NCBI RefSeq assembly: GCF_016026235.1
Contig: NZ_CP065613.1
Direction: 5' to 3' (one strand)
Length of the DNA stretch: 64,000 bases
From: Escherichia coli
GTDB taxonomy: Bacteria; Pseudomonadota; Gammaproteobacteria; Enterobacterales; Enterobacteriaceae
Positions within the stretch are counted from its first letter, which is position 1. Every line of letters starts with the position of its first letter. A program made the translations under genes and the position numbers. Below the pieces are notes generated by a model. It made no database searches and had not been told where the DNA came from. It worked only from the letters and a program-made list of their open reading frames with translations. Shown here one piece after another: positions 1 to 64,000 of this stretch.

Positions 1-38
1 GGCGGGACATTTTCTGTAACAACCACGACCATGCTCAT
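1..38 (-). CDS. cas2: Cas2 (type I-E), 5' fragment only; ATG at 38..36 overlaps the cas1 stop (TGATG); continues beyond the left window edge
   Basis: Minus-strand reading from 38 gives M-S-M-V-V-V-V-T-E-N-V-P, matching the Cas2 N-terminus as I recall it; position immediately downstream of cas1. Confidence 0.5.
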   Translation of the reverse strand, partial: MSMVVVVTENVP

Positions 39-958
39 CAGCCGCGTCCTCGATGACCGCTATCGCCCAGCGTTTCAGGTTCGGGGATGGCTGGCGGTAA
101 CATATCCGGCGCAGGTTGTGGCGGTTCAATTTCACCTGCGGCAAGGACTTCCTCAATTAACGGTATTAATTTGCCCGTTAACTTAGTGCTACGGAAAATA
201 TCACGACAGGCTAATCTGACTTCTTTATCAGGTTCTGCGGGTTGCCTCGCCGCTATTTCAAATGCCTTTGGTACAACCGAATCAAATTTAATGATATCGG
301 CTATGTCATAAACAAATGAAAGCGGTTTGCCACTATGAATAAATCCAATAGCGGGCGCATATCCCGCGGCTAATACTGCCGCTTCAGAAATACCGTACAG
401 ACATGATGTGGCAGCACTGATGCAGCGATTCACAACATCGCCTTTTTCCCAGTCTTTAGGATCGTATTTGCGACCATTCCATTTCACACCATATTGTTTC
501 GCCAGTAATGCATAGGTCTGGCGAACGCGGGATCCCTCAATTCCCCGTAGCTGATCCACTGAACGGCGAGCTGGCGGTGGCTCACGAAAACGTAATTCAT
601 ACATTTTGCGCACCACCTTCAGGCGTAGATCTTCCGTTAAAGCCAGCTTTGCCTGGTAGAGTAATTTATCTGCCCGCGCCCCTCCGGGTTGTCCGGAAGA
701 GTAAACGCGAACGCCCGCTTCACCGACCCAGACCAGCAGTGTTCCCACCGTGGCGGCCAGATGCACCGCCGCGTGGGAAACTCTCGTTCCCGGTTCGAGC
801 ATAATGCAGGCGACCGATCCCACCGGAATGTGCGTGCGGATCCCGGTTTTGTCGATCAGCACGAAAGCGCCGTCCAGTACGTCGATTTGACCGTACTGGA
901 GGAAGATCATAGAGGTGCGATCTTTTAACGGGATCGGACTCAGTGGTACAAACGTCAC
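38..958 (-). CDS. cas1: Cas1 integrase (type I-E), 306 aa, apparently intact
   Basis: ORF-track protein MTFVPLSPIPLKDRTSMIFLQYGQIDVLDGAFVLIDKTGIRTHIPVGSVACIMLEPG... is close to E. coli YgbT/Cas1 (recalled); start overlaps casE stop. Confidence 0.95.
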   Translation of the reverse strand: MTFVPLSPIPLKDRTSMIFLQYGQIDVLDGAFVLIDKTGIRTHIPVGSVACIMLEPGTRVSHAAVHLAATVGTLLVWVGEAGVRVYSSGQPGGARADKLLYQAKLALTEDLRLKVVRKMYELRFREPPPARRSVDQLRGIEGSRVRQTYALLAKQYGVKWNGRKYDPKDWEKGDVVNRCISAATSCLYGISEAAVLAAGYAPAIGFIHSGKPLSFVYDIADIIKFDSVVPKAFEIAARQPAEPDKEVRLACRDIFRSTKLTGKLIPLIEEVLAAGEIEPPQPAPDMLPPAIPEPETLGDSGHRGRG

Positions 959-1605
959 ACCTCTGCTCCGGGTTTGATCAGCATCAGACCACAGCCGAAC
1001 GCGCGGCTTTTGCCATACCCCTGACTGAGACGTTGCAGAAATAACCCGGGATCGGTGACCGTAAGCATCCCCGTATAATCCACGCTACTGAACTGGATCA
1101 GTTGCCAGGAGTTTTCCCGCCGCAGTTGCTGTTGTCGGTAGGCATCAACCGAGGTATCCAGCAGTGTAAAACCGCTTCTCTCCCCCTGCGCTGCCAGCCA
1201 GTCCAGCGCCGCCTGTTGTTGATGCAACCAGACATCACTTCCTTCTGCCTGCCCCCTCATCTGCCGTTTCGCCTCCATCAGCAGATCGTGGCGCTTGCCC
1301 GCTTTACAGATTGTTGGATTCGCCCGCAGGTTGAAACAAAGTTGTTGTCCGGTACGCAGCTCGGGCACAAATGACCGGCATTCGATGGTGAACGTTTCAC
1401 TTTCCGCCGGGCGTTCCTGCGACAGTACAAAAAAGCGAAACGCGCCCTGGAGTTCTTCCCGACGATAAAGAAATTGCCTTTCTTTGCCGCCAGGGAAGAG
1501 ATCCCACAGCCACTGATGCATCACATATTCCCCGCGATCCACCAGATGCAGCAACTGCGCAGGCGAAAGCTGGCCGGTATGTAAGGTTATTCTTGAGAGG
1601 TACAT
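955..1605 (-). CDS. casE: CasE / Cas6e pre-crRNA endoribonuclease, 216 aa, starting MYLSRITL (internal start of the 262-aa track ORF)
   Basis: MYLS start as in K-12 CasE and C-terminal GCGLMLI motif resembling CasE GCGLLSL; AGGAGG-like RBS (rc of ggttcctcc) about 7 nt upstream of ATG at 1605; operon position. Confidence 0.8.
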   Translation of the reverse strand: MYLSRITLHTGQLSPAQLLHLVDRGEYVMHQWLWDLFPGGKERQFLYRREELQGAFRFFVLSQERPAESETFTIECRSFVPELRTGQQLCFNLRANPTICKAGKRHDLLMEAKRQMRGQAEGSDVWLHQQQAALDWLAAQGERSGFTLLDTSVDAYRQQQLRRENSWQLIQFSSVDYTGMLTVTDPGLFLQRLSQGYGKSRAFGCGLMLIKPGAEV

Positions 1606-2333
1606 GGTTCCTCCTTGCTGAGCCACGGCCCCTGATTGACGGTGCGTTCCCCAAACAGCCATTGCTGACGATTTAAAGGAACATCCCGGCGGCGCAATAT
1701 TTTGCTCGCGACCAGGCCGTCGTGCTCCCCTTCCCACCAGCATTCATCCTGAAGTTTCGGGAGTGCGATTTTCAGGTCGTGGAAATGCTCCTGATACTGG
1801 TGATATGCGTTACGTAAAACATCAGACGCGTTGCCTTCGAGCAGTAACGGCGCAAGTGGTAATGCCAGCGGATGACTTTTTCGCCCCAGATAAAGAGGAA
1901 AAACTGGATGGCGTAAACCGCCCTGCAACTGTTCGAGGCTGTAAGGCGCATCGGCTGTTGTTGCCACCGCCACCATCCACCAGGCGTCGGTGTAGTAGTC
2001 GCGCCGGGAGATAATCGCGCTCAGAAGATCAGGGTCGCTCAACTCTTCGCGACGGCTGAAATAACGCGCTTTACGCACCTCTTTTGGCATCTGGATCGTG
2101 TGATAATCCCGTGCCCAGCGCGGGTTACGGCTGGCGCAAACCACCAGTGAATAGTGGCGATTAAACGCGTTTAAGCGTTCGGTATCATCACGCCGAATCC
2201 CTACCCCGGCAGCCAGCAGACCCAGCAATGCTGAGCGCAAAGGCAGTTCATGGGTATGACGCACTTCGCCGGGGGCATCGACGCCCCAGGATGCCATTGG
2301 CCCATGAAGCTGAAAAATCAGATATTGGCTCAT
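1587..2333 (-). CDS. casD: CasD / Cas5e, 248 aa
   Basis: N-terminus MSQYLIFQLHGPMASWG matches the Cas5e motif (K-12 MRSYLILRLAGPMQAWG); overlaps casE by 19 nt. Confidence 0.8.
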   Translation of the reverse strand: MSQYLIFQLHGPMASWGVDAPGEVRHTHELPLRSALLGLLAAGVGIRRDDTERLNAFNRHYSLVVCASRNPRWARDYHTIQMPKEVRKARYFSRREELSDPDLLSAIISRRDYYTDAWWMVAVATTADAPYSLEQLQGGLRHPVFPLYLGRKSHPLALPLAPLLLEGNASDVLRNAYHQYQEHFHDLKIALPKLQDECWWEGEHDGLVASKILRRRDVPLNRQQWLFGERTVNQGPWLSKEEPCTSQE

Positions 2334-2343
2334 AAGCCGCCCC

Positions 2344-3399
2344 TTACGCGCAGATAAAGTCCAGCACGTCCTTCATGCTTCCCTGTTTGTTCATCACGTC
2401 AAAACTTGCGCATTCGGTCTTCTGTTCGTAGACCGTATTCATATTTTCGCGAAGCGTTGTAATACGCTGCACCGCCACGTCTAACTGCCGGGTGCCATTA
2501 ATGGGTTCATAGAAGGCCGCAGCCAGAGAACGCGGTTGATCGGTGCCTTTTTCCGCCAGCGCCCAGGAAGCATAGGCACGGCTGGCAAAGCTATTTTGTT
2601 TACCGGTTGGGGAAACTTTAAGCGCGGCTTCCGTAAAAGCGCGTATGGTCTGATTAGCTAACGCTTCGTCACCGCCGAGGTTTTCTACCAGCAGATCTTT
2701 ATCAATGCAGATATAGGTGTAGAAAAGTGCTGAACCGAATCCGGTTTCTCCGAGATGCCCGGCACCGGCATCTTCAGAGGCCTAGCGCAAATCATCAACG
2801 GCGGTGAAAAAATCATCTTCGACAATCGTTTCACTGACACCAAACGCATGCGCGACCTGGCAGGCGGCTTCAACATTAAACTCAGGTTTATTCGCCAGCA
2901 TACGACCAAACATAGCGATATCTACCGCTATACGGTCTTTACGTAACAACGCGAGATCTTCCTCTTTTGGCGCGCGCTTTTCTTCTGCCAGTTGATGGGC
3001 CAGCGCTTTTACGGCGTCAAATTCTGCCGGGCTGATATGAACTAATTGTTCAGTTTCGGCGTTAGTGAGCGGATCTTTTGGTTTTTTGTCGTTTTTAGCT
3101 TTCCCAAGATAATCCGCAATTTTTGCCGCCCATTCGATGGCTTTTTTCTCTTCGATGCCTTTCTCAATCAGGATAGTTGCCGCCTCACGCGCAATTCGCC
3201 CACTGCGAATACCAATATGGCCCGCCAGTGCCTGTTCAAAAAGTGCAGAAGTGCGCCACGCACGTTTCAGACTTTGTGAGGAAACGCGCAGACGCGTTGC
3301 ACCACCCAGTACCACAGTTTTTGGCGCACCAGTATCATCACGGTTAAGGTTGGCAGCAGGGTAAGCGGTTAACAAATGAAGCTGAATAAATGTTGTCAT
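2344..3399 (-). pseudogene. casC: CasC / Cas7e with an in-frame TAG at 2784..2782 (codon 206 of 351)
   Basis: Track ORF 2782..3399 ends ...FTAVDDLR then TAG; same frame continues ASEDAGAGHLGETGFGSALFYTYICIDKDLLVENLGG... to TAA at 2346..2344; both halves align to one Cas7e (K-12 ...FTAVDDLQEQGSAHLG...NLAQLQENLGG). Confidence 0.85.
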
Positions 3400-3413
3400 G
3401 AGATAGTCCTTTA

Positions 3414-3950
3414 TTAATTTTGTTCGTTATCGGCGTCGCCAGCCTGGTAATATTCCAGTGCCCAGCGGATACGGATAAATTCGGTTGGCCGCTGCTGGCG
3501 GCGGTGATGATTGAGCAGGTCGTCGCTCTCCTGGCACCAGCGGAAAATATCTTCTGCCAAAGAGATAAGATTGACGGAACCGTTTAATAATTTGACCGCG
3601 CGACGTAACTGACGCAGTAAATCATCCGGCGTTTTTACTGCCGACAGGCGAGTAAAACGCCCCTCCGACATTACCGCCGCCAGCTGCGCGGCAAAAGGCT
3701 GCCGTTCATCAATGGCTTTTACATTGGCGCTAACTGCGGCGACCAGCGCCAGTGCGGTAAAACGCCACTCTTGTGCTTCAATTTTCCACAAAGTGTGGGT
3801 CTGCATCAGCAGAGAACGAAACCCTTCTGACAAGCAAACATCATTAACCGTTGTGCTACGCCGCAGACTGGCACGATTGCCGCGTTTAGCCTGCAACTCT
3901 TCGTGCCATTTACGCAGCGTGGCTTTGTGCTCCTCTTTTACAATACTCAT
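3414..3950 (-). CDS. casB: CasB / Cse2 small Cascade subunit, 178 aa
   Basis: Size and position between casA and casC in a I-E operon; sequence diverged from K-12 CasB so the call rests mainly on synteny. Confidence 0.7.
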   Translation of the reverse strand: MSIVKEEHKATLRKWHEELQAKRGNRASLRRSTTVNDVCLSEGFRSLLMQTHTLWKIEAQEWRFTALALVAAVSANVKAIDERQPFAAQLAAVMSEGRFTRLSAVKTPDDLLRQLRRAVKLLNGSVNLISLAEDIFRWCQESDDLLNHHRRQQRPTEFIRIRWALEYYQAGDADNEQN

Positions 3951-5509
3951 TCAGCAGCCTCCTGCTTTTTCTCCCTGGCGGCGTTAGCATTTTGCTTCTC
4001 CGCTGATGTTGTAAAATATTTCTTGCGTGCGGTCATGACGCGTTCCAAATCAACGGGCTCATATGGATTGGTAAAGACACGATCGTCAAAATCCTGACGC
4101 GCGAATAACCACATTTCCTTTTGCCATTTACTGAGTAATTCGTCCGGATCCTGACCTTCTTCAATTTTGCGCACTAATCTCAGGAATCGATGCTGAGTTT
4201 TGTTCCAGAAGTCGATATCCACAAAACTAAAATCACCCCTTGCACCTTTTGGATCGGAGAACCATGCTTCTTTCAATGCACTCCGTAACAGACTTAGAAT
4301 CCGTGAAGCTGTTTGCGCAGCCAGCCGCAGCTTCGGTATCTGACCTTCTTTTTTATCGAGCAGCAGCGGGAAATGGTGTTCGTACCAACAGCGCGCTTTC
4401 ATGTTGTCGAAATCATAGCCAAATCCCCACAGGCCCACTTTTGCCTGCTTGAGACTGCTGGCATTGAAGAGTTTCACCACCAGCGCGGGAAGTTCCGTAT
4501 TGTTTTCTGATTTACCCGTTTCGATAAGGCCTAACCAGTCACGCCAGATTAAACCGCCCGGTTGTGGTTTAACGGAGTAAAACTCGCCACCCTCTTTAAG
4601 TGGTACACGGTAAGGCGTTAAGGGATGCTGCCACATGGCATAATTCGCACCGTAATTTTTGGTCGTCATCAGGCTCAGGAGCGCGTCGCTCTGCTCACCG
4701 CAAATATCGCAGTTGCCGACTGTCGTGGTATTAAAATCAATACGAATACGGCGAGGCATTCCCCAGTACGCCTGGAGTTTATTGACCTGCTCATCGGTTA
4801 CCACCGCACCGGCCAGTTCGCTGGTGCGCGTCGGGCCAAGCCAGGGGAAAACCAGATCGTCAAATTTTTTGGGTAGCGGTAAATCGGCTTCATCCTGCGG
4901 CATGACATTGATCCACAGTTTGCGCCACAAGGGAGTTTGTTGATTACCCTGATATTCCTGTAATTCAATCAGAGTGGTCATCGGCCCACCGCCGCGTAAA
5001 CCGGTGCGGTAGCCTTTGCCACCTGACGGCGCATTCAACTGTAGGGAGAACAGAGCTAACGCAGAACAATGTGGGCACAGGTATTCCGTTACACCACGCT
5101 TGATAAAGTGGTCTTTATTAAACTTCGTTGTTTGAGCGCCGGGAATCTCAGGCAGTAGCGAAGCGACCGGAACTTTATCTCCGGTGAGCGCCTCGAAATC
5201 CTGCATAAATGAAGGGGAATCTGGCCCAAACTGGAAAGCATGTTCTAATGACAGCAATGCTTCCCGTAGCTTTTCAGCTTCCAGTCCGTCTTCCCAGATA
5301 TCATCCCAACGACGATGATCTTTTGGCGCGAAGCTGGTTTGTAGTAGCCCCAGCAAAAACTGCCATACCGCACCCTGGAGATCTGCCCGCGGCGCAGAAA
5401 TATCGACAACATTTTCATCCGCCAGATCGACTGGCGCCAGTTTGCCTGTCGTTCCGTCTTTAAAACGAACGGGCAACCACGGGGTTGTCAGAAGTGAAAA
5501 CGAGTTCAT
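3947..5509 (-). CDS. casA: CasA / Cse1 (Cas8e) large Cascade subunit, about 520 aa; start taken at MNSFSLL (ATG 5509..5507) rather than the track start at 5578
   Basis: N-terminus MNSFSLLTTPWLPVR parallels K-12 CasA MNLLIDNWIPVR; GAGAGG RBS-like motif 6 nt upstream; alternative start MRMNSF at 5515. Confidence 0.8.
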   Translation of the reverse strand: MNSFSLLTTPWLPVRFKDGTTGKLAPVDLADENVVDISAPRADLQGAVWQFLLGLLQTSFAPKDHRRWDDIWEDGLEAEKLREALLSLEHAFQFGPDSPSFMQDFEALTGDKVPVASLLPEIPGAQTTKFNKDHFIKRGVTEYLCPHCSALALFSLQLNAPSGGKGYRTGLRGGGPMTTLIELQEYQGNQQTPLWRKLWINVMPQDEADLPLPKKFDDLVFPWLGPTRTSELAGAVVTDEQVNKLQAYWGMPRRIRIDFNTTTVGNCDICGEQSDALLSLMTTKNYGANYAMWQHPLTPYRVPLKEGGEFYSVKPQPGGLIWRDWLGLIETGKSENNTELPALVVKLFNASSLKQAKVGLWGFGYDFDNMKARCWYEHHFPLLLDKKEGQIPKLRLAAQTASRILSLLRSALKEAWFSDPKGARGDFSFVDIDFWNKTQHRFLRLVRKIEEGQDPDELLSKWQKEMWLFARQDFDDRVFTNPYEPVDLERVMTARKKYFTTSAEKQNANAAREKKQEAAE

Positions 5510-5606
5510 ACGCATCCTCTCGTAAAAAAGACCATCCCAGGTCGGTTGTCCATCTTTCCATCCTTTTCGGTGTATCAACTATTCAGAGAGTCCTGTCGCA
5601 GACATC

Positions 5607-8295
5607 TCAACCAACCTTGCCAATCAATCCTTCCGTAGCCGAATACCCGCAACTTTCGTCATCGTTGACTAAAATCACGTTTGCCATCTCCGGATCTTGT
5701 CGCTGTTCAATGCACCACAGCCTGAACGCCTCTCCCTCCAGTAAAGAAAACTCATCCCGATGTTTTTTCCACCAGCTTCGGCGCACTCTGACAACGCTCA
5801 TTTCCCATGCGTGAGCACCGGTGGCATAAGGCTTCACCACACCGTCAATACAGGTAGCCAGCCACAGGGAAACAGACTCCTCAGCCAGACGTGTCGACAG
5901 TTTTTCTGGGAGGTAATCGTTGATATTGGCGGCATAGCCGGGCCTGAAGTTCAGCACAAACTTTTTAGCCATTGCGCGATCACAGTAATATTTGCCCACT
6001 TGCTCCTGCTCGCTGCGGGAAAATCCTTCCGGCATTACCACGTCCTCACCGTAGACGGATTCAATAAGAAGCCGGGCTGCGTGTGGCATCTGAATAGCGC
6101 CTTGCCCACGCAGCACACGCTGCGTCAGCCAGATTCGCCCATGATCGGGGTAGACAAATGCACTGTTACGCATCGCACTGCCAAACCATTCATCACCCGG
6201 AGAGTCGTCCCAGACGGGTGCCAGAATCAGCAATTCAGGAGGGGAACGCTCGTCTTTTCCGTCACGCTTTAACTGACCATTAATATCGCGAATATGCCGC
6301 TGTAATCGCCCCGCTCGCTGGATTAGCAAATCAATGGGGGCCAGGTCGGAGATCATTTCGTCCATATCGCAATCAACGCTCTGCTCCAATACCTGAGTGC
6401 TAATAAGGACTTTTCCGGCACGCTGTGAGCTACCTTCTTTACCAAAGCGTGCCAGCGTTTCCGTTTCAATTCGCTGGCGATCGCTAAAAGCAAAGCGGCT
6501 ATGAAAAAGTGAAAGGCTGGAAGCAGGAATGACGCCGCGGGCAAGCAGCTGACGATAAACCTTAATAGCGTCATCGACAGAATTCCGGATCCAGGCGATG
6601 CATTTCCCCTGACTCACCGCCGATTCGATACGCGCAATACACTCTTGTTCGCTATGAAGCCAACCCACGCTCACGCTACGCTCAACGTCTTTGCGCGTCG
6701 CTACCCGGTGTGAATTCACATTGGATTTCGTAACGTGCGTCAGCCAGGGGTAATCATCCTTTTCAAGGAACGGAGCTTCTTGCTGGCCCTCTGTACCCCG
6801 CGCAAAGGCGGCGACGAGTTTGTCGCGCTGCTGTTGGGATAACGTAGCAGAAAGCAAAATGACGCTGTTTCCACCACGCGCCTGCCGCTCGATCAGCCCT
6901 TCAAGAATGCATGACATGTAAGCGTCACAGGCGTGGATCTCATCAGCCAGCAGGATTTTGTTACTCAGCCCCAGAAGCCGCAGATTATTATGTTTGAACG
7001 GCATCACCGCCATCATCGCCTGATCCAGCGTGCCGACGCCAATTTCAGCCAGTAAAGCCTTCTTGTTACTGTCGGCAAACCAGGCTGCACATCCTTGACT
7101 GAACGCTTGTTCATCCGGTTCTTCTGACCCGACTAAATCACCGGACCAGAGTGATTCATTAAAGCGGTCCATTAATGTACGGGCGCTGTGTGCCAGCACC
7201 AGGCTGGGGCGGGATTCTGGCGAATAGAAAGAAAGCCAGGTTTTGACCAGCCGATCGTACATGGCATCGGCCGTTGCCATTGTTGGCAGGCCAAAGCGCT
7301 TTACCCGCAGCCATCAACCTGTGCGCCAGGATAAGCGCCGCTTCTGTTTTACCTGCGCCAGTCACATCTTCCAGAATAAATAACTGTGGCCCTGGCTGGC
7401 TGATATCCAGATCCAGTACCTTTTGCTGTAATGGTGTCGAGTGCTCAATAAAAGGAAACAGCGTATTAATTCCGGTGAAAGGTGCGGTTTCTGCTTTTGG
7501 AGGAAAGACGGTTAAGGCGTTTTGTGCCTGAACTAAAGTTTTCTGCCAGTAATCTTTAATATTCATTGTCTGTGCGACGCGTGGAAAAAATCGCGTTGAC
7601 GAACCCGTCCAGTCTGCGAGTACGACTGTTGCAGAGATATACCAGGAAAGTTGTTTTAAAAGTTCAACGCCCTCGTCATCATCCCAGAATGTGGGAATCT
7701 CTATGAGCGGAAACAGTGCCTTGATTGCAAGGAGAAAATCTCGCGCGGCAGCTTTGTCTTCAGGCAGAAAATTATCCAGCTCATCAATACGGTCAGGTGG
7801 TCGACCATGATGCCCGGTAGTTATGGACATCCACATCTCTATTACACGTGTAAGTTTACGAGAAGAGAGTGAAGATGAAGGAAGCAACTCCTCACATTCA
7901 CTTAAATAATAATTCCACAGCCAGTAACCCAGCGTTGAATGAGAGATCTTTTCGTAATTCTTTCTGGAACCTTCCGGAATCTTGAGTTCAGGGGCCAGGT
8001 AAAGTTGCTGAAAAGAGCGGGCAAATTTTCCAATATCGTGCCAGCACAGCAACCAGGCGAAAAATTGAGCCGCCTGTTCCTTGTCAGAAATCCCTAATTG
8101 ACGAAAATAATCAGCCAGCCCGAAGCAATTTCTTTTAACCATTAAATAGCCCATCGCGGCTACATCCAGCGAATGCCAGCAAAGAAGGTGATAGTCGTCG
8201 CCCCCGTCTTTCTCGCCGCGTCGGGTTTTTCCCCAGAAATCAAAAAAAGTCACAATATTTTTATCCTTCAGTAAACTTAAAGGATATTTACGCAT
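5607..8295 (-). pseudogene. cas3: Cas3 HD-nuclease/helicase split by a frameshift into two overlapping ORFs (7159..8295 and 5607..7280)
   Basis: N-terminal ORF has HD motif (WHDIGKF) and Walker A (VTGAGKTEAAL); C-terminal ORF has DExH (LLADEIHACD); frames switch between about 7280 and 7316 (LMAAGKA... in one frame, ...FGLPTMATADAM in the other). Confidence 0.85.
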
Positions 8296-8476
8296 ATATT
8301 AAAAATTATCTGTGATATATATCAGCCAATAAAACATTTATATTGTGAATAAATTTATGATTTTCATTTGAAATTCATAATAATAAATAGAGACAATATA
8401 TTCACATAAAAAATATAAATTTAAAAAAGGGTGCAGGAGACCAAACCATCACAATTCAATACGCGGGGTTTTACCC
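8296..8476 (-). promoter_or_regulatory. Very AT-rich region upstream of cas3; probable promoter / nucleoid-protein-bound region
   Basis: About 180 bp of strongly AT-biased sequence directly upstream of the cas3 start; promoter function inferred from position only. Confidence 0.3.
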
Positions 8477-9770
8477 CTGAGGGATCCCCAGAAAATTTAG
8501 TAAACCATTATCATATTGGTATACCGTTGCTGTAGAACTTTCAGCCCTGCGTCAAGTGACAGTGTGTTTAGTATGAGTGGAGAATGTCGAATCACATTCT
8601 CCGCCAGTTTTAATAACGAGATGACTCGCCTGTGCTTCACTGTATTTGCCTGATATTTATGATGTATCCCTTTGTTTTCCAGGCTGAAACCGCTTAACCA
8701 CATAATGATACTGGCTAATGTTGCGATCAGACTCAATACCGTGACCCGCCCGGATGAATGACTGGCACCAAACCGTAGTCCAAATCCCCAGCGAGGATTT
8801 TTTTCATCCCTGAAATTTTGCTCAATTTGCATTCTACGGCTGTATAATTTCATTACCTGTTTTGGCGAGAACTCAGTACTGTTTGTGAAAATAAACCATG
8901 GTGATTTCCCGGCAGTACGAGCTTTAGCCGTCACCGATGGTCTGGTTGCTCTTTCCTTCGAGCGTTTAAATCTACGACCTTTAGGCTTACTTTTATAAAG
9001 ATAAAAATGCCCTTCATGTTGTGCATTTTTATCTCGACCCAGCAGGCCTTCACCTAAATAAATTGCTGTCGTTGATGCTTTTGTGCCTGAGTCCGACACC
9101 TTTTCCCAGCCATTACCAACATTGTAATAATGATTGCCCAGTACCCGGCAAATATAGGTCCAGCCACGGGAGCGGAGCTGTTGGAACCATCGCCCCTGAA
9201 AACCGGCATCTGTAATAACAATGACATCAGTCCCGGGGGAAAAGCACTCAGCAAGCGATTCCAGAAAACGCTCATGTACATCTGCATTCGCTGTCTGTGA
9301 TGATGGAACGACACAACTCATCAACGGTAAAGAACGCCCGTCACATGCCAGGCTTGCCCGCAAAAGCTGAAAACGAGAGGCATGATAAGCACTCCAGTCA
9401 ATGAGTATCACAACACGAGACATTCCCCGCGTAATCTTTTGGGTAATTCGCTGAAAAATGGTGGAAACCTCATTTTGCAAATGTCGATTCCCCAACAGTC
9501 GATCCACCCGCTTTATTTTGTTTTTAACTGATGCCGTACCGGTTAAATGACGCCCGATACTGGTAAGTGTGAGGGAAGCGCCATTTATTACAGCATTAGT
9601 TGCGTCAATCAGTGATTTTTGACGGTAAAGATGCAAAGGGGCCAGTATGTTGTTAAGGAAATTTTGGCATAATGAACGTGCAGGCATAGTGGTGATCTCC
9701 TTGAAATTGTTAGCACAATCAATTAGATCACATCTCACTATGCCTGTCTTGTTTTCTGGGGATTCCTCAG
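8477..9770 (-). mobile_element. IS4-family, IS10-like insertion sequence (about 1.29 kb); boundaries approximate
   Basis: Imperfect terminal inverted repeats CTGAGGGATCCCC (8477..) and GGGGATTCCTCAG (..9770) resemble IS10 ends; encloses an IS10-like transposase; the 9-bp flanks do not match (no target-site duplication). Confidence 0.75.
8497..9687 (-). CDS. IS10-like DDE transposase, 396 aa (start at MPARSL, inside the IS)
   Basis: Segments ...KIKRVDRLLGNRHL... and ...YSRRMQIEQNFRDEKNP...KYQANTV... closely parallel the IS10 transposase (KRIDRLLGNRHL, YSKRMQIEETFRDLKSP, HFQANTV). Confidence 0.85.
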   Translation of the reverse strand: MPARSLCQNFLNNILAPLHLYRQKSLIDATNAVINGASLTLTSIGRHLTGTASVKNKIKRVDRLLGNRHLQNEVSTIFQRITQKITRGMSRVVILIDWSAYHASRFQLLRASLACDGRSLPLMSCVVPSSQTANADVHERFLESLAECFSPGTDVIVITDAGFQGRWFQQLRSRGWTYICRVLGNHYYNVGNGWEKVSDSGTKASTTAIYLGEGLLGRDKNAQHEGHFYLYKSKPKGRRFKRSKERATRPSVTAKARTAGKSPWFIFTNSTEFSPKQVMKLYSRRMQIEQNFRDEKNPRWGFGLRFGASHSSGRVTVLSLIATLASIIMWLSGFSLENKGIHHKYQANTVKHRRVISLLKLAENVIRHSPLILNTLSLDAGLKVLQQRYTNMIMVY

Positions 9771-9990
9771 GGGCGATCCTCCAGTTCAAATATAAGGTCA
9801 GAACCTGCATGGTTTATATCAGACATCCCTTCACTCCTTTTAAAGTAAATTTGATCATCTGAATTAGTAAAATAAATTCCCACGAATTTGGGGCGCAGGA
9901 CGCCTTGAGAACGGCTTATCTCATTTTCGCAGTCACTATTTAGTCATCGTTCAAACAGAGAAACAGGCCGCCGAAGCGGCCATTTATTAT

Positions 9991-12861
9991 TTATATTTTT
10001 TCCAGCGCAGTGAGTATTTTCTCCGGTGTGAAATGCCATTCGCGTAACCAGATGCCGCATGCATCGTGAATTGCGGTAGCAATCGCCGGAGCTGCGCCAT
10101 TTACACCGATTTCCGAGATCGATTTCGCCCCGAACGGGCCGACTTTATCGTCGCTCGGCACCAGCACAGCGCGGAAATCACGCGGAATGTCACCAATTTT
10201 CGGTGCGCCGTAACTGCGTAAATCACGCGTTAACGGGTGACCTTCGGCGTCATAAATGATCTCTTCGCTCATACTGTGGCCGATAGCACGCAGGGTGGCA
10301 CCGTAGATTTGTCCCAACGCTAACTCTGGATTGACCGGTGTACCGCAGTCCAGCAAGGCGTAGAATTTATCCAGGCGGATTTCACCCGTACGCGTGTTGA
10401 CGGCAACTTCAGCGAAGTTTGCGCCATACGGGAAAGCGAAATCAGGCGTGATATAACTGCCAGTTCCCACCAGTGAACCAAAGCCGGTGCCGGTTTCGCC
10501 TTTATGGGCAATATCCCCGAAACTAACTTCGCCTTTCTTGCCGCGCACGACGCCCGGCGTTGCTAGTTGAACATCTGCCACTGGCTCACCCAACATTTGC
10601 GCGCCGTGGAACAGAATTTTCTCCCGCAGATTTTCCGCTGCCAAACGCGCCGCGTTACCCGAGAAGCAAGTACCGGACGAGGCATATGCGCCTTTATCAA
10701 ACAACGCATGATCGGTATCACCGGAGATAACATGCACGTCCTGCGGTGGGCAGTGCAGCACTTCTGCTGCCAGTTTCGTCACTACAGTATCCAGACCAGT
10801 ACCAATATCCGCACCGCCAGAATGAACGATAAAGGTGCCGTCCGATTCCAGTTTGATCATGCAGTTAGCCTGATCGATATCCGGGATACCCGATTTCTGC
10901 ATGATAATGGCGACGCCGCGACCGATGTGCCAGTCACCATTTTGCGGTTTCGGTGAAGACCATTGGATCATCTCGCGACCCTGACGCAGGATCTCTTCCA
11001 GTGCGCAGCTGGCGGCGGAAGGAACGGAGGTCGGCGCTTTACCTTCACCGATTGCACCGAGAATTTTCAGCTCTTGCCCTTCGTGTACCCGGTTACGTTC
11101 GATAATTTCCAGTTGGTCGATCTGTAACTGTTCAGCCAGTTCCGCTAATGCCATGGTGATAGCGAAGTTACCTTTCGGTGCGCCATAACCCTGATAAGCA
11201 CCATTTGGGCAAATGTTGCTGTAGTAGGTGGTGACCTGGAAATCGACGTTATCGCACGGATATAACGGCAGCGACAGCGCCGGTCCGTTACATGGTACGG
11301 TGAGTGAGTGGTTGCCGTAAGGGCCAGTGTTGGCGCGGAAATCCATCTTCACTGCCGTCAGGCGACCATCTTTTTTCGCTCCCAGTTTGACGGTGACTTT
11401 CGCGACGTGACGAGAGGTGTTAGCAATAAACTCTTCTTCACGGGTGTAGCGGAACAGGACCGGACGCCCGGTCACGCAGGTTGCCCAGGCGCACACTTCT
11501 TCCAGCAGGATGTCCTGTTTGGAACCAAAACCGCCGCCAACTCGTTCTTTAATGACATGAACTTTATGCTGTTTCATGCCCACGAGGCGCGCGACCTGGC
11601 GGCGTAAGTGCCATGGTACCTGGGTGGAGGCGTGGATAACCAGACGATCGCCGTCCATACGAGTAAAGCAGATATGTGTTTCAGTCGGGCACTGCTGCGC
11701 TTGCGTTGAGTTATAGGTTCGCTCAATGATCACATCGGCATCGGCAAAGCCTTTGTCCATATCGCCAATATGACCATGAATACTGGCGGCGATATTTTTG
11801 CGTGGACGAGAACCGATCGGGAAGTTGATGATCATATGCTCGCCGCGCTGGGCTGCATGGCTGTTATCGTCTTCCAGAGTATCTGGCGCACCAGCAACAT
11901 ACACAACCGGTTCATCGTGCACGACAGGCGCATCTTCCGCCATTGCTTCGTCGATCGACATTACCGGTTTAAGCACTTCATATTCAACGTCGATGAGCTT
12001 CAATGCTTCAAGCGCAATTTCTTCACTTTCAGCGACGACCGCAGCAACACGATCGCCGACGTGACGCATTTTCTTGCCGAACATACGGCGGTCAAGCGGT
12101 GACGGTTCCGGTGCGCTCTGCCCCCCCGGGGTATAGTAGATATCCGGGCAATTCAGATGAGTAATAACGTGAACGACGCCCGGTAAGGCTTCAGCTTTGC
12201 TGACATCCAGATGAGTAATCAGTGCGTGAGCGTGTGGGCTACGTAACATTTTAATGACGCAGGCGTCAGCCGTTACGCGGTCTTCAACATAGCAGGGCTT
12301 CGCCTGCACCATTTTTGCGGCATCAGTTTTAGGATAATGCTTACCAATGACTTCAAGGTCGTCACGGAAAGTCGGAGCGATATCAATGGTGGCCTGCGGA
12401 TTATTTTTACGTGCAACCGCCAGTTCAATGACCTGATAGTATTGTTGCCAGCCTGCATCGCGGCTGAACAAACCAGAAAGCGCGTCGTCGATCTCTTCGC
12501 GGGTAGGTGCGGCGATGCGATCGAGAAGATCGGTGATAATCAGAGCCGCAGCTGGATCGTTATAACCAGACTGCACCACGCCAACATCAACCATTGCCTG
12601 TTGAACCAGACTTAACTCGTTCCATTTGCCCAGAGATTCTGCGGTACGAATATCTGCCTTCTCTAACTGTGCGGCAATAAGCAAGGACGCGTTAACGATA
12701 TTACCGTTAAAGATAATTGCGTCAGAACCGGCAAACCCGAAGCCATCATCACTGTTGCGTACAGAGTGCATTCCCATGTTAAACAACAGCTTTTGCACGT
12801 TTTCGCCTGGATTAACGGTTAGCTCCTGAGGCGCGCCATTTAAAGTAAAGTGGATGATCAT
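9991..12861 (-). CDS. xdhD: Molybdopterin-binding xanthine-dehydrogenase-family protein with N-terminal 2Fe-2S domain, 956 aa
   Basis: Length and N-terminus MIIHFTLNGAPQELTVNPGENVQKLL match E. coli XdhD/YgfN as recalled. Confidence 0.9.
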   Translation of the reverse strand: MIIHFTLNGAPQELTVNPGENVQKLLFNMGMHSVRNSDDGFGFAGSDAIIFNGNIVNASLLIAAQLEKADIRTAESLGKWNELSLVQQAMVDVGVVQSGYNDPAAALIITDLLDRIAAPTREEIDDALSGLFSRDAGWQQYYQVIELAVARKNNPQATIDIAPTFRDDLEVIGKHYPKTDAAKMVQAKPCYVEDRVTADACVIKMLRSPHAHALITHLDVSKAEALPGVVHVITHLNCPDIYYTPGGQSAPEPSPLDRRMFGKKMRHVGDRVAAVVAESEEIALEALKLIDVEYEVLKPVMSIDEAMAEDAPVVHDEPVVYVAGAPDTLEDDNSHAAQRGEHMIINFPIGSRPRKNIAASIHGHIGDMDKGFADADVIIERTYNSTQAQQCPTETHICFTRMDGDRLVIHASTQVPWHLRRQVARLVGMKQHKVHVIKERVGGGFGSKQDILLEEVCAWATCVTGRPVLFRYTREEEFIANTSRHVAKVTVKLGAKKDGRLTAVKMDFRANTGPYGNHSLTVPCNGPALSLPLYPCDNVDFQVTTYYSNICPNGAYQGYGAPKGNFAITMALAELAEQLQIDQLEIIERNRVHEGQELKILGAIGEGKAPTSVPSAASCALEEILRQGREMIQWSSPKPQNGDWHIGRGVAIIMQKSGIPDIDQANCMIKLESDGTFIVHSGGADIGTGLDTVVTKLAAEVLHCPPQDVHVISGDTDHALFDKGAYASSGTCFSGNAARLAAENLREKILFHGAQMLGEPVADVQLATPGVVRGKKGEVSFGDIAHKGETGTGFGSLVGTGSYITPDFAFPYGANFAEVAVNTRTGEIRLDKFYALLDCGTPVNPELALGQIYGATLRAIGHSMSEEIIYDAEGHPLTRDLRSYGAPKIGDIPRDFRAVLVPSDDKVGPFGAKSISEIGVNGAAPAIATAIHDACGIWLREWHFTPEKILTALEKI

Positions 12862-13637
12862 ACGGCTTCCTCCCCAGCCTGTTGGCAGTCGGCATACAGG
12901 TCGGCTACCAGAACTCCCGTGATATAGCGTTTATAGGCCACGCTGCCCCGCAAATCTTCCTGCGGGAAAATGGCGTTGGCGACAGCCTGTTCAAGTGCAT
13001 TGCCTTCCAGATTTTGTTTTTCGACATCGTGCAGACGCAGTGCTTTACTGGCGACGCCATCCAGCGCAATTCGCATACCGTCGTGGTCTGTCATTGCAAC
13101 GGCTGCCGTCACGACGGTTAAACCTGCCTGAGAACGGCTAATTTTGCGGGTCGCACAGGTGCGATACGGATCTTTAATGATAATTTCGGTTAGCAGGCGA
13201 TCGCATGGGCAGGTCAGGTAGTCCTCGATTGACAGCGTTTCGCCGTTGCCAAAAACCAGTTCAGCATCCAGTGCTAGCAGGACGGGAAGCAGCACCGACT
13301 CTTCCTGCCGGGCAGCGATTTCACCACCAATGGTCGACTGATTACGAACATGGCGTGAGTAAACAAAACCGAGGGCTTCACGCAGTGCTGCAGGAATAAA
13401 TCGCGCATCACGCAGTGGCTGCAAGCGAGACATTGCGCCAATCCGCAGTGCACCGTTATCCCAGTCAACCCAGTCCAGTTCCAGATCCTGTAAGGAGATG
13501 GCAATCTTTTTATCGGTACGGGTTGGTGTAGCATTGAGTTTGCTGCCCCCGGCGAACCAGACGGCTTCATCCTGGTAGCGGCGCTTCAGTTCCAGCGCCT
13601 GTTCGACAGAGTCGGGCCTGAAAAATTGTTCAATCAT
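12858..13637 (-). CDS. ygfM: FAD-binding subunit of a molybdenum hydroxylase, 259 aa
   Basis: Size and position between ssnA and xdhD as in K-12. Confidence 0.85.
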   Translation of the reverse strand: MIEQFFRPDSVEQALELKRRYQDEAVWFAGGSKLNATPTRTDKKIAISLQDLELDWVDWDNGALRIGAMSRLQPLRDARFIPAALREALGFVYSRHVRNQSTIGGEIAARQEESVLLPVLLALDAELVFGNGETLSIEDYLTCPCDRLLTEIIIKDPYRTCATRKISRSQAGLTVVTAAVAMTDHDGMRIALDGVASKALRLHDVEKQNLEGNALEQAVANAIFPQEDLRGSVAYKRYITGVLVADLYADCQQAGEEAV

Positions 13638-13687
13638 CTTCTTTCCTTATTTAACCCTCTTCCCTGCGGGAAGAGGGCATCTGTCAT

Positions 13688-15016
13688 TTATGCCAGCGCA
13701 TCCATCCGACGCCACATACTGGCAGCGGCTTTTCTGGCTTGTGCATAAATGGAATCGCAATCGAAGTTAAACTGACGGTCTTCATAGACCATCACACCAT
13801 TGACCATCACGCTGTGAACGCTGCCTGAGCCCATACCGAAAGCGATATGCTCGGCGATATTGTCTGCCAGCAGCGGCGTCGGCGAGTTGTAATCGCAAAT
13901 GGTTAAATCAGCTTTGTAACCGGCTTCCAGAAGCCCAAATTTCGCGCCAAAGTTGCGGCTCATCAGTTCGTTACCGTTAGTCAGGGCTTTGGCAAAACTG
14001 TCAGGCCACAGCGGACCACCCGCATCGCGATGTTTAAAGAAGGCAAATTTCATCTCTTCAAACATGTCCGAACCAATGCCGTCCGTTCCCAACGCCAGAT
14101 TGCGGATGTCGCTAAGATGATGGTTGTAGCCGACATGGTTGTTCATGTTTGAACGGGCGTTATGCACCAGGAACGCATCGCGCTGATTGAGTAGGGTGAT
14201 GTCATCTTTCGACAAGTACAGCCCATGAGCGACCAGTGTTTTGCTGTCGATGAGATCGAATTGCGCCAGTCGTGCCAGCAGGTCTTTGCCGTACCAGTGG
14301 TGACTGTAGGAAACGTCGTAAAGGTCTTCCGCAGCGTGAATATGCAAACCACGGCCTGTGGCTTTCACGGCTTCACGCAGCATCTCCAGACCGGCATCTG
14401 GCACGGTAAACGGCGCGTGAGCACCGATATGTGCTTCCACCAGATACGGCTCGGTTGCTGCTTTCTTCGCCTCATCAATCTGACGGGCAAAGCGGATGTT
14501 TTCTTCTACACCTTCCTGCAACTCTTTGATGCCGTTGTTACGGTCAGTAGTTTCAAAACAGGTCATCGCGCGCAGGCCAACTTTTAAAAATGCGTCGCGC
14601 AATGTGGAGAGCGACCCGCCGATATACGCCGGAGAGGCATGGTGATCGATAACCGATGTACATCCGCTCTTAATCGCTTCCAGGGAACAAATCAGTCCGC
14701 TGTAATAGAGCGACTCTTCATCAAGGGCGCGATCGAGCCGCCACCAGAGATTTTTCAGCGTTGAGATGAAATCCGGGCAGGGGGCGATGTTTGCCATAAT
14801 TCCGCGGGAAAGCCCCGAGTAAAAATGGTTGTGCGAGCAGACAATTCCCGGCATCACAATCCGACTATGCATCTCTTTGTAGCTGGCATCGGGGTAGCGT
14901 TGCGTCAGGGCATCGCCGATAGCGACAATCACGTCATTTTCGATAGCGATATCAACGCCTTCCTGCACTTTCGCCGGGTGTAACTGCACTGCGGTGACAT
15001 TCTTCAGAATCAACAT
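13688..15016 (-). CDS. ssnA: Putative aminohydrolase (amidohydrolase superfamily), 442 aa; start MLILKN
   Basis: Metal-binding HxH motif (SHNHF); length and synteny match SsnA. Confidence 0.85.
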   Translation of the reverse strand: MLILKNVTAVQLHPAKVQEGVDIAIENDVIVAIGDALTQRYPDASYKEMHSRIVMPGIVCSHNHFYSGLSRGIMANIAPCPDFISTLKNLWWRLDRALDEESLYYSGLICSLEAIKSGCTSVIDHHASPAYIGGSLSTLRDAFLKVGLRAMTCFETTDRNNGIKELQEGVEENIRFARQIDEAKKAATEPYLVEAHIGAHAPFTVPDAGLEMLREAVKATGRGLHIHAAEDLYDVSYSHHWYGKDLLARLAQFDLIDSKTLVAHGLYLSKDDITLLNQRDAFLVHNARSNMNNHVGYNHHLSDIRNLALGTDGIGSDMFEEMKFAFFKHRDAGGPLWPDSFAKALTNGNELMSRNFGAKFGLLEAGYKADLTICDYNSPTPLLADNIAEHIAFGMGSGSVHSVMVNGVMVYEDRQFNFDCDSIYAQARKAAASMWRRMDALA

Positions 15017-15018
15017 GA

Positions 15019-18000
15019 TTACACCTCCACGCGGCCCAGCAGATAATGATGATGCTGGTGGACATGGCTGATGATGCGGCACATATCGTTCAGCTCCGGT
15101 GGTACGTTGTTGAACTGACCTTCGCTGTCGATGTTTAACACCCAGCTTTGGTTATTCAGTCGTACTCGTACCCGGCAATCTTCCACAAGGAAGCCTGGGT
15201 TGCTGCTGTTATCAAAGTCTTGCGCCAGGCTGAAGACGGTGATTTTGTCTTTGTACGGTTTACCGTTCCACGGACAGAACTGAGCGCAGTTGCCGCATTC
15301 GTTACAGTAAGCGTCGAGGTGCAGCGTCTGGAAACGGTTCTGGAAGCCTGGGACCGCAATGGAGACGTTGGCGCGGTTCGGGCAGACATCCACACACTTG
15401 CTGCAAACGTAGTTACATTCGAGGCAGCGAGCGGCTTCCTGGGCGACAAACGCGTCACGATCGTCACTGTTCACCAGCGTGATAGAGATATCGCCTTTAC
15501 GTTGATAGATTTCCGCCGGATTGACGTTGTTCCAGTATTTATCGTTCTGGTGGGAACGGATATTTTCCCGACTAAGGATGGCATCGGTCGCCCGACGCGC
15601 GGTTCCGACAGCAGCGACAATGGAGGATGGTCCGCGCTGTACGTCGCCGATCATAAAGACGTCAGTCAGACGAGTTTCGCCATTATGGTCGACGTCTGGC
15701 CAGCCGTTTTTGTCCAGCGGCACGCCCATCGCATTCAGGGCTTCAGTATCCTGCTGTTCACCAATGGCGGTGATCAGGCTGTCTACATGCAGTGTTACTG
15801 TTTCATTGGTTTCAACCGGACGACGACGACCTTTCTCATCCGGTTCGCCAAGCGACATAACGCGCAAGGTTAAGGTGCCATCAGCATCGAAACGTTCCGG
15901 ATTATTCAGGAAACGGAACTCTACGCCGTCGTGCAACGCTTCTTCATACTCTTCGCGCCATGCGGGCATCTCTTGTAGTGAACGACGGTAAACGATCGTT
16001 GCTTTTTCTACGCTTGGAACGCGTAACACCGAACGAGCGCAGTCCATTGCGGTGTTACCCGCCCCGACAACGACCACATGTTTGCCCAGCTTGAGCGCTG
16101 TACCCTTGTTGTATTCACGCAGGAAGGGGAGTGATTTCCAGACATTTTGGTTGTCGCCCGCCAGTTTCACACCGCTATTTTTATCGGTGCCTGTGGCAAT
16201 CAGAACATAATGGAAGCCCTGATTTTTTAACTGTTCAACGGTCAAATCGGGTGAGCAGCCATACTCAAATTTCACGCCGTGAGCGGCAACAAAATCGATA
16301 TCGTGCTGAATTAACTCTGCAGGAATACGGAACTGAGGGATGATATTTTTCACCACGCCGCCTGCATTGGCTTCGCGTTCAAACAGCGTAACCGGATGGC
16401 CCGCTCTGGCAAGGAAGTAACCTGCAGCCAGACCCGCCGGACCTGCACCAATCACGGCAACCGGATGGCGTGAACCAGAACCGGCTGGTTTGTGCCAACG
16501 TTGCTTATATTCATCCCAACCTTTTTCCAGCGCGACTTTTTTCAGTTCGCGGATATTCAGTGCACTGTCGTAATCCAGGCGGGTACAGTTGTATTGGCAC
16601 TGGTGATCGCAAATATGACCGGTAATGGCGGGCAGGGCGTTGCGTTGGTAGATAAGTTCCAGCGCGTCGGCATAGCGGTGTTCGCCAAGCAGACGGATGT
16701 ATTCCGGAATATCTTGCTTGATAGCGCAGGCAGTAACACAGGGGGCAACGTAGCAGTCGGTCAGCGGCAGGTCTTCTGCCACTTCAATACGCTCTTCTGG
16801 CTTCCAGTGTTTCTGGGTGTATTCCATGGTTAACGCATCTGCTGCCAGTCTGTTCAGTCGTTCGACGTCAACATGGTCAAGCCCCCAGGCGTCGGAGCCT
16901 TCCAGCTCGCGCATGCAGGCACTTAAGCGCAGATAGCCGCCTGGTTTCAGCAGGTCGGTTGCCATAGTAATAGGGCGAATACCAGTATCAAAAATATCGC
17001 GGATAGTCAGCTGACTGGCACCACCGGAATAAGAAATGGGCAGTTTGCCGTCAAAGGCGCGAGAGAGAACTGCTGCAACATTGATGGAGAGCGGGAACAG
17101 CGCACGGCCTGACATATACATCTCTTCACCAGGCAGTGCGCCTTTATTGTTGATGGTGCCGAGAGTGTTAGTCAGTTTTACGCCAAAGCCGAGTGATTTT
17201 TCTTTTGCCAGTGCCATCAGGCGTTCCAGCATTTCCAGTGCTTGCGTCAGCTTGAGGTCGTGATCAAATGACTCTTCTTTTAAGCCTATGTAACCGAAAC
17301 CGCAGACATCGAGGATCTCACGAACACGCGCGTATCCCAGTAAGGTCGGGTTAAGTTTCACAAAGGTGTTGAGCCCTTTTTCTTCCAGCATGTAGCGGCA
17401 AATGGCTTCGATTTCATGCGGAGGACAGCCGTGCATGGTGGAGAGGGTGACGCCATGCACCATACTGGTGGGGATGCGAGCGGGTAAGGCTTGCAAGCTT
17501 TCGCGTTTTTCCTGCAATCCGTGGCGAGCTAAAAATGCGTCATCCTGGAGTAATTTATTCAGCGTATCGCGATATTGCGCGAATTTCGGATGGTCAGATG
17601 CGTCCATCATATTGTCGATGAACTGTTGCATTGGCGGTTGCTTAATACCTTCGAGGTTGTAACCGACGCTCATATTAAAGATGAACGATTTACCGGAATC
17701 AGAAGGTTGGAACATCGCTTCGAGAAGGTGCAGGGCAAACCAGGCTTTGAGGTATTCATCCCAGGCTTTAAGCAGGGTAAATTCGGTAGACCATTCGGTG
17801 TTAAAGCACTCGTCTTCGGCATCAATACAGGGCTTTTCCAGCTCTAGGCGGTCAAGAATTTGGACGGTTTTTAGTTCGATGAAACGTCCGCCAGTCAGCC
17901 AGGAAGTGACAATATTTTGCGCGAGCTGCGTGTGCGGGCCAGCGGCAGGGCCGACGGGAGTGGCACAGGTTTCACCGAAGACGCTAACAGTTTTACCTTT

Positions 18001-18117
18001 TACAGGTGAGTAAAACTGTTGCTCGGGAATACCAAAGATTGAGCGTTGTTGTTGGTATTCATCAAATATGCGCGTCAAAAGTTCCTCAAACGGAATGGGA
18101 CGCATAATATCCCCCAT
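15019..18117 (-). CDS. ygfK: Large Fe-S / FAD-NAD oxidoreductase, 1032 aa
   Basis: N-terminus MGDIMRPIPFEELL, size, Cys-rich clusters and dinucleotide-binding GAGPAG motif; synteny. Confidence 0.9.
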   Translation of the reverse strand: MGDIMRPIPFEELLTRIFDEYQQQRSIFGIPEQQFYSPVKGKTVSVFGETCATPVGPAAGPHTQLAQNIVTSWLTGGRFIELKTVQILDRLELEKPCIDAEDECFNTEWSTEFTLLKAWDEYLKAWFALHLLEAMFQPSDSGKSFIFNMSVGYNLEGIKQPPMQQFIDNMMDASDHPKFAQYRDTLNKLLQDDAFLARHGLQEKRESLQALPARIPTSMVHGVTLSTMHGCPPHEIEAICRYMLEEKGLNTFVKLNPTLLGYARVREILDVCGFGYIGLKEESFDHDLKLTQALEMLERLMALAKEKSLGFGVKLTNTLGTINNKGALPGEEMYMSGRALFPLSINVAAVLSRAFDGKLPISYSGGASQLTIRDIFDTGIRPITMATDLLKPGGYLRLSACMRELEGSDAWGLDHVDVERLNRLAADALTMEYTQKHWKPEERIEVAEDLPLTDCYVAPCVTACAIKQDIPEYIRLLGEHRYADALELIYQRNALPAITGHICDHQCQYNCTRLDYDSALNIRELKKVALEKGWDEYKQRWHKPAGSGSRHPVAVIGAGPAGLAAGYFLARAGHPVTLFEREANAGGVVKNIIPQFRIPAELIQHDIDFVAAHGVKFEYGCSPDLTVEQLKNQGFHYVLIATGTDKNSGVKLAGDNQNVWKSLPFLREYNKGTALKLGKHVVVVGAGNTAMDCARSVLRVPSVEKATIVYRRSLQEMPAWREEYEEALHDGVEFRFLNNPERFDADGTLTLRVMSLGEPDEKGRRRPVETNETVTLHVDSLITAIGEQQDTEALNAMGVPLDKNGWPDVDHNGETRLTDVFMIGDVQRGPSSIVAAVGTARRATDAILSRENIRSHQNDKYWNNVNPAEIYQRKGDISITLVNSDDRDAFVAQEAARCLECNYVCSKCVDVCPNRANVSIAVPGFQNRFQTLHLDAYCNECGNCAQFCPWNGKPYKDKITVFSLAQDFDNSSNPGFLVEDCRVRVRLNNQSWVLNIDSEGQFNNVPPELNDMCRIISHVHQHHHYLLGRVEV

Positions 18118-18198
18118 AACCCTCTCCTTAGCTTATACAGATATCATTGAGTGACCGGTGTTGAGAAATCCGGTGGTTTAGGGGGATAGAGCAACAAT

Positions 18199-18216
18199 CG
18201 CACCACTCTTGCCAGG
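18199..18216 (-). promoter_or_regulatory. Candidate sigma54 (-24/-12) promoter upstream of ygfK
   Basis: Minus-strand TGGCAAGAGTGGTGC has GG and GC with canonical -24/-12 spacing, about 85-100 bp upstream of the ygfK start; a sigma54 activator (ygeV) is in the cluster. Confidence 0.3.
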
Positions 18217-18438
18217 TTTGGCGGGAAATATAAAAAAATGTGAGGCGGCTCGAAACTTAAGGGCTTTTTGTGAATGAACTCACAGGTGCTAAATGAGAAT
18301 TAAAATCACTCCTGAAAATTATTATTGCCAGCCCATTTATCAATTTTTCTCTTTTCTCAAAATCAGTGATTCCTTATCATTATGATAATGAGTGCCGGAA
18401 GGATTAAATATTTGAACGCAATCGTTTAACTACGTTTT

Positions 18439-19017
18439 CTAAATTTCAGTATACCTTTCCTTCGCTGTAATAAAGTCGTCCGGAGTATCAATATCTAAAA
18501 TTATTTCTGCATTTTCTATTTCGACGGAATAATGATCTCCCATAAGGAGTGCCTGACGCATATTGGTGACATTGGGTCGTTGGATTGCCTGTATCAAGCA
18601 TGGTTTTGACACTAAAATCGGATGGCCGGGGATGCCATTATGGAGTGGCAGTATTGCGCCATCATTTCGTAACGACCAGATTTTTCTAAAAATATCGATG
18701 GTGAGGGTTGGCATGTCACCGTGGGTGAGAAAACAATGTTCTGTTTGCACTGCGGGTACTGCGGCCTTGACGGATGTTAGTAAACCCTGCGCATAATCTG
18801 GGTTGTGAATAATAGTGATATTGCTCTGGTTCGCATAACGTTCGTGCAGTTCATTACCACGATAGCCGGTGACTAAAATAATTCGGCTACAAAACTGCAA
18901 CGCATTTTTGATACTTGTATCAAGAATTGTTCCCTGTTCCCAGGGTAACATCATTTTCCATTGCCCCATTCTTGATGATAATCCGGCAGCGGTAATTATA
19001 CAGTCGATGGCTGACAT
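18439..19017 (-). CDS. mocA: Molybdenum cofactor cytidylyltransferase, 192 aa
   Basis: Size and synteny (K-12 ygfJ); nucleotidyltransferase-like N-terminus. Confidence 0.8.
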   Translation of the reverse strand: MSAIDCIITAAGLSSRMGQWKMMLPWEQGTILDTSIKNALQFCSRIILVTGYRGNELHERYANQSNITIIHNPDYAQGLLTSVKAAVPAVQTEHCFLTHGDMPTLTIDIFRKIWSLRNDGAILPLHNGIPGHPILVSKPCLIQAIQRPNVTNMRQALLMGDHYSVEIENAEIILDIDTPDDFITAKERYTEI

Positions 19018-19119
19018 AGTGGTTCCATTATTTATAGGGGCTAATAACGCCTGATAATTGCGTTACTTCCTGATGGATTAAGTTGGGGATAATTTATCCC
19101 AGAGAGGTCATAAAGACTC

Positions 19120-19890
19120 GTGAAAAGTATAGTTGACCCATCGGCATTAGTCATTGATTTAGGTGCGCAGAAACGTCCCACTGTGATTTCTGTTGTTGGT
19201 GCTGGGGGGAAAACCAGCTTGCTTTTTTGGCTGGCAGAACTGCTCCAGGCTAGCGGCAGGCGTGTGTTAATCACGACGACGACACATATGTTTATGCCAA
19301 CGTCTCACTGGCCCGTGGTTTTCTGTCGTGATCCCGCCATGCTTCCTCATGCGTCTCTTACATCCCCCATTTCATTTTGTTTTCACAGCTGGAAAGCGAA
19401 CCAGGGAAAAGTGCAGGGATTTACGCCAGAAGCGATTGATGCACTGGTGCAACGACCAGAGTGTGACGTAATTCTCATTGAAGCAGATGGCTCGCGTGGA
19501 ATGCCGTTAAAAGCGCCTGATGAGCACGAACCTTGCATACCCAAAAGCAGTTGCTGCGTGATTGCTGTGATGGGAGGACATACTTTGGGCGCGAAAGTGA
19601 GCACAGAAAATGTCCATCGCTGGTCGCAGTTTGCTGATATTACCGGGTTAACACCTGATGCAACCTTGCAACTGAGCGATCTCGTTGCGCTGGTTCGCCA
19701 CCCTCAGGGGGCGTTTAAAAACGTACCGCAAGGTTGTCGGCGAGTCTGGTTCATTAACCGTTTTTCTCAATGTGAGAATGCGATTGCACAAAGCGAGCTC
19801 CTTCAACCGCTGCAACAACACGACGTAGAGGCAATCTGGCTGGGCGATATACAAGAACATCCTGCAATCGCGCGCAGATTTGTGAATTAG
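19120..19890 (+). CDS. yqeC: Selenium-dependent molybdenum hydroxylase system protein YqeC family, 256 aa
   Basis: Size and synteny; P-loop-like motif VVGAGGKTS. Confidence 0.8.
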   Translation: MKSIVDPSALVIDLGAQKRPTVISVVGAGGKTSLLFWLAELLQASGRRVLITTTTHMFMPTSHWPVVFCRDPAMLPHASLTSPISFCFHSWKANQGKVQGFTPEAIDALVQRPECDVILIEADGSRGMPLKAPDEHEPCIPKSSCCVIAVMGGHTLGAKVSTENVHRWSQFADITGLTPDATLQLSDLVALVRHPQGAFKNVPQGCRRVWFINRFSQCENAIAQSELLQPLQQHDVEAIWLGDIQEHPAIARRFVN

Positions 19891-19937
19891 CGGCCCGGGT
19901 ATTCCGGGTTACTGAAAGGATATCCATTGAGGTTGGT

Positions 19938-21563
19938 ATGAATATTTTCACAGAGGCTGCAAAACTCGAAGAGCAAAATTGTCCGTTTGCGATGGCGCAA
20001 ATTGTTGATAGCCGAGGCTCGACTCCCCGCCATTCTGCACAAATGTTAGTGCGCGCCGATGGTTCTATCGTCGGTACAATTGGTGGCGGAATGGTTGAGC
20101 GGAAGGTGATTGAAGAGTCACTTCAGGCATTGCAGGAACGTAAGCCGCGATTATTCCATGGACGTATGGCTCGTAACGGTGCGGATGCTGTCGGGTCAGA
20201 TTGTGGAGGTGCAATGTCAGTATTTATCAGCGTCCATGGTATGCGTCCACGTCTGGTGTTGATTGGCGCGGGGCATGTCAACCGGGCGATAGCCCAGAGT
20301 GCCGCGCTATTAGGATTTGATATTGCCGTTGCCGATATTTATCGCGAAAGCCTCAATCCTGAACTATTCCCACCATCAACCACGCTTCTCCATGCTGAGT
20401 CGTTTGGTGCGGCAGTGGAAGCACTGGATATTCGCCCTGATAATTTTGTCCTGATTGCCACGAATAATCAGGATCGTGAAGCCCTCGACAAACTCATTGA
20501 ACAGCCCATTGCATGGTTGGGGTTGCTGGCAAGTCGCCGCAAGGTTCAGCTTTTCCTGCGTCAATTGCGTGAGAAAGGCGTGGCTGAAGAACATATTGCC
20601 CGTTTACATGCGCCCGTTGGTTACAACATAGGTGCGGAAACGCCGCAGGAGATCGCCATCAGCGTGCTGGCAGAAATATTACAGGTGAAAAATAACGCGC
20701 CGGGTGGGCTGATGATGAAACCTTCTCATCCTTCCGGACACCAGCTGGTGATGATTCGCGGTGCGGGAGATATCGCCAGTGGTGTGGCGCTACGTCTGTA
20801 TCATGCGGGTTTTAAAGTGATCATGCTGGAAGTGGAAAAACCGACAGTGATTCGTTGTACCGTGGCGTTTGCCCAGGCCGTGTTCGATGGCGAAATGACG
20901 GTCGAAGGCGTCACTGCTCGCCTGGCAACCAGCTCTGCGGAAGCGATGAAACTTACCGAACGCGGATTCATCCCTGTGATGGTAGATCCCGCCTGTTCAT
21001 TGCTTGATGAACTGAAACCGCTTTGCGTGGTGGACGCTATTCTGGCGAAACAGAATTTGGGAACGCGGGCAGATATGGCACCAGTAACAATCGCGCTTGG
21101 GCCGGGCTTTACTGCTGGGAAGGATTGTCATGCGGTAATTGAAACAAATCGCGGGCACTGGCTCGGTCAGGTGATTTACTCTGGTTGTGCGCAGGAGAAT
21201 ACCGGTGTTCCTGGCAATATTATGGGGCATACCACCCGACGGGTGATCCGTGCTCCTGCTGCAGGCATTATGCGATCCAACGTGAAATTAGGCGATCTGG
21301 TGAAAGAGGGCGATGTGATTGCCTGGATTGGTGAGCATGAAATTAAAGCACCGTTGACGGGGATGGTGCGTGGCTTGTTGAACGACGGCCTGGCAGTGGT
21401 TGGTGGTTTTAAAATTGGTGATATCGATCCTCGTGGTGAAACCGCTGATTTCACCAGCGTTTCTGATAAAGCCCGGGCGATTGGCGGCGGCGTACTTGAG
21501 GCGTTAATGATGTTGATGCATCAGGGCGTTAAAGCGACAAAAGAAGTGCTGGAAGTGGCTTAA
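19938..21563 (+). CDS. yqeB: XdhC/CoxI-family maturation protein, 541 aa
   Basis: Size and synteny with K-12 yqeB. Confidence 0.85.
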   Translation: MNIFTEAAKLEEQNCPFAMAQIVDSRGSTPRHSAQMLVRADGSIVGTIGGGMVERKVIEESLQALQERKPRLFHGRMARNGADAVGSDCGGAMSVFISVHGMRPRLVLIGAGHVNRAIAQSAALLGFDIAVADIYRESLNPELFPPSTTLLHAESFGAAVEALDIRPDNFVLIATNNQDREALDKLIEQPIAWLGLLASRRKVQLFLRQLREKGVAEEHIARLHAPVGYNIGAETPQEIAISVLAEILQVKNNAPGGLMMKPSHPSGHQLVMIRGAGDIASGVALRLYHAGFKVIMLEVEKPTVIRCTVAFAQAVFDGEMTVEGVTARLATSSAEAMKLTERGFIPVMVDPACSLLDELKPLCVVDAILAKQNLGTRADMAPVTIALGPGFTAGKDCHAVIETNRGHWLGQVIYSGCAQENTGVPGNIMGHTTRRVIRAPAAGIMRSNVKLGDLVKEGDVIAWIGEHEIKAPLTGMVRGLLNDGLAVVGGFKIGDIDPRGETADFTSVSDKARAIGGGVLEALMMLMHQGVKATKEVLEVA

Positions 21564-21603
21564 ATGAAAATGGCCGGATGGTATTACCCACCCGGCCTTA
21601 AAA

Positions 21604-22536
21604 TTACTGACAAATCACCGTTCCGGTTTTGCCTTCAATCCCTTCTTTCGCTTTGCTCAATACGGTAATCAGTGCTTCACGACCTGCGCGAGAGCGAGCA
21701 AACGAGGCGGCAGCTTCCACTTTAGGCAGCATAGAACCTTTCGCAAAATGACCTTCTTCGATAAAGCGTTCAGCATCACTTAATGACAGGCGATCGAGCC
21801 ACTGTTCATTCTCTTTACCGAAGTTAATGGCCACTTTTTCTACCGCAGTCAGAATGATCAGCATATCGGCATCAATCATTTCTGCTAAACGGGCGCTGGC
21901 CCAGTCTTTATCGATAACCGCGCTGGCACCACGCAGATGGTTACCTTCACGAATAACAGGGATACCACCACCGCCAACGGTGATCACCACCTGGCCTGCA
22001 TCTACCAGAGCTTTAACCGTTTCTTTTTCAATGATATCAACCGGTTTTGGCGAGGCAACAACACGGCGATAGCCGCGACCAGCATCTTCTTTCAGAGTGT
22101 AACCCTGTTTTGTCAGTTGCTCTGCTTCTTGCTCGGTAAAGAACGAACCGATCGGCTTGGTCGGGTTGAGGAATGCCGGATCGTTAGCGTCGACTTCGAC
22201 CTGAGTAACCAGCGTTGCTACAGGTTTATTAATGCCCCGAGAAAGCAGTTCTTCTCTTAAAGCGTTTTGTAGATCGTAACCAATATAACCCTGGCTTAAT
22301 GCAACACAGACAGACATCGGCAGCATTGGCGAGTGCGCTTCAGTTTTTGCGGCAGCTTCAAAGGCCTGGTTAATCATGCCCACCTGCGGCCCGTTACCAT
22401 GAGTGACGATAACTTCATGTCCCTGGGCAATTAAATCAACAATTGCCTGAGAAGTAATTTTTACCGCTTTCATTTGCCCGGCCAGGTCATCGCCCAGCGC
22501 ATTCCCGCCCAGGGCGAGAACAATTTTCTTACTCAT
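21604..22536 (-). CDS. yqeA: Carbamate kinase-like protein, 310 aa
   Basis: N-terminus MSKKIVLALGGNAL typical of carbamate kinases; synteny. Confidence 0.9.
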   Translation of the reverse strand: MSKKIVLALGGNALGDDLAGQMKAVKITSQAIVDLIAQGHEVIVTHGNGPQVGMINQAFEAAAKTEAHSPMLPMSVCVALSQGYIGYDLQNALREELLSRGINKPVATLVTQVEVDANDPAFLNPTKPIGSFFTEQEAEQLTKQGYTLKEDAGRGYRRVVASPKPVDIIEKETVKALVDAGQVVITVGGGGIPVIREGNHLRGASAVIDKDWASARLAEMIDADMLIILTAVEKVAINFGKENEQWLDRLSLSDAERFIEEGHFAKGSMLPKVEAAASFARSRAGREALITVLSKAKEGIEGKTGTVICQ

Positions 22537-22583
22537 TTTTCCTCACTCATCATTCTTGATTGTGTATAGATCCCTAGCAGTGG

Positions 22584-23969
22584 TTAGAGCACGGGAGGGA
22601 CAAACGGTTTGCGTCGCAGGAAACGACCTCGCCCGGCTTTGCCTGTAAAGGTGCCGTCACAGAAAATCGTTTCACCACGGGATAAGGTTCTGACAATCGC
22701 GCCCTGACAGGTAAAACCCTCCCATGGCGAGTAGTCGGCGTTGTCGTGGAGATGGCGATGCTGAATTTGTTGGCTCTGACGTGGGTCGATAATCACCACG
22801 TCGCCATCGGAACCGGGCGCTAATAATCCTTTTTGCGGCCACAGGCCAAACAGCCTGGCGGGCATTGCGCTGGTTAATTCAACAAAGCGTTCCGGTGTTA
22901 TACGTCCCGTCATCACGCCACTGGAAAACAGTAACTGCATGCGGTTTTCCACACCGGGTAAGCCATTTGGGCAGCGACTGAAATCGCCTTTAGAAATTTG
23001 CAGGCGTTGAGCCATTGAGAACGTGCAGTGATCGGTCGCCACCACGTCAATCGCACCATCGCTGATGCCACACCACAGTTTGTCCTGCTCGCGTACGTTA
23101 CGCAGCGGTGGGCTAAGAATGAACTTCATGCCATCTTCTGTATCGTAACTGCGTTCGTCCAACAGGAGATATTGTGGGCAGGTTTCAACCCAGACTGGCT
23201 GGTGATTCGCACGGGCAAGACGCAGATAATCCAGACCTAAGCCGTTAGACAGGTGCACGATATAGAGCGGGGCGTTACCGGCAATTTGTGCCAGGTTAAT
23301 CATGCGGGCGATGGCTTCCGCTTCGCATTCCAGAGGGCGACTCAAGGCGTGATAGCGCGGCGCGGTTAACCCTGCGGCGATAAACTCCGCCCGCTTGCTG
23401 GCGATAGCCGCATCATTTTCCGGGTGCACGGTGGTCAGCGCGCCGGATTCATGCAGACGGCGTAATGCCTGCAAAACCTCGTCATCGTTGAGTTTGTATT
23501 GATAGGTTAAATAGAGTTTAAAACTGCTCAGCCCTTCCTCGACCATCATAGGGATTTCGTCGAGGATGGCGTGATTAATGTGCTGGATCACACCATGAAA
23601 GCTGTAGTCGATGACCGCCTTATGGGCGGCATAGCCACGATAAACCTCCAGTTGATGGCGTAACCGACAGCCGTTTGGGCCAAATCCCATATGGTCAATA
23701 ATGGTTGTTGTACCGCCACACGCAGCTGCGCGGGTACCGGTAAAAAAATCATCACAACTGCGCGCGATGCCGACATCAATATTGAAATGCGTATGGACAT
23801 CCACGCCGCCAGGGAAAACGTAACAGCCAGTGGCATCAATTTCTTCATACGGGAGCTGCGGCGAAATATTGTTGCCCAACTGGCGAACAATCCCGCTTTC
23901 AATCAGCAAATCCGGTTTGGCTTGTCCATCTGCGTTAACGACAGTGCCGTTTTTGATCAATACGCGCAT
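22584..23969 (-). CDS. hyuA: D-phenylhydantoinase / dihydropyrimidinase-family amidohydrolase, 461 aa (start MRVLIKNG)
   Basis: HxH metal motif (DVHTHF); size and synteny. Confidence 0.9.
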   Translation of the reverse strand: MRVLIKNGTVVNADGQAKPDLLIESGIVRQLGNNISPQLPYEEIDATGCYVFPGGVDVHTHFNIDVGIARSCDDFFTGTRAAACGGTTTIIDHMGFGPNGCRLRHQLEVYRGYAAHKAVIDYSFHGVIQHINHAILDEIPMMVEEGLSSFKLYLTYQYKLNDDEVLQALRRLHESGALTTVHPENDAAIASKRAEFIAAGLTAPRYHALSRPLECEAEAIARMINLAQIAGNAPLYIVHLSNGLGLDYLRLARANHQPVWVETCPQYLLLDERSYDTEDGMKFILSPPLRNVREQDKLWCGISDGAIDVVATDHCTFSMAQRLQISKGDFSRCPNGLPGVENRMQLLFSSGVMTGRITPERFVELTSAMPARLFGLWPQKGLLAPGSDGDVVIIDPRQSQQIQHRHLHDNADYSPWEGFTCQGAIVRTLSRGETIFCDGTFTGKAGRGRFLRRKPFVPPVL

Positions 23970-24021
23970 AGCAAACTCCAAAAACCCTCCGGCGAACCGG
24001 AGGGGAATAAGTGAAGAGTAA

Positions 24022-25233
24022 TTATTCGGTTGCCAGCCAGCTTAACGGGATTGCAGCGTACATCGCGGCACAGGTCACCAGGTGAGATTTCCAGGTTTTT
24101 TCGTTAGGTGCATGCGCTTCAGGTTCTTTACCCGGGCCAAAGCCGATCACCGGAATGCCGTGACGGCCCATGATAGATACGCCGTTAGTTGAGAAGGTCC
24201 ACTTATCAACAACCGGCGCTTTGCCAAACAGCCCTTCGTAGGCATTCACCAGTGCTTTAACGGTGAAGTGATCTTCTTCCACTTTCCAGGTCGGGAAGTA
24301 GCATTCGGTTGGGTAAACCAGGCCAGTCCAGGACGGACGGTCGTAGTTGTACATAGAAACAACCGCGTTAGCTTTCTGTACTGCAGGCAGGGCGCGGATT
24401 TCGTCCAGCGCGCCTTCCCAGGTTTCGCCCCAGGTCAGACGGCGGTCAATAGAGACGGCGCAGCTATCTGCTACAGCGCAACGGCTTGGGGATGTGAAGA
24501 AGATTTCAGAAACGGTGAGGGTGCCTTTGCCGAGGAATTCGTCATAACCCAGACGTTGGGAGAGTTCTTGTAATTCGCCAAGAATCGGACCCATTTTGAA
24601 AATGGCGTTGTCACCGCGTTCTGGCGCAGAACCGTGGCAGCTAACACCCTGAACATCAATACGAATTTCCATACGACCGCGCTGACCACGGTATACCTGG
24701 CAGTCGGTTGGTTCGGTACTGACCACAAATTCCGGGCGAATGCCGGATTGTTCAATAATGTACTGCCAGCACAGACCGTCGCAGTCTTCTTCCTGCACAG
24801 TACCGGTAACCAGCAGGGTATATTCATCTTCCAGACCGAGGTCTTTAATGATTTTACCGGCATAAACCATAGATGCCATGCCGCCTTCCTGGTCGGAAGT
24901 ACCGCGACCACCGATCAGCTCATCAGTTTCCATGCCTTCGTACGGATCGAAGTCCCAGTTTTTGATGTTGCCAATGCCGACGGTATCGATATGAGCGTCC
25001 ATTGCCACCAGACGCGGGCCGTGGCCGATATAACCGAGAACGTTACCCATCGGGTCGATTTCAACTTTATCGAAGCCGACTTTTTCCATCTCTTCTTTAA
25101 TACGATGTACTACGCGTTTCTCGTCGCAGCTTTCACTGGGAATAGCAACCATGTCGCGCAGGAAGCGAGTCATATCCGCCTGGTAATCTTTTGCTTTTTC
25201 AAGAATCAGTTTGAATGGAATATTCTTAGCCAT
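24022..25233 (-). CDS. ygeY: M20-family peptidase/deacylase, 403 aa (start MAKNIPF)
   Basis: Size and synteny. Confidence 0.85.
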
Positions 25234-25289
25234 TATTTTTCTCCAGATTTTTACTCCCCGTTTTGCAGGGAGCAGTTCCAATAGGGTGA

Positions 25290-26486
25290 TTAAGGTGCTA
25301 CAGCGTGTTTGCCTTCCCAGACAACTTCGCGGTAGTGCTTCACGTCGGTGTCGCCTTCAGTGCTGATAACCAGCACTACGGCATCTTTGTTCAGCGCCAG
25401 TTTTTGCATCAGGCTTTGACGTTGCGGGTGATAATGAACCGCCGCGAGAACGCCCAAACCGACAGCGCCGGATTCACCGGAGATGATGCGCGGGTCGTTG
25501 CCGTACGGATTACCCAGCACGCGCATACCTAATGCGGCAACGCTGTCCTGGCAGGAGATGAATTGGGTGGCGCAGTTACGTAGGATTTCCCAGCCCAGCG
25601 GGTTAGGTTCGCCACAGGCCAGGCCCGCCATGATGGTGGCCATATCACCGCCAACGTTGACGATGTCGCCTTTGACGCCGGAGCGATAAATACAGTCAGC
25701 TTTGTCAGGTTCAACAATAATGCTGTGCAGATTTTGCGGGCTGTAGACGTCGACCAGATAACCCAGCACACCACCGGCCATTGCACCGACACCGGCTTGC
25801 AGCAGAACGTGTGTCGGGGTTACGCCCATTTCACGCATTTGCTCGACGGCTTCATCTGCCAGGGTTGCGTAGCCTTGCATGATCCAGGTTGGGATTTTGG
25901 TGTAACCTTCCCATGCTGTGTCCTGTACCACTTCCCAGCCGTGCTGCTGCGCGTGTTGCATGGTCAGGCGAACGGTATCGTCATAGTTCATATCCGTGAC
26001 GATGCACTCGGCACCGAGGTTCAGAATGGCGTCAACGCGTTCCTGAGCAGAACCTTTCGGCATGTAAATCACCGCATTCTGTCCGAGTTGCTGTGCTGCC
26101 CATGCCACACCGCGCCCGTGGTTGCCGTCGGTGGTGGTCGCGAAGGTCATTTTTTCGCCGATGGCATTTTTCAGGTGCTCAAATGACAGCGTTTCGATAT
26201 CAAGATGATATTTTTCACACAATAATTGAGCGATGGCGTACGCACCGCCGAGCATTTTGAAGGCGTTCAGACCGAATCGTTTTGATTCGTCTTTGACAAG
26301 AATTTTCTTCACACCAAAAAGGTTTGCGAGATCGTCCAGCGCACAAAGCGGTGTTGGGCGATAACCAGCTATTTTCTGGTGGAACTGGCGCGCCAGTTTG
26401 GCCTGGCTTTGCGAAAAGAGCGGTGATGTTTCGCCGTTGAAAAATTTGTTATCGGCGATATCAATCTTCAATGAGAAAACGGACAT
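25290..26486 (-). CDS. dpaL: Diaminopropionate ammonia-lyase (PLP-dependent), 398 aa
   Basis: Size and synteny (K-12 ygeX). Confidence 0.85.
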
Positions 26487-26543
26487 ATCCTATCCTTTTG
26501 GCCTCTGGAAATAGAGGGCCGACCAGCTGATCGGCCCGAGGGG

Positions 26544-27734
26544 TTATTTCACGCGTTCTTGCGCTTCTTTCAGCAGTTGCTCGAGCAGTGCACCTGGTTT
26601 GGCGTATTTACGGGACAGGATCATCGCGGCGATGATATAAGGCTTCCAGCTGGCTTCTTTGTAGGTAGCGATACGGTATTTTTCGAATACGCCTTCAGTC
26701 ACTTCACCTTCTTTGCAGGATACGCCGCTGATATCAGCTGGCAGGCAGTGCATGTACAGGGCTTCGCCATCACGGGTCAGTTCCATCATCTCTTCAGTAC
26801 AATGCCAGTCTTTGTGTTGCGCGTTCTGTGCCAGACACTGTTTTTCCAGTGCTTTTAAGCCTTCGTGATCGTTCGCACGCAGCAATTCAGTACGCTCTTC
26901 CATCACTTTGTAAGGTGCCCATGACTTCGGATAAACGATGTCTGCGTCTTTGAAGGCTTCTTCCATGCTGGTGACCTGACGGAAGCTACCACCGGAGGCT
27001 TTAGCATTGTTTTTCGCCACTTCAACCACATCCGGGATCAGGTCGTAGCCTTCCGGATGGGCCAAGGTGACATCCATACCGAAGCGAGTCATCAGACCGA
27101 TGATGCCTTGTGGTACAGAGAGCGGTTTGCCATAGCTTGGAGAGTAGGCCCAGGTCATGGCGATTTTTTTACCTTTCAGGTTTTCCAGTGAACCAAAGTG
27201 TTCACGTAACCACGCGAGGTCAGCCATTGACTGAGTCGGGTGGTCAATATCGCATTGCAGGTTCACTAAAGCCGGACGCTGTGGCAGTACACCCTGCTTG
27301 TAACCGTCATCAAGTGCAGCGCCAACTTCACGCATATAGGCGTTGCCTGCGCCCAGATACATATCGTCGCGAATACCAATAGCGTCGGCGCAGAAGGAGA
27401 TCATATTGGCGGTTTCACGCACGGTTTCGCCGTGAGCGATTTGTGATTTGCCTTCATCGAGATCTTGCTGTGCAAGGCCGAGCAGGTTAAGCGCGGAAGC
27501 ATAAGAGAAGCGGGTACGAGTGGAGTTGTCGCGGAATACGGAAATACCTAATCCACTATTAAAGACTTTGGTTGAGATGTTTTCAGCACGCAGTGCTTTT
27601 AATGCTGCGGCAACGTCCAGTACTTGTTTCAGTTCATCTGGCGTCTGTTCCCACGTTAACAAAAAATCTTTCTCGTGAAGGTGAGAGGTCAGCGAATTGA
27701 TATCCTTAATCAGCTCATTAACAGTTTTCATCAT
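26544..27734 (-). CDS. ygeW: Carbamoyltransferase-family protein, 396 aa
   Basis: Transcarbamylase-like STRTR motif; size and synteny. Confidence 0.9.
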   Translation of the reverse strand: MMKTVNELIKDINSLTSHLHEKDFLLTWEQTPDELKQVLDVAAALKALRAENISTKVFNSGLGISVFRDNSTRTRFSYASALNLLGLAQQDLDEGKSQIAHGETVRETANMISFCADAIGIRDDMYLGAGNAYMREVGAALDDGYKQGVLPQRPALVNLQCDIDHPTQSMADLAWLREHFGSLENLKGKKIAMTWAYSPSYGKPLSVPQGIIGLMTRFGMDVTLAHPEGYDLIPDVVEVAKNNAKASGGSFRQVTSMEEAFKDADIVYPKSWAPYKVMEERTELLRANDHEGLKALEKQCLAQNAQHKDWHCTEEMMELTRDGEALYMHCLPADISGVSCKEGEVTEGVFEKYRIATYKEASWKPYIIAAMILSRKYAKPGALLEQLLKEAQERVK

Positions 27735-27822
27735 AAAGTCCCGGTAGTGGAATGACAGGCAAAGTGGTTTATTTCACTGTGACTTGCCAAAGTGATTGGT
27801 GTTTTCACAGCTATACCTGGGA

Positions 27823-27841
27823 CTAACAATAAGTGTGCCAG
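27823..27841 (-). promoter_or_regulatory. Candidate sigma54 promoter upstream of ygeW (weaker match)
   Basis: Minus-strand CTGGCACACTTATTGTT: consensus -24 TGGCAC with correct spacing, but -12 element is TTGT instead of TTGC; about 90 bp upstream of ygeW start. Confidence 0.25.
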
Positions 27842-28209
27842 AATTATCCACGGGGCTGCAAAAGACTAATTTGACGGATAATGTGTGGGGTTGATCACAA
27901 ATTGATGCTAGCTTCCGGTTGTTTGTAAAATACGAAAACGTTTGGCTTTTTTTATTGCGTTATTTATTTGCTGCTAAGTATCAGAAATAAGATAAAGGGG
28001 CAGGCTATCCCTCGTCAGTTTGATAAACTCACCGCCGTAATTCTCATATTGATATAGAAATGTGATATCTCTTCCATAATTTCATTAGAAAGTGATAAAA
28101 ATCTTATGTTTTTATCAAAGCCAATTTCGCCTGAGTTAATATCATCATGATCTGTGAACCATCAACGTCTTCAATGATCGACTTTTAAGTAAGTCTGGAA
28201 GGTAAAGCT

Positions 28210-29988
28210 ATGGAGCTTGCTACTACGCAGTCAGTATTGATGCAAATTCAACCGACAATTCAGCGTTTTGCCAGAATGCTTGCCAGCGTTTTGCAGCTTG
28301 AGGTTGAGATCGTTGATGAAAACTTGTGTCGCGTCGCCGGAACGGGCGCGTATGGGAAGTTTCTTGGTCGCCAGTTGAGCGGCAACTCACGCCTGCTCCG
28401 CCACGTCCTGGAAACGAAAACTGAAAAAGTTGTGACACAGTCTCGCTTCGATCCCCTTTGCGAAGGTTGCGATAGTAAAGAAAATTGCCGCGAAAAAGCA
28501 TTTCTGGGTACGCCTGTCATTTTACAGGATCGTTGTGTTGGGGTGATAAGTTTGATTGCCGTTACCCACGAGCAACAAGAGCATATCAGTGATAATTTAC
28601 GCGAATTTTCTGATTATGTTCGCCATATATCCACCATTTTTGTTTCGAAACTTCTGGAGGATCAGGGGCCAGGAGATAACATCAGTAAAATATTCGCGAC
28701 CATGATCGATAATATGGATCAGGGCGTATTAGTTGTTGATGATGAAAGTCGGGTTCAGTTTGTTAATCAGACTGCCTTAAAAACACTTGGCGTTGTACAA
28801 AATAATATTATTGGGAAACCTATCCGTTTCAGACCATTAACATTTGAGAGTAATTTTACCCATGGACATATGCAGCATATTGTTTCGTGGGACGATAAAA
28901 GTGAATTAATCATTGGTCAATTGCATAACATTCAGGGCCGACAATTATTTTTAATGGCGTTTCACCAATCGCATACCAGTTTTTCTGTAGCAAATGCACC
29001 TGATGAACCACATATTGAACAATTGGTTGGCGAGTGCCGTGTTATGCGGCAATTAAAACGACTCATTAGCCGTATTGCACCCAGCCCATCCAGCGTTATG
29101 GTGGTTGGTGAAAGCGGCACGGGTAAAGAAGTCGTCGCCCGTGCAATCCATAAGTTGAGCGGAAGACGGAATAAACCCTTTATTGCTATCAACTGTGCCG
29201 CGATTCCGGAGCAGCTTCTGGAGAGCGAACTGTTCGGTTATGTTAAAGGCGCATTTACTGGCGCTTCTGCCAACGGTAAAACAGGGTTGATTCAGGCGGC
29301 GAATACGGGCACGCTGTTTCTCGATGAAATAGGTGATATGCCATTAATGTTGCAGGCTAAATTACTGCGCGCTATTGAGGCACGTGAAATTCTGCCGATT
29401 GGTGCCAGTAGCCCAATACAAGTCGACATTCGCATCATTTCTGCAACTAACCAGAATTTGGCCCAGTTCATTGCCGAAGGTAAATTCCGCGAAGATCTCT
29501 TCTACCGACTTAATGTTATCCCGATAACTCTGCCACCGCTGCGTGAACGTCAGGAAGATATTGAACTACTGGTGCATTACTTTTTACATCTGCATACCCG
29601 TCGTCTGGGATCGGTTTATCCTGGCATTGCTCCCGATGTCGTCGAAATATTGCGTAAGCATCGTTGGCCCGGAAACCTGCGCGAGTTAAGCAATTTGATG
29701 GAATATCTGGTTAACGTTGTTCCTTCAGGTGAAGTTATCGACAGCACGCTATTGCCGCCAAATCTGCTGAATAATGGCACAACGGAGCAAAGTGATGTAA
29801 CAGAGGTCACTGAGGCACACCTGTCACTCGATGATGCGGGCGGCACGGCGCTGGAGGAGATGGAAAAGCAAATGATCCGCGAGGCGCTTTCACGTCATAA
29901 CAGCAAGAAGCAAGTTGCTGATGAACTGGGCATCGGCATTGCTACGCTCTATCGCAAGATTAAGAAATATGAGTTGTTAAACACATAA
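28210..29988 (+). CDS. ygeV: Sigma54-dependent transcriptional activator (enhancer-binding protein), 592 aa
   Basis: AAA+ sigma54-interaction motifs (GESGTGKE, GAFTGA) and C-terminal HTH; divergent from ygeW. Confidence 0.9.
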   Translation: MELATTQSVLMQIQPTIQRFARMLASVLQLEVEIVDENLCRVAGTGAYGKFLGRQLSGNSRLLRHVLETKTEKVVTQSRFDPLCEGCDSKENCREKAFLGTPVILQDRCVGVISLIAVTHEQQEHISDNLREFSDYVRHISTIFVSKLLEDQGPGDNISKIFATMIDNMDQGVLVVDDESRVQFVNQTALKTLGVVQNNIIGKPIRFRPLTFESNFTHGHMQHIVSWDDKSELIIGQLHNIQGRQLFLMAFHQSHTSFSVANAPDEPHIEQLVGECRVMRQLKRLISRIAPSPSSVMVVGESGTGKEVVARAIHKLSGRRNKPFIAINCAAIPEQLLESELFGYVKGAFTGASANGKTGLIQAANTGTLFLDEIGDMPLMLQAKLLRAIEAREILPIGASSPIQVDIRIISATNQNLAQFIAEGKFREDLFYRLNVIPITLPPLRERQEDIELLVHYFLHLHTRRLGSVYPGIAPDVVEILRKHRWPGNLRELSNLMEYLVNVVPSGEVIDSTLLPPNLLNNGTTEQSDVTEVTEAHLSLDDAGGTALEEMEKQMIREALSRHNSKKQVADELGIGIATLYRKIKKYELLNT

Positions 29989-29999
29989 CCTCAGTGAAT

Positions 30000-30019
30000 C
30001 CGGCCTGAATTCAGGCCGG
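30000..30019. terminator. Bidirectional hairpin between convergent ygeV and xdhC
   Basis: Perfect palindrome CCGGCCTGAATTCAGGCCGG between two convergent stop codons. Confidence 0.5.
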
Positions 30020-30027
30020 ATATCCTT

Positions 30028-30507
30028 TTACTTCGTTTTCTCGCAATCCAGAACTGTATTTACAATCATCTGATACCCCGTGCAGCGACAAAGATTTCCC
30101 GCCAGTCCGCGACGAATTTCCGTAATGGTTAATGGCTTCTCGCGTGGTTTCGCCAGCATTGCCGTGGTAGCCATAATCAGGCCAGGCGTACAAAACCCGC
30201 ACTGCACTGCGCCGGATTTCGCATAAGCCTGCTGAACATGAGAAAGTTTTCCGCCTTTCGCTTCACCTTCAAGCGTGCGGATCTCTTTTCCTTCAGCCCA
30301 GGCGGCAAGGTATAAGCAACTGTCTATTGCTGTGCCGTCGACCAGCACCGTACAGGCACCACATTCACCCACGCAGCACCCTTGTTTGACACTTAGCAGT
30401 CCTTGTTCGCGGAGTAATTCCGAGAGCGGCGTGCCTGGTGCGGCATGAAGCTGAAAAGGCATCCCGTTAATGGTGCATTCGATGGTAATTGTTTCGCTGT
30501 GATTCAT
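30028..30507 (-). CDS. xdhC: Xanthine dehydrogenase Fe-S subunit, 159 aa
   Basis: 2Fe-2S ferredoxin-type Cys motifs; size and synteny. Confidence 0.9.
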
Positions 30508-31382
30508 TGCAATTTTCCCCCCGCCGCGGCGACGGCTTCGCTAATCACTTTTTTGGTCATCGTCTGGATGAGATGCAGACGAAACTCTTTACTGGCCCGC
30601 CATGAAGAACGCGGGGCGACATCTTGCAGGACAGATTCGCTGATAGCTTCCAGCGTTTGCAGGTTTAATGGCGCATTTTGTGCAGTCTGTTCGGCATGTT
30701 GGCAGCGAATCGGCGTTGGCGCGGCAACACCAAATGCCAGGCGTAATTCGCTGAAATTGCCGTTATCCAGTCGGCAATGTGCGGCGCAGCCAATTGTTGA
30801 AATATCCATTGCGTCGCGCATGGCATATTTAAAATGCGCGCTGCCCGCGTGTTCTTTCGGCTGTGGCGGAAAATGAAAGGCGACGAGGATTTCGTCATGC
30901 TCAAGAGACACTTTGCCCGGCCCGGTGTGAAAGCCATTAATCGGGACGAAACGAACACCGCGCGGGGAGTGGATCTCCAGTTTCGCGTCATAAATTAGCG
31001 TTGGCGTGGCAGAATCTGCGCTGGTGGCACCGTTGCAAATATTTCCACCGTAGGTAGCGACGTTACGGATCTGCGGTCCAGCAATGGACGTGGCCGCAGC
31101 ACATAACGCCGGGAGATGACGTTGAGTTATAGGATCTTCTATTAGCTGGGTAAATGTCGTTGCAGAGCCGATACGTAGCGAGCCATCTTCCGCCAGCGTA
31201 ATTCCCCGCAGCTCCGCCAGATTATGAATATCAACAATATGGCGATAACGGTCATTGTGATGGTGGAGCTGAATCAGTACGTCAGTGCCACCGGCGAGCA
31301 GTTTGGCCTGCGGGTTGTCAGCCAGCAGGTTGATGGCATCGGCAAGGGTTGCTGCGCGATGGTAAGAAGCAAAATCAAACAT
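30504..31382 (-). CDS. xdhB: Xanthine dehydrogenase FAD-binding subunit, 292 aa
   Basis: Size and synteny. Confidence 0.9.
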
Positions 31383-31392
31383 GATGTTATCC

Positions 31393-33651
31393 TCAAATCA
31401 ATCCTGCCAGATGGAACTCTTCATATAACCGTTTTGGCGTCAGCGGCAGTGTATTGATTGCAACACCGGTAGCCATCTTCACCGCGTTACGAATAGCAGC
31501 GGCAACAGGAATTATTGGTGGCTCACCCAGTGACTTATGTCCGTATGCGGATTGCGGCTCATTGATTTCGACGAACGCGCTTTCCAGTTGTGGCAGATCC
31601 GGCATGGTCGGCATTTTGTAATCCAGCAGATTGGGGTTACGGACCACGCCGCTTTTAGCATCGATGATCATCTCTTCAAATAGCGCCCAGCCAATGCCCA
31701 TTCCCATTCCGCCGTGTACCTGACCTTCTGCCAGCAGTGGATTAAGAATATGCCCTGAATCATGAACGTTGAGGATGCGGTTGATGGTGACTTTGCACAG
31801 CGCAATATCGACCGTCAGATCAACAAAGGTACAGCCAAACGCCGGTGGGTTAGTGGTGGTTTTGATGGAGCTTTCAGCAGAGAGCTGCCCGCCGCGTTCA
31901 GGGTGGTAGAAAGCGTCCATCGCCAAATCTTTTAACGACATTAACGGCTCTTCCGGTCGTTCAACCAGCACGATATGGCCTTTTATCAGGGTCAGATTCA
32001 TCGCTGACTGATGTAGCATGACTGCGGCGTGAGCGATGATTTTCTCTTTTAATAATAGTGCCGCACTGCGCAGCGCAGGCGCGGCAACATAGCTCTGGCG
32101 TGAGGCAAATGCGCCGGGATCGAACGGCGTAACGTCGGTATCTTGAGTTGAAATAACGCGAACGTCGCTGACGGGAACCCCCACGGTTTCTGCCACCATT
32201 TGCGAGAAGACGGTGTCGGCACCCTGACCGATTTCCGTCGCGCCGCTTTGCACGTTGATGGTTCCATCCTGATTCATCAGAAGGCGCGCGCCTGCTATTT
32301 CTACGCCGACAGGCCAGGTGTTAGAGGTGTAGCTAAAACAGGCGACGCCAACGCCGCGGCGCAAATTGCCTTGCTGGTTCTGGCATTCTGCACGGCGTTT
32401 TTCCCATTCAAAGATTTTCCGGCCTTTTTCAAGACACTCCGGCAACCCTGCGCTGTAAATACGTTTGCCCGTGAGCGGATTAGCATCTCCTTCGCGGGCG
32501 GCGTTGCGTAAACGAATTTCAGCAGGATCAATACCTAACGCTGTCGCGGCGTCATCAAGCATAGACTCAACGGCAAATACGACTTGTGGCGCGCCATAAC
32601 CACGCATCGCACCAGCCGAGGGGTGGTTGGTATAGCAGGTCTTTGAACTGTAAGCGTAGGCACAACGAGGATAAAGGTAAGCGACTTTATTCCCCCCCGC
32701 AGAAGCGATGGAGTGCCCGTGAGATGCATAAGCGCCGGTGTTAGACAGAACATCCAGACTATAACCTTTCAATGTTCCGTCGCGGTTCACGCCCATTTGC
32801 CCGTCAATGGTAAAAGCGTGGCGGGTACGGGTTGCGAGGAAACACTCTTCACGGCTAAGGGAAACTTTCACCGGAATGCCGCCAAGCTTGCTGGTCAGGA
32901 ATGCCGCCATTGGCTCTTCCAGTACATCCTGTTTATTACCAAAACCGCCACCGACAAATGGTTTGATGACTCGTACGCATGACCAGGGAATATCCAGCGC
33001 CTGACCAACCACGCGGCGAACAATGTGCGGGATCTGGGTGCTGGAAACGATGGTAATTCGCGAGTCATCCTCCATCCACGCCAGCGATGTTACGCTTTCC
33101 ATGTGACAATGTTGAATAACGGGGGTCTGATAGTGCCCCTGTACCTGGTAGTCGGCGGCATCGATTGTTTGTTGGACATTACCCGTCGACATCGTGCTTT
33201 GTTTCAGTAAATTGCCACCGTTATGGATTGGTGCAGCGTCTTCTGCCAGCGCCGCTTCTGGCGTGGTGATAACGGGTAATTCTTGCCACTCAATGCTGAC
33301 CAATTGCGCCGCTTTTTCTGCCGTGAGTTCATCGCGGGCCACGACGATGGCAACGGCGTCACCATGATGACGAACATGGCGAGTTAGCAGTGCGCGATCG
33401 GCGGTATCGCGCTTGTTTTCGTCAAGTGTCCAGGCATGCCCAGCTGTAGCGAATGGAATATCAGGCACATCTTCCCAGGTAAAAATCGCCAGTACGCCCG
33501 GCAAACTTCTGGCTTGTTCATCATTAATACTTACGGCATAACCATGTGCGATAGGGCTACGTACATATTTCGCATAACACATGCCCGCCATAACATAATC
33601 GTCAGTATATCGTGCCCGCCCGGTGACCTTAGCAATGGCATCGACGCGCAT
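31393..33651 (-). CDS. xdhA: Xanthine dehydrogenase molybdenum-binding subunit, 752 aa (start MRVDAIAK)
   Basis: Size and synteny; internal start gives the expected length. Confidence 0.9.
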   Translation of the reverse strand: MRVDAIAKVTGRARYTDDYVMAGMCYAKYVRSPIAHGYAVSINDEQARSLPGVLAIFTWEDVPDIPFATAGHAWTLDENKRDTADRALLTRHVRHHGDAVAIVVARDELTAEKAAQLVSIEWQELPVITTPEAALAEDAAPIHNGGNLLKQSTMSTGNVQQTIDAADYQVQGHYQTPVIQHCHMESVTSLAWMEDDSRITIVSSTQIPHIVRRVVGQALDIPWSCVRVIKPFVGGGFGNKQDVLEEPMAAFLTSKLGGIPVKVSLSREECFLATRTRHAFTIDGQMGVNRDGTLKGYSLDVLSNTGAYASHGHSIASAGGNKVAYLYPRCAYAYSSKTCYTNHPSAGAMRGYGAPQVVFAVESMLDDAATALGIDPAEIRLRNAAREGDANPLTGKRIYSAGLPECLEKGRKIFEWEKRRAECQNQQGNLRRGVGVACFSYTSNTWPVGVEIAGARLLMNQDGTINVQSGATEIGQGADTVFSQMVAETVGVPVSDVRVISTQDTDVTPFDPGAFASRQSYVAAPALRSAALLLKEKIIAHAAVMLHQSAMNLTLIKGHIVLVERPEEPLMSLKDLAMDAFYHPERGGQLSAESSIKTTTNPPAFGCTFVDLTVDIALCKVTINRILNVHDSGHILNPLLAEGQVHGGMGMGIGWALFEEMIIDAKSGVVRNPNLLDYKMPTMPDLPQLESAFVEINEPQSAYGHKSLGEPPIIPVAAAIRNAVKMATGVAINTLPLTPKRLYEEFHLAGLI

Positions 33652-34104
33652 GCATGATTCACCCGTAGCGGTTGCTTCCCGCGCTTCCATAGAAATCCCC
33701 TCGATTTGAACATTTGGTTCTTATGGCAAAGATTTAGTCTAAGCAGGCAAGATTTACGCCAGAAACGACGATAAGCGTTAGGGGAGGTAGGAAGTGTGAT
33801 GACGTTAAAAAAACACAGATATGATACGAAACAGGACTCTGAATAGGGGCAGTGATACGTATCAATATGAGTGGCGATAAAATCAATGTGATAAATTGGG
33901 ATTATTACGCATCAGGATGGGAAATAGGGTAAAAAGTCAGGAAGTTCGATACCTCTACAGCGAATATTTTGCTGATGATACTTCCCTTTGCCAAATGAAA
34001 TTAACCTCTTTCTCTATTACCACGTTTTTCCAGAAGCAAGAGATTGGGTATCAAGAGGCTGGCTGCTATGATAAGGCGTCTTGTTTTTTAAGCGAGGAAA
34101 GATT

Positions 34105-34860
34105 TTGAGTGCGGGACGCCTGAATAAAAAATCTCTGGGTATCGTGATGTTGTTATCGGTTGGACTGCTTTTGGCGGGCTGTTCGGGTAGCAAATCATCC
34201 GATACAGGAACGTATTCCGGCTCCGTTTACACCGTGAAACGGGGGGATACGCTATATCGTATTTCGCGCACCACGGGAACCAGCGTAAAAGAACTGGCGC
34301 GACTGAACGGCATTTCCCCCCCTTACACCATTGAAGTTGGTCAGAAACTAAAACTGGGTGGGGCGAAAAGTAGCAGTAGTACACGTAAATCAACCGCCAA
34401 ATCAACGACCAAAACCGCATCGGTTACACCGTCATCAGCGGTACCGAAATCTTCCTGGCCGCCAGTAGGGCAACGTTGTTGGTTATGGCCAACGACAGGG
34501 AAAGTTATCATGCCGTATTCGACAGCAGATGGCGGCAATAAAGGGATTGATATCTCAGCTCCACGGGGTACACCTATTTACGCCGCGGGTGCAGGAAAGG
34601 TGGTGTATGTGGGCAACCAGCTGCGTGGCTACGGTAATCTCATCATGATTAAACACAGTGAAGATTACATTACGGCTTACGCCCATAATGACACGATGCT
34701 GGTAAATAATGGGCAAAGCGTGAAGGCTGGGCAAAAAATCGCCACTATGGGGAGCACGGATGCGGCATCTGTTCGCCTGCATTTCCAGATTCGTTACCGT
34801 GCAACGGCAATTGATCCGCTACGTTACTTGCCGCCGCAGGGCAGCAAGCCAAAATGCTGA
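34105..34860 (+). CDS. ygeR: LysM / M23-peptidase-domain lipoprotein, 251 aa, probable TTG start
   Basis: Lipobox LLAGCSGS, LysM-like YTVKRGDTLYRISR, M23-like C-terminus; divergent from xdhA. Confidence 0.85.
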   Translation: MSAGRLNKKSLGIVMLLSVGLLLAGCSGSKSSDTGTYSGSVYTVKRGDTLYRISRTTGTSVKELARLNGISPPYTIEVGQKLKLGGAKSSSSTRKSTAKSTTKTASVTPSSAVPKSSWPPVGQRCWLWPTTGKVIMPYSTADGGNKGIDISAPRGTPIYAAGAGKVVYVGNQLRGYGNLIMIKHSEDYITAYAHNDTMLVNNGQSVKAGQKIATMGSTDAASVRLHFQIRYRATAIDPLRYLPPQGSKPKC

Positions 34861-34938
34861 TGGCGAATTAATCAGCAGTCAGCAGCGCGGCACTTGCTAA
34901 GGAGAGCGTAAGGTTTATAATGCCTTACGCATCTCGAA

Positions 34939-35012
34939 GCGGGCGTAGTTCAATGGTAGAACGAGAGCTTCCCAAGCTCTATACGAGGGTTCGATTCCCT
35001 TCGCCCGCTCCA
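34939..35012 (+). tRNA. glyU: tRNA-Gly (anticodon CCC)
   Basis: 74-nt GCGGGCGTAGTTCAATGGTAGAACGAGAGCTTCCCAAGCTCTATACGAGGGTTCGATTCCCTTCGCCCGCTCCA with 7-bp acceptor stem, CCC anticodon loop, T-loop GGTTCGATTCC and 3' CCA. Confidence 0.9.
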
Positions 35013-35245
35013 ATTTATCTTCACCTCATCAATCTGCCATTTTTGCTGTATCTGATTTTCTATATTATCTTAATTCAATCGCTTCAGACTTTTCGCAATC
35101 GCCGTAATATTTCCCCATTTTGTTGTAAATAAAAAGCGTTTACGCAATGCAATCCTTTTGTAACAACCCAGGTAAAACACCTTATTTTCAAGTTGTTAAA
35201 TAAGTGGTTATCTACGCTTTTAACAAACGATTGATGGAATATTTT

Positions 35246-35301
35246 ATGAAAGGGAAATCTGCATTAACTCTTCTGCTCGCTGGTATATTTTCGTGCGGCA
35301 C
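35246..35301 (+). pseudogene. 5' fragment (18 codons) of an ORF with a signal-peptide-like N-terminus, cut by the IS1 left end
   Basis: ATG at 35246 gives MKGKSALTLLLAGIFSCG..., then the IS1 inverted repeat begins at 35302; identity not recognised. Confidence 0.3.
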
Positions 35302-35356
35302 GGTGATGCTGCCAACTTACTGATTTAGTGTATGATGGTGTTTTTGAGGTGCTCCA

Positions 35357-35632
35357 GTGGCTTCTGTTTCTATCAGCTGTCCCTCCTGTTCAGCTACTGA
35401 CGGGGTGGTGCGTAACGGCAAAAGCACCGCCGGACATCAGCGCTATCTCTGCTCTCACTGCCGTAAAACATGGCAACTGCAGTTCACTTACACCGCTTCT
35501 CAACCCGGTACGCACCAGAAAATCATTGATATGGCCATGAATGGCGTTGGATGCCGGGCAACTGCCCGCATTATGGGCGTTGGCCTCAACACGATTTTAC
35601 GTCACTTAAAAAACTCAGGCCGCAGTCGGTAA
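35357..35632 (+). CDS. insA: IS1 InsA, 91 aa
   Basis: Protein [43 protein letters not shown]... is the IS1 InsA sequence. Confidence 0.9.
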
Positions 35633-36054
35633 CCTCGCGCATACAGCCGGGCAGTGACGTCATCGTCTGCGCGGAAATGGACGAACAGTGGGGCTATGTC
35701 GGGGCTAAATCGCGCCAGCGCTGGCTGTTTTACGCGTATGACAGTCTCCGGAAGACGGTTGTTGCGCACGTATTCGGTGAACGCACTATGGCGACGCTGG
35801 GGCGTCTTATGAGCCTGCTGTCACCCTTTGACGTGGTGATATGGATGACGGATGGCTGGCCGCTGTATGAATCCCGCCTGAAGGGAAAGCTGCACGTAAT
35901 CAGCAAGCGATATACGCAGCGAATTGAGCGGCATAACCTGAATCTGAGGCAGCACCTGGCACGGCTGGGACGGAAGTCGCTGTCGTTCTCAAAATCGGTG
36001 GAGCTGCATGACAAAGTCATCGGGCATTATCTGAACATAAAACACTATCAATAA
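35551..36054 (+). CDS. insB: IS1 InsB reading frame (expressed as InsAB' by frameshifting)
   Basis: 167-aa ORF overlapping insA, typical IS1 organisation. Confidence 0.85.
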
Positions 36055-36069
36055 GTTGGAGTCATTACC

Positions 36070-36248
36070 CGTCGGGTCAATGTCAATGGTGGCGCGATCG
36101 CACTCGGTCACCCGATAGGCGCTTCCGGTTGCCGAATCCTGGTTTCTCTGGTTCATGAAATGGTGAAACGTAATGCCCGCAAAGGGCTGGCAACGCTTTG
36201 TATCGGCGGGGGCCAGGGCGTGGCATTGACCATTGAACGTGACGAGTA
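36070..36248 (+). pseudogene. yqeF: 3' remnant (about 59 codons) of a thiolase gene, truncated by IS1
   Basis: In-frame C-terminus ...[54 protein letters not shown] is a thiolase tail; sits upstream of kduI as yqeF does in K-12. Confidence 0.7.
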
Positions 36249-36405
36249 GCTCTGCATTTCCTCCTTACCGATAAATATCTGCCGTCATTAATCTGTTGAA
36301 TAATGATGGCTGGCAAGTCGACATTCATTTTCTGGGCTCCCTCATTTTTCCATTCTCATGACATATTCGTGATCGACACTGCACTTTTTTTAATCCTTAA
36401 CTTAA

Positions 36406-36426
36406 AAATGAAACATTGTTTTATTT
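36406..36426. promoter_or_regulatory. KdgR-operator-like palindrome upstream of kduI
   Basis: AAATGAAACATTGTTTTATTT resembles the KdgR box AATGAAACAnTGTTTCATT. Confidence 0.35.
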
Positions 36427-36473
36427 TTAATTGAAAACCCTAGCCCATGGGCATATCATCCCTTTATAGAGAA

Positions 36474-36491
36474 AACGAAACAGTGTTTCAC
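36474..36491. promoter_or_regulatory. Second KdgR-like palindrome upstream of kduI
   Basis: AACGAAACAGTGTTTCAC, inverted repeat GAAACA-N-TGTTTC, about 45 bp upstream of the kduI GTG start. Confidence 0.35.
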
Positions 36492-36535
36492 TATCGTTTT
36501 CTATTTTCACGCTTCACTGATTATCGGAGGTTGAT

Positions 36536-37372
36536 GTGGACGTAAGACAGAGCATCCACAGTGCGCACGCAAAAACGCTGGATACCCAAGGGCTGCGCAA
36601 TGAATTTTTGGTTGAAAAGGTATTTGTCGCCGATGAGTACACCATGGTTTACAGCCACATTGACCGAATTATTGTTGGCGGCATTATGCCGATAACTAAA
36701 ACGGTTTCCGTTGGCGGGGAAGTTGGTAAACAACTCGGCGTAAGCTATTTCCTTGAACGTCGCGAGTTAGGTGTTATCAATATTGGCGGTGCCGGTACGA
36801 TTACTGTCGATGGCCAATGCTATGAAATCGGTCACCGCGACGCCCTGTATGTTGGTAAAGGTGCAAAAGAAGTTGTCTTTGCCAGTATTGATACCGCCAC
36901 TCCGGCAAAGTTTTATTACAATTGCGCACCCGCGCATACGACGTATCCCACCAAAAAAGTCACACCGGACGAAGTATCTCCAGTCACGTTAGGCGATAAC
37001 CTCACCAGTAACCGTCGCACAATTAACAAATATTTTGTCCCGGATGTGCTGGAAACCTGCCAATTGAGTATGGGGCTGACGGAGCTGGCTCCAGGTAACT
37101 TGTGGAACACCATGCCGTGTCACACTCACGAGCGCCGGATGGAAGTTTATTTCTATTTCAATATGGATGATGACGCCTGCGTTTTCCACATGATGGGGCA
37201 GCCGCAAGAAACGCGTCACATTGTGATGCATAACGAGCAGGCGGTGATCTCCCCGAGCTGGTCGATTCATTCCGGCGTCGGAACCAAAGCTTATACCTTT
37301 ATCTGGGGCATGGTCGGTGAAAACCAGGTCTTTGATGATATGGACCATGTGGCCGTTAAAGATTTGCGCTAG
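36536..37372 (+). CDS. kduI: 5-dehydro-4-deoxy-D-glucuronate isomerase, 278 aa (GTG start)
   Basis: [24 protein letters not shown]... matches KduI. Confidence 0.95.
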
Positions 37373-37401
37373 TTGTGGGCATAAACGAATAAGGTATTGT
37401 T

Positions 37402-38163
37402 ATGATTTTAAGTGCATTTTCTCTCGAAGGTAAAGTTGCGGTCGTCACTGGCTGTGATACTGGGCTGGGCCAGGGGATGGCGTTGGGGCTGGCGCAAGCG
37501 GGCTGTGACATTGTTGGCATTAACATCGTTGAACCTACTGAAACCATCAAGCAGGTCACGGCGCTGGGGCGTCGTTTTTTAAGCCTGACCGCCGATCTGC
37601 GAAAGATTGATGGTATTCCAGCACTGCTGGATCGCGCGGTAGCGGAGTTTGGTCATATTGATATCCTGGTGAATAACGCCGGATTGATTCGCCGCGAAGA
37701 TGCTCTCGAGTTCAGCGAAAAGGACTGGGACGATGTCATGAACCTGAATATCAAGAGCGTATTCTTCATGTCTCAGGCAGCGGCGAAACACTTTATCGCG
37801 CAAGGCAATGGCGGCAAGATTATCAATATCGCGTCAATGCTCTCCTTCCAGGGCGGGATCCGTGTGCCTTCTTATACCGCATCAAAAAGCGGCGTGATGG
37901 GTGTGACGCGATTGATGGCGAACGAATGGGCTAAACACAACATTAATGTTAATGCGATAGCTCCGGGTTACATGGCGACCAACAATACTCAACAACTACG
38001 GGCAGATGAACAACGTAGCGCGGAAATTCTCGACCGCATTCCAGCTGGTCGTTGGGGACTGCCGAGTGACCTGATGGGGCCGATAGTGTTCCTTGCCTCC
38101 AACGCTTCAGATTATGTGAATGGTTATACCATTGCCGTGGATGGCGGTTGGCTGGCGCGTTAA
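37402..38163 (+). CDS. kduD: 2-dehydro-3-deoxy-D-gluconate 5-dehydrogenase (SDR family), 253 aa
   Basis: SDR glycine motif TGCDTGLG and YxxxK active-site motif (YTASK); synteny. Confidence 0.95.
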   Translation: MILSAFSLEGKVAVVTGCDTGLGQGMALGLAQAGCDIVGINIVEPTETIKQVTALGRRFLSLTADLRKIDGIPALLDRAVAEFGHIDILVNNAGLIRREDALEFSEKDWDDVMNLNIKSVFFMSQAAAKHFIAQGNGGKIINIASMLSFQGGIRVPSYTASKSGVMGVTRLMANEWAKHNINVNAIAPGYMATNNTQQLRADEQRSAEILDRIPAGRWGLPSDLMGPIVFLASNASDYVNGYTIAVDGGWLAR

Positions 38164-38185
38164 TTCATTCTTCTTACTTTTATGA

Positions 38186-38209
38186 CCCTGCCGCATGGCA
38201 GGGTTTTTT
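38186..38209 (+). terminator. Rho-independent terminator after kduD
   Basis: Hairpin CCCTGCC-GCAT-GGCAGGG followed by TTTTTT. Confidence 0.6.
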
Positions 38210-38477
38210 ATACCTGTAGATCATCATAATCCATATCATGGTTATGAAATAATCCATATTAATTATCAATCAATGAACTTTATGAATTTTATCTGCTGTA
38301 AAATTAGGTGGTTAATAATAATCTCAATAATTCAACTTATTTTGAAAATTGGAATATCCATCACATAACGACATGTCGCAGCAATTTAATCCATATTTAT
38401 GCTGTTTCCGACCTGACACCTGCGTGAGTTGTTCACGTATTTTTTCACTATGTCTTACTCTCTGCTGGCAGGAAAAA

Positions 38478-39896
38478 ATGGTTACTATCAATACGGAATC
38501 TGCTTTAACGCCACGTTCTTTGCGGGATACGCGGCGTATGAATATGTTTGTTTCGGTAGCTGCTGCGGTCGCAGGATTGTTATTTGGTCTTGATATCGGC
38601 GTAATCGCCGGAGCGTTGCCGTTCATTACCGATCACTTTGTGCTGACCAGTCGTTTGCAGGAATGGGTGGTTAGTAGCATGATGCTCGGCGCAGCAATTG
38701 GTGCGCTGTTTAATGGTTGGCTGTCGTTCCGCCTGGGGCGTAAATACAGCCTGATGGCGGGGGCCATCCTGTTTGTACTCGGTTCTATAGGGTCCGCTTT
38801 TGCGACCAGCGTAGAGATGTTAATCGCCGCTCGTGTGGTGCTGGGCATTGCTGTCGGGATCGCGTCTTACACCGCTCCTCTGTATCTTTCTGAAATGGCA
38901 AGTGAAAACGTTCGCGGTAAGATGATCAGTATGTACCAGTTGATGGTCACACTCGGCATCGTGCTGGCGTTTTTATCTGATACAGCGTTCAGTTATAGCG
39001 GTAACTGGCGCGCAATGTTGGGGGTTCTTGCTTTACCAGCAGTTCTGCTGATTATTCTGGTGGTCTTCCTGCCAAATAGCCCGCGCTGGCTGGCGGAAAA
39101 GGGGCGTCATATTGAGGCGGAAGAAGTATTGCGTATGCTGCGTGATACGTCGGAAAAAGCGCGAGAAGAACTCAACGAAATTCGTGAAAGCCTGAAGTTA
39201 AAACAGGGCGGTTGGGCACTGTTTAAGATCAACCGTAACGTCCGTCGTGCTGTGTTTCTCGGTATGTTGTTGCAGGCGATGCAGCAGTTTACCGGTATGA
39301 ACATCATCATGTACTACGCGCCGCGTATCTTCAAAATGGCGGGCTTTACGACCACAGAACAACAGATGATTGCGACTCTGGTCGTAGGGCTGACCTTTAT
39401 GTTCGCCACCTTTATTGCGGTGTTTACGGTAGATAAAGCAGGGCGTAAACCGGCTCTGAAAATTGGTTTCAGCGTGATGGCGTTAGGCACTCTGGTGCTG
39501 GGCTATTGCCTGATGCAGTTTGATAACGGTACGGCTTCCAGTGGCTTGTCCTGGCTCTCTGTTGGCATGACGATGATGTGTATTGCCGGTTATGCGATGA
39601 GCGCCGCGCCAGTGGTGTGGATCCTGTGCTCTGAAATTCAGCCGCTGAAATGCCGCGATTTCGGTATTACCTGTTCGACCACCACGAACTGGGTGTCGAA
39701 TATGATCATCGGCGCGACCTTCCTGACGCTGCTCGACAGCATTGGCGCTGCCGGTACGTTCTGGCTCTACACTGCGCTGAACATTGCGTTTGTGGGCATC
39801 ACTTTCTGGCTCATTCCGGAAACCAAAAATGTCACGCTGGAACATATCGAACGCAAACTGATGGCAGGCGAGAAGTTGAGAAATATCGGCATCTGA
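38478..39896 (+). CDS. araE: Arabinose:H+ symporter (MFS), 472 aa; start [10 protein letters not shown] inside the longer track ORF
   Basis: Sequence matches AraE; sugar-porter motifs. Confidence 0.95.
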
Positions 39897-39902
39897 TTTC
39901 AC

Positions 39903-39935
39903 GGGCCGGATGTGCTGTACATCCGGCCCTTTTTT
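39903..39935 (+). terminator. Rho-independent terminator after araE
   Basis: GGGCCGGATG-TGCTGTAC-ATCCGGCCC hairpin followed by TTTTTT. Confidence 0.7.
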
Positions 39936-40024
39936 CGTTAATAGAGATTGGGCACTTGGCCGTTGAGGCGTTTGTCTCGTTCCTTATTCAGCCTTGTTGC
40001 GGTAACACACATCAGGAGAGAGGA

Positions 40025-40717
40025 ATGAAAACAATTGGTTTGCTGGGAGGAATGAGCTGGGAATCCACCATTCCTTACTATCGTTTGATAAATGAAGGCA
40101 TTAAACAGCGGCTTGGTGGGCTTCACTCTGCGCAAGTGCTGCTACATAGCGTCGATTTTCATGAAATAGAAGAGTGCCAGCGTCGCGGGGAATGGGATAA
40201 AACTGGGGACATTCTGGCTGAGGCGGCGCTTGGCTTACAGCGGGCGGGCGCAGAAGGTATTGTGTTATGTACCAATACGATGCATAAAGTGGCGGATGCC
40301 ATTGAGTCACGTTGCACTCTGCCTTTCTTACACATTGCGGATGCCACCGGACGTGCAATTACCGGGGCCGGAATGACTCGTGTGGCGCTGCTGGGTACGC
40401 GTTACACCATGGAACAGGATTTTTATCGCGGGCGGCTGACGGAACAATTTTCCATCAATTGTCTTATTCCTGAAGCGGATGAACGGGCGAAAATTAATCA
40501 GATTATTTTTGAAGAACTGTGTCTGGGGCAATTTACCGAAGCGTCACGCGCTTATTATGCGCAAGTGATTGCTCGCCTTGCAGAACAGGGCGCACAGGGC
40601 GTCATTTTTGGCTGCACAGAAATTGGTTTACTGGTGCCAGAAGAGCGCAGTGTTTTGCCTGTGTTTGATACTGCGGCGATCCATGCCGAGGATGCTGTCG
40701 CTTTTATGCTGTCGTAG
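40025..40717 (+). CDS. ygeA: Asp/Glu racemase-family protein, 230 aa
   Basis: [24 protein letters not shown]...; size and synteny. Confidence 0.9.
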
Positions 40718-41639
40718 CTGACGACAAAATAGCGTCAAGAGAAGTGACCAGTTTCGGTAACCCCGCTTGTAAATGCCCACTAAACGCCTGAACCAGCGCT
40801 GATGACGGGCGGTGCAGGGGGCGGATCAGGCTGACGGTGAACGGAACCGCAATACTGAACCGCCGCACCACTAAACCGCTTGCCGCATAATCTAGTGCGG
40901 TGAGCGGGTTAACCACCGAAACACCTACCCCCGCCCGTACCATTGCGCAGACTGACGCGGCGCTGTGGGTTTCTACGATCATGCGTCGTTTAACCTGATG
41001 TTCAGTAAATAGCTGATCCAGCAACTGGCGATAGCTGTCAGTACGGGAAAGGCTGATGTAGTTCTCACCCTGAAAATCATCCGGCGTTAATACCTTTTTT
41101 ACCGCCAGCGGATGACCCGGAGGTAACACACACACTTCATCTAAAGAGAGTAATTCGGTACGTTCTGTTCCCGCAGGCGTATGGAGCGTTTCAGTGAGTC
41201 CTAAATCATGACGCTGGGCCGAGAGCCACTCTTCAAGTAGCGGTGATTCCTGGGGCACGATATTTAAGCTGACATCGGGATAACGTGCCAGAAAGGGTTG
41301 CAGGAGCTGCGGTAAAAAAGATTGCGAAAAGACCGGCAGGCAGGCAATAGACAGTTCTCCCTGGCGAAACTCGCGCAGACTTTCTGCGGCGCTGACAATG
41401 CGATCCAGTCCGTACCAGGATCGTTGCACTTCTTCAAACAGACGCAGTCCTTGCACGGTAGGATGTAATCGTCCACGTACGCGCTCAAACAATTTCAGCC
41501 CGATCACCTTCTCAAAGCGCGCAAGTTCGCGGCTGACGGTTGGCTGTGAGGTGTGTAGCAGGTGTGCCGCCTCAGTCAGGCTTCCGGCGGTCATTACCGC
41601 ATGAAAAATTTCAATATGACGTAAGTTAACGGCGGCCAT
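40704..41639 (-). CDS. lysR: LysR-type transcriptional activator of lysA, 311 aa
   Basis: N-terminal HTH ([23 protein letters not shown]); divergent from lysA. Confidence 0.95.
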
Positions 41640-41760
41640 TAGCGCTCTCTCGCAATCCGGTAATCCATATCATTTTTGCATAGACTCGACATAAATCGAT
41701 ATTTTTTATTCTTTTTATGATGTGGCGTAATCATAAAAAAGCACTTATCTGGAGTTTGTT

Positions 41761-43023
41761 ATGCCACATTCACTGTTCAGCACCGATACCGATCTCACCG
41801 CCGAAAATCTGCTGCGTTTGCCCGCTGAATTTGGCTGCCCGGTGTGGGTCTACGATGCGCAAATTATTCGTCGGCAGATTGCAGCGCTGAAACAGTTTGA
41901 TGTGGTGCGCTTTGCACAGAAAGCCTGTTCCAATATTCATATTTTGCGATTAATGCGTGAGCAGGGCGTGAAAGTGGATTCCGTCTCGTTAGGCGAAATA
42001 GAGCGTGCGTTGGCGGCGGGTTACAATCCGCAAACGCACCCCGATGATATTGTTTTTACGGCAGATGTTATCGATCAGGCGACGCTTGAACGCGTCAGTG
42101 AATTGCAAATTCCGGTGAATGCGGGTTCTGTTGATATGCTCGACCAACTGGGCCAGGTTTCGCCAGGGCATCGGGTATGGCTGCGCGTTAACCCGGGGTT
42201 TGGTCACGGACATAGCCAAAAAACCAATACCGGTGGCGAAAACAGCAAGCACGGTATCTGGTACACCGATCTGCCCGCCGCACTGGACGTGATACAACGT
42301 CATCATCTGCAGCTGGTCGGCATTCACATGCACATTGGTTCTGGCGTTGATTATGCCCATCTGGAACAGGTGTGTGGTGCTATGGTGCGTCAGGTCATCG
42401 AATTCGGTCAGGATTTACAGGCTATTTCTGCGGGCGGTGGGCTTTCTGTTCCTTATCAACAGGGTGAAGAGGCGGTTGATACCGAACATTATTATGGTCT
42501 GTGGAATGCCGCGCGTGAGCAAATCGCCCGCCATTTGGGCCACCCTGTGAAACTGGAAATTGAACCGGGTCGCTTCCTGGTAGCGCAGTCTGGCGTATTA
42601 ATTACTCAGGTGCGGAGCGTCAAACAAATGGGGAGCCGCCACTTTGTGCTGGTTGATGCCGGGTTCAACGATCTGATGCGCCCGGCAATGTACGGTAGTT
42701 ACCACCATATCAGTGCCCTGGCAGCTGATGGTCGTTCTCTGGAACACGCGCCAACGGTGGAAACCGTCGTCGCCGGACCGTTATGTGAATCGGGCGATGT
42801 CTTTACCCAGCAGGAAGGGGGAAATGTTGAAACCCGCGCCTTGCCGGAAGTGAAGGCAGGTGATTATCTGGTACTGCATGATACAGGGGCATATGGCGCA
42901 TCAATGTCATCCAACTACAACAGCCGTCCGCTGTTACCAGAAGTTCTGTTTGATAATGGTCAGGCGCGGTTGATTCGCCGTCGCCAGACCATCGAAGAAT
43001 TACTGGCGCTGGAATTGCTTTAA
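41761..43023 (+). CDS. lysA: Diaminopimelate decarboxylase, 420 aa
   Basis: Sequence and size match LysA; adjacent divergent lysR. Confidence 0.95.
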   Translation: MPHSLFSTDTDLTAENLLRLPAEFGCPVWVYDAQIIRRQIAALKQFDVVRFAQKACSNIHILRLMREQGVKVDSVSLGEIERALAAGYNPQTHPDDIVFTADVIDQATLERVSELQIPVNAGSVDMLDQLGQVSPGHRVWLRVNPGFGHGHSQKTNTGGENSKHGIWYTDLPAALDVIQRHHLQLVGIHMHIGSGVDYAHLEQVCGAMVRQVIEFGQDLQAISAGGGLSVPYQQGEEAVDTEHYYGLWNAAREQIARHLGHPVKLEIEPGRFLVAQSGVLITQVRSVKQMGSRHFVLVDAGFNDLMRPAMYGSYHHISALAADGRSLEHAPTVETVVAGPLCESGDVFTQQEGGNVETRALPEVKAGDYLVLHDTGAYGASMSSNYNSRPLLPEVLFDNGQARLIRRRQTIEELLALELL

Positions 43024-43029
43024 CTGCGG

Positions 43030-44061
43030 TTAGTCGCTGGTTGCATGATGACTTGCCTCCAGCGACGGAGTTGACACTGAATGACGACGTACCAGCGTCG
43101 GACTAAAGACATTAGTGATTTCCGGGAGAGGGCGATTATCCGCCAGCGCCAAAGCCAGTTCGGCAGCCTGGGTCGCCATCGTCACGATTGGGTAACGCAC
43201 GGTGGTCAGGCGCGGACGCACATAGCGTGACACCAGCACATCATCAAAGCCAATTAACGAAATCTCACCCGGTACATCAATACCATTATCATTGAGAACG
43301 CCCATCGCACCCGCCGCCATTGAATCGTTATAACAGGCTACCGCAGTGAAATTTCTTCCTCGTCCCAAAAGCTCGGTCATTGCCTGTTCGCCGCCGCTTT
43401 CGTCTGGTTCGCCAAATGTCACCAGCCGGTCATTGGCCGCAATACCACTTTCAGCAAGGGCATCGTAATACCCTTGCAGACGATCTTCGGCGTCAGAAAT
43501 AGAGTGGTTAGAGCACAGATAACCAATGCGGGTATGACCTTGCTGAATTAAATGACGCGTTGCCAGCCAGGCACCGTAACGATCGTCAAGAGCAATACAA
43601 CGGTTTTCAAAGCCAGGCAGGATACGGTTGATCAGCACCATACCGGGCATTTGTTTCATTAATGAGGCTAAATCGGCATCCGGGATCATTTTGGCATGGA
43701 CGACCAACGCAGCACAGCGATGGCGGATCAGTTGCTCAATAGCCTGACGCTCTTTTTGTTCGTTGTGGTAACCGTTGCCAATCAATAAGAAATTACCGGT
43801 GTGATAAGCCACCTGTTCGACCGCTTTCACCATTGCACCGAAAAACGGATCGGAAACATCACCAACGATCAGACCGACCGTTTCAGTGGTCTGCTGCGCC
43901 AGCGCACGGGCGTTGGCGTTCGGGTGATAGCTAAGAGACTCCATTGCACTATGCACAGCCAGCCGGGAAGCTTCGCTGGCTTTGGGTGAATTATTAATGA
44001 CGCGGGAAACGGTGGCGACTGAAACGCCTGCCAGTCGGGCTACATCCTTTATGGTCGCCAT
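43030..44061 (-). CDS. galR: Galactose repressor (LacI family), 343 aa
   Basis: MATIKDVARLAGVSVATVSRVINNSPKASEASR... LacI-type HTH; matches GalR. Confidence 0.95.
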   Translation of the reverse strand: MATIKDVARLAGVSVATVSRVINNSPKASEASRLAVHSAMESLSYHPNANARALAQQTTETVGLIVGDVSDPFFGAMVKAVEQVAYHTGNFLLIGNGYHNEQKERQAIEQLIRHRCAALVVHAKMIPDADLASLMKQMPGMVLINRILPGFENRCIALDDRYGAWLATRHLIQQGHTRIGYLCSNHSISDAEDRLQGYYDALAESGIAANDRLVTFGEPDESGGEQAMTELLGRGRNFTAVACYNDSMAAGAMGVLNDNGIDVPGEISLIGFDDVLVSRYVRPRLTTVRYPIVTMATQAAELALALADNRPLPEITNVFSPTLVRRHSVSTPSLEASHHATSD

Positions 44062-44274
44062 GAAAATACCTTAGTGGGTAAACGCTTACATTCTTTCAGT
44101 GTTACGGAAAACGCCCGTTGGTTCAAGGGGTGGCGTGTTTTCATCGTGGGAATGTGAGCCAAACGCAAATAAGTAAGACAAAAAAAGAGATTGCAAACCT
44201 TTGGTTACACTTTGCGAAACGCTGTTGCGATTGACCGCTGGTGGCGTTTGGCTTCAGGTTGCTAAAGTGGTGAT

Positions 44275-44357
44275 CCCAGAGGTATTGATAGGTGAAGTCA
44301 ACTTCGGGTTGAGCACATGAATTACACCAGCCTGCGCAGATGCGCAGGTTTTTTTTT
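44275..44357 (+). ncRNA. omrB: OmrA/OmrB-family small RNA, copy 1 (probably OmrB by length)
   Basis: Starts CCCAGAGGTATTGATAGGTGA (conserved Omr 5' end), ends in hairpin CCTGCGCAGATGCGCAGG plus T9; lies between galR and aas. Confidence 0.8.
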
Positions 44358-44471
44358 GCCGGTCATCAATCTGTAACAGTAACCGACAATTTACACACCT
44401 CGTTGCATTTCCCTTCATTCCTTTGCGTTTTCTCGCTGGCGAAGAGTCGTCGTGCAGACCACAATCAAGAT

Positions 44472-44559
44472 CCCAGAGGTATTGATTGGTGAGATTATTC
44501 GGTACGCTCTTCGTACCCTGTCTCTTGCACCAACCTGCGCGGATGCGCAGGTTTTTTTT
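44472..44559 (+). ncRNA. omrA: OmrA/OmrB-family small RNA, copy 2 (probably OmrA by length)
   Basis: Starts CCCAGAGGTATTGATTGGTGA, ends in hairpin CCTGCGCGGATGCGCAGG plus T8; shares 5' and 3' ends with copy 1 but differs in the middle. Confidence 0.8.
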
Positions 44560-44625
44560 CGCACCTAATTTACTGTCGCTCGCGTTCTTTATCTCGTGTA
44601 ATCTCCCTCCATTCGCTTTTACTGA

Positions 44626-47992
<3,367 letters not shown>

Positions 47993-47997
47993 TATTT

Positions 47998-48019
47998 AAC
48001 GCCGGTTTGAACCGGCGTT
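47998..48019. terminator. Bidirectional hairpin between convergent lplT and tas
   Basis: AACGCCGGTT-TG-AACCGGCGTT palindrome between the two stop codons. Confidence 0.5.
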
Positions 48020-48023
48020 AATC

Positions 48024-49064
48024 TTATGGTGCAGGATAAGTATAAACCTGATGCACCGCTTCAATTTCAGCTAAAACTTCTTCGCTCAACTCCAGATGCA
48101 AACTTTCGACGTTAGTTTTCAGCTGCTCCATCGTGGTTGCGCCCAGCAGAGTGCTGGCAACAAACGGTTGACGGCGTACAAAAGCGAGCGCCAGCTGAGC
48201 AGGATCCAGCCCATGACGTCTGGCAATATCAACATACGCCGCGACGGCTTTTTGCGTTTGCTCACCGCTATAGCGGGTGAACCGACTAAAGAGCGTATTA
48301 CGTGCGCCAGCGGGTTTTGCACCGTTGAGATATTTCCCGGTCAGCGTGCCGAAACCCAGGCACGAATAGGCCAGCAGTTCGACCCCTTCATACTGGCTGA
48401 CTTCTGCCAGACCTACTTCAAAACTGCGGTTTAACAGACTGTAAGGGTTCTGAATGGTGACAATACGCGGCAGATCGTGTTTGTCCGCCAGATGCAGGTA
48501 GCGCATTACGCCAAATGCAGTTTCGTTCGACACGCCGATATAACGAATTTTTCCCGCTCGTTGGTACTCTGCCAGTGCGTCCAGCGTATCCAGCAGCGAA
48601 ACCGCAGGCGCAGAATCTGTCCAGCTATAACCGAGTTTGCCGAAGCAGTTGGTTGGGCGCTGCGGCCAGTGCACCTGATAAAGATCGAGGTAATCAGTCT
48701 GCAGACGCTTGAGGCTGTCATGCAACGCTTCGCGGATATTCTTCCGATCCAGCGCCTGATCCGGGCGGATGCCCTTGTCATTATTGCGCGACGGTCCGCT
48801 CACTTTGGAGGCGATAATTAACTTTTCGCGGCTGCCATGTTTCGCCAGCCAGTTGCCGACGTAGGTTTCGGTTAACCCTTGCGTTTCGGGGCGCGGAGGT
48901 ACTGGGTACATTTCGGCAACGTCGATAAGGTTAATGCCCTGAGCGACGGCATAGTCGAGTTGTGCGTGGGCGTCGGCTTCGCTGTTCTGTTCACCAAACG
49001 TCATCGTGCCAAGCCCCAGCGTGCTGACTTCCAGCGAACTGTGGGGTATACGGTGATATTGCAT
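48024..49064 (-). CDS. tas: Aldo-keto reductase, 346 aa (start MQYHRIPHSSL)
   Basis: Matches Tas; the track ORF extends artificially upstream into IS4. Confidence 0.9.
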   Translation of the reverse strand: MQYHRIPHSSLEVSTLGLGTMTFGEQNSEADAHAQLDYAVAQGINLIDVAEMYPVPPRPETQGLTETYVGNWLAKHGSREKLIIASKVSGPSRNNDKGIRPDQALDRKNIREALHDSLKRLQTDYLDLYQVHWPQRPTNCFGKLGYSWTDSAPAVSLLDTLDALAEYQRAGKIRYIGVSNETAFGVMRYLHLADKHDLPRIVTIQNPYSLLNRSFEVGLAEVSQYEGVELLAYSCLGFGTLTGKYLNGAKPAGARNTLFSRFTRYSGEQTQKAVAAYVDIARRHGLDPAQLALAFVRRQPFVASTLLGATTMEQLKTNVESLHLELSEEVLAEIEAVHQVYTYPAP

Positions 49065-49148
49065 AGCCGTTTCCTTTTTATAATCACGACATAAGGAATA
49101 TAAAAATGGCAGAGGGAAGGGAAAAGGGAAAGAGAAAAATCTTAAGGC

Positions 49149-49161
49149 CAGCCGGATGCTG
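49149..49161. repeat. IS4 target-site duplication, left copy (CAGCCGGATGCTG)
   Basis: 13-bp direct repeat flanking IS4, identical to 50588..50600. Confidence 0.7.
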
Positions 49162-50587
49162 TAATGCCAGTCAGTTAAGCAACTGACTGGCTCTTTTTCG
49201 GGGCTGTGGGGTATTTCCAGGGCCTCTCCTTTACCACTCTCGGGAAGGCCCTTCCCCTTCTCGTCGGTAATTTCACAAGTTGTCCCATACTTGCAAGATC
49301 GCGCATCAGCTCCGGTATACGTCCCGGTGAAGCGCCCTGCAATGTCATCAGCATTCTCATCACCATTCCGCATGATTCTGAGAAACTCAGTTGATTCGGC
49401 CAGTAACCTTTCAGATGTTCCGCCATTTTAATCATCTGATATCTCACCAGATTATAAGCCAGTAAGACACCCCACAGCTCTTGCTCCACAAGCTCCGGCT
49501 TTTTACTTCTCAGCGTCAGCCTGCTCAGTTGCATCGTCTGTTTTATCTCCCTGTATCCCAGTTCGATTTCCCAGCGATGACTGTACAGATCCGCCATTTC
49601 TCCTCCGGGGAAGCGCATGGCGTCCGTCATCGACGTCAGCAGATGGCAGACTTTTCCTTTGCGCGTCACGGTCAGCAGGCGGGCTGTCACTTCATTTCCC
49701 AGTCCCGGCCACTTTTTTCGTGCCTGCGGGCTGGTTTTCAGCTTCACCAGATGATCGCCTTTACCCAGTTTTCTGAGCTCTTCATATTGCGCTCCCTTTC
49801 TGAGAGGTATCATCCAGTGGCGGTGTTCTCCCGCCAGGCTCCAGGCATTTAACAGTCCCAGTGAGTAATAACCTTTATCCATTAACGTCAGAGTGTTATC
49901 GCCGGTTTGTTCTATAAGTTGCTCAGCAAGCTCATTTTCGCTGTTCTTCATCGTGCCGAAGGCTGCAGCCGTCAGCAGATGGCTGGTCAGTTCCATCTGG
50001 CAGACCATTTTGACCTGCGGGTAGAGCGCCGGGTTCCCGGCATGTGTCTGGCGGGGGAAGGCTGCATCGTTCTCTGGTGTATCCGGTGTGCGCCAGAACA
50101 CACCATCGATGGCCAGCAGGGTCAGGCCGCACCAGTGCGGATGCGGCGTGGCGTTATGCCAGAGCTGCGCTGTTTTCGTGAACACGCGGCGGACAGCCTC
50201 ACTTCCCAGGCGCTGGCGGGCCTGAATAACGGCACTGGGGGCAACGAAGGGGCGATTGCCCGGCAGCATGATGTCCAGGCGATTCACAATCTGGTGAAGA
50301 GGTTCTTTACGCTCAAGCGCCATGCCAACAATACACCAGACCATCATTTCGAGGGGAAGACGGCGCTTGCGTAGCGTTACAGTACCTGATTCGGCAAGGC
50401 AACGAGAGATGAGTTCGGGGTCGAGGTAATCCCCCAGAGAAGTCAGTGGGTTACGCAGAGAATCGTAACGGGATACCAGATCAAGAGCCTGTCCAATGTG
50501 CATAAAAAAATCCGGAAACAAGTGAGCGTTTCCGGATTCTTACACAGCCACTGGATCGGTCAACTGATCCTTAACTGATCGGCATTA
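49162..50587 (-). mobile_element. IS4 (1426 bp)
   Basis: Terminal inverted repeats TAATGCCAGTCAGTTAAG (left) and CTTAACTGATCGGCATTA (right); encodes the IS4 transposase; flanked by a 13-bp direct repeat. Confidence 0.9.
49175..50503 (-). CDS. insG: IS4 transposase InsG, 442 aa (start [10 protein letters not shown])
   Basis: Sequence recognised as IS4 InsG. Confidence 0.9.
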
Positions 50588-50600
50588 CAGCCGGATGCTG
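50588..50600. repeat. IS4 target-site duplication, right copy (CAGCCGGATGCTG)
   Basis: Identical to 49149..49161. Confidence 0.7.
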
Positions 50601-50610
50601 ACCTTATTTG

Positions 50611-50829
50611 TTAACGTTCAATAATTTGCGAAACATCATCACGGTTAATTTGCATCGCGTTACCTTGCTGATCGTGATAACTCACCAGCCCGGTATCATC
50701 ATCAATTTCAGGTTTTCCATCGGTCAAAATCATACGGCCATCTTTGGTCGCCATGACGTAATCACTGGAACACCCGGAAACAGCAAACGCCAGTCCGACT
50801 GCAGAAATTATTACTGCCCATTTTTTCAT
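50611..50829 (-). CDS. ygdR: Small lipoprotein, 72 aa
   Basis: [23 protein letters not shown]... lipobox; synteny. Confidence 0.85.
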
Positions 50830-50966
50830 CCGGTTATCCTCATTTGGCCCACCTATGATAATAGTCTGTTTATAAACTGACGTTATATATCTTGAAAGCA
50901 GGAAAATCTTAAACTGTGAGGGTAACAGGAGTGAGTACGCCCTCCCGCAGGAGAGCGTACGGAGTA

Positions 50967-51680
50967 TCAGAGCGGGTTCTTTTTGTTGCGAATCAGGTTG
51001 AGGCTTTCAACCGCAATAGAGAAGAACATCGCGAAGTAGATGTAACCTTTCGGTACGTGGATGTCGAAACTTTCCAGAATCAGGGTAAAGCCCACCAGAA
51101 TCAGGAAAGAGAGCGCCAGCATTTTTACCGAAGGATGGCGTTCGACAAAATCACCAATCGAGCGCGCGGCGAACATCATCACGCCTACGGCAATCACCAC
51201 GGCTGCCATCATAATAAACAGGTGATCTGACAGACCCACAGCGGTAATCACCGAGTCGAGGCTGAAGATAATATCCAGTAGCATAATCTGCACGATAGCG
51301 CCGAGGAATGATGAAACGCGTGTTTTCAGCCCTTCTTCTTCACCTTCAATGGATTCGTGGATTTCCTTGCTGGCTTTCCAGATAAGGAACAAGCCACCCA
51401 GAAGCAGAATCAAATCACGGGCAGAAATTTCCTGACTGAATATTGTAAAAAGCGGATTTGTCAGGCGCGTAACCCAGGCGATTGATGCCAGCAGCGCCAG
51501 ACGCATAACCATGGCTCCCGCCAACCCCAGACGGCGCGCATGAGCACGTTGTGCTGTGGGAAGCTTTGCCACCACCAGAGAAAGGAAAATAATATTGTCG
51601 ATCCCAAGAACGATCTCCAGCAGCGTCAGCGTACCGAGCGCAAGCCAGGCGTTAGGATCGGTTATCCATGCAAATAACAT
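50967..51680 (-). CDS. ygdQ: TerC-family inner-membrane protein, 237 aa
   Basis: Hydrophobic profile; synteny. Confidence 0.9.
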
Positions 51681-51748
51681 CTAAAAAGCCCTGCCAAAAA
51701 AATGAAGCGGTAATTATATGCCCGGAAAGCGGCAGGTCAAAGCGATGG

Positions 51749-52438
51749 CTACTGGATCAGAAAATGACGGGCCAGCAGCGCACTGGTGAAATTTTTCTTC
51801 AAATAAAAGCCGCGCGGCAGCGTCAGAATCCGTTCGCCCCGGGCACCAATGGCTTCGGTAAGCGCTTTCGCATTCGCTGCTTTCGGTCGTATCTGTAAAT
51901 ACTCCCCGTGACGAGCGGTAATCCGCTCAACCTGACCGAGAACAATCATATCCATTAATTCTTCCCAGTCTTCGCGTAGCTGCCGGTCTTCCTCTTCATT
52001 CGGGCTCCACAGCAACGGTGATCCTACGCGACGCTGCGCCAGCGGGATGCTGCGCTCGCCTTCAACCGGTATCCACAGTACGCGTTTGAGTTTGTGGCGC
52101 ACGTGGCTGGTTTCCCAGGTCACCCCGCTATTGCCCGTTAACGGGGCAACACAAACGAATGTTGTTTCCAGCGGACGACCAAGACTATCCACAGGGATAG
52201 TTTTAAGTTCCACGCCCAGAGCAGCAAAATCTTGCTCAGGTTTACTCCCTGCGCTGGCACCTAGCCAGATCTCCAGTAACACGCCAATCCAGCCCTTATC
52301 GCGTTTTAAATTCTCTGGCGTAACCAGCCCGGCAAGTGCCGCCAGTTCTCCCAATGTATAACCAGAAAGTTGCTGTGCTTGCGCTAACAACTGTTCTTCA
52401 GTTTCGGGAGGAGAGAGCAGTGGGCGAGGTTGGGACAT
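51749..52438 (-). CDS. mutH: Methyl-directed mismatch repair endonuclease, 229 aa
   Basis: Sequence and size match MutH. Confidence 0.95.
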
Positions 52439-52623
52439 GTCATGATACCTTGGTTAAAAAACAAACAGCAATTATGTGCCGAATATTCGCAGTGTAACTT
52501 TTTCCACATGCGTTGTTCAATTCTCTGATTTATATTGCTTTTTAGGTTACCGGTAATCGAGTTGCGCAACACTGCAACGGGTTTTCCAAATCTGGTCACT
52601 GAAAATAAACAGGATCTTACACC

Positions 52624-52770
52624 ATGTTATCCACAGAAAGCTGGGATAACTGTGAAAAACCTCCACTACTGTTTCCATTTACAGCCTTGACGTGCGACGA
52701 AACTCCAGTTTTTAGTGGTTCAGTGCTTAACTTAGTGGCACATTCTGTGGATAAATACGGCATTGGTTGA
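52624..52770 (+). CDS. ygdT: Small ORF, 48 aa (MLSTESWDNCEKPPLLFPFTALTCDETPVFSGSVLNLVAHSVDKYGIG), possibly ygdT; below the ORF-track size cutoff
   Basis: ATG-to-TGA ORF in the mutH-rppH interval where K-12 has a small ygdT; no functional evidence. Confidence 0.45.
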   Translation: MLSTESWDNCEKPPLLFPFTALTCDETPVFSGSVLNLVAHSVDKYGIG

Positions 52771-53122
52771 TCTTTCGCCAACCCGTAAATGAGAGGTGTG
52801 ACCTGGGTCACGAATTACTCTTTTTCATTACTCAAATTACATGTAATGCATTGACTAATAATGAATATTTTAAAATGTCTATATCGGGATTATTCAGAAT
52901 GCTCCGGGTTTTCCCGTAGTAATTCCGTAGTTCTTCACAACTCTATCCACAGAAAAGGTGAATAAAAACGGCTATCCACCCCTTCCTCTGTTTATAACTC
53001 TGCACATAACTGTGAGTTATTCAATTGTTATTAGTGTGTAATGCCCTGCAGAGAGTGGTTTACCGTCTTCCTGGAGTATGAAACAATCATTCGTATATAA
53101 AGCTTTATATTGAGGTAGTCCG

Positions 53123-53653
53123 GTGATTGATGACGATGGCTACCGCCCAAACGTAGGTATCGTGATTTGTAATCGCCAGGGGCAGGTAATGTGGGCCCGG
53201 CGATTTGGTCAGCACTCCTGGCAATTTCCGCAAGGCGGAATTAACCCCGGAGAATCCGCAGAGCAGGCGATGTACCGTGAATTGTTTGAAGAAGTAGGAT
53301 TAAGCCGCAAAGACGTTCGAATCCTTGCTTCAACGCGTAACTGGTTGCGCTACAAATTACCGAAACGTTTGGTGCGTTGGGACACGAAGCCGGTTTGTAT
53401 CGGCCAAAAACAAAAATGGTTTCTCTTGCAGCTGGTGAGCGGCGATGCAGAAATCAATATGCAAACCAGCAGTACACCAGAGTTTGACGGCTGGCGATGG
53501 GTAAGTTACTGGTATCCGGTCAGACAGGTGGTGTCATTTAAACGTGATGTCTACCGTAGGGTAATGAAAGAGTTCGCGAGTGTGGTGATGTCACTGCAGG
53601 AAAATACGCCAAAACCACAAAACGCATCTGCTTATCGACGTAAAAGAGGTTAA
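53123..53653 (+). CDS. rppH: RNA pyrophosphohydrolase (Nudix), 176 aa, GTG start
   Basis: Nudix box [22 protein letters not shown]. Confidence 0.95.
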
Positions 53654-53665
53654 GTCACGCCAATT

Positions 53666-55912
53666 ATGCTCACTCGCCTGCGCGAAATAGTCGAAAAGGT
53701 AGCCAGCGCACCACGCCTGAATGAGGCGTTAAATATTCTGGTTACCGACATCTGTCTTGCGATGGATACCGAGGTCTGTTCGGTCTACCTGGCCGATCAT
53801 GATCGACGTTGTTACTACCTGATGGCGACCCGGGGGCTGAAAAAACCACGCGGTCGCACTGTAACGCTTGCGTTTGATGAAGGGATCGTCGGCCTGGTTG
53901 GCAGGCTGGCGGAACCGATAAACCTTGCAGATGCGCAAAAGCACCCCAGCTTCAAATACATCCCCTCCGTAAAAGAAGAGCGTTTCCGCGCGTTTTTAGG
54001 CGTACCAATTATTCAACGTCGCCAGTTGCTTGGTGTACTGGTGGTACAGCAACGAGAGTTGCGCCAGTATGACGAAAGTGAAGAATCCTTCCTGGTGACG
54101 CTTGCCACCCAGATGGCAGCGATTCTTTCTCAGTCGCAGTTGACTGCCTTGTTTGGGCAATATCGCCAGACGCGAATCCGCGCATTACCGGCAGCACCTG
54201 GTGTGGCGATTGCCGAAGGCTGGCAGGATGCCACGTTACCTTTAATGGAACAGGTGTATCAGGCATCAACGCTGGATCCGGCTCTGGAACGCGAACGACT
54301 GACCGGGGCGCTGGAAGAAGCGGCAAACGAGTTTCGCCGCTACAGCAAACGCTTTGCCGCCGGTGCACAAAAAGAAACGGCGGCTATTTTCGATCTTTAC
54401 TCGCACCTGCTTTCGGACACCCGGCTGCGTCGCGAATTGTTTGCCGAGGTTGATAAAGGCTCGGTGGCAGAGTGGGCGGTAAAAACGGTCATTGAAAAAT
54501 TTGCCGAACAGTTTGCCGCGCTAAGCGATAACTATCTCAAAGAGCGCGCTGGCGATTTACGTGCGCTGGGTCAGCGATTGCTGTTTCATCTTGATGACGC
54601 TAATCAAGGGCCGAACGCCTGGCCGGAACGTTTCATTCTGGTGGCAGATGAACTGTCAGCGACAACTCTTGCTGAGCTGCCCCAGGATCGCTTAGTGGGT
54701 GTTGTCGTGCGAGATGGCGCAGCCAACTCCCATGCTGCGATCATGGTACGTGCGCTGGGGATCCCTACCGTGATGGGCGCGGATATTCAGCCTTCGGTGC
54801 TGCATCGTAGGACGCTGATCGTTGATGGCTATCGCGGTGAATTGCTGGTCGATCCGGAGCCGGTACTGCTGCAAGAATATCAGCGGCTAATTAGTGAAGA
54901 GATTGAGCTTAGCCGTCTGGCGGAAGATGACGTCAATTTACCCGCGCAGTTAAAAAGCGGTGAGCGTATAAAAGTCATGCTCAATGCTGGTTTAAGCCCG
55001 GAACATGAAGAAAAACTGGGCAGCCGTATTGATGGCATCGGTCTTTATCGCACTGAAATCCCATTCATGCTGCAAAGTGGTTTCCCGTCGGAAGAAGAAC
55101 AGGTGGCGCAGTATCAGGGGATGCTGCAAATGTTCAATGATAACCCCGTCACCTTGCGTACGCTGGATGTCGGAGCAGATAAGCAGCTGCCTTACATGCC
55201 GATCAGCGAAGAGAATCCATGCCTGGGTTGGCGTGGGATTCGCATTACGCTCGATCAGCCGGAGATCTTCTTGATCCAGGTGCGGGCGATGCTGCGTGCT
55301 AATGCCGCTACGGGCAACCTGAATATTCTGTTGCCGATGGTCACCAGCCTCGATGAAGTTGATGAAGCACGCCGCCTGATTGAACGTGCCGGACGTGAAG
55401 TCGAGGAGATGATCGGTTACGAAATTCCCAAACCACGTATCGGCATCATGCTGGAAGTGCCGTCAATGGTATTTATGCTGCCGCATCTGGCAAAGCGGGT
55501 CGATTTCATCTCTGTTGGCACCAACGATCTGACTCAATACATTCTGGCCGTTGATCGCAACAATACCCGGGTGGCGAACATTTATGACAGTCTTCATCCT
55601 GCAATGTTACGAGCTCTGGCGATGATCGCCCGGGAAGCGGAAATACATGGTATCGATCTCCGTTTGTGCGGTGAAATGGCGGGCGATCCCATGTGCGTGG
55701 CAATCCTCATTGGGCTTGGGTATCGCCATCTGTCTATGAACGGACGTTCTGTAGCGCGGGTAAAATACCTGCTGCGGCGCATTGATTTTGCCGAAGCAGA
55801 AAATCTTGCGCAGCGTAGTCTGGAAGCGCAACTGGCGACCGAAGTTCGTCATCAGGTTGCAGCCTTTATGGAGCGTCGTGGCATGGGCGGGCTGATTCGC
55901 GGAGGGTTATAG
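53666..55912 (+). CDS. ptsP: PTS enzyme I-Ntr (GAF domain plus EI), 748 aa
   Basis: Size and synteny downstream of rppH. Confidence 0.95.
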   Translation: MLTRLREIVEKVASAPRLNEALNILVTDICLAMDTEVCSVYLADHDRRCYYLMATRGLKKPRGRTVTLAFDEGIVGLVGRLAEPINLADAQKHPSFKYIPSVKEERFRAFLGVPIIQRRQLLGVLVVQQRELRQYDESEESFLVTLATQMAAILSQSQLTALFGQYRQTRIRALPAAPGVAIAEGWQDATLPLMEQVYQASTLDPALERERLTGALEEAANEFRRYSKRFAAGAQKETAAIFDLYSHLLSDTRLRRELFAEVDKGSVAEWAVKTVIEKFAEQFAALSDNYLKERAGDLRALGQRLLFHLDDANQGPNAWPERFILVADELSATTLAELPQDRLVGVVVRDGAANSHAAIMVRALGIPTVMGADIQPSVLHRRTLIVDGYRGELLVDPEPVLLQEYQRLISEEIELSRLAEDDVNLPAQLKSGERIKVMLNAGLSPEHEEKLGSRIDGIGLYRTEIPFMLQSGFPSEEEQVAQYQGMLQMFNDNPVTLRTLDVGADKQLPYMPISEENPCLGWRGIRITLDQPEIFLIQVRAMLRANAATGNLNILLPMVTSLDEVDEARRLIERAGREVEEMIGYEIPKPRIGIMLEVPSMVFMLPHLAKRVDFISVGTNDLTQYILAVDRNNTRVANIYDSLHPAMLRALAMIAREAEIHGIDLRLCGEMAGDPMCVAILIGLGYRHLSMNGRSVARVKYLLRRIDFAEAENLAQRSLEAQLATEVRHQVAAFMERRGMGGLIRGGL

Positions 55913-56062
55913 CGCGGATCATATACATATCTTTTAACGGTATCCGGCAACCAGCCAGGTCCCCTTGTGCTATTATTCGCACCTTTGGAGCGCCTGAAAC
56001 CTGCGGCGCGCATTTCAATCGCTGTTCTCTTTCAGCGAAATAACAAGAACTTGTGGTGACAG

Positions 56063-56938
56063 ATGACCAGTAGCTATCTGCATTTTCCGGAGTTTGATCC
56101 GGTCATTTTCTCAATAGGACCCGTGGCGCTTCACTGGTACGGCCTGATGTATCTGGTGGGTTTCATTTTTGCAATGTGGCTGGCAACACGTCGGGCGAAT
56201 CGTCCGGGCAGCGGCTGGACCAAAAATGAAGTTGAAAACTTACTCTATGCGGGCTTCCTCGGCGTCTTCCTCGGGGGACGTATTGGTTATGTTCTGTTCT
56301 ACAATTTCCCGCAGTTTATGGCCGATCCGCTGTATCTGTTCCGTGTCTGGGACGGCGGCATGTCCTTCCACGGCGGCCTGATTGGCGTTATCGTGGTGAT
56401 GATTATCTTTGCCCGCCGTACTAAACGTTCCTTCTTCCAGGTTTCTGATTTTATCGCACCACTCATTCCGTTTGGTCTTGGTGCCGGGCGTCTGGGCAAC
56501 TTTATTAACGGTGAATTGTGGGGCCGCGTTGACCCGAACTTCCCGTTTGCCATGCTGTTCCCAGGCTCCCGTACAGAAGATATTTTGCTGCTGCAAACCA
56601 ACCCGCAGTGGCAATCCATTTTCGACACTTACGGTGTGCTGCCGCGCCACCCATCACAGCTTTACGAGCTGCTGCTGGAAGGTGTGGTGCTGTTTATTAT
56701 CCTCAACCTGTATATTCGTAAACCGCGGCCAATGGGAGCTGTCTCAGGCTTGTTCCTGATTGGCTACGGCGCGTTTCGCATCATTGTTGAGTTTTTCCGC
56801 CAGCCCGACGCGCAGTTTACTGGTGCCTGGGTGCAGTACATCAGCATGGGGCAAATTCTTTCCATCCCGATGATTGTCGCGGGTGTGATCATGATGGTCT
56901 GGGCATATCGTCGCAGCCCACAGCAACACGTTTCCTGA
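56063..56938 (+). CDS. lgt: Prolipoprotein diacylglyceryl transferase, 291 aa
   Basis: Sequence [31 protein letters not shown]... Confidence 0.95.
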
Positions 56939-56944
56939 GGAACC

Positions 56945-57739
56945 ATGAAACAGTATTTAGAACTGATGCAAAAAGTGCTCGACGAAGGCACACAGAAAAA
57001 CGACCGTACCGGAACCGGAACGCTTTCCATTTTTGGTCATCAGATGCGTTTTAACCTGCAGGATGGATTCCCGCTGGTGACAACTAAACGTTGCCACCTG
57101 CGTTCCATCATCCATGAACTGCTGTGGTTTCTGCAGGGCGACACTAACATTGCTTATCTACACGAAAACAATGTCACCATCTGGGACGAATGGGCCGATG
57201 AAAACGGCGACCTCGGGCCAGTGTATGGTAAACAGTGGCGCGCCTGGCCAACGCCAGATGGTCGTCATATTGACCAGATCACTACGGTACTGAACCAGCT
57301 GAAAAACGACCCGGATTCGCGCCGCATTATTGTTTCAGCGTGGAACGTAGGCGAACTGGATAAAATGGCGCTGGCACCGTGCCATGCATTCTTCCAGTTC
57401 TATGTGGCAGACGGCAAACTCTCTTGTCAGCTTTATCAGCGCTCCTGTGACGTCTTCCTCGGCCTGCCGTTTAACATTGCCAGCTACGCGTTACTGGTGC
57501 ATATGATGGCGCAGCAGTGCGATCTGGAAGTGGGTGATTTTGTCTGGACCGGTGGCGACACGCACCTGTACAGCAACCATATGGATCAAACTCATCTGCA
57601 ATTAAGCCGCGAACCGCGTCCGCTGCCGAAGTTGATTATCAAACGTAAACCCGAATCCATCTTCGACTACCGTTTCGAAGACTTTGAGATTGAAGGATAC
57701 GATCCACATCCGGGCATTAAAGCGCCGGTGGCTATCTAA
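56945..57739 (+). CDS. thyA: Thymidylate synthase, 264 aa
   Basis: [28 protein letters not shown]... classic ThyA. Confidence 0.95.
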
Positions 57740-57760
57740 TTACGAAACATCCTGCCAGAG

Positions 57761-57788
57761 CCGACGCCAGTGTGCGTCGGTTTTTTTT
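57761..57788 (+). terminator. Rho-independent terminator after thyA
   Basis: CCGACGC-CAGTGT-GCGTCGG hairpin followed by T8. Confidence 0.7.
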
Positions 57789-57923
57789 ACCCTCCGTTAA
57801 ATTCTTCGAGACGCCTTCCCGAAATTTTGCAACCTCCTGCAACGGCGTAAATAGTCCGGAAGATGCGCCGAAGAAATAGAAACTGGCCCTCGTCTTTTTT
57901 TCTCCTCGCTCCATACTGCCGGC

Positions 57924-58394
57924 ATGAAAACACAACGTGGTTATACGCTGATTGAAACGCTGGTCGCGATGCTGATTTTGGTCATGCTAAGCGCAAGTGG
58001 ACTCTATGGCTGGCAATACTGGCAGCAGTCGCAACGGCTTTGGCAAACCGCCAGCCAGGCGCGGGACTATTTGCTCTATTTACGTGAAGATGCCAACTGG
58101 CATAACCGCGACCACAGTATCAGTGTTATCAGGGAGGGGACGTTATGGTGCCTTGTGAGTTCCGTTGCTGGGGCGAATACCTGTCATGGCAGTTCACCAT
58201 TGGTCTTTGTGCCACGCTGGCCCGAAGTCGAAATGAGCGACCTGACACCTTCGCTTGCTTTCTTTGGCCTACGCAATACCGCATGGGCCGGGCATATTCG
58301 CTTCAAAAACTCAACGGGCGAGTGGTGGCTGGTGGTTTCGCCGTGGGGAAGACTCCGGCTTTGTCAGCAAGGAGAAACAGAAGGATGCCTGTGA
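57924..58394 (+). CDS. ppdA: Prepilin-peptidase-dependent protein A (type IV pseudopilin-like), 156 aa
   Basis: N-terminal prepilin motif [12 protein letters not shown]. Confidence 0.85.
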
Positions 58395-58948
58395 AAGAGC
58401 AAGGTTTTTCTCTGCTGGAAGTGTTGATTGCTATGGCGATCAGTAGCGTATTGTTGCTGGGGGCTGCACGCTTTCTGCCTGCGTTACAGCGTGAAAGTTT
58501 AACGAGCACCCGTAAGCTGGCGCTGGAAGATGAAATCTGGCTGCGGGTATTTACCGTCGCGAAGCATCTCCAGAGGGCGGGTTATTGTCATGGCAGCTGT
58601 ACCGGCGAAGGGCTGGAAATTGTCGGACAGGGTGACTGTATCATTGTGCAGTGGGATGCGAACAGTAACGGTATCTGGGATCGCGAACCGGTAAAAGAGT
58701 CCGACCAGATTGGATTTCGTCTGAAGGAGCATGTGCTGGAAACGCTACGCGGTGCGACATCCTGTGAAGGTAAGGGCTGGGATAAAGTCACTAATCCGGA
58801 TGCCATCATTATCGACACTTTTCAGGTCGTACGTCAGGATGTCAGCGGCTTCTCGCCGGTGTTGACGGTTAATATGCGTGCTGCCAGTAAGTCTGAACCG
58901 CAAACCGTGGTGAATGCCAGCTATAGCGTGACAGGATTCAACCTGTGA
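58385..58948 (+). CDS. ppdB: Prepilin-peptidase-dependent protein B, 187 aa (start [13 protein letters not shown])
   Basis: Prepilin-type N-terminus [11 protein letters not shown]; overlaps ppdA stop. Confidence 0.85.
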
Positions 58949-59352
58949 ACCGCGAAAAGGGTGTTTCGTCACTGGCTCTGGTCCTGATGCTGCTGGTTTT
59001 GGGTAGCTTGCTATTACAAGGAATGAGCCAACAGGATCGCAGTTTTGCCTCTCGCGTGAGCATGGAAAGTCAGTCATTGCGCCGCCAGGCCATCGTTCAG
59101 TCGGCGCTGGCGTGGGGAAAAATGCACTCCTGGCAGACGCAGCCAGCAGTTCAGTGCTCGCAGTACGCTGGAACCGATGCCCGTGTTTGTTTGCGTTTAT
59201 TGGCAGATAATGAAGCCTTATTGATTGCCGGTTATGAAGGCGTTTCGTTGTGGCGAACAGGTGAAGTCATCGATGGAAACATTGGTTTTTCGCCACGCGG
59301 CTGGAGCGATTTTTGTCCGCTGAAAGAGGGGGCGTTATGTCAGCTTCCCTGA
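58945..59352 (+). CDS. ygdB: Protein YgdB, 135 aa, GTG start
   Basis: Synteny within the ppd operon; hydrophobic N-terminus. Confidence 0.75.
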
Positions 59353-59660
59353 AGAATCAACAAGGCTTTAGCCTGCCGGAGGTAATGTTGGCGATGGTGC
59401 TGATGGTGATGATTGTCACTGCGTTATCGGGTTTCCAGCGAACATTAATGAACAGTCTTGCCAGCAGAAACCAGTACCAACAGCTCTGGCGGCATGGTTG
59501 GCAGCAAACGCAACTGCGCGCGATTTCGCCACCTGCCAACTGGCAGGTCAACCGAATGCAGACATCGCAGGCGGGATGTGTCAGCATCAGCGTTACGCTA
59601 GTTTCACCCGGGGGCAGAGAAGGCGAGATGACCCGCCTGCATTGCCCGAATCGTCAGTAG
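59337..59660 (+). CDS. ppdC: Prepilin-peptidase-dependent protein C, 107 aa (start [16 protein letters not shown])
   Basis: Prepilin-like N-terminus [11 protein letters not shown]; synteny upstream of recC. Confidence 0.8.
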
Positions 59661-59672
59661 TCAGGAGCCGCT

Positions 59673-62600
59673 ATGTTAAGGGTCTACCATTCCAATCGTC
59701 TGGACGTGCTGGAAGCGTTGATGGAGTTTATTGTCGAACGCGAACGGCTGGACGATCCTTTCGAACCAGAGATGATTCTGGTGCAAAGTACCGGTATGGC
59801 ACAGTGGCTGCAAATGACCCTGTCGCAAAAGTTTGGTATTGCGGCAAACATTGATTTTCCGCTGCCTGCGAGCTTTATCTGGGATATGTTCGTCCGGGTG
59901 TTACCGGAGATCCCCAAAGAGAGCGCCTTTAACAAACAGAGCATGAGCTGGAAACTGATGACTCTGCTGCCGCAATTGCTGGAGCGCGAAGACTTTACCC
60001 TGTTGCGGCATTATCTGACTGACGATAGCGACAAGCGAAAGCTGTTCCAGCTTTCCTCAAAAGCGGCGGACCTGTTTGACCAGTATCTGGTCTATCGTCC
60101 GGACTGGCTGGCACAGTGGGAAACAGGACATTTGGTTGAAGGGCTGGGAGAGGCACAGGCCTGGCAAGCGCCGTTGTGGAAGGCGCTGGTGGAATATACA
60201 CATGAACTCGGACAACCGCGTTGGCACCGCGCCAATCTCTATCAGCGCTTTATCGAAACGCTGGAGTCCGCGACGACCTGCCCGCCGGGGTTACCTTCGC
60301 GCGTCTTTATATGCGGTATTTCCGCGTTACCGCCTGTTTATCTCCAGGCGCTCCAGGCGCTGGGTAAACATATTGAAATCCATCTCCTGTTTACCAACCC
60401 CTGCCGTTATTACTGGGGCGATATTAAAGATCCTGCTTATCTGGCGAAACTGCTGACCCGTCAGCGTCGACACAGTTTTGAAGATCGCGAATTGCCGCTA
60501 TTTCGCGATAGCGAAAATGCCGGACAGCTCTTTAACAGCGATGGTGAACAGGATGTCGGCAACCCGCTGCTGGCTTCATGGGGTAAGCTTGGGCGCGACT
60601 ACATTTATCTCCTTTCTGATCTGGAGAGCAGCCAGGAGCTGGACGCTTTTGTCGATGTCACGCCAGATAACCTGCTGCATAACATTCAGTCTGACATTCT
60701 GGAACTGGAAAACCGCGCCGTTGCTGGTGTGAACATCGAAGAGTTTTCCCGTAGCGATAACAAACGCCCGCTTGATCCACTGGATAGCAGTATCACCTTC
60801 CACGTTTGCCATAGCCCGCAGCGTGAAGTTGAAGTTTTGCACGATCGCCTGCTGGCGATGCTGGAGGAAGACCCGACACTTGCTCCGCGCGACATCATCG
60901 TGATGGTGGCCGACATCGACAGCTACAGTCCGTTTATTCAGGCAGTGTTTGGTAGCGCACCTGCGGATCGTTACCTGCCTTACGCCATTTCCGACCGTCG
61001 TGCGCGGCAGTCACATCCGGTACTGGAAGCGTTTATCAGCCTGTTATCACTGCCTGACAGTCGCTTTGTGTCAGAGGATGTGCTGGCGCTGCTGGATGTG
61101 CCGGTGCTGGCGGCGCGGTTTGACATCACCGAAGAAGGGCTGCGTTATTTACGCCAGTGGGTCAACGAGTCCGGCATTCGTTGGGGCATAGATGACGACA
61201 ACGTTCGCGAGCTGGAACTCCCCGCCACCGGACAACACACCTGGCGATTTGGCCTGACGCGTATGTTGTTGGGCTACGCGATGGAGAGCGCGCAGGGCGA
61301 GTGGCAATCGGTTCTACCTTATGATGAATCGAGCGGCTTAATTGCAGAACTGGTGGGGCATCTGGCTTCACTGCTAATGCAGCTAAACATCTGGCGTCGC
61401 GGGCTGGCACAGGAGCGTCCGCTGGAAGAGTGGTTGCCGGTTTGTCGCGATATGCTCAACGCCTTCTTCCTGCCGGATGCGGAAACCGAAGCGGCGATGA
61501 CGCTGATCGAACAACAATGGCAGGCGATTATCGCCGAAGGTTTAGGTGCGCAGTATGGCGATGCGGTGCCGCTGTCACTATTGCGTGATGAACTGGCACA
61601 GCGCCTGGATCACGAACGTATCAGCCAGCGTTTTCTCGCCGGGCCTGTTAACATTTGTACTCTGATGCCAATGCGTTCAATTCCGTTCAAAGTGGTTTGC
61701 CTGCTGGGAATGAACGACGGCGTTTATCCACGTCAGCTTGCGCCATTGGGCTTTGACCTGATGAGCCAGAAACCGAAGCGTGGCGACCGTAGCCGTCGCG
61801 ATGACGACCGCTACCTGTTCCTGGAAGCGTTAATTTCCGCGCAGCAAAAACTCTATATCAGCTATATCGGGCGTTCCATTCAGGATAACAGTGAACGTTT
61901 CCCGTCGGTACTGGTGCAGGAACTGATCGACTACATCGGGCAAAGTCATTATCTACCGGGCGATGAAGCGCTCAACTGTGATGAAAGCGAGGCAAGGGTA
62001 AAAGCGCATCTTACTTGCCTCCATACCCGGATGCCGTTTGATCCACAAAACTACCAGCCAGGCGAACGACAAAGCTATGCTCGTGAATGGCTACCTGCGG
62101 CCAGCCAGGCTGGTAAAGCACATTCTGAATTTGTTCAGCCGCTGCCGTTTACCTTACCGGAAACCGTGCCGCTGGAAACGCTACAACGATTCTGGGCACA
62201 TCCGGTGCGGGCGTTCTTCCAGATGCGTTTGCAGGTGAACTTCCGTACTGAAGACAGCGAAATCCCCGACACCGAGCCATTTATTCTGGAAGGACTTAGC
62301 CGTTATCAAATCAATCAGCAGTTATTGAATGCACTGGTTGAGCAGGATGATGCCGAACGCTTGTTCCGTCGCTTCCGGGCGGCAGGGGATTTACCGTATG
62401 GCGCTTTTGGTGAAATTTTCTGGGAAACACAGTGCCAGGAGATGCAGCAGCTTGCCGACAGAGTCATTGCCTGTCGCCAGCCGGGGCAGAGTATGGAAAT
62501 TGATCTCGCCTGCAACGGTGTGCAGATAACTGGCTGGTTGCCGCAGGTGCAGCCGGATGGCTTGTTGCGCTGGCGTCCCTCTTTATTAAGTGTGGCGCAG

Positions 62601-63041
62601 GGAATGCAACTTTGGCTGGAACACCTTGTCTACTGTGCCAGCGGTGGTAATGGTGAAAGTCGCCTTTTTCTACGCAAAGACGGCGAGTGGCGTTTTCCGC
62701 CGCTTGCAGCCGAACAGGCTTTGCATTACCTCTCACAACTGATTGAGGGGTATCGTGAAGGGATGTCCGCGCCATTGCTGGTGTTACCTGAAAGTGGCGG
62801 CGCGTGGCTAAAAACCTGTTATGACGCGCAAAACGATGCCATGCTGGATGACGATTCCACGTTGCAAAAAGCCCGTACGAAATTCCTTCAGGCTTACGAA
62901 GGCAACATGATGGTGCGTGGCGAAGGTGATGATATCTGGTATCAAAGGCTCTGGCGGCAATTAACACCAGAGACAATGGAGGCAATCGTTGAACAGTCGC
63001 AACGTTTCCTGTTACCGCTGTTTCGCTTTAATCAGTCATGA
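59673..63041 (+). CDS. recC: RecBCD exonuclease V gamma subunit, 1122 aa
   Basis: Size and sequence match RecC. Confidence 0.95.
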   Translation: MLRVYHSNRLDVLEALMEFIVERERLDDPFEPEMILVQSTGMAQWLQMTLSQKFGIAANIDFPLPASFIWDMFVRVLPEIPKESAFNKQSMSWKLMTLLPQLLEREDFTLLRHYLTDDSDKRKLFQLSSKAADLFDQYLVYRPDWLAQWETGHLVEGLGEAQAWQAPLWKALVEYTHELGQPRWHRANLYQRFIETLESATTCPPGLPSRVFICGISALPPVYLQALQALGKHIEIHLLFTNPCRYYWGDIKDPAYLAKLLTRQRRHSFEDRELPLFRDSENAGQLFNSDGEQDVGNPLLASWGKLGRDYIYLLSDLESSQELDAFVDVTPDNLLHNIQSDILELENRAVAGVNIEEFSRSDNKRPLDPLDSSITFHVCHSPQREVEVLHDRLLAMLEEDPTLAPRDIIVMVADIDSYSPFIQAVFGSAPADRYLPYAISDRRARQSHPVLEAFISLLSLPDSRFVSEDVLALLDVPVLAARFDITEEGLRYLRQWVNESGIRWGIDDDNVRELELPATGQHTWRFGLTRMLLGYAMESAQGEWQSVLPYDESSGLIAELVGHLASLLMQLNIWRRGLAQERPLEEWLPVCRDMLNAFFLPDAETEAAMTLIEQQWQAIIAEGLGAQYGDAVPLSLLRDELAQRLDHERISQRFLAGPVNICTLMPMRSIPFKVVCLLGMNDGVYPRQLAPLGFDLMSQKPKRGDRSRRDDDRYLFLEALISAQQKLYISYIGRSIQDNSERFPSVLVQELIDYIGQSHYLPGDEALNCDESEARVKAHLTCLHTRMPFDPQNYQPGERQSYAREWLPAASQAGKAHSEFVQPLPFTLPETVPLETLQRFWAHPVRAFFQMRLQVNFRTEDSEIPDTEPFILEGLSRYQINQQLLNALVEQDDAERLFRRFRAAGDLPYGAFGEIFWETQCQEMQQLADRVIACRQPGQSMEIDLACNGVQITGWLPQVQPDGLLRWRPSLLSVAQGMQLWLEHLVYCASGGNGESRLFLRKDGEWRFPPLAAEQALHYLSQLIEGYREGMSAPLLVLPESGGAWLKTCYDAQNDAMLDDDSTLQKARTKFLQAYEGNMMVRGEGDDIWYQRLWRQLTPETMEAIVEQSQRFLLPLFRFNQS

Positions 63042-63216
63042 GCGCTGTATAAAAATTGCGCAATCTATCCGCTTACTTTATGATGCGCACCAGTCACGGA
63101 CTGATGGTTATATAAACATAGGCTGACTCGTGCAGCACAAGATTAAATTCTGGCAGATGATTTGCGTTAACCTGTTGAATCTGGCCAGAAAATAAAGTTG
63201 ATTATGAGGTCCGTGA

Positions 63217-64000
63217 ATGCCCCGCAGCACCTGGTTCAAAGCATTATTGTTGTTAGTTGCCCTTTGGGCACCCTTAAGTCAGGCAGAAACGGGATGGCAG
63301 CCGATTCAGGAAACCATCCGTAAAAGTGATAAAGATAACCGCCAGTATCAGGCTATACGTCTGGATAACGGTATGGTGGTCTTGCTGGTTTCTGATCCGC
63401 AGGCAGTTAAATCGCTATCGGCGCTGGTGGTGCCCGTTGGGTCGCTGGAAGATCCCGAGGCGTACCAGGGGCTGGCACATTACCTTGAACATATGAGTCT
63501 GATGGGGTCGAAAAAGTACCCGCAGGCTGACAGTCTGGCCGAATATCTCAAAATGCACGGCGGTAGTCACAATGCCAGCACTGCGCCGTATCGCACGGCT
63601 TTCTATCTGGAAGTTGAGAACGACGCCTTGCCCGGTGCGGTAGACCGCCTGGCCGATGCTATTGCAGAACCCTTGCTCGACAAGAAATACGCCGAACGTG
63701 AGCGTAATGCAGTGAACGCTGAATTAACCATGGCGCGTACGCGTGACGGGATGCGCATGGCACAGGTCAGCGCAGAAACCATTAACCCGGCACACCCCGG
63801 TTCAAAGTTTTCTGGTGGTAACCTCGAAACTTTAAGCGACAAACCTGGTAATCCGGTGCAGCAGGCGCTGAAAGATTTCCACGAGAAGTACTATTCCGCC
63901 AATTTGATGAAGGCGGTTATTTACAGTAATAAACCGCTGCCGGAGTTGGCAAAAATGGCGGCGGACACCTTTGGTCGCGTGCCGAACAAAGAGAGCAAAA
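63217..64000 (+). CDS. ptrA: Protease III (pitrilysin), N-terminal part; runs off the right window edge
   Basis: ATG at 63217 gives MPRSTWFKALLLLVALWAPLSQA signal peptide and the inverted zinc motif HYLEH of M16 peptidases. Confidence 0.9.
   Translation, partial: MPRSTWFKALLLLVALWAPLSQAETGWQPIQETIRKSDKDNRQYQAIRLDNGMVVLLVSDPQAVKSLSALVVPVGSLEDPEAYQGLAHYLEHMSLMGSKKYPQADSLAEYLKMHGGSHNASTAPYRTAFYLEVENDALPGAVDRLADAIAEPLLDKKYAERERNAVNAELTMARTRDGMRMAQVSAETINPAHPGSKFSGGNLETLSDKPGNPVQQALKDFHEKYYSANLMKAVIYSNKPLPELAKMAADTFGRVPNKESK

Follow-up and report, generated by a model that had tools for sequence, protein, structure and literature searches.

The minus-strand region at positions 18190..18390 of the analyzed stretch of Escherichia coli DNA (64 kb in full, hereafter the window) is likely to be where expression of the ygfK-ssnA-ygfM-xdhD operon is controlled, through a proposed scheme that combines sigma-54 RNA polymerase, the enhancer-binding protein (EBP) YgeV, and CRP. 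The sigma-54 promoter of ygfK is itself already known and is not a discovery of this work. What is possibly new is the assignment of a motif to E. coli YgeV and the equality of that motif with the Clostridial DioR motif.

The four genes of the operon are ygfK (18117..15019), ssnA (15016..13688), ygfM (13637..12858), and xdhD (12861..9991). An earlier note on this DNA had described them as a co-directional run, and both the open reading frames and the RefSeq annotation place all four on the minus strand. The gap between ygfK and ssnA is 2 nt and that between ssnA and ygfM is 50 nt, while ygfM and xdhD overlap by 4 nt. The YgfK protein matches TIGR03315 with a score of 1774 bits. The ygfK ATG (18117..18115) is preceded by a Shine-Dalgarno sequence, AAGGAGAG, at 18129..18122 (together 18115..18129, minus strand), and the string taAGGAGagggttATG is conserved across species. 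A GC-rich hairpin, GGCCGCTTCGGCGGCC, lies 10 nt past the xdhD stop codon (9966..9981, minus strand) and is a candidate operon terminator; its T-tail is weak (TGTTTCTCTG), and its sequence is identical in K-12.

The -24/-12 element of ygfK is the 17-mer GTGGTGCGATTGTTGCT on the minus strand at 18190..18206, with its GG at 18204-18203 and its GC at 18192-18191. This assignment draws on a published ChIP-seq motif, a position weight matrix (PWM), and conservation. The matrix was built from 46 independent ChIP-defined E. coli sites, which themselves score from 7.6 to 20.4 bits. It gives the 17-mer 12.24 bits, for which the expected number of matches on one strand of the intergenic region is 0.015. 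The -12 half, TTGCT, is perfect, and the -24 half reads TGGTG instead of TGGCA. The same 17-mer is the motif beneath sigma-54 ChIP-seq peak OS31 (FAT 26) in MG1655, and the promoter had been predicted still earlier in EcoCyc (Bonocora 2015, PLoS Genet, Table 1, PMC4591121). In the accessible text of that paper, OS31 is not among the sites named as validated by qPCR. Genomic SELEX with the sigma-54 holoenzyme detected ygeV/ygeW and did not detect ygfK. [quoted passage not shown]

Across species the element is strongly retained. In 79 of 80 species the orthologous site outscores every other sigma-54 match upstream of ygfK, keeping the form yTGGyryGAWTGTTGCT with scores of 11 to 19 bits; these 79 loci come from Enterobacterales, Aeromonas, Photobacterium, and some Betaproteobacteria. 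In nearly all of them the element stands 75 to 145 nt upstream of the ygfK start, and in one locus the distance is up to 250 nt. Published in vivo occupancy at OS31 and this conservation together uphold the earlier proposal that a sigma-54 promoter precedes the operon. The promoter and the upstream blocks described below are retained also where the divergent gene yqeB, and not mocA, stands upstream of ygfK, which indicates that the promoter belongs to ygfK.

Binding by sigma-54 need not mean transcription, and the strongest competing explanation is that the holoenzyme at this site is poised or acts as a decoy while ygfK is transcribed by sigma-70 polymerase, either through read-through from mocA or from an unrecognized promoter. 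Bonocora et al. caution that sigma-54 binding is no proof of productive transcription and that many sites may never fire (PMC4591121). The published YgeV iModulon, of which ygfK, ssnA, ygfM, and xdhD are members, is nearly silent over 1035 RNA-seq samples. In addition, mocA is co-directional and lies 321 bp upstream of ygfK, and no terminator is predicted between the two genes, so that read-through from mocA could contribute in E. coli. Against this explanation, the -24/-12 element, a helically phased upstream activator site (UAS), and a CRP site are jointly conserved, also in species with a divergent upstream gene, in which read-through is impossible. Further, no sigma-70-like promoter with at least 9 of 12 matches was found on the ygfK strand of the intergenic region, and ygfK is, in the account given of a cited microarray study, one of the genes whose expression rose when sigma-54 was overexpressed, by comparison with a strain lacking it (PMC4591121). 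No mapped start, and no report of rpoN or ygeV dependence of the ygfK mRNA, was found in the accessible literature. Taking both sides together, we consider unproductive binding unlikely and a working sigma-54 promoter the better account.

A palindrome, TATCA-TAA-TGATA, lies at 18387..18375, 181 bp upstream of the 17-mer and centered at about -202. It is a perfect match to TATCA-N3-TGATA and is the first candidate site for YgeV. The same pattern occurs 160 to 182 bp upstream of the 17-mer in 75 of the 80 loci, mainly in two spacing classes, 160 to 161 bp (27 loci) and 180 to 182 bp (36 loci), that differ by about two helical turns. In that interval the palindrome reaches a density of 3.25 per kb, compared with 0.040 per kb elsewhere in the loci, an 80-fold enrichment. 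Allowing at most one mismatch, there are 7 matches in the window where 1.33 would be expected, and 4 of the 7 fall within the three intergenic regions upstream of the sigma-54 promoters. With a PWM trained on sites from outside Escherichia, the ygfK, ygeV-ygeW, and xdhA regions take ranks 1, 2, and 3 in the 64 kb, the ygfK palindrome being the top match at 23.2 bits. The genes ygfK, ygeW, and xdhA carry the three sigma-54 promoters of the cluster, and each has the palindrome upstream. It also precedes ygeW in Aeromonas and, with ygeV divergent from ygeW, in Edwardsiella, Klebsiella, Citrobacter, and a Yokenella-like genome. An activator site centered at about -180 or -200 is farther out than in many sigma-54 systems.

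Next to the palindrome lies a second conserved block, here called block Z, with the sequence TGATTTTGAGAAA (18353..18365, minus strand). It contains a TGAGAA half-site and is a candidate for a degenerate second site, whose implied center would be about 20 bp from that of the palindrome. Among the 53 loci that have a TTTTGAGAA-like sequence, it follows the palindrome by 12 to 13 nt in 52 and by 14 nt in the remaining one. TGAGAA/TTCTCA half-sites are present in the DioR sites of C. difficile, and in Clostridial loci the palindromes occur in tandem at a distance of 19 bp.

The protein most likely to occupy these sites is suggested by the gene content of the cluster. When all six-frame segments of at least 100 amino acids from the window were searched by phmmer with the AAA+ domain of YgeV (ygeV, 28210..29988), a single match was obtained, in agreement with the earlier statement that YgeV is the only activator of the sigma-54 type present. 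The gene lies in the cluster, and its product, by its Pfam domains among other features, consists of an N-terminal Cys-rich sensory region and a PAS domain, followed by the AAA+ domain and a Fis-type helix-turn-helix (HTH). Orthologues of ygeV adjoin ygeW in loci L082 to L085, and homologues of YgeV occur in L089 and L090. Full-length homologues, with 36 to 40% identity from end to end and a similar HTH, are encoded inside uricolytic clusters that also have these palindromes together with sigma-54 promoters; in one case the two are 162 bp apart. A computational reconstruction in Clostridia assigned TTATCA-N3-TGATAA, with the variant TTCTCA/TGAGAA, to the regulator DioR, which controls ygeW-ygfK-ssnA-ygeY, dpaL, xdhABC, and related operons (Nie 2019, BMC Genomics). 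The ygfK palindrome agrees with the DioR UAS ATTTATCATAATGATAAGG at 17 of 19 positions. DioR would be the orthologue of YgeV, a suggestion that relies on homologues in comparable clusters and not on the named DioR proteins themselves (CBO2889, CD3186, and CTC00072). Both ygfK and ygfT are induced by uric acid, and the sole reported effect of a ygeV mutation is reduced ygfT; no direct binding of YgeV at ygfK was found in the accessible literature. YgeV is the probable activator of the ygfK promoter. The earlier proposal of a YgeV-controlled operon is thus well supported but indirectly so, by the sole EBP, the palindrome common to three promoters, its DioR-type sequence, the homologues in similar clusters, and the membership of the genes in the YgeV iModulon.

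A different protein might nevertheless bind the palindrome of an otherwise genuine sigma-54 promoter, either a Fur-like or other repressor or another EBP such as NtrC acting under nitrogen limitation. The UAS of BldR, another Clostridial EBP, contains an identical TATCA-N3-TGATA core, so the core alone cannot tell which EBP binds, and in Aeromonas no ygeV gene turned up within 10 kb of the cluster. The sequence CATTATCATAATGATAAGG also bears a superficial resemblance to a Fur-box array of GATAAT hexamers. We rejected the Fur box reading, in that the half-site order is opposite to that of the Fur 7-1-7 motif, and only TATCA and TGATA are invariant while the flanks and the center vary (for example, TATCAAAGTGATA). 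The element instead accompanies the cluster's sigma-54 promoters and a gene for a YgeV-family EBP, both in Proteobacteria and in Firmicute-type loci. For NtrC, no TGCACC-N5-GGTGCA was evident by eye in the sequence upstream of ygfK, and the cluster encodes no EBP other than YgeV. A binder other than YgeV thus appears quite improbable.

The position of the promoter differs from that given by the earlier note, which had placed a sigma-54 site at 18199..18216, about 85 to 100 bp upstream of ygfK. The string in question, TGGCAAGAGTGGTGC, does occur on the minus strand, at 18214..18200 and so bracketed by that span. Its GG (18213-18212) and GC (18201-18200) have the canonical spacing of 10 nt, and it lies 83 to 97 bp upstream of the ygfK ATG, close to the distance first estimated. 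String, strand, spacing, and distance therefore all stood, but the register did not. In this upstream register, CTGGCAAGAGTGGTGCG (18199..18215, minus strand) overlaps the real element and scores 9.92 bits, ranking about 27th among 128,000 window positions. The window contains 28 matches of at least 9.9 bits, compared with 23.1 ± 5.2 in Markov-simulated windows; matches across the window are at the level of chance, and for this reason a motif match alone was not taken as evidence. A match of this grade is expected 0.06 times on one strand of the ygfK intergenic region. The PWM scan that the earlier note suggested does reveal a sigma-54 element upstream of ygfK, but the register named there is by itself a chance-level match, and the functional one lies 9 bp downstream. 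The upstream register is restricted to four of the 80 loci (L001 to L004, from Escherichia and one Citrobacter), and it varies even among these (CTGGCAAT.., CTGGTAAG..). Its supposed -12 GC is the GC within the real -24 box, TGGTGC. We conclude that the TGGCA...GC string is a fortuitous, Escherichia-specific overlap and probably nonfunctional. That this register is nonetheless the working one (TGGCA at 18214..18210 as -24, GC at 18201..18200 as -12, start at about 18188) is very improbable: the GG-N10-GC spacing is right, TGGCA is a better box than TGGTG, the score is within the range of genuine sites, and the resolution of ChIP peaks alone cannot separate sites 9 bp apart, but MEME put the ChIP motif at the downstream register (PMC4591121), which scores 2.3 bits higher and is invariant within Escherichia, where the upstream one is variable, while the latter is missing from 76 of 80 species and has a -12 region, GGTGCG, without the TTGCW context.

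Between the palindrome and the downstream -24/-12 element lies a CRP-type site, TGTGAGTTCATTCACA (18269..18284), centered at -97.5. It is the only perfect TGTGA-N6-TCACA core in the window, and it is conserved across most Enterobacterales. The ygfK, ygeV-ygeW (divergent), and ygfT-ygfU (divergent) regions are all CRP targets by genomic SELEX (PMC3105977), and uricolysis is repressed by glucose. A scan for the IHF consensus WATCAANNNNTTR gave no conserved site in the DNA that separates the UAS from the promoter, its recurrent matches being confined to the palindrome itself, which makes CRP the probable architectural factor. The sequence of the CRP-type site also agrees with the generic enhancer pattern TGT-N10-ACA.

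Two further conserved blocks flank the CRP-type site on the minus strand. Block A, TGATTTTAATTCTCATT (18292..18308; -129 to -113), is strongly conserved, holds TGATTT and TTCTCA hexamers that resemble half-sites, and in about 50 species stands 100 to 103 bp upstream of the 17-mer. A PWM for block A has a single match in the window, at ygfK, with 39 bits. Block A was also considered as an element common to xdhA and ygeW, and this was rejected, the rigid 26-nt PWM having matched ygfK only; the element shared by the three promoters is the palindrome. Block C, TTAAGTTTCGAGCCGCCTCACA (18239..18260; -81 to -60), is likewise conserved, with a TCAC core that ends 32 to 33 nt upstream of the 17-mer. 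Counted on the sequence, an ATCACA stands at this 32-nt offset in xdhA as well. Within the predicted leader, a hairpin of the form ACCGG-N11-CCGGT (18154..18174, minus strand) begins at +6. In minimum-free-energy folds, most species show a hairpin at +5 to +7, though the stem sequences differ. An Rfam scan of 18000..18500 at E ≤ 1 returned no family.

These elements suggest the following course of events. Sigma-54 RNA polymerase, whose binding is known from the literature, would wait as a closed complex on the 17-mer at 18206..18190. YgeV would bind TTATCA-TAA-TGATAA, centered at about -202, and probably also the degenerate half-site some 20 bp downstream of it. Uric acid or a derivative may be the signal on which YgeV assembles into an active ATPase. 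Cyclic AMP-CRP, which binds in vitro, could then bend the intervening DNA of about 200 bp from its site at -97.5, a role that would render the promoter repressible by glucose. Contact between YgeV and the closed complex would yield the open complex, with transcription predicted to start at about 18179, to pass through the 62-nt leader with its 5' hairpin, and to end probably at the hairpin after xdhD.

The closest known system is the E. coli ygfKp/OS31 promoter, which is the same object: the 17-mer and the 62-bp start distance are the same, and the whole 326-bp ygfK intergenic region of the window is identical to that of K-12. Its published record comprises the binding site only, with no UAS, CRP site, cross-species conservation, or activator. 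The xdhA and ygeW promoters (ChIP sites OS29 and OS30) resemble ygfK in having -24/-12 elements with ChIP occupancy and TATCA-N3-TGAxx palindromes upstream, and ygeW has a CRP-like site as well, centered at -77.5. They differ in UAS distance (131 and 110 bp for xdhA, about 213 bp for ygeW, and 181 bp for ygfK), in their canonical TGGCA/G -24 boxes where ygfK has TGGTG, and in blocks A and C, which are specific to ygfK. The DioR regulon of Clostridiales likewise has sigma-54 promoters with a TTATCA-N3-TGATAA UAS before ygeW-ygfK-ssnA-ygeY and related operons, and an EBP gene in the cluster. It belongs, however, to another phylum with another operon makeup, in which ygfK follows ygeW in one operon, and its sites are complete palindromes arranged in tandem about 19 bp apart, without CRP. 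A functional parallel is prpBCDE, a catabolic sigma-54 operon governed by a cluster-encoded, ligand-sensing EBP that is not a response regulator, PrpR, with cyclic AMP-CRP input as proposed here for ygfK. The two differ in the N-terminus of the regulator family, in the UAS, and in the pathway, and the bending at prp is reported to be due to IHF, whereas no IHF consensus was found at ygfK.

More tentatively, the region may represent a conserved composite enhancer, in which an activator of the YgeV/DioR type acts on a tandem TTATCA-N3-TGATAA site (at about -200 or -180, in spacing classes about two turns apart) and cyclic AMP-CRP at -97.5 replaces IHF. Under this possibility, which we hold with less than even confidence, activator and site would have been kept as a unit between Firmicutes and Proteobacteria, the cluster would have moved between phyla with its sigma-54 circuit intact, and blocks A and C, together with the leader hairpin, would add more layers of control.

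XdhD-YgfM, YgfK, and SsnA are the committing first steps of a recently described reductive uric acid pathway of gut bacteria that is relevant to gout and hyperuricemia, and engineered probiotic strains at present bypass the regulation of the operon. The exact register, along with the candidate YgeV and CRP sites, gives concrete bases at which switching by uric acid, glucose, and oxygen can be probed.

Downstream of xdhD, synteny with K-12 is broken, and the ygfT sigma-54 site of the ChIP study consequently falls outside the window. The open reading frames at 8497..9810 and 7159..8295, which were considered as xanQ and guaD, are in fact an ISEc60 transposase and a cas gene.

The sigma-54 promoter that the earlier note placed upstream of ygfK is real, published and occupied in ChIP data, but its true register lies 9 bp downstream of the one proposed. 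The minus strand from 18220 to 18181 reads caaacCTGGCAAGAGTGGTGCGATTGTTGCTctatccccc, and the string taken for the -24/-12 element, TGGCAAGAGTGGTGC, is indeed found at 18214..18200 (minus strand), with 10 nt from GG to GC and 83 to 97 bp before the ygfK ATG. In the sigma-54 ChIP-seq study of strain MG1655 by Bonocora et al. 2015 (PMC4591121), site OS31 of Table 1 lies upstream of ygfK with a fold-above-threshold of 26, carries the MEME motif GTGGTGCGATTGTTGCT, has a predicted start 62 bp from ygfK, and is marked as an earlier EcoCyc prediction. This 17-mer occupies window positions 18206..18190; it overlaps the proposed string, starting 9 bp further downstream, and the supposed -12 GC is the GC within the true -24 box, TGGTGC. 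[quoted passage not shown] The study also lists sigma-54 sites at xdhA, ygeW, and ygfT. Among the genes of an earlier microarray with overexpressed sigma-54, it names five that have a properly oriented peak, ygfK included. Its authors caution that sigma-54 binding is no proof of firing. Genomic SELEX with the sigma-54 holoenzyme did not report ygfK, and our reading of the literature turned up neither a mapped start site for this gene nor its measurement in ΔrpoN or ΔygeV strains.

A position weight matrix (PWM) was built from 46 intergenic ChIP sites in the PMC4591121 table, all outside the window. The ChIP register (18206..18190, minus strand) scored 12.24 bits, joint 5th of 128,000, with 0.015 such matches expected on the same strand of the mocA-ygfK spacer; the register of the earlier note (18215..18199, minus strand) scored 9.92 bits, about 27th of 128,000, with 0.06 expected. 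Across the whole window there were 28 matches of at least 9.9 bits versus 23.1 ± 5.2 in first-order Markov simulations, and 6 of at least 12.2 bits versus 6.8 ± 2.8. Since these counts are close to the simulated ones, a motif match by itself is no evidence, and support for the ygfK promoter rests on the ChIP data and on conservation.

To assess conservation, a single search with the YgfK N terminus was run against genomes each representing a species; it yielded 80 loci, from Escherichia, Citrobacter, Klebsiella, Raoultella, Edwardsiella, Serratia, Morganella, Aeromonas, Photobacterium, and some Betaproteobacteria. Among sigma-54 PWM matches within 400 bp upstream of ygfK, the top one was orthologous to the ChIP register in 79 of the 80, at 11 to 19 bits and with the consensus yTGG(C/T)(G/C)(C/T)GAWTGTTGCT; many species have the canonical TGGC where E. 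coli has TGGT. The distance from it to the start codon is 75 to 145 nt in almost every locus and up to 250 nt in one. Only the four closest relatives have the upstream register, and its sequence differs among them (CTGGCAATAG, CTGGTAAGAG), whereas their downstream 17-mer does not change. The Klebsiella oxytoca group, Pluralibacter, and others lack mocA and yqeC and have a divergent yqeB upstream, yet the promoter and its upstream blocks are kept, which argues that the element is ygfK's own and does not reflect read-through from mocA. Such read-through may nonetheless contribute to ygfK transcription in E. coli, given that no terminator is predicted 3' of mocA, but it leaves unexplained the conserved promoter in species with a divergent upstream gene. 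On the ygfK strand, the mocA-ygfK spacer contains no sequence with at least 9 of 12 matches to a sigma-70 promoter.

Alignment of the loci on the 17-mer of the sigma-54 promoter revealed conserved blocks at rigid spacing. Block A, TGATTTTAATTCTCATT (18308..18292, minus strand), starts 100 to 103 bp upstream of the 17-mer; block B, TGTGAG-N4-TTCACA (18284..18269), and block C, TTAAnTTTnGA-N5-CTCACA (TTAAGTTTCGAGCCGCCTCACA; 18260..18239, minus strand), are likewise conserved and anchored on it. Blocks A and C are among the most conserved noncoding bases upstream of ygfK, at fixed spacing in some 50 species, and neither matched a nameable factor. The TCAC of block C lies 32 to 33 nt upstream of the -24 box, and an ATCACA is present at equal offset before xdhA. 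The 62-nt ygfK leader contains a hairpin, ACCGG-N11-CCGGT (18154..18174, minus strand; +6 to +26 of the predicted transcript), which recurs at the same leader position in other genera with different stems (GTCGG/CCGGC, GGGG/CCCC, GCCGG/CCGGC). Folding of the first 48 nt of the leader gave a mean energy of -9.1 kcal/mol, versus -7.0 for shuffled sequence, and the hairpin had no Rfam match.

Block B, TGTGAGTTCATTCACA, is the sole perfect TGTGA-N6-TCACA in the window, centered at -97.5 from the predicted start; a CRP-type copy with one mismatch upstream of ygeW is centered at -77.5, 20 bp nearer its start. Block B is lost in a few genera and absent in Aeromonas, and it is also compatible with the generic TGT-N10-ACA enhancer pattern. 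Targets of CRP in genomic SELEX include ygfK, ygeV<>ygeW, and ygfT<>ygfU (PMC3105977). Glucose is known to repress uricolysis, and the CRP site between ygeV and ygeW has been replaced with the aim of lifting this repression. Because no conserved IHF consensus was found between the candidate activator site and the promoter, we propose that CRP may supply the bend.

That candidate activator site is a 13-bp palindrome, TATCA-N3-TGATA (18387..18375), which lies further upstream than blocks A to C and recurs, with no more than one mismatch, in 75 of the 80 loci. An inverted repeat of this kind had been anticipated in the earlier note, though somewhat nearer the promoter. The palindrome occurs at 3.25 per kb within 300 bp upstream of the promoter versus 0.040 per kb in the remainder of the loci. 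Distances to the 17-mer fall into two main classes, 160 to 161 bp (27 loci) and 180 to 182 bp (36 loci), about two helical turns apart, with a minor class at 193 to 194 bp. Block Z, TTTTGAGAA (18365..18353, minus strand), lies 3' of the palindrome in 53 loci, at 12 to 13 nt in 52 of them, and its TGAGAA half-site is positioned as though it were part of another site, about 20 bp from the palindrome. If one mismatch is allowed, TATCANNNTGATA is found at 7 places in the 64-kb window versus 1.33 expected, a count reached in none of 100 shuffles, and four of the seven lie in three spacers before sigma-54 sites: ygfK, ygeW (two sites), and xdhA. A symmetrized 19-nt PWM trained on non-Escherichia ygfK sites only ranked the ygfK upstream site first in the whole window (18372..18390, 23.2 bits), the ygeV-ygeW spacer second (28039..28057, 19.1 bits), and the xdhA upstream site third (33878..33896, 14.8 bits), with an additional xdhA copy 21 bp away. 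In extended loci fetched by exact YqeB or HyuA protein matches, the ygeW sigma-54 site yTGGCACrnTTATTGwT, with a palindrome 214 to 234 bp upstream, was found in five genomes (Edwardsiella, Klebsiella grimontii, Citrobacter, a Yokenella-like genome, and Aeromonas), and a ygeV orthologue is divergent from ygeW in the first four. The palindrome is thus a signature of the cluster's sigma-54 promoters.

The genomic association points to YgeV as the probable binder. YgeV (28210..29988, plus strand) has PAS, Sigma54_activat, AAA_lid_14, and HTH_8 domains, and no other sigma-54-type AAA+ protein is encoded in the window, in agreement with the earlier note's view of it as the sole enhancer-binding protein (EBP). 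One paper terms it an "orphan response regulator," although it has no receiver domain. No Pfam family matches its N-terminal region, where residues 84 to 93 form a C-x2-C-x4-C motif (CEGCDSKENC). Retention of this motif in a homologue with 36% identity, encoded by a uricolytic cluster in a genome of 55% GC, suggests a sensor linked to metal or redox. Expression of ygfT is reportedly reduced in a ygeV mutant, and uric acid strongly induces ygfK and ygfT in MG1655.

In the sigma-54 regulons reconstructed in Clostridiales by Nie et al. 2019 (PMC6615313), the cluster-encoded EBP DioR is assigned dpaL-pbuX-pyrC, ygeW-ygfK-ssnA-ygeY, yqeC-ygfJ-yqeB-xdhC, and hyp-xdhABC. Predicted DioR upstream activator sequences (UAS) in the supplementary table include ATTTATCATAATGATAAGG before C. 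botulinum ygeW-ygfK, ATTTATCAAAGTGATAAGT, and two variants from C. difficile, AATTCTCGTATTGATAAAA and ATTCTCGAATTGAGAATA. The E. coli ygfK site CATTATCATAATGATAAGG is the same as ATTTATCATAATGATAAGG at 17 of 19 positions, and the TTCTCA/TGAGAA variant accounts both for the hexamers resembling half-sites that occur in blocks Z and A and for the ygeW site TATCAATATGAGAAT. Many end-to-end YgeV homologues, at 35 to 41% identity, were found among 1.84 billion representative proteins, and the loci of two were looked up. In one locus (30% GC) the homologue lies beside PALP, M20 peptidase, Amidohydro_3, DHO_dh, and RidA genes, in line with the uricolytic set of the C. difficile type; the other (55% GC) contains xanthine dehydrogenase, amidohydrolase, and permease genes. 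Both loci have the palindromes together with strong sigma-54 sites; at the second, the palindrome precedes a 20.4-bit sigma-54 site by 162 bp, a distance of the same class as that seen in Enterobacterales. The pairwise alignment is full length, covering the N-terminal CxxC-x4-C and the HTH (LGIGIATLYRKIK versus LGIGTATLYRMLK). We infer that YgeV and DioR are one family with a common site, the basis being cluster homologues and not named DioR proteins. The UAS of BldR in the PMC6615313 table has the same core as the palindrome, so the core alone marks an EBP class and not a single protein.

The downstream genes are consistent with a four-gene operon. The 1032-codon ygfK (18117..15019, minus strand; 1774 bits to the NCBIfam equivalog TIGR03315) lies in a region 99.9% identical to many E. 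coli chromosomes, whose annotation of mocA, ygfK, ssnA, ygfM, and xdhD as co-directional, with yqeC and yqeB divergent upstream, bears out the gene order described earlier. The 326-bp mocA-ygfK spacer is the same as that of K-12 MG1655 at every base. Successive genes in the ygfK-ssnA-ygfM-xdhD run are separated by 2 nt, by 50 nt, and by a 4-nt overlap, and a GC-rich hairpin, the same in K-12, follows the xdhD stop (9981..9966). In published work, XdhD-YgfM converts uric acid to isoxanthine, and YgfK-SsnA carries out the next step, reductive dearomatization and ring opening. Identity to K-12 runs 225 nt beyond the xdhD stop to 9770, about 56 nt inside xanQ, which is interrupted; next comes an IS4-like ISEc60 element (8459..9826; transposase ORF 8497..9810). 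Past it (1..8477) lie type I-E CRISPR-Cas genes with just 96.6% identity to the closest complete E. coli genomes. This junction was found in 0 of 5426 complete genomes, and as a result guaD, ghxQ, ygfST, and uacT do not adjoin the cluster in this sequence.

In the mechanism we propose, Eσ54, whose binding is known from the literature, would form a closed complex at 18206..18190, and YgeV would bind the palindrome and adjacent half-site. Its N-terminal region and PAS domain would sense an inducer, probably uric acid or a derivative, judging from the induction data. Looping assisted by CRP, which binds in vitro, may carry YgeV to the closed complex, and ATP-driven opening would start transcription near 18179, giving the 62-nt leader with its hairpin. 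Previous publications already describe the promoter, its occupancy by sigma-54, and the operon's grouping with YgeV. Added here are the corrected register and its conservation across 79 species, a candidate YgeV motif in Enterobacterales equal to the Clostridial DioR motif, its helically phased spacing, and the CRP core at -97.5. All of them refine a type of system that is already known, and a few mutants would suffice to test them.

Other palindrome matches were observed. Those inside ygeX (TATCAAGATGATA; 26195..26213, 13.4 bits) and yqeC (TCTCAATGTGAGA; 19762..19780, 14.4 bits) may be chance or internal sites, and one within the IS element (8506..8524) is presumably chance. An FNR-like sequence, TTGATacgtATCAc (about 33853..33866, minus strand), lies between the palindromes and the sigma-54 site of xdhA and matches TTGAT-N4-ATCAA at 9 of 10 positions, a candidate that would plausibly fit an anaerobic pathway. 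In the Klebsiella grimontii locus, a 13.0-bit sigma-54 site, TTGGCACAGCTTACGCA, lies 143 nt before a uacT-like permease gene at position 21235 of that locus, with two one-mismatch palindromes 129 and 184 bp upstream of the sigma-54 site, which suggests that the urate transporter may also be a regulon member in this species.

Follow-up and report, generated by a model that had tools for sequence, protein, structure and literature searches.

The 475-bp intergenic spacer between the divergent genes ygeV and ygeW of Escherichia coli is best read as a divergent control region of the classical sigma-54/enhancer-binding-protein type, a model with YgeV and CRP as regulators to which we assign a probability of about 0.8. 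The sigma-54 promoter of ygeW is itself already published; what is added here is a predicted recognition motif for YgeV and a map of the conserved elements of the spacer.

The DNA analysed is a 64-kb stretch of E. coli chromosome (hereafter the window) that runs in the opposite orientation to K-12 numbering, and the 951 bases around the spacer recur, 95-100% identical, in 5181 of the 5426 complete genomes of E. coli. The gene ygeW (26544..27734, minus strand; a knotted carbamoyltransferase in RefSeq) and the gene ygeV, or uacR (28210..29988, plus strand; a sigma-54 interaction domain protein in RefSeq), keep their divergent order in every locus examined, and xdhCBA (30028..33690, minus strand) lies beyond ygeV. 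The initial annotation placed ygeW at the head of a five-gene run, and this is borne out: ygeW, ygeX (dpaL), ygeY, hyuA and yqeA (arcC) are contiguous on the minus strand (21604..27734), with a terminator-like hairpin and T run (21572..21597, minus strand) directly after yqeA. The enzymes of this operon constitute the lower half of the reductive uric-acid pathway (PMC12507026). The 5′ end of ygeW carries tandem ATG ATG codons in E. coli (27729..27734, minus strand). Because only the second of these codons is an ATG in the 12 other enterobacterial loci checked, and because RefSeq also starts there, the true start is probably 27731, with a product of 395 aa.

The -24/-12 element upstream of ygeW

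A minus-strand -24/-12 element, CTGGCACACTTATTGTT (27825..27841), ends (3′ end) 90 bp from the ygeW ATG, the position of roughly 90 bp upstream at which the initial annotation had seen a sigma-54-like element. The description of a perfect -24 and an imperfect -12 also holds, in that TGGCAC is exact, with the GG at 27839/27838, and TTGT stands in place of TTGC; the G of the -12 is retained and its C is replaced by T, giving GT instead of GC at 27827/27826. Set against the sigma-54 consensus YTGGCACG-N4-TTGCW, the two doublets keep the required 10-bp spacing. That the element is a sigma-54 site agrees with the published record, since the same 17-mer is an in vivo binding site and the spacer is bound by the RpoN holoenzyme in vitro. 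Site OS30 in the ChIP-seq study of Bonocora 2015 is the identical 17-mer, on the ygeW strand and 80 bp from ygeW (PMC4591121). Its signal is weak (fold above threshold 3), and the same table holds further sigma-54 sites for xdhA, ygfK and ygfT, the one for ygfT being weak (PMC4591121). Bonocora et al. point out that binding sites are not necessarily promoters, and that many sigma-54 sites are non-productive (PMC4591121). Genomic SELEX with the RpoN holoenzyme gave a peak of 53-55% in the ygeV/ygeW spacer (Shimada 2021; PMC8743547), and sigma-54 promoters upstream of xdhABC and ygeWXY were predicted by Reitzer and Schneider (2001), as cited in PMC10602906.

With one mismatch allowed, the loose pattern TGGCAC-N5-TTGC occurs 7 times in the window against 7.3 expected, which is not above chance, and a matrix of published sites was therefore built for the test. 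It comprises 38 published intergenic sites (Bonocora 2015, Table 1), with the cluster's own four excluded. The ygeW site, at 15.9 bits, is the best match to this matrix on either strand of the window (runner-up 13.8); the published sites range from 7.6 to 20.9 bits, and the training median is 16.7. Random Markov windows yield 0.63 matches as strong per 64 kb, a figure that falls to about 0.002 for the spacer in the ygeW orientation.

A search with the YgeV sensor region returned 41 loci, from which 36 enterobacterial genomes (62-96% identity) were used, making 37 with the E. coli window; Citrobacter, Klebsiella, Raoultella, Kluyvera, Atlantibacter, Trabulsiella, Cedecea, Pluralibacter, Buttiauxella and one Serratia are among the genomes compared. 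As expected of a sigma-54 promoter, the element lies in the sense orientation at a short distance from its gene and is conserved in relatives: YTGGCAY-N4-TTATTGTT is found in the ygeW orientation in 37 of 37 genomes, 69-103 bp from the ygeW ATG in 36 of them and 208 bp away in one. Column by column, TGGCA is conserved at 100% and TTATTGTTA at 97-100%, the four bases between them are variable, and the spacer mean is 0.61. Since TTATTGTTA is conserved at this level across the 37 genomes, the T at -12 is, judged from the alignment, a fixed feature of ygeW and not a sign of decay. Replacing T27826 by C would raise the computed matrix score from 15.9 to 19.7. Standard sigma-54 geometry predicts a transcription start at 27814 (minus strand), 12 nt past the -12 T and with a leader of about 80 nt, which fits the 80-bp distance in the Bonocora table.

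A 21-nt leader block, CTGTCATTCCACTACCGGGAC (27738..27758, minus strand), is 85% conserved across the 37 genomes, with conservation reaching well past the Shine-Dalgarno sequence, and may be a translational or small-RNA target. A riboswitch or small RNA encoded in the spacer or leader is not indicated, given that an Rfam scan of 27600..28350 (E up to 1) gave no match and that shuffled sequences fold as well as the predicted 100-nt leader of ygeW (z = -0.11). A search for small open reading frames in the spacer gave only chance-sized frames of 20-32 aa.

YgeV, its candidate operators and the CRP-like site

That YgeV (UacR) activates the uric-acid regulon as a sigma-54 activator is already recognised. 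The protein was renamed UacR following Iwadate and Kato (2019), whom later papers cite for a requirement of ygeV in urate consumption. The YgeV iModulon of Lamoureux 2023 holds 13 genes, including xdhABC, ygeWXY-hyuA, ygfK-ssnA-ygfM-xdhD, ygfT and uacT, and expression of ygfT falls in a ygeV mutant (PMC10602906). The protein contains a Sigma54_activat domain (PF00158; residues 272-439, E 8.5e-71) whose translation includes the Walker A motif GESGTGKE and an intact GAFTGA loop, along with a PAS domain (162-205), a C-terminal HTH_8 domain (548-587) and, at the N-terminus, a weak sub-threshold GAF match (residues 44-128). As far as its sequence can tell, YgeV passes every test for a functional enhancer-binding protein of the NtrC family. 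For binding of YgeV to DNA, no report was found in the searchable literature.

The initial annotation had also drawn attention to TGATA/TTATCA-type repeats in the spacer as possible activator sites. The spacer holds seven TGATA/TATCA words (at 27979, 28021, 28050, 28063, 28093, 28113 and 28140) against 1.43 in dinucleotide shuffles, of which 0 of 2000 reach seven. In the alignment the repeats resolve into a 15-bp dyad, TTATCA-N3-TGA(T/G)AA. The core palindrome and candidate YgeV/UacR operator, ATATCAATATGAGAA on the minus strand (28041..28055), is centred at about -234, further upstream than the operators of many textbook cases, and reads TTATCAAATTGATAA in Buttiauxella and TTATCATTATGATAA in Klebsiella. 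All 37 genomes have it, 34 of them at 209-213 bp upstream of the -24 GG; the exceptions, at 199, 199 and 189 bp, are shorter by approximately one or two helical turns. The distance from the core to the ygeV ATG drifts across genomes from 129 to 187 bp. A second, weaker and half-degenerate site, TTATCAAACTGACGA on the minus strand (28012..28026), lies 29 bp nearer the promoter than the core; it reaches at least 7 bits in 26 of the 37 genomes, always 28-29 bp from the core, and forms a conserved block in the alignment. The flank of the core, AAATTATGGAAGAGATATCACATTTCT on the minus strand (28056..28082), is likewise conserved and contains a further TATCAC half-site, and the strongly conserved blocks of this region are 28067..28039, with the core at its centre, and 28082..28071.

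An operator matrix trained solely on the ygfK and xdhA sites, with ygeW left out, scores the ygeW core at 19.1 bits, second in the window behind the training ygfK site, and the chance of such a match in the spacer is 6.6e-4 when its AT-rich composition is allowed for. When up to two mismatches are allowed, the window contains 13 matches to the dyad pattern where 2.1 are expected (0 of 100 shuffles reach 13), and four of the 13 lie upstream of the window's three sigma-54 sites. Distances from site to GG across the promoters correspond to 20.0, 17.1, 15.05, 12.0 and 10.2 turns at 10.5 bp per turn; as would suit an enhancer, whose sites typically lie roughly 80-250 bp from the promoter on its upstream side, conserved dyad sites thus stand at near-integral numbers of helical turns, and do so at four promoters. 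The proposal that the repeats are activator sites gains from this conserved palindrome, which keeps a fixed distance to the promoter and recurs at the other sigma-54 sites of the cluster. Because the palindrome is common to the sigma-54 upstream regions of xdhA, ygfK and ygfT/uacT, TTATCA-N3-TGA(T/G)AA is the best candidate for, and likely to be, the YgeV/UacR operator. A further match to the operator matrix, TTCTCAATGTGAGAA (16.2 bits, 19762..19780), falls within yqeC, towards its 3′ end and some 170 bp ahead of the start of yqeB, and no sigma-54 site is seen near it.

Between the promoter and the candidate operators is a CRP-like site, TGTGATCAACCCCACA (27884..27899), with 9 of 10 consensus bases and a centre at about -77.5 from the predicted start. 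In 36 of the 37 genomes a GTGA-N6-TCNCA match precedes the GG by 52-54 bp, and in the remaining genome by 42 bp; a site with at most three mismatches to TGTGA-N6-TCACA occupies a near-fixed position in 37 of 37. The conserved CRP site is part of the ygeW control region. The in vitro targets of CRP in genomic SELEX include ygeV<>ygeW, ygfK and ygfT<>ygfU (PMC3105977); glucose represses uric-acid degradation, and a native Crp site in the ygeV/ygeW spacer has been mentioned (PMC12507026). An IHF site between enhancer and promoter is a frequent, though not a defining, feature of sigma-54 control regions; the IHF pattern WATCAANNNNTTR, with up to one mismatch, gave no conserved match between operator and promoter, its only matches being the palindrome itself. 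As there is no conserved IHF site, CRP may bend the DNA so as to bring the far-upstream enhancer close to the promoter, and so act as a bending helper at ygeW. At sigma-54 promoters CRP is better known as a repressor (glnAp2), which leaves the sign of its effect at ygeW uncertain.

Nearer ygeV there is a perfect inverted repeat with 9-bp arms, TGATAAAAA-N7-TTTTTATCA (28093..28117). Its half-sites point outward, unlike those of the operator dyad, and the half nearer ygeV, TATCAA (28112..28117), is the only half conserved in most genera; the repeat may take part in ygeV autoregulation. The alignment contains a further conserved block, TTAATATCAT (28136..28145, plus strand; consensus TTAGTATCAT), which may be the ygeV -10 element (TAATAT, 28137..28142) or another half-site. 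No good -35 element is present for this putative -10. A sigma-70 scan of the spacer gave two weak matches against 1.8 in shuffles; both lack conservation, one of them overlapping the start codon of ygeW.

Sister promoters and comparable systems

The upstream regions of ygfK and xdhA were fetched from seven other genomes as an independent test. The sigma-54 site of xdhABC in the Bonocora table is CTGGCGTAAATCTTGCC (33746..33762, minus strand), and two palindrome-like sites lie upstream of xdhA within 33859..33894. The distal one (33880..33894) is 126-128 bp from the GG in three of four genomes (E. coli, Buttiauxella and Atlantibacter), and the proximal one (33859..33873) is 106-107 bp upstream of the GG in four of four. 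For ygfK-ssnA-ygfM-xdhD the table has GTGGTGCGATTGTTGCT (18190..18206, minus strand), upstream of which is a perfect palindrome, TTATCATTATGATAA (18374..18388); with 0-2 mismatches this palindrome is found in all seven genera, either 157-158 or 178-179 bp upstream of the GG. A perfect CRP consensus, TGTGAGTTCATTCACA (18269..18284), is 72-73 bp upstream of the ygfK GG, and a TCACA half-site is placed 42 bp upstream at both ygfK and xdhA.

The ygfK regions have other features of their own. A TTTGAGAAA half-site (18352..18370 region) is conserved 20 bp downstream of the palindrome in all genera, and a conserved GAGTGATTTTAATTCTCATT block stands between this half-site and the CRP site. A second -24-like element, CTGGCAAGAGTGGTGCG (10.8 bits; 18199..18215, minus strand), overlaps GTGGTGCGATTGTTGCT from 9 bp upstream, and the position of the published ygfK site reads CTGGTGCGATTGTTGCT in other genera.

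The window lacks the sigma-54 site of ygfT, an IS element and a cas locus standing in place of that part, and the region was taken from K-12 instead. In 18 kb of K-12 sequence from outside the window, the top operator match (20.1 bits) is the identical core ATATCAATATGAGAA, in the ygfT-uacT spacer. In the coordinates of the fetched K-12 segment (NC_000913.3), the spacer elements lie at 13158..13176 and 13283..13299; the core is 118 bp upstream of CTGGCACTCCACGAGCA, which is itself 68 bp before the uacT ATG. The -24 hexamer of CTGGCACTCCACGAGCA is exact and its GC is correctly spaced; the element scores only 7.6 by the sigma-54 matrix and is not in the Bonocora table, which assigns the sigma-54 site of this spacer to ygfT (PMC4591121). 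A weak sigma-54 promoter may thus belong to uacT, the urate transporter gene, itself. The window opens on its left with a type I-E CRISPR-Cas operon (1..8477), approximately 96.6% identical to its best E. coli matches and with cas3 split into two ORFs (5607..7280 and 7159..8295); after this operon comes an IS4-family transposase (8497..9810) that abuts xdhD. The K-12 genes xanQ, guaD, ghxQ, ygfS, ygfT and uacT are missing at this position; with CRISPR-Cas and IS4 where the xanQ-uacT genes would stand, the genome is rearranged relative to K-12. The CRISPR-Cas/IS4/xdhD junction is not covered by any of the top-ranked complete E. coli genomes.

Like ygeW, xdhABC and ygfK combine the same palindrome family with CRP-like elements, iModulon membership and ChIP-seq sites. 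Unlike ygeW, both have the canonical GC at -12 and a weaker -24 (GGCGT, GGTGC), and their matrix scores are 11.9 and 11.5 against 15.9 for ygeW. Their candidate operators are also nearer, at 107-179 bp as compared with 180-210 bp at ygeW.

Among known systems, prpR/prpBCDE of E. coli and Salmonella resembles ygeV/ygeW in that an activator gene is divergent from a catabolic operon with a -24/-12 promoter, and in that an operator (a candidate in the case of ygeV) and CRP catabolite control are located in the common spacer. The prp operon is CRP-dependent and uses IHF, whereas no conserved IHF site was found at ygeW; effector, sensor domains and operator sequence differ between the two systems, and the -12 of ygeW is TTGT. 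A sigma-54 site for prpB is present in the Bonocora table (PMC4591121). The pspA and pspG promoters, which depend on the activator PspF, share the TTGT at -12 with ygeW (in TTGGCACGCAAATTGTA and TTGGCATGATTCTTGTA) and are confirmed promoters (PMC4591121). Their matrix scores of 16.7 and 17.3 are similar to that of ygeW (15.9). PspF, unlike YgeV, lacks a sensor domain and is under the control of PspA, and the operators are unrelated. The psp promoters use IHF. The DioR sigma-54 regulon of Clostridiales (Firmicutes) includes homologous dpaL, ygeW, ygfK, ssnA, ygeY, yqeB and xdhC genes; DioR belongs to another phylum, and its operator, compared by description only, is a distinct motif.

Alternative explanations and a model of regulation

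It might be argued that sigma-54 binds the ygeW element and never fires, and that the operon is instead served by a sigma-70 promoter with TATTGT (27831..27826) as its -10 and CRP in a class I position at about -72.5. TATTGT has four of the six bases of TATAAT and is invariant, and with a start near 27819 the CRP centre at 27891.5 would have the spacing of a class I activator. A CRP-activated sigma-70 promoter would fit the repression of the pathway by glucose (PMC12507026), and the weakness of the OS30 ChIP signal and the many non-productive sigma-54 sites are compatible with silent binding (PMC4591121). A sigma-70 promoter would have no need, however, of a TGGCA that is 100% conserved at the exact -24 spacing in 37 genomes; there is no usable -35 for TATTGT, the position reading CCCGTG, and the sigma-70 scan finds nothing at TATTGT. 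The adjoining activator gene, the common palindromes and co-expression with confirmed sigma-54 operons also favour sigma-54, and we regard the sigma-70 promoter as very unlikely. The thought that the sigma-54-like 17-mer has no function and matches by chance could appeal to the chance-level frequency of the loose pattern and to the 0.63 or so matrix matches of this strength expected per 64 kb. It is excluded by conservation and by the ChIP data, and has a negligible probability: the element is invariant over 37 genomes while the rest of the spacer is 61% conserved, and its binding is published both in vivo and in vitro.

A different objection accepts the promoter as described and gives the palindromes to another regulator, for instance a purine- or metal-responsive repressor, with YgeV binding elsewhere. 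The palindrome is AT-rich and loosely resembles part of a Fur box, and a few matches to the operator matrix fall inside genes (19762, 26195 and 34635). As a Fur box, however, it is a poor fit, with mismatches at 6-10 of 19 positions (9 of 19 at the ygeW core), and Fur was rejected as the owner. The palindrome is also present in all four spacers with a sigma-54 site of the YgeV iModulon, and it stands at a fixed, helically phased distance from the -24 while its spacing to ygeV drifts, a pattern expected of an enhancer rather than of a repressor operator. Ownership by another regulator is accordingly considered unlikely.

In the sigma-54/YgeV model, sigma-54 polymerase would wait as a closed complex at 27841..27825, where binding has been shown in the literature, and the ygeW-ygeX-ygeY-hyuA-yqeA transcript would start near 27814 only after remodelling by the YgeV ATPase. 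Comparative sequence suggests that YgeV binds the palindromes at 28041..28055 and 28012..28026 through its HTH_8 domain. From these sites, which precede the -24 GG by some 20 and 17 helical turns, YgeV would contact the polymerase by DNA looping, with the CRP site (27884..27899) inside the loop and the operon probably cAMP-dependent. On sensing an effector, presumably urate or a derivative, YgeV oligomers would open the promoter with ATP, and transcription would end at the hairpin after yqeA. The layout of palindrome(s), CRP-like element and sigma-54 site recurs at xdhABC and ygfK, and the ygfT/uacT spacer of K-12, a CRP SELEX target, has both the palindrome and Bonocora's weak ygfT site. In this way xdhABC, ygeW, ygfK and ygfT/uacT would form one regulon for anaerobic purine and uric-acid breakdown. 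With somewhat more reserve than for the model as a whole, we favour the view that the palindrome is the YgeV/UacR operator and that, together with a CRP site of fixed position instead of IHF, it would make up a composite enhancer module of xdhA, ygeW and ygfK, the palindrome being present also in the ygfT/uacT spacer; at ygeW the invariant -12 T would have been selected to tune the promoter.

In gut bacteria, the reductive uric-acid pathway has been linked to host urate levels, and it is already being re-engineered at the ygeV/ygeW spacer itself (PMC12507026). The practical gain from the present analysis is a testable operator sequence for YgeV/UacR, and the map of conserved parts (promoter, CRP site, two candidate operator sites and leader block) shows those who edit the region what is removed. 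If the composite-enhancer reading is true, it would provide a sequence-defined regulon for a pathway that is being engineered for gout probiotics.

Follow-up and report, generated by a model that had tools for sequence, protein, structure and literature searches.

A probable two-step, insertion sequence-driven loss of ETT2 beside glyU in a natural clone of Escherichia coli

Results

Remnants of ygeQ and yqeF on either side of an IS1 element

The window analyzed here is a 64-kb stretch of the Escherichia coli chromosome (64,000 nucleotides of contig NZ_CP065613.1, RefSeq assembly GCF_016026235.1). The gene order at the locus is xdhA, actS (ygeR), glyU, a stub of ygeQ, IS1, a stub of yqeF, kduI, kduD, and araE. 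The glyU gene, which encodes tRNA-Gly(CCC), was located by ARAGORN at 34939..35012 on the + strand, is annotated as tRNA-Gly/glyU in loci L001, L002, L007, and L008, and lies 289 bp upstream of IS1. It is the chromosomal anchor of the ETT2 island. The native spacer between glyU and ygeQ was kept (35013..35245, + strand) and falls inside a stretch of 2,301 bp (33001-35301) that was 100% identical to strain FDAARGOS_943. The 1,001 bp directly left of IS1 showed 100% identity with strain 504239 too.

To the left of IS1, the first-pass annotation had noticed an ORF that is cut after 18 codons. We identified this ORF as ygeQ. Its 5' stub (35246..35301, + strand, ATG at 35246) consists of 18 codons plus 2 nt, MKGKSALTLLLAGIFSCG, so that only 56 bp of ygeQ survive in the window. 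In thousands of genomes, the stub matches a gene annotated as ygeQ or as glycoside hydrolase family 15, as well as the annotated gene in loci L001, L002, L008, and L009. The gene encodes a GH15-family putative lipoprotein, corresponds to the ETT2 gene ECs3736/pkgA, and is the glyU-proximal gene of the island. A possibility was that the ancestors of the window had never carried ETT2. We rejected it, since the persistence of the ygeQ 5' end shows that the lineage once carried this island.

On the right side of IS1, a yqeF-like thiolase gene had been proposed to abut the element with only its last 59 codons, and this is exactly what we found. The yqeF 3' stub (acetyl-CoA C-acetyltransferase; 36070..36249, + strand) starts at R335 of 393 and contains residues 335-393 of YqeF plus the stop codon. 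The latter occupies 36247-36249, and the span first assigned to the whole feature was therefore one base short at its end (36248). The break in the full-length YqeF translation is ...MLEWDE/RRVNVNGG, and the stub was 100% identical to the yqeF 3' end of FDAARGOS_943. Intact YqeF homologues carry PF00108 and PF02803 over 393 aa, and the window stub has neither a full Thiolase_N nor a full Thiolase_C domain. As judged from its coding sequence, yqeF in the window is non-functional, the entire N-terminal domain with the catalytic cysteine region being lost. The yqeG gene was absent from the window.

Further right, the yqeF-kduI spacer (36250..36535, + strand) was kept, and with it the upstream region of kduI, including a predicted promoter-like site at 36431-36459. 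The first intact gene right of the scar is kduI itself (36536..37372, + strand), an ORF annotated as kduI in FDAARGOS_943 (L002) and BL21 (L007). The KduI protein was identical in these two loci and in L003.

A complete IS1 that lacks a target-site duplication

The element at 35302..36069 (+ strand) was recognized by its inverted repeats and ORFs as a complete, IS1A-like IS1 of 768 bp. It is bounded by 23-nt imperfect inverted repeats, IRL at 35302-35324 (GGTGATGCTGCCAACTTACTGAT) and IRR at 36047-36069 (ATCAATAAGTTGGAGTCATTACC). Two overlapping ORFs are present on the + strand, insA (35357-35632, 91 aa) and insB' (35551-36054, 167 aa), together with the A6C motif for the -1 frameshift between them at 35606 (TTAAAAAACTC). 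Size, terminal repeats, and the insA/insB' arrangement with its A6C frameshift are those of the IS1 family. As a matter of fact, the window IS1 was 100% identical to elements annotated as IS1A, including one in strain C21 (L040), and the 232-aa InsAB' of an identical copy in L003 bears PF03811, PF12759, and PF03400, in agreement with the InsA zinc-ribbon, HTH, and DDE domains of an IS1 transposase.

We found no 9-bp target-site duplication around this IS1, in line with the first-pass annotation: the flanks, GTGCGGCAC and CGTCGGGTC, match at 4 of 9 positions, and no matching direct repeats flank the element. A simple IS1 insertion has a duplication of 9 bp (8-11 bp). Because its flanks are unmatched, the element, while still an IS1, is not in a simple-insertion context. 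Two controls showed what simple insertions look like. In ECSD228, an IS1 inserted in the glyU-ygeQ spacer, ~40 bp upstream of ygeQ, has the 9-bp duplication CTACGCTTT on both sides, and an IS4 in the same window keeps its 13-bp duplication CAGCCGGATGCTG (49149-49161 and 50588-50600). This IS4 (1,426 bp, 49162-50587) lies between tas and ygdR and is found neither in FDAARGOS_943 nor in BL21; its site is likewise occupied in VR50, CUVM3, and CPww7 (100% query coverage).

Extent of the missing interval

We mapped both break points of the window onto reference genomes, and alignment to island-bearing genomes fixed the endpoints at ygeQ codon 18 and yqeF codon 335. The interval missing from the window amounts to 30,033 bp in O157:H7 ATCC 43889, which has a full ETT2, to 22,397 bp in strain 504239, which has a K-12-like remnant, and to 14,182 bp in K-12 MG1655. 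It is much shorter in FDAARGOS_943 (6,568 bp), BL21(DE3) (5,234 bp), and GCA_901482675.2 (4,006 bp). About 20 kb had been thought to separate glyU from yqeF in K-12; the actual distance from glyU to the yqeF start is 13.4 kb.

The position of the ETT2 locus was confirmed as adjoining glyU, between actS/ygeR and the yqeG/yqeF side. Neither the O157 interval (L009 2696-32728) nor the FDAARGOS_943 interval had a match elsewhere in the 64-kb window, and no match was found there for the type III secretion genes of the eiv, epa, and epr sets or for the yge/yqe regulators. Both flanks are colinear with the reference genomes. An inversion was considered and rejected: since both flanks keep the reference orientation, the event was a deletion. 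The start of this deletion coincides with the terminal base of IS1. No microhomology was found between its endpoints, whose contexts in FDAARGOS_943 are ...GCGGCAC/ATGCCAG... and ...GGATGAG/CGTCGGG... (the slash marks the break point).

The junctions in other genomes

The right junction was found in none of the 5,426 complete RefSeq E. coli genomes (no place covering at least 80% of the query), and the left junction did not occur as a single contiguous match among the matches listed for complete E. coli genomes. The exact junction pair of the window was likewise absent from all 5,426 complete genomes. In 25 complete genomes, a same-orientation IS1 lies at most a few hundred bp away, in or near ygeQ. 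A scan for the left junction in a collection with one genome per species gave no match, which carries no weight at that sampling.

Members of the window's clone were found in public assemblies by exact-protein look-ups with the XdhA H356 and KduD N234 alleles. These alleles stem from derived nonsynonymous SNPs of the clone, XdhA L356H and KduD S234N (window 32624 and 38102). The AraE and YqeF alleles were very common (20,903 and 51,653 blocks) and bear no lineage information. The left junction, at IRL, was identical in the window, in GCA_031665325.1 (L003/L020), and in L004, and contigs L005 and L006 stop 28-29 bp inside IS1. The right junction of the window was also found in contigs L022 and L023.

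E. coli carries several copies of IS1, at which short-read contigs break (L004-L006 and L021-L023), and this might point to a collapsed or mis-joined IS1 repeat that artificially joins the glyU and kduI sides. The probability of such an assembly artefact is close to nil. Indeed, a 3.45-Mb contig of GCA_031665325.1 (L003/L020) runs through glyU-IS1-kduI, and in draft contigs from other samples the sequence stops in IS1 at precisely the two junctions of the window. Because the same junctions occur in independent assemblies, an artefact is excluded. The glyU-IS1-yqeF' arrangement is genuine and clonal.

Nested endpoints on the right side of IS1

Within the clone, IRR was found at three different endpoints. 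In L021 and six further contigs, it lies in yqeG near codon 90, and yqeF is intact. In the window, L022, and L023, it lies at yqeF codon 335. In GCA_031665325.1 (L003/L020), it lies at 36302, in the yqeF-kduI spacer, with a further 232 bp missing. All three endpoints have IS1 in the same orientation and are spread within 1.8 kb. Over ~7 kb of right flank, L020 and L021 showed no difference from the window, and L022 and L023 showed one each. The fixed left junction was read for the yqeF and spacer endpoints only, all seven contigs with the yqeG endpoint stopping in IS1. A look-up with the yqeG::IS1 fusion ORF likewise gave only short contigs that stop in the element. Diagnostic junction sequences of the locus are TTTTCGTGCGGCAC/GGTGATGCTGCC, GGAGTCATTACC/CGTCGGGTCAATG, GGAGTCATTACC/GTAATCAGATTACC, and GGAGTCATTACC/AATGATGGCTGG.

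A fixed end combined with a ladder of endpoints is the signature of stepwise IS1 adjacent deletion, the left end being read here for two of the three endpoints. There is about an even chance that one IS1 copy ate stepwise, in one direction, through yqeG and yqeF into the yqeF-kduI spacer in a natural clone. We are equally divided on whether the nested deletions in the window's clone make up a datable series. If they do, the series would be usable to measure how fast, and in steps of what size, IS1 adjacent deletion proceeds in nature, and one could ask whether the loss of yqeG/yqeF, or the presence of IS1 near kduI-kduD, is selected.

Another route to the same product is a RecA-mediated crossover between two direct IS1 copies, one at ygeQ codon 18 and the other at yqeF codon 335, that would leave one hybrid IS1 with unmatched duplication halves. 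Such recombination is a recognized cause of absent duplications (PMC11708052) and is expected to yield the same product, that is, an intact IS1 with no matching duplication and colinear flanks. Taken alone, this product fits both adjacent deletion and IS1-IS1 recombination, and the recurrence of a same-orientation IS1 near the ygeQ start in the 25 complete genomes speaks for recombination. However, the three right junctions in a near-identical clone would then require recombination after each of three same-orientation insertions in a 1.8-kb stretch, and no relative was found with two IS1 copies flanking the interval. We consider the crossover unlikely and favor adjacent deletion from IRR.

Incidentally, GCA_031665325.1 (L003) has a 10-bp deletion in ygeV (window 29648-29657), and no ygeV is called in it; ygeV is intact in the window.

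Other IS1-associated rearrangements were seen around glyU. In strain C21 (L040) and other poultry/animal isolates, an IS1 without duplication joins a truncated idi to actS, which implies that a large xdh-ygf block, on the other side of glyU, was deleted beside IS1. In GCA_054908925.1 (L025 4352-5119), an IS1 lies between yqeH and glpD, glpE, glpG, and glpR-type genes. This neighborhood points to an IS1-associated rearrangement that joins distant chromosome regions at the ETT2 site.

The closest relatives carry an older IS3 deletion

The closest complete genome, FDAARGOS_943, differs from the window at 3 positions in 7,956 bp of left flank and at 6 positions in 5,477 bp of right flank, and GCA_901482675.2 shows 5 differences in 13.5 kb. 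These are the two closest relatives, with a divergence of 0.04-0.07%. Unrelated ETT2-bearing strains that have the XdhA allele of FDAARGOS_943 were rejected as relatives on the basis of their 99.3-99.4% DNA identity on alignment.

In FDAARGOS_943, the locus consists of the first 534 bp of ygeQ, IS3, a yqeH fragment, IS2, yqeG, and yqeF, and contains no type III secretion genes. In GCA_901482675.2, the same ygeQ-bp-534/IS3 junction is present, IS3 adjoins yqeG, yqeF is intact, and secretion genes are again lacking. The ygeQ-bp-534/IS3 junction occurs in 190 complete genomes, including BL21 and REL606 (E. coli B) and strain C. The BL21 locus reads ygeQ', IS3, yqeH' (with the partner junction in yqeH), yqeG, and yqeF, and its IS3 event, compared with O157, corresponds to the loss of 26,063 bp with all eiv, epa, and epr genes. 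The IS2 of FDAARGOS_943, between the yqeH fragment and yqeG (L002 10347-11680), is not found in BL21. We also noted in FDAARGOS_943 yqeF a private G-to-A change that results in YqeF W305* (L002 14436).

FDAARGOS_943 turned out to be a mosaic with respect to BL21. IS3 and yqeH' are nearly identical in the two (1 difference in ~1.9 kb; L002 8435-11680 vs L007), whereas the ygeQ and yqeG-yqeF flanks differ by 1-1.6%, with differences reaching to within 4 bp of IS3. Recombination has thus moved alleles at this locus, the sequence pattern suggesting an exchange of the IS3 deletion allele or of its flanks. Because of this mosaic, a second relative was sought as a test of the ancestral state. The presence of the same ygeQ/IS3 junction in GCA_901482675.2 and the polarized SNPs described next support the FDAARGOS_943-type state as ancestral, short of proof.

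SNPs were polarized with outgroups, GCA_901482675.2 being tabulated on the left flank only. Seven derived SNPs fell to the window clone, four to FDAARGOS_943, and two to GCA_901482675.2 (left flank only). None of the polarized SNPs united the two relatives against the window. The three lineages thus form a polytomy, that is, a three-way split, with the IS3 state on two of the three branches. This indicated that the window's ancestor most likely already lacked the type III secretion genes. In the most parsimonious reading of these sequences, which we hold to be very probable, that ancestor already carried the IS3-type deletion.

Alternatively, an ETT2-bearing ancestor may have lost a large remnant of the island (14-30 kb, K-12-like or larger), along with yqeG and most of yqeF, in a single IS1 deletion. 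If the two relatives were a clade that gained the IS3 allele by recombination after the split, more of ETT2 could have been present in the ancestor of the window. The shuffling of the locus by recombination and the three-way split leave room for this scenario, as does the glyU-ygeQ flank of the window, which is 100% identical over 1 kb to that of 504239, a strain holding a 22-kb K-12-like remnant. Yet both relatives, at 0.04-0.07% divergence, are in the IS3 state, which is homologous to that of the 190 genomes, and no SNP was found for a two-relative clade excluding the window. Moreover, the yqeG'-yqeF stretch of the clone members with the yqeG junction is the same as in GCA_901482675.2 and is one site off FDAARGOS_943, and in YZ22PE67 an independent IS1 has replaced such an IS3 residue, judged by its BL21-like flank. 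A single large deletion appears quite improbable to us.

The tRNA gene beside IS1 had been viewed as a site of island integration. GCA_901482675.2 bore this out, since its glyU is occupied by a P4-like integrase island of 14.1 kb that has a 19-bp att repeat, which makes glyU a true integration site. The island sits in the glyU 3' end (L048 2010-16105), ahead of the ygeQ/IS3 junction, and was also seen in L049 and L050. Its cargo comprises an integrase, AlpA, AntA, a D5-type primase, SSB, a ProQ/FinO-like protein, PerC, an IS110-family transposase, and a SocA/Panacea protein. In the window, this site is empty.

Discussion

A proposed two-step history

We propose that ETT2 was lost from beside glyU in two IS-driven steps, the second of which left the scar seen at this locus, a reading that we regard as reasonably probable. 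The anatomy of the locus, its junctions, the arrangements in the relatives, and the nesting of the right endpoints are direct observations, from which we infer the order of events and a transposase-mediated mechanism.

The first step, which is old and is deduced for the window lineage from its relatives, would be an IS3-associated deletion from ygeQ bp 534 to yqeH. It would have removed ~26 kb, including every type III secretion gene. The second step would have taken place in the window's clone, from an IS1 with its IRL at ygeQ codon 18. Transposase would have driven intramolecular transposition from IRR into nearby DNA, that is, an adjacent deletion. This would have removed the rest of ygeQ, IS3, any yqeH' and IS2, yqeG, and the first 334 codons of yqeF, for a size of 4.0-6.6 kb depending on the ancestor variant, and probably in more than one increment (two or three). 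The absence of a target-site duplication would be explained because the right junction is a transposition junction that lacks its paired left one. A simple IS1 insertion at ygeQ codon 18 was found in no genome, which counts against this reading. As an outcome, yqeF and yqeG would have been inactivated and the last ETT2 traces erased, with the kduI upstream region being kept.

The first-pass annotation had read the locus as an IS1-mediated loss of the ETT2 remnant. This holds for the ygeQ-yqeF deletion, which is IS1-associated. It does not hold for the bulk of the island, which had probably gone by way of IS3, the IS1 step accounting for the 4.0-6.6 kb given above.

What we describe is a real and well delimited, yet ordinary, IS-mediated deletion of an already known kind. 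Since the mechanism and the decay of ETT2 are both well known, its scientific weight is low. It is mildly instructive for its layered history, with IS1 over an IS3 scar, and for its natural ladder of endpoints only. When an IS lies at a deletion scar, another element may have taken away the larger part of the missing DNA. At this locus, the bulk of the removal was most likely the work of IS3, and IS1 then erased the evidence, including IS3 itself. The nested endpoints offer a small natural example of stepwise IS-adjacent deletion, as documented in laboratory evolution. In practical terms, the junction pair is a clean lineage marker, being found in 0 of 5,426 complete E. coli genomes and in a small clone in public drafts.

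Comparison with known systems

Adjacent deletions promoted by IS1 through intramolecular transposition have long been known, the classical cases being deletions in the gal region. The window's deletion resembles them in that it starts at the IS end, keeps the IS, shows neither duplication nor microhomology, and has nested right junctions among its relatives, with the left junction the same in those contigs in which it was read. Unlike the classical cases, the window's clone is made of natural isolates and was not selected in the laboratory, and the mechanism is deduced from the products alone. Also, as compared with the classical series, the fixed left junction was read for the two larger deletions and not for the smallest one. 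More generally, IS elements without duplication arise by adjacent deletion or by IS-IS recombination (PMC11708052). Adjacent deletions often start small and extend with time, as seen for IS150 in the long-term evolution experiment (PMC11708052).

The IS3 deletion of E. coli B, BL21, REL606, and strain C retains the 5' 534 bp of ygeQ, IS3, a 189-aa YqeH fragment, yqeG, and yqeF. An IS3-type state of the BL21 kind is the probable immediate precursor of the window. With respect to this state, the window lacks IS3 and everything rightward of it to yqeF codon 334, and has IS1 there instead.

A close parallel was found in YZ22PE67 (L038), YZ22PE68, and YZ22PE106, in which the locus reads glyU-IS1-yqeG-yqeF, with no ETT2 and with a BL21-like flank. 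As in the window, an IS1 without duplication, of independent origin and in the same orientation, replaces ygeQ through yqeH by glyU. Unlike in the window, the endpoints are at ygeQ ~bp 108 and just past the yqeG 3' end, so that yqeG and yqeF are intact.

Mutational attrition of the ETT2 island at glyU was reportedly described by Ren et al. in 2004. ETT2 is a 29.9-kb island adjoining glyU that has been widely eroded by mutation and occurs in many deletion isoforms (PMC3977695, PMC11068852). These isoforms lack from few to many genes, and some E. albertii strains keep only yqeF and yqeG (PMC3977695, PMC11068852). The window is in keeping with this known attrition, since the same locus and flanking genes are involved and the loss proceeds via deletions and IS elements. 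Unlike the known isoforms, it has also lost yqeG and the greater part of yqeF, two genes situated immediately outside the 29.9-kb island.

Follow-up and report, generated by a model that had tools for sequence, protein, structure and literature searches.

In a 64,000-nt stretch of Escherichia coli DNA (hereafter the window; contig NZ_CP065613.1 of assembly GCF_016026235.1), an IS1 element followed by the 3′ remnant of yqeF stands upstream of the sugar-acid genes kduI and kduD, which raises the question of whether the control region of these genes has survived and which regulators read it. We report that two palindromes ahead of kduI are, with a probability that we put at roughly 85%, the distal and proximal operators (O1 and O2) of a sigma-70 promoter serving kduI-kduD, recognised by KdgR and lying in a region that in K-12 is also a target of PlaR (YiaJ). 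KdgR operators ahead of kduI have been described before in E. coli K-12 and related bacteria, and the finding is correct but ordinary, mattering little beyond correct annotation. The features discussed here are collected in Table 1.

Table 1. Features around the kduI control region, in window coordinates; mean identity is identity to the window averaged over the alignment of 80 genomes
Feature	Position	Strand	Mean identity	Remarks
IS1 element	35302..36069	+		768 bp; insA 35357-35632, insB' 35551-36054
IS1 left inverted repeat	35302-35324
yqeF 3′ remnant	36070..36249	+		final 59 codons and stop, 180 nt; blastn to MG1655 2984590-2984411
CGTGATC-N7-CA block, candidate CRP site	36368..36383	.	0.75	chosen by conservation; centre at about -90.5
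KdgR box 1 (distal operator O1)	36406..36426	.	0.86	centre 36416, at about -50; abuts -35 hexamer
-35 hexamer TTGAAA	36431..36436	+	1.00	invariant
-10 hexamer TATCAT	36454..36459	+	0.75	TAnnAT conserved
Transcription start, inferred from promoter geometry	36466	+		conserved A, 7 nt past -10 hexamer
KdgR box 2 (proximal operator O2)	36473..36493	.	0.72	core 0.75; centre 36483, at about +18
kduI Shine-Dalgarno GGAGG	36526..36530	+	0.87
kduI	36536..37372	+		278 aa, GTG start, intact
kduD	37402..38163	+		253 aa, intact, 29 bp after kduI

A preliminary description of this DNA had placed the palindromes AAATGAAACATTGTTTTATTT at 36406-36426 and AACGAAACAGTGTTTCAC at 36474-36491, where both indeed read as given, and had proposed that they fit KdgR operators. 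Comparison with the published KdgR consensus AAATGAAACAnTGTTTCATTT, attributed to Rodionov et al. (2000/2004) as quoted in PMC5559549, bears this out: over the 20 specified positions, box 1 has a single mismatch and box 2, taken as 36473-36493, has three. When up to three mismatches are allowed, boxes 1 and 2 are the only matches in the 64 kb of the window (expected count 0.00), and none of 100 dinucleotide-preserving shuffles contains any match; the third-closest site in the window has five mismatches. A search for the core GAAACANTGTTTC that allows one mismatch also finds the two boxes alone (expected 0.22), two or more matches being seen in 3 of 100 shuffles. The palindrome match is confirmed to lie well beyond chance. 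Upstream of the kduI start codon, box 1 lies at a distance of 120 bp and box 2 at 53 bp. A search for a separate KdgR box before kduD found none, the best match there having eight mismatches, which fits control of kduD through the kduI promoter. An extended palindrome with 19-nt arms can be drawn around box 1; we discarded it, as conservation is limited to about 23 bp.

A scan with a KdgR weight matrix, suggested in the preliminary description, leads to the same sites. Our matrix was built only from the kduI-upstream boxes of other genomes and was run on 8-kb loci of MG1655 as well as on the window, where box 1 (28.8) and box 2 (26.1) score highest and the next best site reaches 14.5. The motif is recovered at kdgK and kdgT, which are classical KdgR-repressed targets: the best match in the kdgK locus lies 66-86 bp upstream of kdgK (20.5, against 5.3 for the next best), and that in the kdgT locus 120-140 bp upstream of kdgT (26.8, against 9.8). 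Since a matrix derived from kduI ranks these sites first, the kduI boxes belong, judged by sequence, to the same motif family as the sites before kdgK and kdgT. The KdgR-type sites of E. coli kdgT (AAATAAAACAGCGTTTCAATT) and kdgK (TAATGGAACACTGTTTTAATA) thus have their motif in common with the kduI boxes but differ in arrangement, with one strong site per promoter where kduI has two that bracket the promoter, and the kduI sites are nearer to the consensus. We also looked for the operator of eda P2, for which the best candidate lies inside edd and is weak (matrix score 8.8); nothing there has seven or fewer mismatches to the consensus, and the candidate was dropped.

To follow the region across the Enterobacteriaceae, we aligned the 230 bp upstream of kduI in the window with those of 79 other genomes (80 in total), among them Escherichia, Citrobacter, Enterobacter, Kluyvera, Kosakonia, Lelliottia, Trabulsiella, Siccibacter and others. 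Box 1 is found in all 79 of the other upstream regions; the core of box 2 is found in 69 and is degenerate or shifted in 10. Of the 69 genomes with both boxes, 64 have them at a centre-to-centre distance of 67-68 bp. Conservation over the 80 genomes falls in discrete blocks (Table 1), and the other 153 positions have a mean identity of 0.38. We left out of the kduI comparison one chimeric contig (L006, 1-560) that carries a Deltaproteobacteria MAG label: it encodes a KduI with 100% identity to that of the window, and its DNA upstream of base 541 is unrelated, indicating an assembly chimera or contamination. Seven genomes (L018, L019, L021, L040, L047, L066 and L073), from Citrobacter, Trabulsiella and some other genera, have a longer yqeF-kduI spacer and carry a third KdgR-like box, TATCAAAACnnTGTTTCATTT, some 340-370 bp before kduI; this box is absent from E. 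coli and from the window.

Between the boxes we find a sigma-70 promoter, TTGAAA-17-TATCAT (36431-36459), which agrees with the consensus at 10 of 12 positions and has a 17-bp spacer; the kduI hexamers listed in a genomic SELEX catalogue of the RNA polymerase (RpoD) holoenzyme are identical (PMC3946193). Box 1 ends 4 bp before the -35 hexamer, and the conserved A at 36466 is likely to be the transcription start. In EMSA, a kduI promoter fragment is bound by CRP-cAMP, and kduI is counted among the genes that CRP activates (PMC8085971). Our candidate for the site behind this shift is the CGTGATC-N7-CA block, in which 36369-36374 and 36382-36383 are nearly invariant among the 80 genomes, the left half GTGATC being kept and, of the right half, only CA. 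The block was picked out because it is conserved, not by a consensus scan: in the window alone, 36368-36383 resembles the CRP consensus TGTGA-N6-TCACA weakly (6/10 matched, 4/10 mismatched), and a scan of the window alone with this consensus singles out no site, as five sites have four mismatches.

Downstream of the promoter, a perfect 9-bp inverted repeat (AGAAAACGA at 36470-36478 and TCGTTTTCT at 36494-36502) encloses box 2, 3 bp off-centre. In the leader RNA it would give a hairpin that folds modestly better than shuffled sequences (z = -2.0). With this z score and a right arm that is unconserved in other genera, we rejected the hairpin as a structured RNA element of the 5′ UTR; a search of the region for Rfam families found none, its sole hit being a chance microRNA (E = 0.51). 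The repeat bears on whether both boxes work as operators. If box 1 were the sole working operator, box 2 would be a weaker auxiliary site or a leader-RNA hairpin, as the wider occurrence of box 1 among the genomes and the place of box 2 in the predicted 5′ UTR, within this repeat, could suggest. Yet the core of box 2 is conserved at 0.75 against a background of 0.38 while the right arm of the outer repeat is not, and its matrix score is far above that of the next non-box site in the window. We consider a single working operator unlikely.

Published expression data speak to the regulators themselves. The preliminary description had pointed to kduI expression in a kdgR mutant as a check, and data from K-12 show derepression of kduI-kduD without kdgR: kduD, there called a known KdgR target, has raised mRNA levels in the kdgR deletion mutant JW1816 as seen by Northern blot (PMC6958661), and loss of kdgR in an evolved strain goes with over-expression of both kduI and kduD (PMC6892915). 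Galacturonate or glucuronate raises the output of a luciferase reporter driven by the kduI promoter 7- to 54-fold (Rothe et al., PMC3578941), and the primers used for this reporter map to 36212-36568, wholly downstream of the IS1 junction. PlaR (YiaJ), an IclR-family paralogue of KdgR, counts kduI among its gSELEX targets, with high-affinity probes confirmed by gel shift (Shimada et al., 2019; PMC6958661). It represses kduID, kduD mRNA rising in a plaR mutant; it recognises ATnTGAAACnnnGTTCAnTT and responds to the effectors galacturonate and ascorbate; yiaK rather than kduI is its strongest target; and the mRNAs of plaR and kdgR each rise when the other gene is deleted (PMC6958661). Both kduI boxes contain the core TGAAAC-N3-GTTT, and PlaR, whose binding has been published for the kduI target as a whole, may use either or both of them. 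The PlaR box of K-12 is almost the same palindrome as the kduI boxes, with a different repressor and different effectors. Our reading of the literature turned up no in vitro footprint for E. coli KdgR at the kduI boxes, and the direct binding data that we found concern PlaR. In the control region of kduI, PlaR and CRP are to be added to KdgR.

These data allow a reading in which the boxes serve mainly as operators for PlaR and the effect of KdgR on kduID is only indirect, for instance via cross-regulation between plaR and kdgR. The SELEX and gel-shift results, the near identity of the PlaR and KdgR boxes, the derepression of kduD on plaR deletion and the mutual rise of the two repressor mRNAs would all agree with it. 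It has to be set against the presence of the motif before kdgK and kdgT as well, the over-expression of kduI and kduD on kdgR loss, and the fit of the boxes, with one and three mismatches, to a KdgR consensus derived from Dickeya. Co-regulation by PlaR is possible; as the sole explanation PlaR is unlikely, and we regard operators that serve chiefly PlaR as distinctly improbable.

Taking the boxes as operators recognised by KdgR, we propose that without inducer a repressor dimer, probably of KdgR, sits on each palindrome. With O1 immediately beside the -35 hexamer and O2 lying over the early part of the transcribed sequence, the bound repressor would keep RNA polymerase from binding or from escaping, presumably by steric hindrance. 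Hexuronate catabolism would then yield an inducer that frees the repressor; for KdgR this may be 2-keto-3-deoxygluconate, as established in Dickeya, and PlaR would be released by galacturonate or ascorbate. After release, CRP-cAMP would activate the promoter, probably at the CGTGATC-N7-CA block near -90. KdgR may share the boxes with PlaR, or be replaced by it under some conditions.

The arrangement of the two sites differs from what is typical of the family. IclR-family tetramers typically use tandem operators with centres 18-22 bp apart (PMC8222616). The kduI promoter resembles these in having two palindromes for one regulator and differs in their layout: the core promoter separates two operator centres that are 67-68 bp from each other, as opposed to a two-turn arrangement. 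At 6.4 helical turns, a spacing of 67 bp does not favour simple in-phase cooperative looping. The constant spacing around the core promoter could reflect a bracketing repression complex rather than two independent roadblocks, with the DNA looped or wrapped by a KdgR tetramer or by KdgR and PlaR mixed. We hold this to be a rather doubtful extension; if true, it would be unlike the usual two-turn tandem sites of IclR-family regulators.

Whether these operators still serve a purpose in this strain depends on what happened upstream. The IS1 copy, with its terminal inverted repeats and its insA and insB' frames reading towards kduI, joins the first 56 nt of ygeQ (35246-35301, codon 19) to the 3′ end of yqeF. 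Its flanks map to MG1655 positions 2998773 and 2984590; the interval 2984591-2998772, about 14.2 kb in K-12 coordinates, is missing, and holds yqeG-yqeK, the ETT2 type III secretion remnant and most of yqeF. The 9-bp target duplication is absent around IS1, which fits a deletion associated with IS1 better than a simple insertion. The IS1/yqeF junction occurs in 0 of 5,426 complete E. coli genomes. IS1 and the yqeF remnant had been described as lying only about 290 bp upstream of kduI, a figure that is right for the spacer between yqeF and kduI (286 bp) but not for the end of IS1, which is separated from box 1 by 336 bp and from the GTG of kduI by 466 bp. The accompanying view that the regulatory region is preserved stands: the 286-bp spacer is that of MG1655 save for one base (36325), outside every conserved block. 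Such preservation is to be expected, all conserved elements lying well downstream of the point where the deletion ends. Just past the yqeF stop codon, at 36281-36310, there is an inverted repeat with 13-nt arms, GCCGTCATTAATC and GAATAATGATGGC; it is poorly conserved, has no T-run and does not count as an intrinsic terminator.

The closest complete genome, FDAARGOS_943, is 100% identical to the window over 36070-56000 save for an IS4-type element that is extra in the window. It is rich in IS elements (ISSfl1, IS1F, IS2, IS3 and IS5) and in pseudogenes, and its yqeF is already one of them. The lineage of the window is, from these sequence comparisons, probably Shigella/EIEC-like and IS-rich. 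In lineages of this kind regulators are often pseudogenes, and kdgR, about 1 Mb away in K-12, is outside the window. The operators might accordingly be relics, with kdgR and/or plaR inactivated and kduID either constitutive or driven by read-through from IS1. The many IS elements and pseudogenes of the closest genome would suit such decay, and read-through would be eased by the direction of insA and insB and by a stretch between IS1/yqeF and kduI in which we found no intrinsic terminator. But decay is not suggested by kduI, kduD and the promoter elements, all of which are intact and match K-12 exactly, and IS1 is known to be strongly polar, which counts against read-through. We find relic operators improbable and presume the regulators to be intact in this strain. 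The kduI control region was spared by the IS1-associated loss of the ETT2 region and of most of yqeF. If kdgR, plaR and crp are intact, kduID should therefore respond to hexuronates as it does in K-12.

We reject the idea that the palindromes arose by chance in an AT-rich, H-NS-bound spacer that no specific regulator reads: the AT-richness of the spacer and its reported association with H-NS (PMC3946193) would suit it, but no shuffle produced a match, conservation is position-specific in many genera while the flanking AT-rich sequence drifts, the motif is common to kdgK and kdgT, and the mutants have phenotypes.

The operators of the pectinolysis and KDG regulon of Dickeya dadantii (Erwinia chrysanthemi) are likewise 21-bp AT-rich palindromes matching the consensus; there, as at kduI, they stand at promoters of KDG-pathway genes, with repression relieved in hexuronate or pectin catabolism, and we see no difference of substance between the two. 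A KdgR regulon was reportedly predicted for E. coli by Rodionov and colleagues in 2000/2004. To our knowledge, E. coli has no pectinase genes and its KdgR regulon is therefore a reduced one, comprising kdgK, kdgT, eda, kduID and few others. The cross-genus footprint provides a compact map of the kduI promoter, running from the CRP-like block through O1, the -35 and -10 hexamers and the start to O2, that could guide reporter design or mutagenesis.

On the far side of IS1, beside the spacer between glyU (tRNA-Gly) and ygeQ, the window contains a 73-bp stretch (35026-35098) that is absent from MG1655; the alignments flanking it overlap by 5 bp, which suggests a small duplication or insertion.

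Follow-up and report, generated by a model that had tools for sequence, protein, structure and literature searches.

The window analysed here, a stretch of 64,000 nucleotides of Escherichia coli DNA, carries a single IS4 copy, inserted between ygdR and tas. Both neighbours are intact: ygdR (50611..50829, − strand) encodes a 72-aa DUF903 lipoprotein and tas (48024..49064, − strand) a 346-aa NADP(H)-dependent aldo-keto reductase. Public records list this exact Tas protein under E. coli. The full element (49162..50587, − strand, 1426 bp) lies 23 bp from the ygdR stop codon (50611-50613), so that IS4 begins at base 24, and 97 bp from the tas ATG (49064). All three genes, ygdR, that of the transposase, and tas, lie on the − strand.

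The insertion is bordered by a 13-mer, CAGCCGGATGCTG, which occurs exactly twice in the 64-kb window, once as the tas-proximal copy of the target-site duplication (49149..49161) and once as the ygdR-proximal copy (50588..50600); the chance of such a match at two fixed positions is about 4^-13. K-12 has a single copy of this 13-mer in an uninterrupted ygdR-tas spacer. In BLAST alignments, bases 21501-21513 of the K-12 locus (L016) are matched on either flank of IS4 in the window, the mark of a simple insertion that duplicated 13 bp of its target and rearranged nothing. The preliminary description, which had reported a complete 1426-bp IS4 between perfect 13-bp direct repeats, placed there by simple transposition in the same orientation as tas, is confirmed in each of these respects, as are its distances to the two genes.

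Alignment with the annotated IS4 of K-12 MG1655 (insG copy; NC_000913.3 4502090-4503515) is collinear over 1426 of 1426 bp, with 6 substitutions and no indels (1420/1426 bases, 99.6% identity). The two elements share the same ends and a single transposase ORF, and their transposases differ by 4 amino acids. The K-12 copy differs in its chromosomal site, yjgZ-nanX, and in its target duplication, which is 12 bp there versus 13 bp in the window; the target duplication of IS4 is described as 11-13 bp. The window element starts with TAATGCCAGTCAGTTAAG and ends with CTTAACTGATCGGCATTA, and its 18-bp terminal inverted repeats match at 16 of 18 positions, the repeat on the transposase 5' side lying at 50570..50587 (− strand; TAATGCCGATCAGTTAAG read inward) and that on the transposase 3' side at 49162..49179 (+ strand). 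IS4-like elements from many Enterobacterales share exactly the outermost 30 nt of the transposase 3' side. An Rfam search of the ygdR-tas spacer and IS4 returned no known RNA.

The transposase gene (49175..50503, − strand; ATG at 50503, stop at 49175-49177) is the single long ORF of IS4 and is uninterrupted, encoding 442 aa; an alternative TTG start at 50521, of the kind used by RefSeq for some copies, would give 448 aa. Two Pfam domains are recognized far above their cut-offs, PF13006 Nterm_IS4 (E 3e-33, 114 bits) and PF01609 DDE_Tnp_1 (E 8e-32, 111 bits, profile positions 3-200 of 200). The translation also contains, within a 15-residue stretch, the Y(2)R(3)E(6)K motif that is the signature of the IS4 family, for which a target duplication of about one helical turn (10-13 bp) is a further criterion (PMC2266710). 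Judged from its sequence, the element thus displays all the testable defining features of IS4 (IS4 family, IS4 subgroup), namely length identity, repeats, duplication, DDE domains, and motif. The identical transposase protein is present in more than 200 contigs in public data, and the window IS4 is 100% identical in nucleotide sequence to copies at other loci. One public record of this transposase allele bears the name 'IS4 ORF [Shigella flexneri]'.

The insertion site and IS4 target preference

Removal of the element and of one duplication copy reconstructs an empty site identical to that of K-12, in which the ygdR TAA is followed by CAAA, by TAAGGTCAGC ATCCG GCTGGCCTTA, and then by AGATTTTTCTC; a T-run, AGATTTTTCTCTTTCCC, lies downstream of the 3' arm in the gene direction. 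The predicted fold of this site is a 10-bp stem closing a 5-nt loop (−15.5 kcal/mol, z −3.3), which begins 4 nt past the ygdR stop and is followed by the U-run AAGAUUUUUCUCUUU. In an alignment of the ygdR-tas spacer, a hairpin and T-run occupy the corresponding position in Enterobacter, Cronobacter, Yokenella, and Salmonella, with base changes that keep the pairing. By its anatomy, the insertion target is the predicted intrinsic (rho-independent) terminator of ygdR. The duplicated 13 bp correspond to the inner four base pairs of this terminator plus its loop, so IS4 sits within the hairpin and leaves a remnant on either side. The ygdR-proximal remnant (50588..50606, − strand), deduced from the reconstruction and the K-12 empty site, retains the 5' arm TAAGGTCAGC in full together with the loop, but just 4 nt of the 3' arm, and is devoid of a U-run. 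In the tas-proximal remnant (49131..49161, − strand) the 5' arm is cut to 4 nt, the loop, the entire 3' arm, and the T-run survive, and the predicted stem is down to 4 bp. Among the genome-wide studies searched for transcript-end and operon data on ygdR and tas, PMC3415461 (an ortholog table) and PMC4161252 yielded nothing usable, and PMC6131387 and PMC3141248 make no mention of these genes. The preliminary description had passed over the target itself, that is, a ygdR terminator hairpin that matches the IS4 preference and appears to have been independently reused in other lineages.

IS4 has a single hot spot in galT, and Mayaux and colleagues reportedly described in 1984 an IS4 consensus, AAA-N20-TTT, together with an insertion into the pheST attenuator. 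The ygdR site resembles the latter in being a terminator-type hairpin, and both this site and the 65 sites described below fit an AAA-N19/20-TTT spacing. These 65 sites come from two sources. Other E. coli IS4 copies match the query for 13-18 bp past the IS ends, which made it possible to collect their flanks, giving nine sites: downstream of metK, eno, and argH, between rraA and zapB and between emrR and emrA, in a prophage, and inside trg, melR, and a glycosidase gene. The 30-nt IS4 end was in addition scanned in one genome per species, yielding 67 loci in many Enterobacterales, where the IS4-like elements have 75-90% identity to IS4 when complete. After duplicate removal, and with ygdR-tas left out, 65 distinct sites were retained, 9 from E. 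coli and 56 from IS4-like elements of other Enterobacterales.

Read toward the IS, the consensus of these sites has A at −20 to −17 in 72-82%, is C-rich at −12 to −9, and has G at −4 and −1 in 77-83%. A perfect stem of at least 4 bp with its 3' arm ending exactly at the junction is present at 57% of the 65 sites as opposed to 2.8% of random positions, and an A-run at 74% versus 8.5%. At sites with both flanks available, a T-run on the far side is the mirror image of this pattern, as downstream of metK (AAAAAGGC|CAGCGCGAGGCTG|GCCTTT), and the other IS4 copies examined have duplications of 12-14 bp. These figures demonstrate statistically an IS4-type target preference for an A-run, a short GC palindrome, and a T-run. 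The same sites are concentrated just behind genes: among the 56 with enough flank for this computation, 62.5% lie within 120 nt 3' of a gene end and outside long open frames (7.6% of random positions), and 25% lie inside a long open frame (67% of random positions). Conserved left and right target arms have been described in the IS4 subgroup by De Palmenaer et al. 2008 (PMC2266710). In the literature searched, we found no report of ygdR-tas as an IS4 hot spot and none of a quantified IS4 enrichment just past gene 3' ends.

A weight matrix built from the sites other than ygdR-tas and applied symmetrically to the reconstructed empty window ranks the real duplication, with coordinates and length both exact, third of the distinct sites and 6th when all 187,485 combinations of position and length are considered. 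Together with the consensus, this rank means that target preference explains the location of the insertion. The match is imperfect, the A-run at ygdR being at −27 to −23 and not at −20 to −17, and the two better-scoring window sites (around 9968 and 9009) are unoccupied. Three of the 10 E. coli sites examined are within coding sequences (trg, melR, and the glycosidase gene), so that a sequence match suffices and a working terminator is unnecessary. Extragenic palindromes are also the targets of IS1397 and ISKpn1, which insert into REP/BIME, and of ISRm22, an IS4-family member (PMC1525189). These elements resemble the present case in choosing GC-rich intergenic palindromes and thereby sparing genes, whereas the ygdR target is no repeated REP element but a one-off terminator hairpin bordered by A and T runs, and what is duplicated is its inner stem-loop.

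Recurrence and age of the insertion

Among 5426 complete E. coli genomes, the ygdR-tas spacer is uninterrupted in 5417, carries IS1 elsewhere in 1, and finds no match in 3. The remaining 5 (VR50, CUVM3, CPww7, AR_0013, and AF57) contain IS4 at the identical position, in the identical orientation and with the identical duplication. These five genomes hold three IS4 alleles and the window a fourth, with pairwise differences of 6-11 nt, and the occupied sequences, the window counted, fall into four flank haplotypes. Each allele has a zero-difference twin in another genome, at an unrelated locus: the VR50 copy is indistinguishable from the K-12, trg, and argH copies, those of CUVM3 and CPww7 from a metK-site copy, that of AR_0013 from the emrR-emrA copy of CE10, and that of the window from copies in E. 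coli CFSAN029787, RMDEC, and VL strains, including some on plasmids of about 290 kb. This argues for at least four independent insertions rather than one old insertion. By the evidence of alleles and haplotypes, then, the same bonds have been struck independently by four IS4 alleles in four E. coli backgrounds, and their repeated use is rationalized by the fit of the site to the IS4 preference for an A-run, a GC palindrome, and a T-run. IS4 itself was found in 2686 of the 5426 genomes; occupied genomes have query-matching IS4 at 5-19 places, compared with a median of one among IS4-positive genomes.

Over the window region, the best complete E. coli genome has at most 99.4% identity, and the window lineage accordingly appears to be missing from the complete RefSeq E. 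coli set. A Shigella origin, which this low identity and the S. flexneri name of the transposase allele had suggested, was rejected in view of the E. coli label of the exact Tas protein and the 100% identity of the IS4 allele to copies in CFSAN029787 and related E. coli strains. Two other assemblies are far closer. GCA_031665325.1 has 1 mismatch in 9 kb of flanks (99.99% identical) and is occupied, and the Logan assembly SRR13614867, with 3 mismatches and 1 gap in 9 kb of flanks, has an empty site; the insertion is therefore not fixed in the window's own lineage. The perfect duplication and the empty site of a near-identical relative both indicate that the insertion is recent. The earlier judgement that it was probably recent is thus borne out in relative terms, the spacer being uninterrupted in 5417 of 5426 genomes. 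AR_0013 and AF57 have an A-to-C change in one duplication copy, and their insertion may be older.

Predicted effects on ygdR and tas transcription

On the ygdR side, transcription entering the element would meet a hairpin and U-run internal to IS4 (50506..50541, − strand), a predicted barrier to ygdR transcription and translation that ends 3 nt before the transposase ATG. Folding gives a 14-bp stem (−23.5 kcal/mol, z −6.3), followed by UUUUUUU and the transposase AUG. This structure looks like an intrinsic terminator and would also bury the region before the start codon. The terminator scan of the − strand did not report the hairpin, which folding shows clearly, and we think that the omission is due to the stem extending into the U-run. 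A consensus scan points to a putative promoter for the transposase at 50536..50563 (− strand; TTGACC, a 16-nt spacer, TG, AAGAAT), whose predicted transcript start falls inside the hairpin loop; the RNA made from there is predicted to be unstructured. The ygdR mRNA would most likely gain about 90 nt and end at the IS4 5' hairpin, which makes read-through from ygdR to tas unlikely.

The transposase genes of IS10 and IS50 are protected from external transcription by 5' secondary structure (fold-back inhibition). IS4 is similar in having a strong hairpin that separates the transposase start from the IS end, and a predicted promoter that starts inside this hairpin, an arrangement of the IS10/IS50 type in which only outside transcripts would fold. 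It is unlike them in that its hairpin is also provided with a U-run, in the manner of a full intrinsic terminator. By analogy, the IS4 5' hairpin may shield the transposase gene from outside transcription; no report of such 5'-structure shielding of the IS4 transposase was found in the literature searched.

On the tas side, alignment of the spacer from six genera (E. coli, Salmonella, Enterobacter, Klebsiella, Cronobacter, and Yokenella) reveals a shared block, CTTTyCCCTTTT...CCCTCTGCCAT(g/t)TT(t/g)AT..TCCTT, that is much better conserved than the remaining spacer. It contains a TATAnT element with invariant A2 and T6 and sits 33-52 bp before the tas ATG, entirely within the retained 97 bp. 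In the window, the block CCCTCTGCCATTTTTATATTCCTT (49093..49116, − strand), with a −10-like TATATT at 49102-49097, is intact and constitutes a candidate tas promoter, which would place IS4 about 70 bp upstream of the predicted tas start. A promoter scan of the 97 bp between IS4 and tas returned no consensus promoter, and the −35 of the candidate block is weak. Since the conserved promoter-like block is entirely retained next to tas, the promoter displacement envisaged in the preliminary description looks unlikely, and tas expression is probably much as before the insertion.

The same description had also raised read-through into tas. From ygdR, this is argued against by the predicted stop at the IS4 hairpin and U-run, while read-out from the transposase gene may occur. 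The terminal 11-bp hairpin of IS4, which overlaps the transposase stop (49166..49191), is followed by a T-run only on the + strand and offers no U-run in the tas direction, and a 4-bp stem is all that is left of the terminator copy next to tas, which makes such read-out possible. Read-out of this kind would be the only plausible extra input for tas, and we assume it to be weak. An outward promoter at the IS4 end was considered and rejected, the promoter scan having found no consensus site there. In one array study, ygdR and tas were similarly induced on acid shift, which would fit common regulation or a degree of co-transcription and is the main ground for keeping some effect on tas in view. 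Co-transcription of ygdR and tas, if real, would be abolished by IS4.

Competing explanations and wider meaning

Based on the above data, we consider it very probable that an ordinary IS4 jumped into the ygdR terminator, a target of its preferred type, as a young insertion at a recurrent site that leaves tas largely unaffected. The DDE transposase of the element cut the 107-bp ygdR-tas spacer with a 13-bp stagger, the repair of which yielded the perfect CAGCCGGATGCTG duplication. The site was not random, being the GC-rich palindrome of the ygdR terminator, TAAGGTCAGC-ATCCG-GCTGGCCTTA, with its T-run. Splitting of this terminator would leave ygdR transcripts to stop at the hairpin and U-run of IS4 itself, and tas would retain the promoter-like block in the adjoining 97 bp.

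The shared position, orientation, and duplication of the six occupied sequences could also be read as the mark of one old ancestral insertion, inherited or recombined and since lost from nearly all E. coli, with no repeated hits. These IS4 copies have diverged by 0.4-0.8%, which is comparable to the divergence of their flanks, and the one mismatch between duplication copies in AR_0013 and AF57 indicates some age there. However, the copies are 0 nt from IS4 at unrelated loci and yet 6-11 nt from other ygdR-tas copies, the spacer is empty without a scar in 5417 of 5426 genomes and also in the relative at 3 mismatches and 1 gap per 9 kb, and a target model trained elsewhere places the site third in the window; descent from a single old insertion is therefore very improbable. 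A chance repeat or a misassembled IS4 copy has a negligible probability. Insertion sequences are frequent points of misassembly, and many draft contigs (L086) break in this IS4, but the same junctions recur in independent complete assemblies and in draft contigs that run from IS4 into tas, and the 13-bp duplication corresponds to exactly one K-12 copy.

A substantial change in tas expression, with the insertion kept by selection, is also unlikely, though somewhat less so than a single ancient event. It could come about through loss of ygdR-driven or activator input or through IS4-driven transcription of tas, and several observations are in its favor: IS4 is codirectional with tas, the transposase 3' hairpin is without a U-run and the tas-proximal stem has 4 bp, so that read-out is possible, the two genes behave alike in acid-shift induction, and four independent insertions share one orientation, for which the chance probability is 1/8. 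Yet the conserved TATAnT block is retained with IS4 some 70 bp above the predicted tas start, the scan detects no outward promoter-like site at the IS4 end, and the insertion is rare (5/5426) and not fixed in the window lineage. Target preference alone, moreover, accounts for the recurrence. Insertion of an ordinary IS4 into a preferred target, with little effect on tas, thus remains the reading that we favor.

The element, its mechanism, and its strong target preference are already known. What is added locally is the ygdR terminator as a target, the at least four independent hits upon it, and the 3'-of-gene enrichment across Enterobacterales. It is tempting to go further and to regard IS4 and its relatives across Enterobacterales as systematic terminator-homing elements, which would recognize the A-run, GC hairpin, and T-run, possibly as a structure and not as a sequence, would duplicate the inner stem-loop, and would replace the lost terminator with the hairpin and U-run at their own transposase-proximal end; we put this forward only tentatively, as an idea with somewhat less in its favor than against it. 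If it were true, insertions would have almost no effect on fitness, and a handful of terminators, the ygdR one among them, would be hit again and again.

At ygdR-tas itself the insertion appears to be of little consequence, both genes being intact and the tas upstream block kept. Because the site is polymorphic within one lineage, it is usable as a strain marker; because four alleles have been found at the same bonds, shared IS4 junctions between strains are no proof of common descent. The more general point is a modest one, namely that an insertion sequence may limit the damage to its host by landing just 3' of genes, in terminator-like palindromes.

The IS4 allele and its relatives

The IS4 allele in the ygdR-tas spacer (49162-50587) is 100% identical to copies in E. 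coli CFSAN029787, RMDEC332/364 and VL46 (NZ_CP011417.1 and others), where the element resides on chromosomes as well as on plasmids of about 290 kb. Its transposase appears in public records under the name 'IS4 ORF [Shigella flexneri]'. Among complete RefSeq E. coli, none is more than 99.4% identical to the chromosomal flanks of the window.

Beyond E. coli, the 30-nt IS4 end is kept exactly in IS4-like elements of many Enterobacterales (loci L017-L083), the bodies of which are only 75-90% identical. Kosakonia oryziphila has it at 16 sites, and it also occurs in Budvicia, Silvania, Buttiauxella, Dryocola, Yersinia thracica and Rosenbergiella, among others. Two further matches to this end lie in records labeled Chryseobacterium sp. 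18061 and an Oscillospiraceae MAG. At the Chryseobacterium match, the flank has exactly the sequence seen in Citrobacter sp. 18056, a genome from the same project, and the contig is therefore probably cross-contaminated.

Insertions and predicted targets

E. coli AR_0013 and AF57 carry IS4 at the same position between ygdR and tas. In both strains, the tas-proximal copy of the target duplication reads CAGCCGGCTGCTG vs CAGCCGGATGCTG in the other copy, a single mismatch at the equivalent of window position 49156, the insertion being otherwise identical. Such mismatched copies suggest either that the insertion in that lineage is an older event or that it mutated there later. A different element occupies the spacer of E. 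coli 2017.17.03CC (NZ_AP027829.1, in the region 2676-3495 of its locus): an IS1B, which lies approximately 41 bp nearer to tas than the IS4 target and within the conserved promoter-like region.

When the window was scored with the IS4 target matrix, a weight matrix built from 65 IS4-type sites excluding that of ygdR-tas, two sites outscored the real one, namely 9968-9979 (aaacaggCCGCCGAAGCGGccatttatt) and 9009-9021 (aaaaatGCCCTTCATGTTGtgcattttt). Both are unoccupied in the window and count as predicted targets of IS4.

The IS1 junction and RNA genes

A 768-bp IS1 (35302-36069; ends GGTGATGCTGCCAACTTACTGAT ... AAGTTGGAGTCATTACC) joins a truncated ygeQ to the final 180 nt of yqeF. It has no 9-bp target duplication, its flanks being GTGCGGCAC on one side and CGTCGGGTC on the other. 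Comparison with K-12 shows that approximately 14.2 kb is absent at this point (yqeF-yqeG-yqeHIJK-ygeF-ygeG-ygeH-...-ygeP), corresponding to the ETT2 remnant. The IS1-ygeQ junction is also present in other E. coli; the yqeF junction is not. The arrangement looks like the product of a deletion mediated by IS1. The tRNA gene known as glyU in K-12 (34939-35009) and the sRNA genes for OmrB (44275-44356) and OmrA (44472-44559) are at their expected positions, and neither the ygdR-tas spacer nor the IS4 yielded any Rfam match.

The region upstream of tas

A mechanical open reading frame of 449 codons (48024-49373, minus strand) starts inside IS4 and runs through the spacer into tas without a stop. 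Its frame is that of tas and differs from that of the IS4 transposase. It is probably meaningless, though the tas frame is open upstream, and one E. coli record (P0016) annotates Tas with an N-terminal extension, for a total of 381 aa.

In the alignment of this region (A1), an inverted repeat, TTGTCAGGAA-N3-5-CTGAC, separates the -10-like box from the start of tas in five genera: Salmonella, Enterobacter, Klebsiella, Cronobacter and Yokenella. E. coli is without 13 alignment columns of this repeat (window about 49066-49096). The inverted repeat could be an operator, or a hairpin in the 5'-UTR, that has been lost in E. coli.

Follow-up and report, generated by a model that had tools for sequence, protein, structure and literature searches.

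Three DnaA-box motifs in the mutH-rppH interval of Escherichia coli match boxes VI, V and II of DARS2

Three DnaA-box-like motifs found in the window, the 64,000-nucleotide stretch of Escherichia coli DNA analysed here, are almost certainly DnaA boxes VI, V and II of DARS2, the locus between mutH and rppH that regenerates ATP-DnaA from ADP-DnaA. The feature is already known, and finding it in this sequence is a rediscovery that adds nothing new to its identity. An earlier note, made from the sequence alone, had proposed that the motifs were either chance occurrences or a binding-site cluster in the mutH-rppH interval. The second reading is right, since a random motif frequency and an absence of conservation are both contradicted: box density is more than 10 times the expectation, conservation is near absolute and three strong ChIP-seq peaks fall on the locus.

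DARS2, DARS1 and datA are the three chromosomal loci that set the ATP-DnaA/ADP-DnaA cycle and hence the timing of replication initiation in E. coli, and the loss of DARS2 carries a fitness cost. DARS2 of E. coli K-12 was reportedly first described by Fujimitsu, Senriuchi and Katayama in 2009. Later studies of the element include Kasho 2014 (PMC4245941), Miyoshi 2021 (PMC8682772) and Kasho 2025 (PMC11724364).

Assignment of the locus by published oligonucleotides

The source of the DNA was confirmed as E. coli with a 751-bp query around the motifs, which matched 5424 of 5426 complete genomes at ≥95% identity, with mutH, ygdT and rppH annotated under the match in RefSeq. The open reading frames and the RefSeq annotation place the cluster between mutH and rppH (ygdP/nudH), the interval in which the literature locates DARS2 (upstream of mutH according to PMC11317965). 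The cluster was picked out in the earlier note from raw sequence. The RefSeq annotation of the locus carries no DARS2 feature, and the assignment was therefore made by mapping the experimenters' own oligonucleotides onto the window (Table 1).

The 455-bp element as delimited by its discoverers is bounded by primers MutH-4, at 52970-52988 (-), and MutH-2, at 52534-52548 (+), both taken from Supplementary Table S1 of PMC4245941. The published oligonucleotides for delta-Core, boxes IV, V and VI, FBS2-5, FBS1 and FBS6 all match the window as well. Compared with MG1655, the element carries four SNPs (52549, 52833, 52857 and 52889; 99.1% identity); one abuts box IV, and the one at 52857, a G-to-A change in the present strain, falls between the 13-mers of IBS1 and IBS2. 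Over the whole intergenic region there are six SNPs in 684 bp, four of them in DARS2 and none in boxes I-VI. Nothing contradicting the DARS2 identity was found in the sequence of the window. A shorter construct, delta-Right, which holds the core together with IBS1-2, FBS1 and FBS2-3, is active (PMC4245941).

The published delta-Core deletion (primers MutH-14/15) corresponds to 52931-52965 and contains three boxes, with I and II head-to-head and II and III head-to-tail, as in the definition of the core given in PMC11724364. The DARS1 core, extracted from MG1655 (L002, 1608-1642), reads TTATCCACT, 5 bp, TGTGGATAA, 3 bp, TGTGTATTA, with spacers identical to those of DARS2, and the third motif of the earlier note takes the position of the DARS1 middle box, the sole perfect box in that core. 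DARS1 box II is also the only one published as a perfect consensus, again with I/II head-to-head and II/III head-to-tail (PMC11724364). The assignment of boxes I, II and III follows from the delta-Core primers, the comparison with DARS1 and this statement on DARS1 box II. Table 1 of the ChIP-seq study PMC11317965 also lists box II, as one member of the double box at DARS2. Because the lambda-Red primers given in PMC4585315 are on one and the same strand, they were not used to define the core, but their homology arms agree with 52931-52965.

Within DARS2, IBS1 and IBS2 are the sole matches to TAANNNNTTGATW with at most one mismatch, and they straddle the segment replaced by the subIBS1-2 primers Ksh-16/19. 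Their common centre, 52858, is 90 bp from the centre of the core and 92 bp from that of FBS2-3, in line with PMC11724364, where IBS1-2 is roughly equidistant between the two. The essential 21-mer with FBS2-3 overlaps the weak DnaA boxes V-b (~52757-64) and V-c (~52768-75), whose positions were taken from the substitution oligonucleotides of PMC8682772, as well as a conserved GATC at 52769.

Table 1. Features of the mutH-rppH interval (window coordinates)
Feature	Position	Strand	Basis or remark
mutH (left flank)	51749..52438	-	ORF and RefSeq annotation
DARS2 per discoverers, 455 bp	52534..52988	- (core first)	primers MutH-4 and MutH-2
Fis site FBS6 (non-essential)	52564..52578	-	GTTGCAGTGTTGCGC from PMC8682772 supplement; 31% conserved
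Box VI module	52615..52649	.	TCTTACACC, 3 bp, box VI, 5 bp, CTGGGATAA (reverse complement TTATCCCAG)
ygdT, annotated 48-aa ORF	52624..52770	+	RefSeq; overlaps boxes VI and V
DnaA box VI (first motif of the earlier note)	52627..52635	+	TTATCCACA; substitution primers Ksh-34/35 flank exact 9-mer
24-bp block between boxes VI and V	52668..52691	.	ACTGKTTYNATTTACAGCCTTGAC; 90-100% identity per base, 50 Enterobacterales
FBS2-5 52-mer	52733-52784		published oligonucleotide match
Low-affinity box V-a (approximate)	52734..52742	-	bases altered in subV-a oligonucleotide
DnaA box V (second motif)	52746..52754	-	TTATCCACA; subDnaA-box-V oligonucleotides alter exactly these bases
Essential 21-mer with Fis sites FBS2-3	52756..52776	-	primers MutH-11, 17, 24, 25
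Minimal DARS2 (delta-Right; minimal element 233-256 bp)	52756..52988	-	primers MutH-4 and MutH-11
Fis site FBS1 (non-essential)	52806..52820	.	perfect match to GNNYANNNNNTRNNC in FIS-1U oligonucleotide, 52798-52828
IBS1	52844-56	+	≤1 mismatch (12/13) to IHF consensus TAANNNNTTGATW
IBS2	52860-72	-	≤1 mismatch (12/13) to IHF consensus TAANNNNTTGATW
DnaA box IV	52890..52898	+	TTATTCAGA; substitution primers Ksh-30/31 flank exact 9-mer
Core box III	52931..52939	+	TTCTTCACA; inside delta-Core; head-to-tail with box II, 3-bp spacer
Core box II (third motif)	52943..52951	+	CTATCCACA; middle box of delta-Core
Core box I	52957..52965	-	TTATTCACC; head-to-head with box II, 5-bp spacer
+46 DnaA box	52989..52997	-	TTATAAACA; one base outside 455-bp element
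+74 weak box-like element	53017..53025	+	TTATTCAAT (TTATCCAGA or TTATCCATA in Vibrionaceae); fixed 73-74 bp offset, 1-3 mismatches
rppH (nudH/ygdP, right flank)	53123..53653	+	ORF and RefSeq annotation

Conservation and spacing of the boxes

Loci from 80 species, ranging from Enterobacterales to Vibrionaceae, were gathered through RppH; 50 Enterobacterales were aligned with the window (51 sequences) and 18 Vibrionaceae were added, giving 69 species in all. In 68 of the 80, a three-box core (at most four mismatches in total, 3-bp and 5-bp spacers) was found, located 154-172 bp upstream of rppH. No core was found within 2.2 kb of rppH in nine loci of the Morganellaceae (Photorhabdus, Providencia, Morganella and Arsenophonus), where mutH is likewise absent, or in one locus from a reduced symbiont; one contig ends 95 bp upstream of rppH, short of the position of the core.

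The mutH-rppH spacer measures 672-712 bp in all 50 Enterobacterales loci. Their alignment to the window has a mean identity of 59%. Boxes VI and V reach 100%, and the three core boxes 92% (I), 95% (II) and 93% (III); box IV is poorly conserved (43%). Boxes V and VI keep the perfect consensus in 50 of 51 Enterobacterales and in 14 of 18 Vibrionaceae. Most of the IBS sequence is also poorly conserved among the 50 Enterobacterales (54%), except for the TAA and TGA bases of the IBS1 consensus (70-100%), and the GATCTTT within FBS2-3 (80-100%) is found in Vibrionaceae too, so that the core, the IBS1 TAA...TGA and the FBS2-3 GATCTTT are all kept at the syntenic position. Conservation of DARS2 in E. 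coli-related gamma-proteobacteria has also been published (PMC4245941, PMC8682772).

The core boxes have also kept their departures from the consensus. Box I ends in a base other than the consensus A in every one of the 69 species, and the first base of box II is C or A in nearly all Enterobacterales. Swapping in the higher-affinity boxes of DARS1 causes excess and untimely initiation (PMC11724364), and the retained imperfections fit this observation.

Spacing is kept as well. From box VI to box II the distance is 314-317 bp in Enterobacterales and 322-325 bp in Vibrionaceae, from box V to box II it is 196-198 bp and 202-206 bp, respectively, and from box VI to box V it is 117-120 bp throughout. 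The distance from box VI to the start of mutH varies from 180 to 214 bp in Enterobacterales and from 46 to 417 bp in Vibrionaceae. Because the distance of box VI to the core is fixed while that to mutH is not, box VI is to be regarded as part of the DARS2 architecture and not of a mutH promoter.

These distances bear directly on a reading in which the boxes serve mainly as operators for mutH, rppH-ptsP or a ygdT transcript, in the way DnaA acts at dnaA, nrdA and polA. DnaA does act as a transcription factor at a number of promoters, and the uvrB promoter region contains DARS1 (PMC11317965). Moreover, the conserved +46 and +74 boxes are located between the core and a conserved promoter-like pair for rppH read by eye (TTTACC at 53060-65, 17 bp, TGA-AACAAT at 53080-88), whose -10 region is overlapped by the Vibrionaceae box TTTTCCACA. 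However, in addition to the variable distance to mutH, a promoter consensus scan of 52380-53180 returned a single site, 52498-52471 (-), which suits mutH and is the sole promoter-like match for that gene, yet lies outside DARS2. The nucleotide-exchange function has been demonstrated both biochemically and genetically in K-12, and DnaA control of mutH or rppH is unreported in the literature examined. We thus consider it unlikely that the boxes are mainly operators, although operator action could be an extra role of the rppH-proximal ones.

Occupancy of boxes V and VI in vivo

DnaA ChIP-seq data were consulted for the locus, where three published peaks are found. They are among the strongest in the genome, with coverages of 78, 199 and 213, compared with 218 at oriC and 213 at datA (PMC11317965). 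Coordinates were converted with the relation that the MG1655 coordinate equals 3022100 minus the window position, validated on the start codons of mutH and rppH. The peak of coverage 78 then maps to 52976, by the core and between it and the +46 box, the peak of 199 to 52794 and the peak of 213 to 52599. This last and strongest one is 28 bp from box VI, which is very strongly bound in vivo in MG1655. A footnote in PMC11317965 gives NC_000913.2 as the reference; the peak numbers fit version.3.

A literature search on DnaA box VI found no paper. Box V has been characterised as the high-affinity anchor for the ATP-DnaA oligomers that evict Fis (PMC8682772). Boxes IV-VI are dispensable in the multicopy-plasmid over-initiation assay (PMC4245941), so two of the three motifs are unneeded for the core reaction. 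This dispensability, and a coverage of 213 at box VI and 199 in the box V region against 213 at datA and 78 at the core, would agree with boxes V and VI being chiefly a DnaA sink, titrating the protein as datA does and standing outside the reactivation machine. When box V is mutated, however, Fis binding no longer oscillates through the cell cycle and extra initiation is promoted if IHF is oversupplied (PMC8682772), a specific regulatory role as opposed to passive titration. Moreover, about 70 species keep both boxes at a distance from the core that varies by no more than 1-4 bp, which pure titration would not require. A role chiefly as a sink is accordingly quite improbable.

The ygdT reading frame and other non-DnaA explanations

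The earlier note had the first two motifs bracketing the small ygdT ORF. This is not the case: both lie inside it, box VI in codons 2-4 and box V near the 3' end, and their translations are the peptides LSTE and SVDK. One could thus argue that a coding gene is what is conserved and that the box matches are by-products of its codons, all the more so as both perfect boxes are inside the ORF and "protein YgdT" is annotated in essentially all E. coli RefSeq genomes. But the frame is open in just 3 of the 51 Enterobacterales sequences, all Escherichia, with in-frame stops in most genera or no ATG elsewhere, and the ATG itself is only 40-80% conserved. The first, second and third codon positions are conserved to 0.69, 0.67 and 0.73, respectively, so third positions are not relaxed, and conservation is concentrated in the DNA motifs themselves. 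Since ygdT is intact in Escherichia only, coding does not explain the conservation, and this explanation is highly improbable; ygdT is probably no conserved gene but an ORF that happens to overlie conserved DNA sites. A literature search on ygdT yielded nothing informative on its expression.

A structured RNA was also considered and rejected: an Rfam search of 52300-53250 gave no match at E≤1 and the single-strand fold of 52600-52700 is unexceptional (z = -1.75). An AAACAG/CTGTTT inverted repeat was discarded as an RNA stem, compensatory changes being absent across species.

Density of DnaA boxes in the window

The positions reported in the earlier note for the three motifs were correct, the second being the reverse complement, TGTGGATAA, and so was the statement that two of them, the TTATCCACA copies, are perfect DnaA-box consensus sequences; the third differs from TTATNCACA by one mismatch. 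The 9-mer ATCCACAGA, common to the three motifs, has three copies in the window, all at DARS2. Absent from the earlier note were boxes III, I and IV, the +46 box and a box TTTTTCACA at 52651-59 (-). It was also silent on the IHF and Fis sites and on the weak boxes Va-c.

The span 52534-52988 holds two perfect boxes and seven with at most one mismatch, against about 0.6 expected. The window as a whole has 6 perfect boxes (2.04 expected) and 61 boxes with at most one mismatch to TTATNCACA, the latter corresponding to 0.43 expected per 453 bp and a Poisson probability of 4e-7 (52536-52988). Dinucleotide shuffles of the region gave 0.62 ± 0.76 boxes; seven boxes were reached in 0 of 5000 and two perfect boxes in 2 of 5000. 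In a sliding scan of the 64 kb, no other 455-bp span contained four or more boxes with at most one mismatch.

Single perfect boxes do occur elsewhere in the window (8344, 13740, 18804 and 50497) and the G+C content of the region is just 39-41%, but the probability that the three motifs arose independently by chance in AT-rich intergenic DNA is negligible in view of the window-rate, shuffle (composition-matched) and sliding-window statistics, of a motif conservation of 95-100% across the 50 Enterobacterales where the intergenic mean is 59%, of box positions and orientations kept as far as Vibrionaceae and of the DnaA ChIP-seq peaks on the locus.

Conserved elements beyond the published maps

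The comparative analysis uncovered several elements that do not figure in the DARS2 literature examined, which excludes the 2009 original: the +46 box, a set of sites around box VI that appears to be laid out like the core, and a 24-bp block located between boxes V and VI. Some of them may already be covered in the original description.

The +46 box has one mismatch in 51 of 51 Enterobacterales and 0-2 in the 18 Vibrionaceae, its distance to box II is 45-46 bp in every case, and its orientation is that of box I. Around box VI, the module shown in Table 1 appears to repeat the core geometry III/3 bp/II/5 bp/I. The partner box 5 bp from box VI is an oppositely oriented 9-mer containing TTATCC. 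Its GGATAA hardly varies among the 51 Enterobacterales sequences, the partner box being 1-3 mismatches from consensus, and in E. coli CTGGGATAA (52641-49) is one base from oriC I2, CTGGGATCA (oligonucleotide sequence from PMC8682772). The left partner of box VI has been called a "double DnaA box" (PMC11317965). The module arrangement is not conserved in Vibrionaceae (n = 18).

The 24-bp block has no second copy in the 64-kb window and showed no codon periodicity, no Rfam match and no promoter call. Sigma-70, sigma-32 and sigma-54 readings of it, made by eye, fail across species, and it was rejected as a promoter.

From Escherichia to Vibrionaceae, the span between box VI and the +46 box keeps its sites, orientations and spacings. 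Over about 70 species boxes V, VI and +46 equal the essential core in conservation and rigidity of spacing, whereas ygdT is not conserved, and the extra elements surpass the essential IHF and Fis sites in conservation. It is possible, and we propose it only tentatively, that the selected unit exceeds the published DARS2, comprising about 400 bp from box VI to the +46 (possibly the +74) box, and has an unrecognised function in single copy. If so, candidate functions would be a second DnaA assembly looping onto the core, or a control of timing linked to the conserved GATC sites. The extra elements are either missing from current models or were scored as dispensable in multicopy-plasmid assays. 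On the strength of the comparative map, it would be worthwhile to study the 24-bp block, box VI and the +46 box in the native single-copy context.

Proposed mechanism

The mechanism has been established by experiment in K-12, including ADP release, a higher cellular level of ATP-DnaA and the requirement for IHF and Fis (PMC4245941, PMC11724364) as well as the feedback through box V (PMC8682772). The K-12 mechanism presumably applies to the present strain, judging from the 99.1% sequence identity and the absence of differences in any named box. In the present strain, ADP-DnaA would accordingly bind the three low-affinity core boxes, and IHF at IBS1-2 (52844-72) would bend the negatively supercoiled DNA so that Fis at FBS2-3 meets the core DnaA complex. 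Fis would contact the two DnaA molecules bound head-to-head at boxes I and II; ADP would leave DnaA and the apo-DnaA would rebind ATP. As ATP-DnaA rises, it would nucleate on the perfect box V and spread over the weak boxes Va-c, and the resulting oligomers would displace Fis, turning DARS2 off near initiation in a negative feedback.

Comparison with K-12 DARS2, DARS1, datA and oriC

Boxes I-VI, the FBS2-5 52-mer and the IBS1 and IBS2 13-mers of K-12 DARS2 are all identical in the window. DARS1, in the bioD-uvrB intergenic region, shares the core layout of DARS2 (box I, 5 bp, box II, 3 bp, box III) and its reaction, the release of ADP from DnaA (PMC11724364). It is, however, only ~101 bp long and needs neither IHF nor Fis, while DARS2 depends on both. 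Its boxes I and II are of higher affinity, box II being perfect, whereas the core boxes of DARS2 all have one mismatch, and it has no counterpart of DARS2 boxes V and VI.

Like DARS2, datA is a non-coding DnaA-box cluster with an IHF site, with cell-cycle-timed IHF binding and comparable ChIP-seq occupancy (PMC11724364, PMC11317965). Its output is the opposite, as it promotes hydrolysis of the ATP bound to DnaA, and its boxes carry head-to-tail ATP-DnaA oligomers without a head-to-head pair and without a Fis requirement (PMC11724364). The origin oriC also resembles DARS2: DnaA boxes of high and of low affinity occur there alongside IHF and Fis sites, and ATP-DnaA binds cooperatively to weak boxes 2-3 bp apart, as it does at boxes V and Va-c of DARS2 (PMC8682772). 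DARS2 differs from oriC in having neither a duplex-unwinding element nor the 13-mer AT-rich repeats, and its output is nucleotide exchange instead of unwinding.

Conservation of the DARS2 core and of the flanking boxes

The published DnaA-reactivating sequence DARS2 lies between mutH and rppH, and we compared it across a species set running from the Enterobacterales to the Vibrionaceae. Mismatches in the DARS2 core boxes were themselves conserved: in 69 species (window 52931-52965 and the fetched loci L003-L082), the last base of core box I was C, T or G, and never A, and almost all Enterobacterales had C or A at the first position of core box II. Box II matched the consensus perfectly in many Vibrionaceae. 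The conservation of these mismatches suggests that the core boxes are under selection for a tuned low affinity.

Another DnaA box, on the rppH side of the core, was kept in 51 of 51 Enterobacterales as well as in Vibrionaceae, and its distance from box II is constant at 45-46 bp. Further on, two conserved blocks at 53055-53090, upstream of rppH, resemble a promoter when inspected by eye, and in Vibrionaceae a DnaA box, TTTTCCACA, seems by the same inspection to overlap its -10 region.

Features of the mutH-rppH region (window coordinates)
Feature	Position	Strand	Remarks
Published DARS2	52534-52988		455 bp
Core-like arrangement around box VI	52615-52649		weak box, 3 bp, box VI, 5 bp, CTGGGATAA
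ygdT ORF	52624-52770		RefSeq annotation "protein YgdT"
Box VI	52627-52635	+	
24-bp block	52668-52691		ACTGKTTYNATTTACAGCCTTGAC; between boxes VI and V
Box V	52746-52754	-	
FBS2-3 (Fis sites)	52756-52776		21-mer
IBS1-2 (IHF sites)	52844-52872		
Core (boxes I, II, III)	52931-52965		
DnaA box	52989-52997	-	TTATAAACA; one base beyond published DARS2
Weaker box-like element	53017-53025		+73/74 relative to box II
rppH promoter-like pair	53060-53065, 53080-53088		TTTACC, 17 bp, TGA-AACAAT; by eye only

The intergenic region has just two GATC (Dam) sites, each of them conserved. The first (52613-52616) is a short way upstream of box VI; the other (52769-52772) falls within the essential FBS2-3 21-mer and the low-affinity box V-c, and Vibrionaceae carry GATCTTTGACCGATC at the equivalent position. 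PMC8682772, the single DARS2 paper checked on this point, contains no discussion of GATC or SeqA at DARS2.

The ygdT frame was intact in 3 of the 51 Enterobacterales sequences, all from Escherichia, and no codon-position conservation pattern was found for it in this set. From these alignments, ygdT looks like an incidental ORF overlying conserved DnaA boxes.

Variation and disruption of DARS2, and rppH loci without its core

The window strain differs from the K-12 reference MG1655 at six intergenic positions (52453, 52549, 52833, 52857, 52889 and 53109). At 52857, a G-to-A difference falls in the gap separating the 13-mers of IBS1 and IBS2, within the stretch substituted in the published subIBS1-2 mutant; the difference at 52889 adjoins box IV. 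An IS4-like element, ISVsa5, was observed inside DARS2 in one complete E. coli genome, that of a conjugation-derived strain (L083, NZ_CP084026.1, ~2955-4560). It is inserted at ~52854 in window numbering, at about the IHF sites, which leaves the core on one side and FBS2-3, box V and box VI on the other.

In the nine loci from Photorhabdus, Providencia, Morganella and Arsenophonus (L038, L046, L047, L051, L054, L056, L058, L061 and L062), the 2.2 kb preceding rppH contained no mutH and no DARS2-like core. As Photorhabdus luminescens is among the species with a DARS2 core homologue according to Kasho 2014 (PMC4245941), DARS2 may be located elsewhere in these genomes.

Four further perfect TTATNCACA matches were present in the window, at 8344, 13740, 18804 and 50497, all of them isolated single boxes around which near-matches never exceeded three per 455 bp. 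Table 1 of the ChIP-seq study PMC11317965 cites NC_000913.2 in its footnote, yet its DARS2 coordinates match NC_000913.3 numbering, as checked using the mutH and rppH positions.

Elements around box VI

The 24-bp block was 90-100% conserved across 50 Enterobacterales, and Rfam, promoter and repeat checks gave no explanation for it; in two genera its central bases can be read as a DnaA box, ATCCACAG. The core-like arrangement around box VI is kept in Enterobacterales and not in Vibrionaceae, and its CTGGGATAA, in the opposite orientation to box VI, differs from oriC I2 by one base.
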